Source: Azolla caroliniana (lineage: Eukaryota > Plantae > Polypodiophyta). From it: a DNA stretch of 38,711 nt. Under the pieces are notes generated by a model that worked only from the letters and a program-made list of their open reading frames with translations, made no database searches and was not told the origin of the DNA. The DNA is taken from assembly GCA_043228905.1 (NCBI GenBank), contig JBHGNT010000293.1, forward strand, positions 1 through 38,711, in the 5' to 3' direction. The translations under genes and the position numbers were made by a program. Positions 1-38,711 of this stretch are shown piece by piece (the stretch's first letter is position 1; every line of letters begins with the position of its first letter).

Positions 1-2896
1 AATCTCGGGTCCTCCCTCTCAAGCCGGTGATGAAGGCTTGTAGTGTGTGGGCGAAGGCAGACTACTTCCACCCATCGTGGGTTACGAGCCACTTTGGTGG
101 AGCTCTTGGGCTCTTGTTCGGCCGCTACCTTCATTAAGGCATAGTGATGGGCTATGTACTCGTTGTAGCCATGCCGAGTGACGGGGTTCTTAGCTCTAGA
201 TGAGCGTCGAAGTTTTTCGCTCCCCGATGTGAGCGCCTTGCCTTCTTTGCTTTGGGTGTCTGCATGATGGGTACACCGAACTCACTGTCTAGTGAGGGAA
301 CCGACACATCTGAATCACTATCGTCGGGGTGATCAACTTCATATTCGGGCATCTTACCTTTGCCTTTGTCCAAGTTCGTACTTGGCCGCAACGTGCTTGG
401 GTTGCGTGGGGGCTCTTGTGACCCACTAGGCCTTGCCGTAATTGGACTTTCTTCGAACATGTGTTCGAAGCGATCTCCATCTTCTACCTCTTGTTCGGCG
501 GATTCCGGGTCGAGCGGAGTCGAAGTCGAAGTCGTCTCTGGTGCGTACCAAGATGCAGACTCGTCGAAGACTACGTCTCGACTTACCCAAACTGCTCAAG
601 TAGAGGGTTGTAGCACTTGTATGCCTTCTTCTCGGACGAGTATCCTATGAGGATACATTCCTCCGACTTTGCGTCGGGCTTTTGTCGTTGTTCGTTCGGG
701 ATGCGTGCATTCGCAATGCTTCTAAACACCTTGAGGTGTGACAGGATCGGCTTCCTTCCGATGAGGAGCTCCTATGGAGTTACCTCATGCACTCCATTAG
801 TGATGCATTGATTCATGAGATAGATGGCCGTGGATGCCGTGGATGCCCAATAGAAGTTCGGCATGTGCTTCTCATGTAACATGGCTCGTGCTACCTTGAG
901 TATTTGCCGATTCTTCCTTTCGGCTACTCCATTTTGTTGGGGTGTGTGTCGGCATGAGAATTCTCTTCGAATGCCTTCACTTTGGAGGTAGGAGGTGAAT
1001 TCATCGGAGAAGTACTCCTTGCCTCCATCCAATTGTAGGCATCAAATGAGCCGACCAGTTTCTTTTTCGACTTGGCCCTTGAGCTTTTGGAAGTGGGAGA
1101 ACACCTCACTCTTCTTCTTCATCGGGAAGATTCACGCGTAGCGCGAGAAGTTGTCGATGAAGGTGACGTAGAATTGGCATCCGCTGATCGTCGACGTTTG
1201 AGCCGGTCCCCATACATCCGAGTGTATGATGTCGAGGAGGCCTTTGCTTGCGGAGCTCTCCTTCATAAATGGGAGTCGATGTTATTTGCCGATTTGACAT
1301 GCTTCGCATACTCGATCGACTCGTTTTGGCTCGAATGTTGGAAGTCCGATGACGACTCCCTTTGATTGCATAGCTCGGAGCTGTTGGAGGTTTATGTGGC
1401 TGATTCTCTTGTGCCACAACTCGGTTTTGAGACCTTTGGCGTACATTGCTGATTTCACCTTGTTTGAATCGAGGATGAACATGCGACCATCTCTCCGTCC
1501 CTTGCTATGAGTCGGCCATCTTTCTCAATGAAACAACCTTCGTTGTTGAAGCGGACTTGCATGCCTTGCTCCATGATTTAGCCAACCGAGACCAAATTCT
1601 TCATTATTGTGGGCATGTGCAAGACATTCTTGATGCAAGTTTGTTCGCCTTCTTTCCCGAATGGGATGTGTGGTGTTGTCTCTCGTCTCTATGAAGCCAA
1701 GTTGGTCCGACGTTCGTAAGTCACAAAACCACTCTTGGTGTGACGTCGTATAATGTGAGGCGTCGGAATCGACGAACCACACGTTTTACGAGTTGGAGGT
1801 GCTCGCGGAGTCGAAGACTGACATACAGTTCACTCTATGCCTCATTACGAATAGTCCGTCGTAGTCGTCGTATTTGGAGTTGGCGGTGTAATTCGTGAGT
1901 TGTCGACTTGTCGAAGCCGATTCGCTTCTTCTTTTTCGGCACTCCTCCTCGCGGTGGCTGATTTTTCCGCAATAGTTGCAAGTTACGGGCCTCATTTGCC
2001 GACCTTGTTCTGCATGGAAGCTCCCCCTTCTTCCAAAGGTTCCTTGATGGCATCTATGAAGGTTTGAATTCCCTTCGTGTGATGGGCCGAATAGGCCTTT
2101 TCTACCGTTGTGACCTCCTCCGCCGTGACCTCATCCTCGTCCAGCGTTCGAACTTGAGAAGAACATTTTTCCTTCTGACGTCTTCATCTTGGTTTGGACA
2201 TGGTTCTCTTCGACCAATAACATTGATTGGAGTTCTAAGAACAAATGAGGGTTTTCCCTCGCCAAGATTGTCATCCTCAACGAGTCGAATTGTTGTGCGA
2301 GGCTGCCCAAGCATACTTGTACCATCTCATCTTCGTCAACGTTTATTTTGATGGAACCAAGTGAGTCGCAAATGCTCTTGATCTTGGCGGTGTAGACCGA
2401 CACAAACATGTCTTTTTGCTAAATGTTGTTCAGATATTGTCGGAGTTGAAGCTTTCAGGCGGTTGTGTTGGTAGCGAACATTTTCTTTAAGTTCACCTAT
2501 GCTTCTTTAGGCATCTTGGCATCTCGAATGTGGCTAAGCATGTGTTCGTGGACACATGTTGCCAAGCAATACATGACTCAACTCGCCGCTTGCTCCCATG
2601 TTGCGTAGTCGACGTTCTTTGAGTCGGGTCGATTTTCTTGTGCGTCGTTGATGTAGCTCCAATACCCTTGACTGACAAGGTCATCTTGTACTCCCAAGAT
2701 GAATAATAGCTCCAATCTTGTACTCCATTTGTGTGTTCATTTTGATGTAGTGTCTTTTGTTTTGCTTTTCTTCCTTCGATCACATTCTCCTGCTACGTAG
2801 CGGCACTATGGTAGCGGATAGCCGGAATTTGTCGTCAGCGTTTCAAACACACAATTATGAAGAGGCGGATGGGCTTAGTGGATGTGCTAAACCCAC

Positions 2897-2908
2897 GCTC
2901 TGATACCA
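2897..2908 (-). promoter_or_regulatory. Primer-binding site, tRNA-iMet
   Basis: Reverse complement of gctctgatacca = TGGTATCAGAGC, directly after the LTR-terminal CA. Confidence 0.92.
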
Positions 2909-3291
2909 TGTTAATAATTAGGTAATTAAGCAAGGGTGGGTGTGTGTGAGAGGAAGAGAGAGAGGAAGTTACACTTATGAACAACACAAGATGGGGGATG
3001 ATTAACTCTATATTAAATTAGCATTATCATCATCAAATACAAACATACCCATAATGAGGTATATATACATCTCATGTGCAAAGGTGCATATGTGTGAGTA
3101 GAATATAGGTACTAAGGTGTAAGTCCTATATTAAATGTACTTAGGAGTGGAGGATCTAGAATATCTCACTTAAGTACGAGGTCCTATTTAAGGCGTTATA
3201 GTCAACACTTCTAACTAGATTCTATCTAGGTAACTACAAAGTTACATGGTTGACTAACTAACTAAACTAAGTTGAGCTTGATCTCTCAACA
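2909..3291 (-). repeat. 5' LTR of the decayed copia (383 bp)
   Basis: Minus strand runs TGTTGAGAG...TTATTAACA and abuts the PBS. The outer boundary is inferred from the TG..CA termini only, since the partner LTR is outside the window. Confidence 0.75.
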
Positions 3292-5017
3292 CTTCCATTA
3301 GTTTTAAAAAGGCATATCAGCTACAAAATATAAAAATAGATGGAAAGGAACAACAATTCTTCTGAAGCCCATCTTGTGTAAGCCAATGGTTAGCCATGGA
3401 TCCTTTGTTTGATAAAATTGATTGAGCACTTCCTCACATTCCTATTCTTAGCATATTGTGCAATCAGTGTCATTCCAAGAGACTTGTTCCTGGACTAAAA
3501 GCCTGTTAAATACTACCCGTACCTCGACAAATGACCCACATTTGGCATGCAAATGTACTAATGTATTACCAATGAAATAATGTCTTTCAACAGCTTTTTG
3601 TACAATGACCTTGTGAATTTCATTGCCTGCTAATGTAGCTCTAATGCTGCCACATGCTTTCAGGCAGCAAATAAGTGTGATAGTATTTGGAGGGATGCCC
3701 AGTCTTTGCATTTGCTTAAAGAGGGAGGATGTTTTCTCACTATATCCATGTTCCGCATATCCTGCAATCACTATATTCCATGAAATTGTATTTTTCATAG
3801 GAAAAACATTAAAAATTTCTTGTGCTGAAAGAAAACCACATTTGGCCTACATATCCACTAAGGTATTGGCAATGAAGGTCTCAGTCTATAACCCTTTCGT
3901 CACAATCTTAACATGTATTACACTACCTTGATTGATGTGTCCAGTATCACCACAAACTTTCAAGCCAAAAACAAGTACAAATGTATTTGGTGAGATATTA
4001 TGTGTTTGCGTCTCCTTCGTGAGGTTTTGTGCTCCCTCACCACACTCATCTTCTGCATAACCAATGATTAGTGCAATCCACATGATCACATCTTTGGCAG
4101 GTTGTCAAAAACTTGACGTGCTGCTTCGAGCAATCCAATTTGAGCATACGTATCAACCAATGTACCGCCAATAAGAAGATCTTTGTCGAATCCTTTCTTA
4201 ACAGTGTGGACCAAGAGATTATATTCTATAATGGATGTCTTTTGAACACATTGAGCGCTTCCACAAGAAAGCCACATTTCATATACATATTAAGCAAGGT
4301 TGTTACAACAATCACATTACTTTCAAGTAATCATTTCTTTGTTATCACCACATCCATTCCATCCATCTCATAAGAAGAAATGGAATTTTGCATACATATC
4401 AATTAGCATATTAGTGATTACAAGATCATGTTCCAAACCGTGTTTTTAGATACAGTTGTGCACTTCGCATCCTTTTTCTACTACTCGAAAACTTCCACAT
4501 GTTTTCAAGTCACAAAAAAATGCCACGACATTCAGAGATATACCTTTAGAATGCATACATGAGTGCCATATAAGAGCATCCTCCCCTCACCCATTTTCAA
4601 TATCCTAAAATCAGTGCGGTCCAAGAGACTATATTCTGTAATGGAAGTCTGTTGAACACATTGAGTGCCTCCAAGAGAAAGCCACATTTTCTGTACCTAT
4701 TCAGCAAGGTTGTGCCAACAATCACATTACTTTCAAGTAATCCTTTCTTTGCTATCACCACATCCATTCTATCCATCTCGTAAGAAGAAATGGAATTCTG
4801 CATTCATATCAATTAGCATATTATTGATTACAATATCACATTATTCCAAACCTTGTTTTCCGATACAGTTGTGCACTTCTTATCCTTTTTCGACTACTCG
4901 AAAACTTCCACATGTTTTCAAATAAATATTCATGAGGTTTGGTGCTTCCTCACCATGCTCATGTTCTGCATTACCAATGATTAGTGTAGTCCATAAGATC
5001 ACATCTTTGACTAGTAG

Positions 5018-5798
5018 TAGCAATGGGCCCGGTTTCGGCTCGAACCGAACCGAACCGAAAAATCGTGGCTTAATGGTTTATAGGTTTAAAGGTAAATAAA
5101 CGGTTTGGTTTGGTTTCGAATGTTACTAATCGGTTTCAGTTCGGTTTTGAATTGACCAGTTTTGGGGTTTATTGGTTTATCGGCTTATCAATTTCTGTTT
5201 ATGTGGTTCGGTTTAAAGGTTTATAGGTTAAAAAATACTCATAAATATTCTCTATAGACTCTAACTTTCAACTTTTAATTTTAAACTCTTGTTTTAACTT
5301 ATTAAATTTTATGTGTATTATTTGTAGAGTCTCCTTTTCATTTATGATGATCAATTATGATAAGTATGATGATCAAATTTATGATTAGTATAATGATCAA
5401 ATTTATGATTAGTATGATGACCAAATTTATGATTAGTATGATGACCAAATTTTATGATAAGTATGATGACCAAATTTATGATGATTATGATGAATAAATT
5501 TATGATGATTTTCTCACACAAATTTATAATAAGTATGATGATTAATATCAATAAAAAATGGTTTGGTTTTCATTTATGATAAATTGGTTTGGTTTGGTTT
5601 TAAATTTTTCATAAACGGTTTGGTTTCTCCTATTCTTTAAACGGTTTGGTTTAACGGTTCAGCTCTAAACGGTTCGGTTTAAATGGCTTCATAAATTTTA
5701 AAACAATTTGGTTTGGTTTTTATTATTAATAAATGGTTTGGTTTAGTTTAGTTTGGTTTCAAGACCAAGAAACCGAAACTGAACTGGGCCCATGGCTA
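5018..5798. mobile_element. Non-autonomous hAT-type element (MITE), 781 bp
   Basis: TIRs TAGCAATGGGCCCGGTT / rc TAGCCATGGGCCCAGTT. 8-bp TSD ACTAGTAG (5010-5017) vs ACTGGTAG (5799-5806). Dense AACCG/CGGTT subterminal repeats. PPR sequence resumes after it. Confidence 0.88.
5340..5545. repeat. ~24-bp minisatellite inside the hAT MITE
   Basis: Tandem imperfect copies of AAATTTATGATTAGTATGATGACC. Confidence 0.85.
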
Positions 5799-6077
5799 AC
5801 TGGTAGGTTGTCAAAAACTTGATGTGTTGCTTCAATATCAACCAATGTACTACCAATAAGAAAATCTTTGTTAAATCTTTTCTTAATTATCTCAACATGA
5901 ATTTCCTCGATGAATACTAGACTACAATATGATTTAAAGTTGCAAACTAATGGTATAGTGTCTAGAGAAACAACTTGTTGTATTTTCTCAATACAACACA
6001 TTAGCTTCTCAACATCCCCACATTCAATATATCTTGAAATTAATGCATTCCACAATACTACGTCTTTGCTTGTGAGG

Positions 6078-6291
6078 TAGGAATCGACAATGGTTCGATT
6101 TAGGTTTAGCTGGTTTGGCCTGATCCAAGCCAAACCGGTTAAGCCTAAACCGTTTTGGGGTCCTCAAACCTGAACCAAACCGATCCCTAAACCGATTTGT
6201 GAACCAGGTTGGAAACCTCCCTCCCTCCCTCTCTCTTTAAACCATTTTAGCTTAACAGTTTAGGCTTGAGTCGAGCCGTTGCCGATTCCTA
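6078..6291. mobile_element. Small hAT-type MITE (~214 bp)
   Basis: 21-bp TIRs TAGGAATCGACAATGGTTCGA / rc TAGGAATCGGCAACGGCTCGA. Flanks CTTGTGAG (6069-6076) and CTTGTGAC (6292-6299), with one extra G on the left. AAACCG-rich interior. Confidence 0.82.
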
Positions 6292-7374
6292 CTTGTGACT
6301 TTGAGAGACACATGTTGCGCTTTTGCAAGAAGGATATATTTGCCATAAACATCAACCAAAGTACTACCAATAAGGCATGATTGCTAGAAGTTGATTGACA
6401 ATTTACTAGAATCAACCTTCCTTTGGGCAAGTACCATTTTAGATGAGAAACATGTCTAGTCCTTCGATTGTGTCTTTATGGTTACAAATTTAAAATTTTG
6501 GAAGACATCAACATCTTCTCTATCAACCTTGTGATAGAGATAAGGTGATTGGCACCTAGTGATGTATTGAGTGTGTCCGGACCTATTAAGAGATGGTTTT
6601 CACTTTCAAGTTTCAAGGCTATATTGTTCATGTTTGTATCATGACACAAGATAACTAAAGCCCCTTCTAAGTTTGTAAGTTTGTTCCACTATAGTCTCAA
6701 GCCTTAATGTATGCATTATGATAGGTGGAAACATGTTGCACACATTCAACGAATGAGAAAATTGCAACAAAAAGGTTAAATTGTTGAATCAAACTTTGTT
6801 GCTATTTTTTAACCTAGAATATACCTCTCCTCAGGAAGTCTTTCAACGATAATCCATTAATAATTTAGAAAGTCATTATGAATATTAAGTTGGCAAGGTA
6901 TCTTGAAACAAATACTTACAACCCCTTCTCATTGCTAGTTGAATGCCCCTTTAATCATTCCTCACCACCCAACCATTTAATTTCAAAGCATTCAATGAGC
7001 CTCTAGTTTAATCACAATATAAATCGTAGTTGACATCAAGTGAAGTTTTAAAGTTGGACAATATGGGAATGAACTACATAATCTACATAATAGACATGAA
7101 AGCATCCTAAAAATCACACCAAGGTGAGCCACGGAACAATACATGTTTATAATTACAAGACTTTCTTACTCCAACAATTAATAGTGGTGTATCAAACATT
7201 CATTGGATGTTTTTAGCATGTCATTTGTACATCCATAGTGTATGTCATTTGAGTTATTTTTATTATATGTAATTTGTACCCTAGGGCTCAATATAAAGCA
7301 CCTTTAAAAGAATGAAATAAATAAATTCCAAAAATACCCATGCCTCATTTTACGAGTTTGCGTTTATTGTAATT

Positions 7375-7540
7375 AGCTTATCCTAGTGATCACTAATGAC
7401 GTGTTAGATTACCAACACAAGGCGTTGGGTTCAACCCCTGGATGGTCGTGTTGTAGTTTGTAAGGTTGTTTGGTAGAGACTGGAAGGTTATGCATTTAAC
7501 CCCTACATTCAGTAGACATATCTACTAAAATTAAGAAAAA
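7375..7540 (+). mobile_element. Possible degenerate tRNA-derived SINE
   Basis: A-box-like TATCCTAGTGA (7379-7389), B-box-like GGTTCAACCCC (7428-7438), A-rich tail near 7527-7540. No convincing TSD found. Confidence 0.3.
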
Positions 7541-7935
7541 GTATGTTTTCTTCGTGAATTTCAAAATTTCTAGAGTGAGAAATTGAAGAAGAATTGGAAG
7601 AGACAGAATCAAAGATACAATAATTTGGTAATTTCGTGAAAATTAAAGGTTATGTCTAGCAAGTTTACTAAAGGATTAACCGATTTTACATTATTCAAGG
7701 GCATGCCTAATAAGTTCTCCAAAACATTAACAAGTATAACATCCTATTTTGATTGATCAATTTCTCTATTTCATAAGATTTTAATGACCAATTCTCTATG
7801 TTAGCGAACTCAATCACACAATACTTATCGAGCCCCCAAAAACTGTAGTTTACATAGTTTAAATTTGCTCTCTAGGCGTTCTAGTTAACCATTGAAATGA
7901 TGGATACTTTAGGGAAGACGTAAGTGGTAGCATAG

Positions 7936-8080
7936 TTGCCAAAGGCGACCAATTAGGAATGGAGCAAAGATCTAAATTTCAAGAGGGGTTTTTTATTAGC
8001 ATACAACATATTTGCCAAAGGTGACCAATCAAGAATGGGGCAAAGAGCTAAATTTCAAGAGAGATTTATTATTAACATAT
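7936..8080. repeat. Diverged ~76-bp tandem duplication
   Basis: TTGCCAAAGG(C/T)GACCAAT..GAATGG.GCAAAGA.CTAAATTTCAAGAG occurs twice in tandem. Confidence 0.8.
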
Positions 8081-9150
8081 TGGCACATGAGTCTTTGAAT
8101 ATACAATGATAGCCTTAAAGAGGAGCTTAGTAGTACAAAATCTTAATGATTGAAATTATTGACATAGTTGGGCAATCGATATCAATAATCAAGACCAATG
8201 CATTTTATTTTTTTAGTGTTAATCATATTAGAGGTAGATGTTTCTCGAATTGTACTTATAATGGTTAAATTCAAACCCTCTGTTATGGCATCATACAATG
8301 GGTGCCGGTAAAAAGTTATAGGATAAGGAAATCTTGAGGTTATAACGTGCTTGGAGATTGTTACAATGGCCATAAACTTAGTGAGAGAGCAAAGGTTAGT
8401 TCTTTGCTTATATCTTCTTACTTAGGAGCACATAAGGTGTATACCTACATTGTGTTACCCTTACATTCTCGATATTTTGCAAATTAGTCGTGGGGTCTAA
8501 GCAATAGAAGCTTTGCACTTGTTCAACATCAAGAGAGAGGTCGGAGATGGATATCAAATATATTATTCATTTCACCAATGGTATGGGCATCTTGAACCTT
8601 TATATTATTCATCAAGACAAGTAAGTCACGAGAGAGAAACAAGCCAAGAAACATAAATTTGAATCTACAATAGATCTTAACTCATGATAGAGTGGCCAAG
8701 TGTTGATAGAGTCCGATTGCTTGTGAAGAATTTCTAAGTCGTGATAAAGGACAAAGACAAGACCTACGTTATCGTGAAGCTGAGGACGACATCGTTGCAA
8801 CTTAAGGACAAATACTAGTCAACTAGGATCAATGAGCATACCTGAGGCTGTAACCACAACTTCTTAATAGGTCAGTGTAAGGATTTACCACACACCTTAT
8901 GATAGGACTAGCAAATTTATATTGTTGGAATATAAAACCATACATGAACAACACAATTGTTGGGAATAGGTTTAAAGCTAATGCACATGAAATACAAGTT
9001 ATAATTGAGAAACATATTTTAAGTTGAGGCATATTGCTAACTGAACCCTTGATGGAAAAGGAAAAGAAGAACAAGAACAAGAAGTACAAAGGTAAGGATC
9101 ATCTAGCATTGAATGGTTTCACAGTATTATGAATTCTCTATTATATAATA

Positions 9151-9424
9151 GGGAAAAGTACCAGGATACCCCTAGAAGTTCGTCTATTTACCAGAATGCC
9201 CCTGGAAGTTCCAAATTTACCAAACTACCCTTATGTCCAAAAAATTACACTTTATAAAGTAATTATACACTCAAATCTTTGGTAAATAGGGCTTGTAGAT
9301 TTGAGTGTATAATTACTTTATAAAGTGTAATTTTTTGGACATAAGGGTAGTTTGGTAAATTTGGAACTTCCAGGGGCATTCTGGTAAATAGACGAACTTC
9401 CAGGGGTATCCTGGTACTTTTCCC
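9151..9424. mobile_element. Mutator (MULE)-type foldback MITE, 274 bp
   Basis: 128-bp inverted arms (9151-9278 and 9297-9424, one mismatch seen) with an 18-bp spacer. GGG..CCC ends. Perfect 9-bp TSD TATATAATA (9142-9150, 9425-9433). Confidence 0.92.
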
Positions 9425-9550
9425 TATATAATATCCCTAGACCTATGCATGTTCACAAGCTCGCACTGGTAAATAGACAAACTTCCAGGGGTATCCTGAT
9501 GCTTTTCCCTATATAATATCCCTAGACCTATGCATGTTCACAAGCTCGCA
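9381..9550. repeat. 85-bp tandem duplication spanning the MITE right end, TSD and flank
   Basis: 9381-9465 is repeated at 9466-9550 with 3 substitutions. Confidence 0.9.
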
Positions 9551-10289
9551 TTAATGTAAGGTCATCACTTGGTGTGAATATATGCTTGTCACTTGGTTAT
9601 CTTGCATGTTTCTAAATTGGTTATCATGTATAACTATCACATAACTTTTTCACAATAAGGTAAAAATGTATAATTTTATTTTTGTAATAGTTATAAACAA
9701 TTTTATGATCTTGAGCTCTTTAAAATATATGACATTTTGTATGCTCATGATGAGTTCCTTGTGCCACAATGCATGGTTAGGGGCTTATCACAACACCATT
9801 GAGGAAATTATTAAAAAAAGAGTTAGGAGCAAAATCGAAAATATTCCTATTTTCCTACGTACGCCTTAAACTAATAAACCCACCAAGTCATAATAGTTTG
9901 TCGCACAGAAACTTGGGGCTCACAATTGCTTCAATCATGTACTCTAGATTATGAACAAGTTAGACTAACAATTGGCAATAGTTCGGTTTGGTTTGAGAGT
10001 GTCAATATTGAACCGTTAAAAAATTTGAAACTTGAACCGAACCAAACCAACCACGAAACCATTTAAACCAAAACTGTTTAAATCGAACTGTTAAACCATT
10101 AAACCGTTGTTTAGATGTTCGGTTTCAGTTTTCAAGCTAGGTCAAAATTCTGATTTTCAATTCTAAAATTCTAAAATTTTCATTATTTCAAATTTTAATT
10201 TTTAAAAAATTTAAAGATTTTCCCTAAAATGTGAGAATTAGGCTTTAAAAAATATATTTTTTAAAAACAATTGGCAACCGTAAACCATC

Positions 10290-10422
10290 TGTCAGGAACT
10301 CTATTAAGGCAGAGAAGGAATTAGTACTAAAAGAAGGATTAGTACTATTGTTGGGGAATAGTACTAAGACAGAGAAGGATTAGTACTATGAGAGGTGTCA
10401 AACTTTGAGAGAAGGAATGAGT

Positions 10423-10482
<60 letters not shown>

Positions 10483-10772
10483 TGATGCGAAAGATATATG
10501 TATTATATGACGGAAGATATACAACAGTAGTTAGAAGGCTTAAGACTGGCGTTGAACCGATTTGGTTCGAACTAATGCCTTGCGCCTCCTTTTATAGTGT
10601 CTTCAGGAATACTCCTGAAGTTTCTAGAATGTTCCAGAGAAATCTGGAATATACATCAATTTCCCAATAAAACCTAAATGAAAATAATATCCTTCAAATT
10701 ACAATTCATAACCTAATGGTAAAGTCTCGACCCGTGTAACAAAAGGTTATGGGTTCGAGTCTAGTTATGACA
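10290..10772 (-). repeat. 3' LTR of chromovirus (483 bp)
   Basis: TGTCA...TGACA ends. Differs from the 5' LTR by one substitution (tgtcAaac vs tgtcGaac) and one 4-bp GAGT indel. Confidence 0.97.
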
Positions 10773-13700
10773 CTATCCCCCCTTTAAAACGACGAGTTTC
10801 ACGAGTCGTTTTGGATTGAGGACCCGGTTTCTCGGGATATCGTCGATGGAAGTCTTCTAGAAGAGCACGAGCATTGGTCACATTCTCGATCGGTTCCCAA
10901 GTACGCTCGCTGGGACTATATCCTAGCCAATCAACTAGATAGTAGAGCTTGTTGCGAACAATCTTGGAATCGAGGATGGCAGCGACCTCATACTCAGGTC
11001 CATCTTCGAGCTCGATAGGAGGTGGAGGTTGTATAGTACGTCCTGGGATAGTGCTCTCGTGATAGGGTTCAAGGAGAGAACTATGAAACACCGGATGTAT
11101 TCGAAGTTGCGGAGGTAGCTCGAGACGAAAAGCGACACCATTAATCTTCCCGATAATACGGAAAGGACCTAATTGCCGATAATCCAACTTCTCACATGGG
11201 CGAGTAGTCTTGATGTGTCGTCGTAGCAGCCACACCCGATCTCCAATGTTAAAACTGGATGGATGTCGATGACGATCTGCGTAGTCCTTGTGTGATTGTT
11301 GAGCTTGCTGGAGTTGAGTAGATAAATCCGCTTGTATCTTGCGTAACCGCTCCAAACGATCCTCCGCGCAAGGATTTGTGGACACTTCTGGGGTTTCAAG
11401 GACACACCACCGGGGATGATATCCCGTATAAGCGTAGAATGGCGTGACTTTAGTCGATGCGTGGATAGCGTTATTATAGGCAAATTCGGCGAACTGAAGA
11501 ATATCTGCCCAGTCATTCTGATGATAGTTGAGAAAGCACCGCAGATACTGCTCCAGTGTTTGATTTGTTCGTTCGGCTTGACCGTCGGTTTGTGGGTGGT
11601 AGCCGGAGGAGAGGTTACAAGTGACCTTCAGCATTTTAAAAAGGTGCTTCCAGAATTTTGACACAAACTGGGGTCCACGATCGCTGATGATATTATCAGG
11701 GAGACCATGATGCCGACATACTTCCCGCATGACAATTTCGGCGGTGTCTTCACTAGATATTTCTTTAGTACATGGTAAGAAATGAGCCATCTTCGTATAT
11801 CGATCCACCACTGTGAGAATCGCACTGAATCCCTTAGAGACTGGAAGATCTGTAATGAAGTCAAGAGCAATGGATTGCCATGGCTTGCTTGGAATTGGTA
11901 ATGGTTCTAATAAACCATATGGATGATGTCTTGGCATTTTCGCTCTGCAGCATGTATCGCAAGTCCGAACAAAATCTTCGACAAATTGTCGCATACGGGG
12001 CCACCAGAATGATCGTTGTACTAAATCTAATGTTTTAGTACTACCAAAATGTCCTGCTGTATATGTGTCATGGCAGTTTTGTACTACTCGAAGGTGGCAA
12101 GAACCATTAGGAACATACAAAAGTTCTTTAAAGAAGAGTAATCCATCACAGTATTCGAATTGCCGATAATCCGTACCTGGTGATTGTGATTGTGAACATG
12201 ACGCTCGAGAGGGGTCAATTTGTGCTAGTATAGCTTGGGCGAAAGCGTCAGTCTTCAAGTCCTCACGTATAGTATTGGTAATGTCGGAATCCACGGGCAT
12301 GTCAAAGACCTGTGCTGCTTGCAGTCGTGCTGGACCCAAGATTACTTGCTTCTGGTTATCGAAAGCTGGCTCACCGGGACGTGGTGTTAGATACGAACGC
12401 CGTGATAATGCATCTGCCTTCCCTTGGTGCTTCCCCGGACGATATGTAATTTTGAAGTCGAAGCGTGTGAGGAAGTGGGCCCACCGAGCTTGACGTCGAT
12501 TCAGTACACGAGCATCTTGAAAGTAGGCAAGGTTCTTGTGGTCACTGAATACAGTGACCTGATGAGGAGATCCCTCCAGGAAATGCCTCCATTGCATAAA
12601 AGAATCAACTATTGCTAATAGCTCTTTATCATGAATTTCGTAGTTGATTTCGGCGGCGTCAAACTTACGGGAGTGGAAAGCCACAGGATGTAGCTTCTCG
12701 TCGTTACCCTGTTGTGACAGAATGCTCCCCAATGCGAAATCCGATGCGTCAGCTTCGATAATGAATGGTTTTTCCGGATCCACATGACCTAAAATTGGAG
12801 CTGATGTAAACGCCTTCTTAAGACTCTCGAAAGCCATGTCCGTCTCTTTAGACCAAATGAATGATTGTCCCTTCCTGGTGAGCTGTGTGAGAGGCAGCAC
12901 AATTTTTGAGTAATTTTGTATGAACTTCCGGTAAAAATTTGCAAAGCCTAGGAAGCATTGCACATCCCGCACCGAACGCGGAGTGTGCCATACTATCACC
13001 GTTTTGACCTTGGCTGGGTCCATAGATATGTTTTCTGAGGAGATGACATAGCCGAGAAACTCCACTTGGTTGCTCCCGAAACTACATTTCTCTAACTTTG
13101 CATACAGACCATGTTCTCGAAGTCGTTTTAGTACTAATAGTACATGAGAATCATGTTCTTCTTGGGTCTTTGAATAAACCAGTAGATCATCCAAATAGAT
13201 GATCAAAAAATCATCCAAGAGATCTCGAAATATATCATTCGCCATGTGCTGGAAGACTGCCGGCGCATTAGTGAGTCCGAACGGCATGACCGTATACTCG
13301 AAGTGCCCATATCTGGTGCGAAACACGGTCTTCCATTCATCTCCTGGTCGGATCCGTACGAGGTTATAGGCTCCTCGTAAGTCGATCTTCGTGAAGAACC
13401 TGGCACCGTTGATCCGTTCTAAAAGACTTGAGATAAGGGGAAGAGCATACCTATTTCTTACTGTGACCTTATTCAAGCCACGGTAATCTACAACGAGTCG
13501 AAGCGAGCCATCTTTTTTCTTGACGAAGAAAATGGGTGCGCCGGCTGGAGATTTCGAATGCCGAATGAAACCGTTCTCCAAATTCTCCTCTATATAGGCT
13601 CGAAGGACTTCTAGCTCGGTTGGTGACAAATTGTAGATCGGCCCCCATGGCGGCTCTTTTCCCGGTTGTAAGTCGATGGCGCAGTCGTACGGCCGATGAT

Positions 13701-14361
13701 GAGGAAGTGTGTTGGCTTGTACTTTATTGAACACATCAGCATACTGACGATACTTCTCGGGAAGTTGAACGGTGGACTCCTCTTTGGTGGTGCTGGAGGG
13801 TTGTACTGATATTGCGAAGAGAAACATTTCCTCCTTGCGCCCTTCCTCACGCAACTGACGTAGCGAAATGGTTGCAACCTTCTGGGTAGATCCTTGGGTT
13901 TGTCGCAACCGGATTTCCCTTGTCCTCCAATCTATGTCTGGGTCATGTAACTCGAACCATGGTAATCCTAAAACTATGGGATGTTCTGGAATACTAATAA
14001 TATTAAATGATACTACACATGTTAAGTTATCTAGGACAATATTAACGGGTTCCGACTCTTCTATGATATTACCAGAAGCAATGGGACGACCATCAATGAC
14101 TACTACTGAGGCCGGACATGGGAGCTTTCTGAGAGATATCTGATGAGCTCGGGCAAAATTCCTATCCATGAAGCAAGAATTAGCTCCGGAATCTAGAAGG
14201 GCTAAGGTATGTACTGGAGAGGTACTTTTAGTACTAACTGCTACTTGGGCTACGAACACATCACTAACTTGCTTAGAGGGAATGGAACCACTAATGGGCT
14301 GCACAGATCTAGGGCTGTCCAACCAAACGGCTCCTATTTTGGCTGGACTTAGTCGTTTAAC
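10765..14361 (-). CDS. pol: Gypsy Pol: aspartic protease, RT, RNase H, integrase, chromodomain (probably expressed as a Gag-Pol fusion by -1 frameshift)
   Basis: LLDSGA; LRLVVDYRGLN; MPFGLTNAPA; YLDD; EADASD..YEIHDKELLAI; H-H-C-C zinc motif; LDF / SDRG / QAER (DDE); LGPF; YEVAAILDSKIVRNKLYYLVDWLGYSPSERTWEP. No ATG at the ORF start (the track start is TTG), and the frame is open upstream into the gag end. Confidence 0.96.
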   Translation of the reverse strand, partial: VKRLSPAKIGAVWLDSPRSVQPISGSIPSKQVSDVFVAQVAVSTKSTSPVHTLALLDSGANSCFMDRNFARAHQISLRKLPCPASVVVIDGRPIASGNIIEESEPVNIVLDNLTCVVSFNIISIPEHPIVLGLPWFELHDPDIDWRTREIRLRQTQGSTQKVATISLRQLREEGRKEEMFLFAISVQPSSTTKEESTVQLPEKYRQYADVFNKVQANTLPHHRPYDCAIDLQPGKEPPWGPIYNLSPTELEVLRAYIEENLENGFIRHSKSPAGAPIFFVKKKDGSLRLVVDYRGLNKVTVRNRYALPLISSLLERINGARFFTKIDLRGAYNLVRIRPGDEWKTVFRTRYGHFEYTVMPFGLTNAPAVFQHMANDIFRDLLDDFLIIYLDDLLVYSKTQEEHDSHVLLVLKRLREHGLYAKLEKCSFGSNQVEFLGYVISSENISMDPAKVKTVIVWHTPRSVRDVQCFLGFANFYRKFIQNYSKIVLPLTQLTRKGQSFIWSKETDMAFESLKKAFTSAPILGHVDPEKPFIIEADASDFALGSILSQQGNDEKLHPVAFHSRKFDAAEINYEIHDKELLAIVDSFMQWRHFLEGSPHQVTVFSDHKNLAYFQDARVLNRRQARWAHFLTRFDFKITYRPGKHQGKADALSRRSYLTPRPGEPAFDNQKQVILGPARLQAAQVFDMPVDSDITNTIREDLKTDAFAQAILAQIDPSRASCSQSQSPGTDYRQFEYCDGLLFFKELLYVPNGSCHLRVVQNCHDTYTAGHFGSTKTLDLVQRSFWWPRMRQFVEDFVRTCDTCCRAKMPRHHPYGLLEPLPIPSKPWQSIALDFITDLPVSKGFSAILTVVDRYTKMAHFLPCTKEISSEDTAEIVMREVCRHHGLPDNIISDRGPQFVSKFWKHLFKMLKVTCNLSSGYHPQTDGQAERTNQTLEQYLRCFLNYHQNDWADILQFAEFAYNNAIHASTKVTPFYAYTGYHPRWCVLETPEVSTNPCAEDRLERLRKIQADLSTQLQQAQQSHKDYADRHRHPSSFNIGDRVWLLRRHIKTTRPCEKLDYRQLGPFRIIGKINGVAFRLELPPQLRIHPVFHSSLLEPYHESTIPGRTIQPPPPIELEDGPEYEVAAILDSKIVRNKLYYLVDWLGYSPSERTWEPIENVTNARALLEDFHRRYPEKPGPQSKTTRETRRFKGGIVS
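10773..10785 (-). promoter_or_regulatory. Polypurine tract
   Basis: Minus strand AAAGGGGGGATAG immediately precedes the 3' LTR. Confidence 0.88.
14310..14361 (-). promoter_or_regulatory. Predicted -1 programmed ribosomal frameshift signal
   Basis: G_TTA_AAC in the gag frame (14355-14361), 6-nt spacer, then an 11-bp stem GTCCAGCCAAA/TTTGGTTGGAC. pol lies in the -1 frame. Confidence 0.8.
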
Positions 14362-15518
14362 TCTTCTTCTAATTGGCTAAGGACATCAAATTTGTTTGCG
14401 AGATTCGGACTATTAGTACTATTAGGACTATTATGACTATGAGGATTATCAGAGATTCCTACAGAAATAGACTCGGGTTTAGTATAGTCAGAACTAACAA
14501 TGACTTGGTTTACCTGCCTTCTTGGTCTATGGGGACAGTTTATCGCGATATGCCCTGGTCCACCGCAATAAAGGCATAATCGGTTTGTTCGGCGTCGTTG
14601 CTTTTCCTCCTCCGATAGCGGCCCACGACGACGTGTAGTGTCAATTTCCATTGGAGTTGGAGTACTTACTGGAGGCGCATTATGTGACTCCCTTTGAAAA
14701 GGTTTCGCTACCACTGAGGCATAGGTAGGCTCGGATCTTGCCCTCGGCATCTGAAATTGTCGTTCCGAACGTCGCTCGAAGAGGCGGTTGTCACATCTGA
14801 CCGCTCGACTGATTGCTTCTGTTAATGATTTTGGCTCTTCAGGGAAAGTCAAGAGTAAATCCTTGACATCGTTGCGTAGACCATAGCGGAACTGCTCCAT
14901 CAATGCTTGATCATCCCAGGGGATATCGGCGGCGAGTAGGCGGAAATCTGCAGCATATGCGGAGGCTGGACGGTCACCTTGGCGTAATCGCCGGATTTTG
15001 TTGATTGCAGTCCTTATGCTGTCAGTATCTCCAAAACATGCTTTAAACTCACTTATGAATTCTTCAAAATTATTTAGTACTGGAGATTCCTTTTCTAGTA
15101 GCGGAGCGAACCATGCTAATGCTGAGCCATTTAACAACGTGCCTACTAAACCCACTTGTGATGCATCGGTGGGATATCGGGACGGATGCATTTGAATAAC
15201 TAACCGTACCTGGTTAAGAAACCCTCTAAACTGCGATCGCGTTCCATCGAACTTCGTGGGAAGGCCAATCTTGGGTTCTTTATGAATCCCTTGTGCTCCG
15301 TGCCCTTGTTGTTGCATTGCTACGATGGTTGCTTCGAGTTGTTGCACGCGTAACGCAAGTTCCCCATGCTGTTGTTGCGTTTGCTGCTTTTCTAAGGAAA
15401 TTTGCTGAAGATCCCCCAACAAGCGTTGATTTTCTTGTTCCAAAGCATGAAACTTCTCTTTCAAGCATTGAAATTCCGAGAAAACGGATTGATACTCTTC
15501 AGCGCTAACGGTGGCCAT
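14349..15518 (-). CDS. gag: Gypsy Gag (389 aa; N-terminal coiled coil, capsid, CCHC zinc knuckle)
   Basis: KFDGTRSQFRGFLNQ, LLNGSALAWF, LRQGDRPASAYAADFR, FRYGL, PMEID, CLYCGGPGHIAINC; sushi/PEG10-like Gag signature. Confidence 0.95.
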   Translation of the reverse strand: MATVSAEEYQSVFSEFQCLKEKFHALEQENQRLLGDLQQISLEKQQTQQQHGELALRVQQLEATIVAMQQQGHGAQGIHKEPKIGLPTKFDGTRSQFRGFLNQVRLVIQMHPSRYPTDASQVGLVGTLLNGSALAWFAPLLEKESPVLNNFEEFISEFKACFGDTDSIRTAINKIRRLRQGDRPASAYAADFRLLAADIPWDDQALMEQFRYGLRNDVKDLLLTFPEEPKSLTEAISRAVRCDNRLFERRSERQFQMPRARSEPTYASVVAKPFQRESHNAPPVSTPTPMEIDTTRRRGPLSEEEKQRRRTNRLCLYCGGPGHIAINCPHRPRRQVNQVIVSSDYTKPESISVGISDNPHSHNSPNSTNSPNLANKFDVLSQLEEELND

Positions 15519-15592
15519 GGGATGAAGGAAAAGGGAAATAAGAGACTAGTAGGAAAGGAGGGAGACAGAAGGAAGAGGGAGACTAGTAGACG

Positions 15593-15604
15593 AAATCGGT
15601 TCAA
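15593..15604 (-). promoter_or_regulatory. Non-tRNA (self-priming type) primer-binding site
   Basis: TTGAACCGATTT lies 2 nt inside the 5' LTR boundary, has no TGG start, and is exactly complementary to LTR minus-strand AAATCGGTTCAA at 15873-15884. Confidence 0.8.
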
Positions 15605-15606
15605 AC

Positions 15607-15743
15607 TGTCAGGAACTCTATTAAGGCAGAGAAGGAATTAGTACTAAAAGAAGGATTAGTACTATTGTTGGGGAATAGTACTAAGACAGAGAAGGATTAG
15701 TACTATGAGAGGTGTCGAACTTTGAGAGAAGGAATGAGTGAGT

Positions 15744-15803
<60 letters not shown>

Positions 15804-16093
15804 TGATGCGAAAGATATATGTATTATATGACGGAAGATATACAACAGTAGTTAGAAGGCTTAAGACTGGCGTTGAACCGATTTGGTTCGAACTAATGCC
15901 TTGCGCCTCCTTTTATAGTGTCTTCAGGAATACTCCTGAAGTTTCTAGAATGTTCCAGAGAAATCTGGAATATACATCAATTTCCCAATAAAACCTAAAT
16001 GAAAATAATATCCTTCAAATTACAATTCATAACCTAATGGTAAAGTCTCGACCCGTGTAACAAAAGGTTATGGGTTCGAGTCTAGTTATGACA
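15607..16093 (-). repeat. 5' LTR of chromovirus (487 bp)
   Basis: Direct repeat of 10290-10772. Minus-strand TATAAAA at 15911-15917 and a (TC)n tract in R/U5. Confidence 0.97.
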
Positions 16094-16918
16094 CCATCAA
16101 ACCATTTAAACCATGGTTTCAAAAATTTTAAACTGAAAGCGAATTATTAAGAAAAACTTGAACTTGAACTTAACTGAACCGAATTGTTAAGTGTTAAGCT
16201 GCAGTTTCGTGGTTTGGTTTGGTTCAAACCAAACCGTTGTTGATTGTTAAGTTAGACCGTAGATGGAGGAAGAATGACACAATCTAGAATAGATATAGAG
16301 GCATTGGGCTCCAAAAAAGATACATATAACACTAGGCCGAGAAACATATGTGAGGGGAGATCTAAACAAAAGGCAATGCCATTGATCAACCATAAAAATC
16401 ATAAACGGAGCACGACATTAATAATCAAACTTATTTCATGGCCAAGTGATCTTCACTTGGTCTATTGGCCTTTATGTTACATTTTGGTAGCAACACACAC
16501 AATACCCAATGCAAAAGTTAGGTCTTAATGGAATCAAGGCCATGAAATTTTTGGGTAGACACTTGAATTTCATGCAAATGGTGAGAAATCTTTGTTTGAA
16601 GATTTTCAACAACCCGACTATTCCGCAAGGAACAAAAGCAATGTACGATAAGGTGAATTCAAAGGCCTAGGGTTAGATAAACTATATGAGTGGAACATTC
16701 CTACCGAGTTTTAGTTAGCTTGCCAAAGGGCATATTGAGGTGCCACAAGGCCCACAAAAAACAAAAAATCCAATCTCTCACAACAAGCATTTGACTAAAT
16801 CAATGGGGATGAGACAAAACTATTTTTACCCATAAGACAAGTATTCAATTGGAGAGGCAACTCCACCTTGAGCAATAAGGTTTAGAGGATATCCTAATTC
16901 CTAACCAATAGAGGATAC

Positions 16919-17308
16919 TGTTGGGATTACGGTCCCTCCGGATGGGATGGTCGGATGTCCGGGAATCGGGAATGAAGACCCGAATGAAGAGTACCCGGTA
17001 TCGGAGCCGGATGATGAAGACCCGGTTCAGGAGCCGAATGATGAAGACCCGGTTCCGGATCCGGATGATGAAGACCCCGGCTACGGAGCCGGATGATGAA
17101 GACCCCGGCTACGGAGCCGGATGACGAATGTACCCAGAGAGAGATCCGGATGCGGGGACATATTTGTGAATATGTTTTCCAAGAGCCCTTTGAGGCTATA
17201 TTTGTAAATAGCCCGAAAGTCATATGTGTATAAATATGACTTAGGGCAAACTGTTTTGTGTTGTTGCTCATCTTTCTGTTTTCCACTTAGAGGGAGCTAA
17301 GTGAGCAG

Positions 17309-17357
<49 letters not shown>

Positions 17358-17620
17358 GAAGAGGTCGTTGCCTCTGTGTATTACCACCGCCTGTGGCGAA
17401 GACAGTGAGCTCAAGGTTGTTGCCTTGTAGCTTCACCATTGTACATCTCTGTTTATAGTGATAGTTGGAGTTTGAGGACTCCCGTGGTTTTTCCCACTTA
17501 GGGTTTTCCACGTAAAACATCCTGTGTACTCTTCTCTCTATTGTCTTCGTGCATTTGGTATTTCCCGTTTTCTGTGAGTAAATCCTATTCCTCGGTTGTG
17601 GCCGAGCACTGTGTTTAACA
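16919..17620 (+). repeat. 5' LTR of copia (702 bp)
   Basis: TGTTGGGA...TTTAACA, with 27-28-bp tandem repeats in U3, TATAAATA near 17229 and (GA)23. Confidence 0.96.
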
Positions 17621-17623
17621 AAG

Positions 17624-17635
17624 TGGTATCAGAGC
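17624..17635 (+). promoter_or_regulatory. Primer-binding site, tRNA-iMet
   Basis: TGGTATCAGAGC 3 nt after the LTR. Confidence 0.95.
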
Positions 17636-17651
17636 GACGGTAATACAGAAA

Positions 17652-20600
17652 ATGGAAGGCGGCAGCAGCGGGCAGCCGGGGATGATGGTGCTGAATGCGC
17701 AGAACTACGCCAACTGGAAGATAAAGATGGAGGATCTGCTCATTGTTCGGGACCTGTATGAACCGATCGACAGGTCGGAAATACCCAAGGGGGTACTTGA
17801 GACGGAATGGAGGCTTCTGAACCGGAAAGCCGTTGCAACCATTCGGCAATACGTCGACGTGAGCGTTCTACAACACGTGGCGAACGACACCAACGCATAT
17901 GAGATGTGGCGGAAGCTGTCGGGCCTCTACGAGAGGAAGAATGCGTTGAACCGGACCTCCCTGATGAGGAAGATAGTGAACCTCAAGTACCGGGACGGCG
18001 AGAGTATGGTGGAACACGTAAGCACGTTCATGGGATTCGTGAACCAGCTTGCGGCGATCAAGTTCCCGTTGGAGGATGCAATGCAAGCCATCATCCTGAT
18101 GTGTACATTGCCGGAAAGCTGGGAGAACTTGGTGGTGACTCTCAGCACCTCCTGCACCGAAGATAACTTGTCCCTACAAACGGTAAAGACAAGTATTTTG
18201 AACGAAGAAGCGCATCGGAGAGATAAAGAACCGGCCTCCGACTCGAAGGCGCTGCTTACCGAATCGGAACGGGGAAGACAACGGAACCGGAGTCCGCAAA
18301 GACGGGAGAAGTCGGGGACCCGGTCGCAGTCAAGAGGAAGGCCCACATGCTTCCACTGTGGGAAGCCGGGGCACTTCCGGAAGAATTGTCGGCATTACCG
18401 AAAAGACAACGGAGCCGACGACACCGATTCGAAGAAGTCACCGGAGCGAAACGGTGCATACCGGGGAGCCACGGACCGGAGAGGTCCGGATCGGCGAGGG
18501 CAGGACCGGAAAGGAACGACGGCACTCGCGGCAAGTGAAGAAGAGATAATGCTCATTACCGAAGAGAGGGAGCTGAACCTTGCCGGTGAAGAGATGACCT
18601 GGGTGGTCGATTCCGGAGCGTCGTTCCACCTGACCCCGGAGAAGAAATACTTCTCATCCTACACAGCCGGTGAGCACGGCTGTGTCCGGATGGGAAATGA
18701 AGGTACATGCCGGATTGCCGGCATAGGAGACGTGTGGCTGATGACATCAACCGGATGCAAGATGCTGCTGAAGGATGTTCGACACGTTCCGGAGGTTCGA
18801 TTGAACCTGATTTCGGCCGGGAGGCTAGACGATGAAGGCTACACGGGTAGCATCCGGAACGGTGTCATGAAGTTCAGCAAAGGGAGCCTGATAGTGGCTC
18901 GGGCCCGGAAGATCAACACACTGTACCTGATGAATTCCCGGCTATGTCCGGAGGAGCTGAACGTGGCAGCTAACACTGCCGGTGAGCTGTGGCACAAGAG
19001 ACTGTGCCACATGAGCGAGAAGGGGATGAAGAGGCTTGCAGAAGACAACCTTATTCCGGTGAAGCATGTGCATCTGGAGAAGTGCACCGATTGCCTGGCC
19101 GGTAAGCAGAACCGAGCCTCCTTCCACTCAAGGCCACCGACGAGACGTAGCACACCATTGGAGTTGGTGCACACCGACGTGTGTCAAGTAGAAACGAAGT
19201 CACATGGCGGAGCCCAGTACTTCGTGACATTCATTGATGACCACAGCCGGAAGCTGTGGACGGCACCGTTGAAGACAAAGGACCAAGTGTTGTGCGTCTT
19301 CAAAGAACTCCACGCGAGAGTGGAAAGGGAATCCGGCAAGAAGCTGAAAGCGATACGAGCGGATAACGGAGGGGAATACCGGGGGCAGTTTACTGTGCCG
19401 AAGATACCGGGGAGTACTGTCGCTCAAAGGGAATCCGGCTCGAGTTTACTGTGCCAAAGACGCCGGAACTGAACGGGCTGGCCGAGAGGATGAACCGGAC
19501 CATAATGGAGAGGGTCCGGAGTATGCTGGCGCATGCGAAATTACCCAAGGGGTTTTGGGCTGAGGCAATGTCGACGGCGACATACGTGATAAACAGATCA
19601 CCCTCAGTACCTTTGGACGGAGACACGCCGCAGAGAGTGTGGACCGGTAGGGAAGTATCCTACCGGCATCTGAAGGTGTTCGGGTGTCTCGTATATGTGC
19701 ATGTGGCAAAGGACCGGAGAGGAAAGCTAGATCCAAAGACCCGGCCATGCATATTCCTCGGTTACGGCGACGACGAGTTCGGCTACCGAGTATGGGACCC
19801 GGTCGACAAGAAGATATTCAGGAGTCGTGATATCATCTTCATGGAGGACAAGACACTCGCCGACTGGGAGTCGGAGAAGAAGATGAAGAGCTCCAAGTCG
19901 ACCGGTGAGGATCAACTCTATGAGGAGCAGTCCCGACCGGCAAGGGACCGGTTAGCACTCGAGGATCCGGCCGAAGACGGTGAAGAAACAGAACCGGCCG
20001 AGGAAGATGAAACAGATACCGGAACCGGCCCCGATCCCGAAATGGTTTCGGATGAAGAGGAAACGGAAGAGCCGGTTACCGAAGCTCCGGAACGGAGATA
20101 TCCTCTAAGAGAGAGAAGGGCCCCCCGGAGATTTCCGGAACCAGAGCATGTGCTGCTAACCGACGAGGGGGAGCCGGAGAGCTTTGAAGAAGCAAAGCAT
20201 GACACCCAGAGCCGAAAGTGGTTGAGTGCCATGCAGGACGAGATGGATTCCCTGCATGAGAACCACACATATGAACTTGTGGAGTTGCCGAAAGGAAAAC
20301 GGGCACTTCGAAACAAGTGGGTGTTCAAGCTGAAACCGGGAGATGCCGGCAACCCCCCGAGATACAAAGCCAGGATCGTGGTGAAGGGGTTCCAGCAGAA
20401 GAAGGGCGTCGACTTCGACGAGATATTTGCCCCGGTAGTGAAGATGACCTCCATCCGGACGGTGCTGAGCATAGCGGCAAGCATGGACCTCGAGGTAGAA
20501 CAGATGGACGTGAAGACGGCATTCCTTCACGGTGACCTCGAAGAAGAGATCTACATGCAGCAACCGGAAGGATTCGAGAAGAAAGGGAAGGAGCACCTGG

Positions 20601-21742
20601 TATGCCGGTTGAAGAAGAGCCTTTACGGACTGAAGCAGGCTCCCCGGCAATGGTACCGGAAGTTCGACTCTTTCATGACCGACGAAGGGTACCACAAAAC
20701 GCAGTCCGATCACTGCGTGTTTGTGAAGAAATTCGAAGGAGGAGACTTTCTAATACTCCTCCTGTACGTGGACGACATGTTGATCGTCGGACGGGACCAG
20801 GTCAAGATACGGATGCTGAAGAAGGCTCTTCACCGAACCTTCTCAATGAAGGACTTGGGTCCGGCGAGGCAAATATTAGGGATGCACATCATCCGGGACC
20901 GGAGGAAGAAGCAGTTGCGGCTGTCACAGGAGAAGTACGTGACAAAGGTACTTCACCGGTTCAACATGTCGGAAGCAAGACCGGTCGGGTCAACCCTCCC
21001 GACAAACTGCAAGTTGTCCAGCAAGCAAAGCCCCAAGACAAAGGCTGAGAAGGAGGACATGATGAAAGTACCATATGCCTCTGCCGTCGGAAGCTTGATG
21101 TACGCAATGGTGTGTACAAGACCGGACATAGGATATGCAGTCGGAGTGGTGAGCCGGTACATGAGCAATCCCGGCAAAGAGCACTGGAACACGGTCAAGT
21201 GGATACTCCGATACCTGAAGGGCACGGCAAACGTGTGCCTCCGATTCGGCTCCGGTAAGCCCGAACTCGACGGCTTTACCGATTCGGATATGTCGGCTGA
21301 TGCAGATACCAGCCCGTCCACATCAGGGTATGTGATGACGTATGCAGGGGGAGCTGTTTCGTGGCAGTCGAGGCTGCAGAAGACGGTTGCGTTGTCAACC
21401 ACGGAGGCGGAGTACATGGCGGCTGTCGAAGCCGGCAAGGAAATAATATGGATGAAGGACTTCATTAGAGAGCTCGGTATCCGGCAGGAGGAGTACCGAC
21501 TCTACTGCGACAGTCAGAGTGCCATCCACCTTGCGAAGAACGCGGCCTATCACTCCCGGACGAAGCACATCCAGCGAAGATATCACTGGATCCGGGAAAG
21601 GATAGAAGACCAGGAGTTCGTGCTGACGAAGATCCACACGGACGAGAACGGGTCAGATATGCTGACCAAAGTGCTCACACCCGACAAGCTGGAAGCGTGC
21701 TGGAAGAGGGTCGGACTGGAAAGACATCCCATGCCGAAGTGA
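17652..21742 (+). pseudogene. Copia gag-pol polyprotein broken by one frameshift in integrase (ORFs 17652-19472 and 19451-21742)
   Basis: NYANWKIKMEDLL, CFHCGKPGHFRKNC, WVVDSGAS, LWHKRLCH, VHTD / DNGGEY / NGLAER, QMDVKTAFLHG, LYGLKQAPRQW, YVDDML, EAEYMA, CDSQSA. A short insertion at 19392-19410 shifts the frame. Confidence 0.93.
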
Positions 21743-21750
21743 AGGGGGAG
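21741..21750 (+). promoter_or_regulatory. Polypurine tract
   Basis: GAAGGGGGAG just before the 3' LTR. Confidence 0.9.
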
Positions 21751-21752
21751 TT

Positions 21753-22170
21753 TGTTGGGATTACGGTCCCTCCGGATGGGATGGTCGGATGTCTGGGAAT
21801 CGGGAATGAAGACCCGAATGAAGAGTACCCGGTATCGGATCCGGATGATGAAGACCCGGTTCAGGAGCCGGATGATGAAGACCCGGTTCCGGATCCGGAT
21901 GATGAAGACCCCGGCTACGGAGCCGGATGATGAAGACCCCGGCTACGGAGCCGGATGATGAAGACCCCGGCTACGGAGCCGGATGACGAATGTACCCAGA
22001 GAGAGATCCGGATGCAGGGACATATTTGTGAATATGTTTTCCAAGAGCCCTTTGAGGCTATATTTGTAAATAGCCCGAAAGTCATATGTGTATAAATATG
22101 ACTTAGGGCAAACTGTTTTGTGTTGTTGCTCATCTTTCTGTTTTCCACTTAGAGGGAGCTAAGTGAGCAG

Positions 22171-22215
<45 letters not shown>

Positions 22216-22478
22216 GAAGAGGTCGTTGCCTCTGTGTATTACCACCGCCTGTGGCGAAGACAGTGAGCTCAAGGTTGTTGCCTTGTAGCTTCACCATTGT
22301 ACATCTCTGTTTATAGTGATAGTTGGAGTTTGAGGACTCCCGTGGTTTTTCCCACTTAGGGTTTTCCACGTAAAACATCCTGTGTACTCTTCTCTCTATT
22401 GTCTTCGTGCATTTGGTATTTCCCGTTTTCTGTGAGTAAATCCTATTCCTCGGTTGTGGCCGAGCACTGTGTTTAACA
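21753..22478 (+). repeat. 3' LTR of copia (726 bp)
   Basis: Repeat of the 5' LTR with one extra 28-bp unit, (GA)21, and about 4 substitutions. Confidence 0.96.
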
Positions 22479-23927
22479 GATACGTTGTAGTGATGTGGCG
22501 TGGCCAAAGGTAAAAAGAAGGGGGAAATGGAAGGTCCACTCACATCCACACAAACATATATAAATATGAAGCTATTCCTCTAATATGATCTTCATTGGTA
22601 GAGTTGTCATGAGGAAGTGTAAGTGTAGGTCAATCCACACCGACTCGCGATGTAGGTGTGTGTGCGTGTGTGCGTGTTTGTAATTAATAAAAGTGAATAG
22701 CTTAGTGATTAGAGTTATTTATTAGGTTAAAAAGGGTTTAGAGTTCAAATCTCTAACGGTGCATTGTGAATCATTCACTTTTCTTTTTCGAAATTAAGGG
22801 AATAAGCGCATTCAATGCTGAAATTAGACACCTCTTTTTCTCTATAAAAGAGGAGAAGAGGGCTTATTTTGGTTTGAGAGGGACCATTAGAGGTCGCCCA
22901 CTTGGAGTTTGGAGCGTACCATTAGGTCTTCCCTCTTCTTTGAGGTCACTCATTTTGTGTTTCGAGAATGCACCATTAGGGTTTCTTTTGTTTTCTTCTC
23001 CTCCTCAACCTACTTGACGTTTTAGGGTTGATTTTCCGTCTTCTTTGTGAGTAGTCTTCTTTGTTGTTTTCCTTTTTGGGTTTCTGATTGCATTCTTCTT
23101 CGATGGCTTCTTCGACTTTCGAACTATTTACCTACTTATGTTTACTTCGGAGTTTCAGTCTTCTTCTCCATGACAGAGAACACTATGTGTCAACAATTTG
23201 AAGAGAAGGGTTAGGCTACCTTGCACTTCGATCGTTGAAGGGAGGACGAAGTGACAAGGGAACACTATACTGTTATCTAAGCGTTGTAACCACCGGCAAT
23301 AGTCATAGTCCCAACAGCTCACTTGACTCACCTTCAACGAAACTCCATAGTCTTCCCTTTTGTTCGTTTCATTTTCGTTTTTGTACTAATTGTATGATGA
23401 TTTTGCAAACACTCTACTCAATCTAAAGACACAATTGCCCAATGTTTGCCCACTATGGCACACATCATTGATTGATCAACAACATGATTTTTTTTTTGCA
23501 AGTTGGCCATGTTCGTACAAGACATCCAACTGCCATCGCGAAACATATGAATCCCTCAAAGTGCATGATCCCATGTATGTTGACTCAAATACACCTTCAC
23601 ATATAGAACAATACTCAACACACCCACATCTCAACCTCCTCAATGCCAACCTTAGCGTTGACACTAAGTCTTGTCATGGCCAATGCTAAATGTTCCCCTC
23701 GACCCAATCCTCCAATCACAAGTCAAGCCATATGTTCCAATGGCAAGAATATTGACATTGGTTGCAAGTAGTAGAAAGACACTTGGTAGAACTTAGGCAA
23801 AGAAGCCTTTGTCACCAAAAATGTGAGGAGGGGACACAAGCAAAAAAGAAGACCAAAGTTGTAAAAAAGAATAAAGCTAATGAATAATTTCCTCCTAAGT
23901 TTCTTCTTAAAGTTAGGTATTGTGATC

Positions 23928-24295
23928 ATTAATTAAGCGAGAGAGGTTAGATGGGCAAATGTAGCATTTCTTGAGATTTAACATAGTCATAATAAGCTTA
24001 GAAGCAATTAACAATTGTTTCTAACCATGCCGCTAGCATTAGGCTTGGTCTTGCATCCCTTTGGCCAAGAGGTATTGCGCATATGCCTCTCATTCTACAC
24101 CTTGAGCCAACACAAATAAACTTAACAATAAACATGTAAGTCAAGATTATATATACGTTAGATGGGCAAATGTAGCATGTCTTGAGAGTTAACATAGTCA
24201 TAATAAGCTTAGAAGCAGTTAACAAGTATTAATTAAGTGAGAGAGGTCAGATGGGCAATTGTAGCATGTCTTGAGAGTTAACATAGTCATAATAA
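23928..24295. repeat. Local tandem duplications (three imperfect copies); third copy continues at 28545-28670 after the LINE
   Basis: AGATGGGCAA.TGTAGCAT.TCTTGAGA.TTAACATAGTCATAATAA occurs three times (near 23949, 24160, 24249). Confidence 0.85.
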
Positions 24296-27200
24296 TCCAG
24301 ATATAATTGTTGTGGGCCAAGGCACCATTGTGGAGGGACGTGCCATCTATGTAACAATCAGATGGCAACAACGTATCATTGGAATAATAAATGTGTACGC
24401 GCCCAATTCGACAGCGATGCGGGCCCTTTTTTGGAGGCAATTGGCTGATGGATTGCCGATGGCAGATGCATGGATCCTCGCAGGGGATTTTAACATGACT
24501 ATGCACGCAGAAGACAAGGTGGGGGGCATGCATACGGCGGTGCAGGGGTCAGAGCTAGTTGCATGGGATTTGTTGATGGGTAGAATGGGAGTGAAAGATG
24601 CTTGGTATGTACTAAAAAAGCCTCGGAGCTCATTATGCTTCTCAAGAGCAGGCTGTAATATAAATGGCTATTGTATGTCTCGCATAGACAGAATATACAT
24701 AAGCTCGGAATTGGAAAAATATGGCAGCAATGTTGAAACCATCGCAGGTTCAGCTTACTCTGATCACATGCCGGTTTCGATTACGTTGGTCACTCAGAGG
24801 TTGAACAAAAGGGACTGCAACTTAAGGATTAGTAATAAGCTTTTTGAGGATGTGGAGGTGAGAAGTAAGATAAGGAGTATATGGGAAAATAATCTAGCTG
24901 GTTGTGGTGCTTTGGATAATCTTCAAGGAAAGATTATTGAAACTTCAAAGTATTTGCATGAAGAGACTAAAAATAGATTGGAGAGATCTAAGGAAAGAGA
25001 GGTGAGACTAAGAAGACCGATAGCGGCTGCCCAAAGAATGCTCCAGAAAAATCCCAAGTGTCTTTGGTCAAGATCAGGTTTGGAGGCTGCCAAAGAAACA
25101 CTACAGTGACTGATTGTGTCAAGAAATAAGATGGTATTCAGGAGTTCAGCAACTTGGTGGAGCAGGAATGGGGACAAGGTGAACCAACAATTTTTTAAGT
25201 TTAAAAAACCGAGCACAATTGGTAACTTCATTCCTAAACTGATCAAGGAGGATGGTTCACTGTCAAAAGATGTATCAGAGATCATGGAGGCAGTCACATC
25301 TCACTATAATGGGCTACTATCAAATAATTATAGTCTCCCAGACCAGCCCTCACTGGCAGAATTTGTATTAGAGGGAATGCAACCAAGAATTTCAGAGGTT
25401 GCACAAGTTAAGTTGTCAGGGCCACTCTTGGAAGAGGAGGTGTCAGATGCTCTGGCAAGTATATGTAGAACGTCTTGTCCAGGAGATGATGGATTATCAA
25501 AAGATTTTTATGAAAAATTTTGGGAAATAATTAAGGTTGACCTGGTTGCTGGACTAAATGAGGCATGGGATGATGGGTACCTCCCTGAACATTTTAAAGA
25601 GGGACTAATATTTCTAATTCCTAAGGTAAAGGGTATACTATCAGATGTGAGGCAATGGAGACCGATTACGTTGCTCAACACAATCTATAAGATTTTTGCT
25701 AATATGCTGGCCAAGAGGGTCAAACCCCACTTACATGGGCTAATTAATGTTGGACAAACAAGATTCATGGAAAATAGATGTATAATTGATAATGTGTTGA
25801 CCTTTTGGGAAGCGATTGTCCTGGCGAAGAAAACCAATCAACATATTGCATGCCTCATGCTTGACTTTGAGAAGGCATATGATAGAGTACAATGGCCTTT
25901 TTTAGACAAAGTCATGGAGCGGTTGGGACTACCCTCAAAATGGAGAGCAGCTGCATTGGCGCCTTACAAAGGAAGCTTGAGTAGGGTGTTGGTACTAGGG
26001 CAACAGGGCCCATCAATTCCATTATGCAAGTCTGTCAAACAGGGGTGCCCATTGGCCCCCTACCTTTATTTATTTATCTCAGAGGCATTCTCTTTCTTTT
26101 TAAATAGACCGGATGCAGGAATTCGGGGTTTGGTTGTCCCACATGCTTGTAAGGACTTGTTGGACTCCATGTATGCAGATGACACCATGCTCTATCTGCA
26201 AGGCAATGATGCTAATTTACAGCAGGCTGAAAATCGAATTGAGTTGTTCTGTAAAGCATCAGGTGGGAAAATTAATTGGAACAAAAGTAGAGGGTTTTGG
26301 GTAAGTCCAAACTCTTGGCCGAATTGGCAACCTAATGCTGATTTTCAATGGGTTCCTAATGGAAGGCTGTTAAGTATTTGGGCTTTTTGGTGGGAATAGA
26401 GATTCAGAAAAATCAATAACTTGAGCAAGTGAAAGACAAAATCAGAAAAAAGCTTCGGTTATGGGCATCAGTAAAGCTTTCCCTTGCAGGTAGAGTGGTT
26501 GTGGTAAACCATATTTTGTTGGCCACCATGTGACACTCGTTGGCATGCTGGATGTTAGATAAAGAGTGCATAAAAATATTAAGGCAATGGTGAGAGGGTT
26601 CCTTTGGTCGGGTAGAGACCATGAGACTGCTTCAGCTAAAGTGGCCTGGAGTTGTTTGATCAAGGCAAAAAGTCAAGGTGGACTTGGGATGGTGGATCCA
26701 GGTCACCAAAGTAAGGCTTTACTTGGTAAGCTCTTGGTGCGAAGTCTCCAACCTGGACCAAAATTGTCGAAATTGCTTCTTAGAGACAGAGCTGAACTCT
26801 GGAGTCCGAGGAATGGCGGCCCTTGGAAGGCAAAGATGTGGTGGTTGTTCAGTCCAAGCCTAACGTTAAAAGAACCTACTAGCATGGAGGATAGGGTGGC
26901 CCGCACCATAATGAGGGCCTGGTCAAGTTTAAGAGAGGGGTTGGTCTTAATGCAGCCAAAAACAATGGAGGAACAACTCCGTCAACCTCTGTTTTTGGAA
27001 CCCCAGGATTCGAAGTGATGATGGTATGATGCTTGGTCAGAAAAAATACTTGCCATGGGGAAAAATGGTAGGGTACAATGTTAGTTCGGTAAGAGACTGG
27101 GAGGAGTTCAAAAGGAGAAGAAGGGAGGGTCTGGTTGGAAGTCCTAGATTTACCGGTAGGCTAGAAAAGGTTACCCACTTGATAGATAAGGCTGTTGATG

Positions 27201-28528
27201 GTCTAGCTAGGCTGAATGAAGAAGAGGGGGTCTGGTTTGGGTGGTTTGTAGGTGAGGGCGATGCACAAATTATCCGAGGTAGGTGCCCATCTAATGAGTA
27301 TCGTTTGTGGGGCAACCTAAGTGCTTTGGCAGACAATGGCCAATGGTTGGTTGTGCGAGTGGCAATGTTGGAAGGTAAGAAGTGGCAAGTAAACCCGAAC
27401 CCAGGGAAGCTGGAATCTGATCGTAAACTCTGGATAGTTGACAACAAGCCCATATGTGATCTGGATTGGGATCCACTAGAGGTGTGGTGGCAGAAACCAG
27501 GAACGGACAAACTTGAACGGTTTTTCGAGTACACTACCAAGCTAGGAAGGCAAATCATTGGCTCTAAATTGATGGGTGTTGGCGTAACTCGCAATAGTTG
27601 GAAGGATAAAGGCATTTTTGATGACTGGTTGAAGTCGTTTTGGAGGAGGCTATGGGCGTTTGATATGCCAGAAAAAATAAAGCTTTGGTTGTGGCTTCTT
27701 AGTCACAAAGCGGTGCCGGTGGGGGAGTGGCTTAGGTGTCGTGGTGGTGAGGTTGGATGCAAAAGTTGTGGACACCCTTTGGAATCAATTCCTCATTGTT
27801 TTTGGAACTGCAGCGAGGCTATTAACATTTGGGGTAGAAGTCTCAGGATAGTGGCAGCATGCGGAGTGAATGGGAGAGTTGTATGGGGGTCCGTACAAGG
27901 GCTGAAGTTAACAGGGGAAGGCTGGGCTGAACAGTTAAACCCCCACGGACATGGTTTTATAGTGCAGGATGGCAAGGTGTTTCAACGGGCTGGAGTTCGA
28001 CATGGCACTAACTCAGAATTTTTTGAAGAGATATGGATGATGGTGTCTTGTTTATCGGTCTGGCACATTTGGACCAACCGTTGTAAATTTGTTTTTCAAC
28101 AACAAAAGATCCCTAGCGGTGAGGTATTATTAAATATCTGGTTTGAGTTGGTATCTTGGCTACGGGGACGATATGACTCAATCAAGGGGGAATCAGATGC
28201 AATTGAAAGATCTCGATCAAAGTTCTTGCTGAAATGGGGTAATTCTCCTATGGTGGGCAGATCATCATCAGGGCCTCAATGGAACTACCAAGCACCCCGA
28301 TGGCTGTTTCCGGTTTCCAACAGCGTCTAGGTGCTATAAATCTGTATAGATATGGTACAAATTATTAGGTTATTGGAGTTGTTTGGATACGTTTGTTGAA
28401 AATGAGGTGGGGACTATGTCCACTTTGGTGGGAAGGCCAGAGTGAGGGCTGGTGAGAAGAACTTTGGGTGTTCTATGATGTAATTTTGTTTGCTAACTAA
28501 TGCGAAGTAGTGTTTTTTGGAAAAAAAA
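24296..28528 (+). mobile_element. 5'-truncated L1-clade LINE
   Basis: 16-bp TSD AACATAGTCATAATAA (24280-24295, 28529-28544) and an A tail at 28521-28530. Starts inside the endonuclease; no ORF1. Confidence 0.95.
24297..28330 (+). pseudogene. LINE ORF2 (APE endonuclease, RT, zf-RVT), disrupted
   Basis: INVYAP, AGDFN, SRIDR, SDH; PGDDG, WRPITLLN, LDFEKAYDRV, KQGCPLAP, YADD; CKSC..ESIPHCFWNC. In-frame TGA at 25107, with further stops and frameshifts near 26370, 26570 and 26990. Confidence 0.94.
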
Positions 28529-28880
28529 AACATAGTCATAATAAGCTTAGAAACCATTAACAATTGTTTCGAACCATGCCACTAACATTAGGTATAACGC
28601 ATATGCCTCTTGTTCTACAACTTGAGGCACACAAATAAAATTCACCATAAACATGTAAGTCGAGGTTGTATTGTCTATCTTGATTGCATCAATGAATATT
28701 AAAATTCATTGGAAACAAAAAATTTATATAGGTTTTATTGTCATATGATATTTTGAATTTATTTATACTTTGCAAAATGTGACCCTCGAGTTTCCATATG
28801 GATGACATCTTATAAAATGTAGCATGTTCACAATCGTGATAATAAAATTAAGGTATATTATGAATAAACTACCTATTTGA

Positions 28881-29139
28881 AGAAAATATGTTGCCCCGGC
28901 TTTCCAAGTGTGAATTGTGAAGTGATTGGAGGGTGTCTTTGCTGAATGTGGGTTGTGTGAGGCTCATGTTGATGGGAGTCTGTCGAGTAATTATGTGACG
29001 AGGCTTTGTTGCTTCATTTATACATGATGTTTTCTTGTGGCCATTGGAAAGTGGCTTGTAACATATGAGTTGTATATTATTCTATGTACTTTTTCTTAAC
29101 TAATGGAAGTAGAATTTTTTTAAGATTAAAAAAAAAAAA
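28881..29139 (+). mobile_element. Extremely 5'-truncated LINE 3' end (or LINE-mobilised fragment)
   Basis: 15-bp TSD AAACTACCTATTTGA (28866-28880, 29140-29154), poly-A tail, and 3' motif AACTAATGGAAGTAG shared with the neighbouring LINE. Confidence 0.85.
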
Positions 29140-32130
29140 AAACTACCTATTTGATAGAAAATAATAATAAGTTTTGTTTTTTAGCTTGTTCTTACAAATC
29201 TATAAAATTGGGGTATATTATGAATACACTAGCTATTCAACAGAAATAATAATATGTGTTGTTGTCATTCAACAAATATTATAAACATGTTCTCTGAATC
29301 GTTTTCGTCTCCGTGGTTTTCCATAATTCTAGAGTTACCCATTTATTATACAGTATACTTATTGCAATTGGTTTCTTCACCTTTATATTGAATATCAAAA
29401 TTTGAGCCGATGTTTGATTATCTTTTAAAGTAGCTACCATTACATCAAAACTTCAAAGTCTATGGTTCAAACTTAAAGCATGTTCTTATTATTGTCAAAT
29501 GTTTTTAAGTTTACCTTGACATTCACGGAAACCTCACATAATATTTGGTTCTTAGTCATGACATAAGTTAGTTTAACACATACGTTACATGATTCTTGGC
29601 AAAATAAATTGCGTCAACTCTTTTGGTAAAATTTCACCAATTATAACTTAGCATGGAGGTCATTACCTAAATGTGCATACTTCATGTACAACCTAAATGT
29701 GCCATGGTAATGAAGAAACAAAATAACTTATCCAAGCTTTGCGATTGACTAAATCAACGAATTAGACACAAAGATGTCAAACAATAGCATTACTATTGAA
29801 GTTGATGGTGCTTCCGTTGTTTTTGGGGATAGATGTTGTGAATCGGATAAGATTATCTATAACCTGCCATATAAAAGCAAGAAATGACTTGGCGTTTAGA
29901 AATATCCACATACGTGAAATTACATAAACACGATTTTCATAATGGGATATAAGAGAACCATTAGAAAAAAGGTTATGATCAATTTTAATCAACAATGCAA
30001 TGACATAGTGATGGCTTGTTAAATAGATTAATAGGAACACGACAACATACTTTTTATAAAGAAAAATAACTTTTGAAACATTGATGGATCTATGGCCAAA
30101 TGGGAAGCTTTAGCTTACCAAACATATTAAGAAATATTGAATGGCAATGATTGAGAAACATTATATGAAAGCAAATGATGCGGCATTCATGATTACGTGT
30201 TGAAGCACAAACTTGAAACTTCAATTTCCACACCAAACTAATACATGCACACACTTGATTTTTAACAATGAATTAAATGTGATGGATTGGTGTAAAACCC
30301 CAAAAGTGAAATGAAAAACCATAGAATATTTGCAATATGTTAGAGTAGGAACACTCGAAAGATACATACATAGATATATGCATAAAAGTGTTGAATAACA
30401 TAATGAATAGGGAGATAAAGCAATTCGTCAAATTTTTTATCTAGGAGATTTGTTACTTCTAGCCAAGATAAAAAAACCCTAAAAATAATTATGGCAAAGT
30501 TTCGTTCATTGTTTTATACTATCAAAGAGCGCAAAAGCTTCTTTTTAAAACATGGCATTTACAGTATCCTTAAAACATTGTCTTTATTTGTTTAGGTTTA
30601 TGAAGGTTGAAAACAATAGCATCAACTAATTCACTCTCAAGAATGATCATTGCTAAGGCATGAGCAAAAAGGATATACAAAAAAGATTTGTTTCATCCTG
30701 AAATATAGGCTTTCGTATGACTTCTTGAAACAAGTTCCAATATTATGACTAACTTCGAGCAAACCGTTTTCAACATAAAATGAATGCTAACCATAGTTGG
30801 GTAATTCCAAAGCCCATAGCTTTGGCTTAAAACATGTCTTTTCAAGTTACGGCTTTTTCCAAATGACCATTGATATTTTATGGCATTCTTAATTGCAGTG
30901 GCATGCTTAATTGCAGTTCAAACATTATTGATATCTTTCGTCAATGTGCCCCCATCATTAATTTTAATCCAACAATAATTCATATATACAATGCCAATTG
31001 TTTGGCATGCAAGATTAGAGAAACCTATCAAATTTGATTGAATGAGCAAAATTTGAGTTTGGGGATTACTGAACTCTACCCTTGGAGTCAACCAACCAAA
31101 CAAACATTACATTTGTGTAGTGTCATTCCGTTATATACATGTCATTTCACATAGAGTAGAATGGAGAAAAAATCACATTCCATAACTAACGATGAATTTT
31201 GTATATGTCTGATGTTGTGCACAAACAGGAAAATTGATGGAAAAGTAAATGTCCAACCAGTTTCTTGTATAATTTAGAAGTAATAACCACCACTTTTGTT
31301 TCGCCAATCGGACGACTTAATTCTAAGTAGCAAAGGAAAATGTATGAGATACAGAATTCATGATATAACATCCCGAATGGAGCTTCTAGAGAGAGCCATG
31401 CAAAAGTTTAGTGGAGAATAGGAGGAAGGTCGTACATACAAGTTCTTATGTAGAACACAACGCACCACTCAGTTTTGTCTTGTAATTACGGATTTCATTC
31501 TACTTTCTTTTGCGCTTAGGGATTGATCAGGAACATATTGGTTACAAGTTTCGGCGTTTCGTAGGAATCAGGTCGAGGGTGTTGCAAATGTGAGCATTGA
31601 CTTCTCTTGGGGCCCTCGATATGTATGAATGAGATTTCACTTTTCTCATTGTGAGATGTAGGAGGAAAGAGAAGGTGTTTTCTTTTTTGTTGGTCAAGGC
31701 TATGTATGTAAAAACCTTTAACCAATAGTTTTTGGAAAATCTTCAAGGGTCCTATTTTTATAAATACATTGAATTTGTTTTTTATCCAAACAATTGATTA
31801 ATTGTAACTATAAATATGTATATTATACTTTAGATATCAAATAAACAAATAAATTGATTTTCTATGTTTATTTAGAATTTGATTATCACGTACAGCAATT
31901 AATTAGACTACTAAATATGGTCTATATAAATGAAAGAAAAACAGACCCATCAGAAAACAGAGCGTTTTGCTTGAAAGTTGAAAGTTGAAACCTTTTTTTT
32001 TCCCCTTCCATCATTTTTGCAGCAGAAATAACAGAGTGTCTTGCGTTTTGGAAAGAGACAGAGTGATTTTTGTAAATTCCGTTTTGATTCATTGCAAAGC
32101 TAATTTTGCACAAAAAGGAGTATCAAAGTC

Positions 32131-35100
32131 ATGGCTGATCCAAGCTCCACAATTACCATTAATTCTAGGTAATGTTCCTTTCACCCTAATTAGGTTTTAT
32201 TTTCTCTAATATTATATGTATGTATAATGTGTGAGTTATCATATAATGTTAAGGGTTTTCACATCAAACCATAAGTAGGGTTATTATATATGTTTTTATT
32301 TATAACCCTAATATGGGTTAATCCTCTCTTTCCATGCCAATTTTTTAAGACTGATTAATATGTGTTTACGTAGAATTAATTTGTCCCAATTGTCATTCGT
32401 GATTAATCATATTCAATGCATGAGGATTGACAATTCTTTTTTCTTGAATTTGTCCCAATTGTCATTCATCATTCATCACATTCAATGCATTCTTTTTTCT
32501 TATAGAAAACTTGGGTGTAGGACATTATTGGCCTCTCTATGGAGGCATGTATATATGTATAATATGATTAAGATTTATTCTAGCAATTTGGGTTTATAAC
32601 TAGGGGTAAATTCACTAGTTGATATACCTCAACATATACTAAAAGAAAAAGAACTTAATTAGATTATTGAATGATATTTGGTTGCTCTTGATTATTTTGG
32701 ACATCCCTAGTGAATGGGTAGAAGAAGAAGTATATCGTTCCGACGAATTAGATCCTCAAGAAGATCTAGCGATTGCCAATATCAAGGAATCGAACCCTTT
32801 CGCATGCATATTCTCTTTAGTAAAGACATTGGTTGTCCATGGCAACATCAAACAATGTCCTGGTCACCTAGACTTGTCATCGTGTCGTCGGGACTTGTCG
32901 ACATTCGCCTTGTTTCGCCTCGCTTGGTCTCTTATACACATCAAAACAATGACTTACTTTTCAAGACGCCAACACCATGATCATGGTAAGCAAATCATTC
33001 ATAATTAGTGATCACGATTTTAATATACACGAAATTGTTCGGCCATTTCATGCATTTACCCAATAAAGTACTTGTGGGTTTGTATCACATATTAGATGGA
33101 GCAAAACCAACAACGCCACCGGTAATTTTTCAACAACTCAAATTAATGATGTCAGATGTAAAAAATGGTGTCGATAATATGAATCATTTGGATAACGAAG
33201 CTACGGCACAACGAATGGCAAAACTTTGCGTAATGGCATCGATGCTAGCATACGAGAATGAGAGTGTGGTTAAGAATGTGGTGACAACAACATGGAAGGT
33301 ATATGCTCTAAAAATGACATATGATCATTAAACACCTTGGGTAATAACAATCAAGCATTGCCTTTTGCAGATGAAGTTTGTGGAATTCTTCAATTCTTGG
33401 AATGGTAGTATATATTGGCCACCAATGATCAACTCATAAATATAAAGAGAAATGGATTCCAACTATTAATTCCCACGCCACACACAACATACACATACAC
33501 ATACACATACACATACTGTTAGAGTTATGGTCTAACATAAGCATATGATAAGGATAAAAGATATCAGAAATAAGAAAGGTGAGAGAGAAAGAAGGGTGCC
33601 GATCCACCCGACCACCCCCAAGCGAAGGGATCGAGACGGACTCGAGCCTCGATCGGCGTCCCATACCATCGTCGTGGCGTCTTGCAATGGAAAGTTAGTT
33701 CTAAGAGTATTTTCGCGTTCCCACGTGGCATCTTTGATAGATTTATCCCTCCATTTAATTTTAAATTCTCAGATTATTTTAGTACGCAGATTTTTTGTTT
33801 TAACATCGATAATTCTTTTCTGGTACATGTGGTCTCGTAGTATTCTATACACGTGGATAAGTGTAAGGGTTAAACGAGAGCGTAAAAAGGGGAGGATTAC
33901 TTTTAATCCTTGGGATTGAGACAACCCGTTAGGCCAAGTGTGAACTTGCCTGGGGGCCTTGGGTATCGCTATAAATATGAGGCCTAGCTACCCTCATTTC
34001 ATGATCTTTTGACTATGTCGAGACCCTGTTCTTCTAGTGGGTCAACTCTTATAGCGAGCGAGCCAGCACCAGGTACGACTCGACGCCACGGTGGTGCTAT
34101 GGGACATCGATCGAGGCTCCAGTCCGTCTCGATCCCTTCGCTCTGGGGTGGTCGGGTAGATCGACACCCTTCTTTCTCTCTCACCTTTCTTATTTCTTAT
34201 ATCTTTTATCCTTATCATGTGCTTACGTTAGACCATAACTCTAGCACATACACATCCATGCACATACACACACACACACACCCATACGCATACACATACA
34301 CATTTCACATACACCTCGTACATATACATGTCACCGAACATGTCATGCGTAGTCTAAATACTTTATTCTTGCTTCTAGAATATCTTCAAGACAATAGTAC
34401 CCAAGCTTTCATCTTTACTAACAAGGACCAAGATGCGGATATAGTAATTGTGGCATTTCGAGGTACCCAAATGTCAAGTTTGCAAGATTGGGCCACTGAC
34501 TTTGACTTCTCCTACTATAAGGTACCGGGACTAGGTCGAGTGCACATGGGTTTTCTTGAAGCTCTTGGGCTTGGTACTCGGTTAGACAAATCTACTCTAG
34601 AAAGGGCTAAAATTAATACTATACAAAAAGCAAACATGAATAGAAGTTATTATTATCCAACATCTGGTCTTGCAAAGGAGAAAACCAACGAGGGTAAAAA
34701 AGTTCTTGCATATGATGCAATCTCGATGTCACTCGAATCAATTCTTAGTGCAAATCCTAGGGCAAAACTCTATGTGACAGGGCATAGCTTAGGTGGCGCC
34801 TTAGCCACTCTTTTCATTGCATTTCGGTTGTTTGAGAACAATGGTGAGGATCCAAGACTTGGTGGTGTGTTCACATTTGGGCAACCTCGGGTTGGTGATG
34901 AAAGTTTCACAAACTACATGGAAGCCAAACTATCTCAAAATATAGGCCACAAGAGGAAGTACTTCAGAGTCGTGTTTAGGACAGATATCGTGCCTCGGCT
35001 TCCACAAGACGATTTCATTTTTCAATTCAAGCATATTAAGCCATGTCACTTCTACAAAAGCATCAACGAATCTGAGGTAAATGATTAATGTAATATTGTT

Positions 35101-35442
35101 GGCGATCATATTATGTGATTTGACATTATATGGGTCATACCCGAATATGAATATTATTCACTCCCATCATTTTACTACTTATTATAGGTTCTCCATGAAC
35201 AACCTTATAACAACATGATGTTGAATATCCTCCAACCTATGCCTCACCTAAGTGCAATGAAGGAGCTCTCACAAAGCCTCATTCAAAGGTTTCGTGGCAG
35301 TTTGTCAGATGAAACAAATGTCATCCCATTGTTGACACGGTTTCTTGCCGTTTTTGCACCAGCAGCAAGTGCACATTCTCTTGCTTACTACATTACTGTT
35401 ATTACAAATGCACCTTCTTCATTTCTTGGACAACCAATCTAA
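32131..35442 (+). CDS. Class 3 (Lipase_3) triacylglycerol lipase, oil-body lipase/OBL1-like; predicted exons 32131-32168, 32506-32544, 32711-32985, 33096-33298, 33371-33404, 34379-35076, 35188-35442 (513 aa)
   Basis: MASMLAYEN..VV...WK|MKFVEFFNSWNE|YLQDNSTQAF, VAFRGT, DWATDFD, GRVHMGFLEALG, VTGHSLGGALA (catalytic Ser), TFGQPRVGD, DIVPRLP (Asp), SAHS (His). All splice phases are consistent and the total is 1542 nt. Exons 4-7 are solid; exons 1-3 are less certain. Confidence 0.88.
33517..34246. mobile_element. 730-bp TG..CA element with 165-bp inverted arms in lipase intron 5 (solo-LTR-like foldback)
   Basis: Arms 33517-33681 and 34082-34246 are strongly complementary. Flanks are CATAC/CATAC within a (CATACA)n tract. 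Internal TATAAATA at 33970-33977. Confidence 0.85.
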
Positions 35443-35665
35443 CGAAACAAACTAGGTTCACTAAATACGCGAGATTTGGTAGTAATTTACTAATGTAATA
35501 GTACAAGATATTAAATTTATTCTTCTACCATGTAGTTATCGGGATTCAAATATTGAATAATACAAGATGTGAAATTTGTATTGATATTAAGCAAAAGAAG
35601 TAGACCATTTCTCATCCCTTTTTTCTTTCAATTTTGGTTCTCATTTACCCCATGATAATTCACAT

Positions 35666-35736
35666 AGTTTTCCATAAATATTTGACTCAATTTTCCATAA
35701 ATATTTGACTCAGTTTTCCATAAATATTTGACTCAG
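35666..35736. repeat. 23-bp tandem repeat x3
   Basis: A(G/A)TTTTCCATAAATATTTGACTC three times. Confidence 0.92.
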
Positions 35737-36509
35737 TACTCAATCAAGCACATTATACAACTTCGAAATAGACATGAAAGCCTTGCTTTAACTCAAAATT
35801 TATTGATTAGAGATTCTAGCCTCATTGACCTCATTTGGCCTCCTCCACTTCAATAAATTTTAACATTATTAGACCCAAACTCATTTGCGTCAAAATGATA
35901 ATAAAGCATAAGTTGAATCAATGTTATGTGGGCGTCACAATTTACAAATTTATAAATTGACATAATTCCTAATGAACTTCTAGAAGCCATGTTATCGTTT
36001 ACATGTGATTTAGCACTTATTATCTCATTATTTTGTCTAGGCATGAGTATTTCTATTATGAGTTAGGTTTTGGCTTCAAACATATGTTTCTAGATACAAC
36101 ATTGTCGAAGAACGACCTCATTGATTTTATAGGAGTTTAATCATGTTCATCTTTCGCAATTGTTTCTTACATTGTGTTAGCAAACTATGAGGCCCTAATT
36201 TTTATTCCAAAGTTTTTTTCCTCCATTTTGCCAAGACTTTTCCAATTATGTTGATGTTAATTCGAATATTAAACTCGAATCTCAAGTTTAATGCATGAAA
36301 GTTAGGTGATCGTATTTTTTTGAAATAAATATCGTACAAAACAAAATGGTGTGAACTTTCAAATAAAGCCTTTGTGAAGATTGCAACCTTTAACTTTTAA
36401 CTTTAAAAGTGGTTTTAACTTTTAACCTTTGTTAAATCTTTAGCATTGATTCCATGTTCTCGTAGGACTTAGTAGTTTTCACAAAGTGTGACCATTACCA
36501 AGCGACAAA

Positions 36510-36511
<2 letters not shown>

Positions 36512-36569
<58 letters not shown>
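36512..36569. repeat. (CT)n microsatellite
   Basis: Pure CT run of about 58 bp. Confidence 0.95.
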
Positions 36570-36577
<8 letters not shown>

Positions 36578-36654
36578 TCAGAAATTCAATGGCCAGCCCA
36601 ACACCAAGCATTACATGACATGGTACTCCACCACCAAGGCAATCAATGACCACA

Positions 36655-37280
36655 ATGGCGTCCCAATTAGTTCGCCTCGCCAAATAAATGGTATAAACTA
36701 CCACACTTGGAGAATAAAAATGGAGAGCTATCTCAAAAGACTAGATCTTTCAGATATCATAGAAGGCTAGGAAAAAGATCCCGAGGCAAATGATAGTTTC
36801 ACACATCATGCATGGAGAAAAAAGGAGCACAATCAAAGGTTATATTCAATATTGCAGACAAGCAACTTTACATCTCAAAAAATTAACAATCAACAATGTA
36901 ATGTGGGAATTTCTAAAGATGAAACACTCACATTTCGATCTACCAAAATGTGTAACTAATCTCTAACATTAAAAGAAAATGAAGGTGTGGAGACATTCCT
37001 CGACACGTGGAGGACACAATTGGATGAAGTTATATTCTTCGGAGTAAAACTCGACGACGAAGTCGAAGTCATGCTACTATGTGTCGCGCTTCCATCAACA
37101 TGGAGGCCATTCATCACCACTCAATCAACAATAACTTCTCAAACACAATATCAATTTCTCAGTCAAATCCATCAAGAAAACACTATGAGAACACACCAAG
37201 TGTCAACATCTCACCCTTCATCAATAACAATGGCAAAATCCAAAAACTCTCTTAACAACACTTGAATACCAAGACAAGAC
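36655..37280 (+). pseudogene. Decayed Ty1/copia gag remnant
   Basis: NGINYHTWRIKMESYLKRLDLSDIIEG and EGVETFLDTWRTQLDEV..GVKLDDEVEVMLLCVALPSTWRPF, with stops and frameshifts. Cut off at 37280 by a gypsy LTR. Confidence 0.82.
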
Positions 37281-38711
37281 TGTCATAAACATTGTGGTTG
37301 TGTGTGGCAACCGTTGGGGTTTCTGTGATTCGGGGACGATCGGTATGACAAGGCGTAATCGTGGACGGTGTCATGGTATGACGGCAAGAAAACAAGACAG
37401 ATGCAAAGTGGTCGAGAAAAGAAAATTAATTGATTGAAGGGCACTTCCAATATTTTTTTGTCAAAAGTTGTTTGGCAAGACTTGAACCTAGCTATAAACC
37501 ACTTTAACCTTTCTCTTTCTCTATTTATTTTCCTTTCCTTTGGCCATACTCAAACTTATCACCCCTTCTTGGGGAAAAGCATTTGAGATAAACCATTTGG
37601 ATGCTCCTCTTTTTCTTGCTTTCCTTTCTTTTCCTCAAGATTTTTTATTTTCTTTGCAAACTATACACTTCCTGCACACACCATCTTCTTGAGCGGCCTT
37701 CTTGACGGCACCTTTCTTCACCTTTACAAGATCCTATAGATCTTTGTTTACTTGGGCATATCCCCTTTGTTGCTCACTAAGCACCTTGGCCTCAAATCTT
37801 ATGGTGCATGATCATCGCCTTCACCCTCTTGATTTATATTGACCCATCCAATACCAATTGGACTTCTATCGAGAATTGCATAGATGTTCATCCCTTCTTT
37901 GTACACAATGTTCCTTAATGTCAGTGCCACAAGTAGCATCCCATTTAGTCTTTTCATTGCGGATTTGTGCACTTCTTCCCATTTGAACTTTCATCCCTTT
38001 CTTGAGTAACCCATATAAGGGCTTAGCTAAGTGAGCATAATGAGGTATCCAAATGTGGTAAACTGCACAAGCACTTAGGAAACATCTCACTTCCATCTAC
38101 CTTCATTGGGTAAAGTTTTATACACACACACACACACACACAATTCTATGGTTCTTCATTTTGACTCTATTTTATCTTTGGACCTCCCCCATCATGACAT
38201 CCACCCCCACCAAACCCCCACATCCTTTAGTATGTGCCAAGAATGGCACGAGCGAAAATAGTCAACCTTTGTCTCCATTGCTTCTCAATCCTGATTGTCT
38301 TCATCTTCGTCTTGCTCAATTCTTGATCCTTGTATGATGTCTTCTTCCTCTTCCTTCATTCCATATCCTCTTTCATTTTCTTCTTTGTCTTTCTTAGGGC
38401 AATTAAATGTCTAGATCATAAGTGTCCTAGGTCTTTCTCAAGGCCATCAAAGTTCTAGGTCTTCCGCTTCTTGGAGATCTTCACCTTTTTTCTTGCTATC
38501 AATATTGTTAGTCTCATTCCATTAAGTTCAATGAGGTGGTAGGTGGTGTTGATCATCATGTACGGCTCACCATTGCCTTACTAACTTCCTCATCGAGCTA
38601 TGTTGATTGTCGAGGTTGTGCCATACATGATCATAGAGTTTGCCCCTTTGATCTTTCTCGATTAGAGTCTGAATGTATCTTGTTGAATCTCCCCTTGTTC
38701 TTGACCCTCGC
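37281..38711 (-). mobile_element. 3' end of a decayed Ty3/gypsy element: integrase C-terminus, PPT, putative 3' LTR (37281-38199)
   Basis: Minus strand LDNQHSSMRKLVRQW..PY..NTTYHLIELNGMRLTILIARKKVKI (~38440-38650), G-rich PPT at 38200-38208, then TGTCATGA...TTATGACA. Confidence 0.7.
37730..38096 (-). pseudogene. Gypsy RT-connection / RNase H fragment
   Basis: EVRCFLSACAVYHIWIPHYAHLAKPLYGLLKKG, FKWEE, IYAILDRSPIGIGWV, AKVLSEQQRGYAQV across frameshifts. Confidence 0.82.

What the first reader, a model, noticed from the sequence alone, without database searches (positions are those of the whole stretch)
15593..15917. Plant chromovirus with a tRNA-independent, self-priming PBS
Seen: the PBS position has no TGG/tRNA complement. 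Instead 12 nt (TTGAACCGATTT, 15593-15604) are perfectly complementary to AAATCGGTTCAA in the LTR (15873-15884), which begins 33 nt downstream of the first base of TATAAAA (15917), where a Pol II start is expected. Known: S. pombe Tf1 primes reverse transcription by annealing the first 11 nt of its RNA to the PBS, followed by RNase H cleavage. Inference: this intact element uses the same mechanism. Most plant LTR elements, including both copias here, use tRNA primers. Self-priming has been proposed for Tf1/sushi- and, as I recall, Tcn1-type elements, so the mechanism is not new, but an intact young copy with such clean geometry is a good experimental target.
Basis: partly seen in the sequence, partly recalled or inferred. 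Interest (0 to 1): 0.8.

Follow-up and report, generated by a model that had tools for sequence, protein, structure and literature searches.

The report
Self-priming retrotransposon in a fern
A young Ty3/gypsy retrotransposon, in what is likely a fern genome, has no tRNA primer site; the 12 bases after its left repeat pair instead with the predicted start of its own RNA, and relatives keep this pairing through matched changes on both sides, so it likely primes its own copying as yeast Tf1 does, a mechanism already predicted in print for this group of elements.

Summary
Observation confirmed. A 5,804-nt chromovirus (minus strand, 10290-16093; 5-bp TSD; LTRs differ by one substitution and one microsatellite indel) has a PBS (15593-15604) with no TGG. 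It is the exact complement of 15873-15884, which starts 33 nt after the TATA box; 3 of 5,000 shuffles match as well. In 33 related elements plus this one, 27 of 34 pair 12/12; 8 of the 12 pairs change on both sides, about 23 times on the same tree branch. Pairing stops sharply at the predicted RNA start. Tf1-type self-priming is the best reading (0.9); the RNA start and the cleavage are not shown. The mechanism is known: REXdb predicts it for 83% of 1,500 Tcn1 elements (PMC6317226), and this scan noted it before in two moss elements on other DNA. What is added: covariation evidence, a likely fern host (the papers read list Tcn1 only in mosses and club-mosses), and no sign of Tf1's third duplex. 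Formal Tcn1 membership is likely but was not tested against named references.

The parts
15607..16093 (-). 5' LTR, 487 nt, TGTCA...TGACA
15911..15917 (-). TATA box (TATAAAA)
   Evidence: a TATA motif lies 32-33 nt before the primer in 31 of the 34 anchored elements, 36-38 nt in 2, cut off by the contig end in 1 (a TATA 26-42 nt upstream was required by the search where sequence allowed)
15873..15884 (-). Predicted self-primer: first 12 nt of the predicted transcript (predicted start 15884, C|A)
   Evidence: RNA start inferred, not measured
15865..15871 (-). Conserved bases after the primer that can extend the helix against the LTR end (2 + 3 pairs after an unpaired C at 15872)
   Evidence: mostly invariant, one pair changes on both sides in 2 of 32 rows; weak
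15605..15610 (-). LTR end plus the 2-nt spacer (GACA-GT), partner of the extension helix
15593..15604 (-). Primer-binding site, complement of the self-primer; no TGG
15519..15592 (-). Pyrimidine-rich leader between PBS and gag start
   Evidence: no conserved pairing with the LTR interior found
14349..15518 (-). gag, 389 aa (capsid, CCHC zinc knuckle)
14355..14361 (-). Predicted -1 frameshift site GTTAAAC at the gag/pol overlap
   Evidence: pol is in the -1 frame; GTTAAAC in 36 of 52 records that reach the gag end, A/C-TTAAAC in 6, none in 10; frameshifting inferred
14317..14348 (-). Predicted 11-bp stem-loop 6 nt after the slippery site
10765..14376 (-). pol open frame, 1203 aa: protease, RT, RNase H, integrase, SH3, chromodomain
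10840..10992 (-). Chromodomain with the three aromatic cage residues (Y, W, Y)
   Evidence: cage positions as described in PMC3350952, matched by eye
10773..10785 (-). Polypurine tract
10290..10772 (-). 3' LTR, 483 nt; one substitution and one 4-nt microsatellite indel against the 5' LTR; holds the second copy of the primer sequence (10552-10563)
16094..16098 (-). Target-site duplication GATGG, left copy
10285..10289 (-). Target-site duplication GATGG, right copy

Best explanation
This is a young, intact Ty3/gypsy chromovirus whose primer-binding site is the exact complement of 12 bases in its own LTR, and it likely starts reverse transcription by Tf1-type self-priming: the RNA is predicted to begin at 15884, its first 12 bases would fold back onto the PBS about 270 nt downstream, and the element's own RNase H would cut after base 12 to free a 3' end for the reverse transcriptase. 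Shown: the complementarity, its position, its covariation in relatives, the lack of TGG, the enzymes' catalytic motifs. Inferred: the RNA start, the cut and its place, the enzyme that cuts. If, as the title of a Tf1 paper states, the primer is not removed, plus-strand synthesis would copy it into the new PBS, which would explain why the two sides change together and why the match ends exactly at the predicted RNA start. The host is likely a fern.
For: 12/12 match, 3 of 5,000 shuffles. Of 79 records examined (78 related loci and the window), 34 held both the LTR end and the LTR promoter: 27 of 34 pair 12/12 Watson-Crick, 30 with G-U allowed, 32 pair at 11 or more; 15 distinct primer/PBS types, own pairing 11.6 against 9.0 for swapped partners, 0 of 100,000 permutations as high. 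On a gag tree (50-100% identity) positions 1-8 need 25 changes on the primer side, 28 on the PBS side and only 30 for the pair, so about 23 fall on the same branch. Independent count on a 32-row alignment: 96.9% of cells paired, 63 cells changed on both sides, 0 of 500 shuffles as high; slid partners give 18-50%; RNAalifold finds the same 12 pairs unaided. Boundary: primer positions 1-12 pair in 26-29 of 29 leaders, position -1 in 3 of 29, position 13 in 0 of 29. A further distant element (L078) has a different, perfect 11-nt pair 32 nt after its TATA box. G-U intermediates exist (L001, L002). Pol nests among fungal elements. Literature: REXdb predicts self-priming for 83% of 1,500 Tcn1 elements; Tf1 mechanism as reviewed in PMC7175516.
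Against: No RNA start, primer RNA or cDNA end was observed. The third duplex described for the Tf1 structure (PBS-adjacent leader with the LTR interior) was not found: mean z -0.09 against shuffles, own -4.87 against swapped -4.77 kcal/mol, longest match 2.9 against 3.0 nt. The extension helix is short and mostly invariant, and its ends are also constrained as integrase ends. Positions 10-12 of the helix and the lack of TGG in relatives were built into the search anchors and are not evidence. Relatives come from short-read metagenome contigs of a few related assemblies and may be collapsed copies. SM-Tcn1 of Selaginella was reported with no self-priming signal (PMC2864245), so the trait is not universal in the group.
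Confidence: 0.9

Rival explanations
1. A tRNA fragment, not the element's own RNA, is the primer; the LTR copy is incidental. The window's 12-mer ends in a motif that resembles the tRNA T-arm (recalled resemblance).
For: Half-tRNA priming is predicted for other plant lineages (Osser, Bryco, Bianca). The host's tRNA set could not be searched (no genome held).
Against: 14 different PBS sequences among 34 elements, each tracking its own LTR copy; a fixed host RNA would hold the PBS constant and give no reason for the LTR copy to follow it. No TGG for a full tRNA.
Confidence: 0.03
2. The helix is real RNA structure or is kept by DNA-level copying between the two inverted 12-mers, but priming is by another route (a host or protein primer).
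For: Covariation shows pairing or copying, not priming. The third Tf1 duplex was not found.
Against: The PBS-side copy starts 2 nt after the LTR, where priming must start, in all 34 anchored elements; no other primer site is present in the window's element; the match stops at the predicted RNA start; the same layout is proven to prime in Tf1.
Confidence: 0.05
3. Chance complementarity in an AT-rich repeat.
For: A single 12-mer is short.
Against: 3 of 5,000 shuffles; covariation across relatives.
Confidence: 0.01

Closest known systems
Plant Tcn1-clade chromoviruses (REXdb, Neumann et al. 2019, PMC6317226; PpatensLTR and SM-Tcn1, Novikova et al. 2010, PMC2864245)
   Same: Predicted self-priming by REXdb's own rule (10 bp or more, starting 0-5 nt after the LTR); 5-bp TSD; length within 5.5-9.4 kb; gag and pol in overlapping frames; chromodomain with aromatic cage; pol closer to fungal than to seed-plant elements.
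   Different: Host is likely a fern, whereas both papers list the clade only in mosses and club-mosses, and a PCR survey of 26 ferns and horsetails did not report it. Not placed on a tree with named Tcn1 references. SM-Tcn1 itself was reported without a self-primer.
Tf1 and Tf2 of Schizosaccharomyces pombe; Tj1, Tosmo1-3, Tcry1 (Tf1/sushi group)
   Same: PBS complementary to the predicted 5' end of the element's own RNA; a helix extension next to the PBS; chromodomain integrase.
   Different: Predicted primer 12 nt (10-12 among relatives) against 11 nt in Tf1; the third duplex of the 'pretzel' was not found; gag and pol are split by a predicted -1 frameshift (that Tf1 has one frame is recalled).
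Tcn1 of Cryptococcus neoformans
   Same: Proposed self-priming and a programmed gag-pol frameshift.
   Different: Fungal host; no direct sequence comparison was possible.
TAR lineage of Ty1/copia (Houba, Osr-1)
   Same: Predicted self-priming in plants (89% of 203 elements).
   Different: Other superfamily, other domain order.

Membership tests
Ty3/gypsy chromovirus | Domain order PR-RT-RH-IN with a C-terminal chromodomain, between LTRs with TG...CA ends | tested here: met
Tf1/sushi self-priming elements | PBS not complementary to a tRNA 3' end (no TGG) | tested here: met
   for the window's element; the host's tRNA set itself could not be searched
Tf1/sushi self-priming elements | PBS complementary to a segment of the element's own 5' LTR, kept across relatives | tested here: met
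Tf1/sushi self-priming elements | That segment is the 5' end of the transcript | tested here: inconclusive
   TATA spacing and the sharp pairing boundary fit; only contigs, no raw RNA reads, were available
Tf1/sushi self-priming elements | Primer released by the element's RNase H and used by RT | not testable with these tools
   needs cDNA ends or an in vitro assay; catalytic motifs are present
Tf1 three-duplex 'pretzel' structure | Second duplex: bases just before the PBS pair with LTR bases after the primer | tested here: inconclusive
   5 pairs, 28-32 of 32 rows paired at each, one pair changed on both sides in 2 rows; pairing probability varies from 0 to 1 between elements
Tf1 three-duplex 'pretzel' structure | Third duplex: bases just after the PBS pair with the LTR interior | tested here: not met
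   no better than shuffles or swapped partners. The published figure was not seen, only its text, so the geometry tested is my reading. The element is not filed as having the full pretzel.
Tcn1 clade (REXdb) | RT-RH-INT phylogeny: one clade with PpatensLTR, SM-Tcn1 and Cryptococcus Tcn1 | tested here: inconclusive
   No named Tcn1 reference was among the hits. The pol core lies in a 27-row group (SH-aLRT 97) with chytrid and Mucoromycota elements, apart from the one seed-plant and two Closterium rows (quick tree, long branches among the outer rows)
Tcn1 clade (REXdb) | Chromodomain with aromatic cage (95% of members; also in Chlamyvir and some Galadriel) | tested here: met
Tcn1 clade (REXdb) | 5-bp TSD, 5.5-9.4 kb, gag and pol in overlapping frames | tested here: met
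   5-bp TSD, 5,804 nt, overlap in the -1 frame
tRNA-primed plant chromoviruses (Tekay, Reina, CRM, Galadriel) | PBS complementary to a tRNA 3' end, mostly tRNA-Met | tested here: not met

The most novel reading that the evidence does not exclude
A fern carries its own thriving radiation of fungal-type self-priming chromoviruses, outside the moss and club-moss range in print and perhaps from a separate transfer out of fungi, and these elements prime with a stripped-down structure (a 10-12 bp helix, one unpaired C at the cut, a short extension) without Tf1's third duplex; the primer re-writes the PBS at every cycle, so primer and PBS drift together free of any host tRNA.
Probability: 0.2. Interest if true: 0.55.

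Novelty: new member of a known kind. Interest (0 to 1): 0.3.

Why it matters
Self-priming in plants has been predicted from complementarity in single elements; the papers read here report no test of it in a plant. The matched changes across a family, and their sharp end at the predicted RNA start, are stronger evidence and fix the expected start and cut site to the base, so the prediction can be tested by simple RNA-end mapping. A fern host would widen the known range of this fungal-type lineage and bears on whether it entered land plants once or more often. The mechanism itself is established in yeast and already assigned to this lineage, which limits the surprise.

Tried and rejected
No whole genome is held, so copies in this genome and host tRNAs could not be searched. 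Viral contigs: 28 pattern matches, none a relative. ARAGORN: no tRNA in the window; Rfam: nothing at 15400-16200. Sequencing runs: 12 listed, all kept as contigs, one on record as RNA; 8 were laid. They show related LTR and gag pieces but cannot show a start, a strand or expression; one search listed no changed letter inside either 12-mer among the 40 rows shown, with 121 rows not shown, so I draw nothing from it. Third pretzel duplex: not found. A hairpin between the end of U3 and the primer sequence, which could hide the 3' LTR copy of the primer: present in 11 of 32 elements at z below -1.5, absent in the rest, permutation 272 of 20,000 and driven by one element; kept as a weak lead only. 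Fold-back junctions (PBS joined to reversed U3): 0 of 79 records. Records dropped before the count of 34: 22 had no LTR end; of these 14 have under 60 nt upstream, 7 have unrelated upstream DNA with no LTR anchor, and 1 (L078) was missed by the motif and does pair; scattered CA-TGG strings in 8 of the 22 were not followed up. 23 had a PBS-like motif but no anchored primer upstream: 3 have it in the 3' LTR of the same contig (12/12, 12/12, 11 + 1 G-U), 3 pair at 10-11 of 12, and 17 gave none in the second pass; by eye 8 of these are cut short by the contig end, 2 are decayed, 7 have unrelated upstream DNA. Only the best 80 of 427 related stretches were returned. Cluster look-up of 10 pol relatives gave no plant or fungal names. 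PDB: best hit Ty3 Gag-Pol, no Tf1 entry among 27 hits.

Full report
The element. The finding lies at the left end of a complete LTR retrotransposon on the minus strand, 16093-10290 (5,804 nt). The LTRs are 487 and 483 nt, both TGTCA...TGACA, and differ by one substitution and one 4-nt indel in a (CT)n tract; GATGG is duplicated on both sides; a polypurine tract precedes the 3' LTR. gag (389 aa) and pol (1203 aa open frame) overlap, pol in the -1 frame; Pfam finds capsid, zinc knuckle, protease, RT, RNase H, integrase, SH3 and chromodomain. The chromodomain has the three aromatic cage residues (matched by eye to the positions in PMC3350952). It is a young Ty3/gypsy chromovirus.

The observation. 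After the 5' LTR come GT and TTGAACCGATTT (15604-15593), with no TGG. The exact complement lies at 15884-15873, 33 nt after the first base of TATAAAA. In 5,000 dinucleotide shuffles of the LTR, 3 gave a match this long. The predicted leader RNA folds with this helix in both the best and the centroid structure. Both copias in the window have a PBS starting with TGG, a useful positive control.

Relatives. A gag alignment of 52 proteins brought 78 loci from metagenome contigs, the best of 427. I located the PBS by an LTR-end motif and the primer by the conserved bases after it plus an upstream TATA, without using primer positions 1-9. Positions 10-12, the TATA window and the lack of TGG are fixed by these anchors and prove nothing. 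Of 79 records, 34 had both anchors, 23 had only a PBS-like motif and 22 had no LTR end (the 45 are accounted for under Tried and rejected). Among the 34, with gag 50-100% identical, 27 pair 12/12, 30 with G-U allowed, 32 at 11 or more. There are 15 distinct primer/PBS types, 9 of them perfect Watson-Crick pairs; own partners pair at 11.6 of 12, swapped partners at 9.0, and 0 of 100,000 permutations reach the observed sum. On a gag tree, positions 1-8 need 25 changes in the primer, 28 in the PBS and 30 in the pair state, so about 23 changes fall on the same branch on both sides (quick tree, parsimony). On a MAFFT alignment of 32 leaders (29 of the 34 after leaving out four near-duplicates and one contig cut just before the primer, plus three imperfect ones from the second pass), 96.9% of cells pair, 63 cells have changes on both sides, 0 of 500 shuffles reach this, and slid partners pair at 18-50%; RNAalifold predicts the same 12 pairs. 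L078 adds a different perfect 11-nt pair 32 nt after its TATA, and L067/L071 pair over 10 nt, so the primer length runs 10-12 nt. The match has sharp edges: positions 1-12 pair in 26-29 of 29 leaders, position -1 in 3, position 13 in 0. The base before position 1 is C in 28 of 33 and position 1 is A in 32 of 34, as expected of a plant transcription start (recalled rule). The caveat is that these are short-read contigs from a few related assemblies.

Mechanism. [quoted passage not shown] The same is inferred here, with a start at 15884 and a cut after base 12, before an invariant unpaired C (30 of 30). A reference title seen says the Tf1 primer is not removed; if so here, plus-strand synthesis would copy the primer into the PBS, and covariation that ends at the RNA start is what self-priming predicts. 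A tRNA primer predicts a constant PBS; 14 PBS sequences were seen among 34. The text of bioRxiv 10.1101/2022.12.06.519325 (passages; figure not seen) describes a three-duplex 'pretzel' for Tf1. Here a short second helix is possible (5 pairs, mostly invariant), but a third, between the leader after the PBS and the LTR interior, is no better than shuffles or swapped partners. RNA data could not settle the start: all runs were contigs.

Host and lineage. A lipase exon in the window (33988-35088) is 59-63% identical to Adiantum lipases and about 45% to those of mosses, lycophytes and seed plants; in a tree of 41 rows (40 of the 120 listed hits) it groups with the Adiantum rows at SH-aLRT 100, on a long branch, while the one Ceratopteris row falls elsewhere. 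The host is therefore likely a fern; this rests on one gene. The pol core is 58% and 55% identical to elements of Powellomyces and Cunninghamella, 45-48% to fish and frog elements and 39% to the one seed-plant hit, and nests with the fungal rows (44 of 120 hits used). No named Tcn1 reference was available, so formal membership is untested.

What is known. Neumann et al. 2019 (PMC6317226; passages; summary table; the per-element table was too large to read) predict self-priming for 83% of 1,500 Tcn1 elements, with 5-bp TSDs and mostly overlapping gag/pol frames, and list the clade only in mosses and club-mosses. Novikova et al. 2010 (PMC2864245; passages and section 6) found Tcn1 in mosses and Selaginella, did not report it in a PCR survey of 26 ferns and horsetails, and saw no self-primer in SM-Tcn1. 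Searches for Tcn1 with fern, fern genome, Azolla or Ceratopteris, and for fern chromoviruses in REXdb, gave no fern record (passages of PMC8282616 and PMC13469084). These searches cover main text of open papers only; repeat tables in fern genome supplements may already list it. The original Tf1 papers, Butler 2001 and Goodwin and Poulter 2001 were seen as titles only. I had read the REXdb paper before seeing them and did not check their sequences.

Verdict. The feature is real and very likely a Tf1-type self-primer (0.9). It is a new member of a known kind. The covariation, the likely fern host and the missing third duplex are modest additions. Interest 0.3.

Noticed in passing
window 14317-14361 (minus): Predicted -1 frameshift signal at the gag/pol overlap: GTTAAAC, 6 nt spacer, 11-bp stem-loop; the heptamer is kept in 36 of 52 related records, with TCAAAC variants in one subfamily.
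   Followed up: partly
run X6, contig 22, on window 15873-15955: One 201-nt contig (depth 3.5) joins the end of U5 and the PBS to the reverse complement of U3: a fold-back through the 12-nt complementarity. It could be a plus-strand cDNA that primed on itself, or a library chimera; not seen in 79 records.
   Followed up: partly
window 15875-15889 (minus); L078 before its primer: The end of U3 can form a hairpin with the primer sequence, which at the RNA's 3' end would hide the second primer copy. Strong in 11 of 32 elements (12 bp or so in L078), absent in the rest.
   Followed up: partly
window 33988-35088 (+): Class 3 lipase exon that groups with Adiantum lipases; basis for the fern host.
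   Followed up: yes
window 16919-22478 (+): Young Ty1/copia element with LTRs of about 700 nt, 98-100% alike, a TGG-type PBS, and its coding region split over two frames.
   Followed up: partly
window 1-2920 (minus): Decayed second copia with a TGG-type PBS near 2900.
   Followed up: partly
window 24282-28330 (+): LINE-like element: endonuclease, RT and zinc-binding domains over three frames.
   Followed up: no
window 3448-4104 and 5759-6163 (minus): Broken frames that read like PLS-type PPR repeats (by eye).
   Followed up: no
window 5307-5565: Tandem array of a 24-nt unit, about 8 overlapping registers.
   Followed up: no
window 15615-15710 (minus): Several TAGTACTA palindromes in U5 form two local hairpins; copy number varies among close relatives and they are absent from distant ones.
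   Followed up: no
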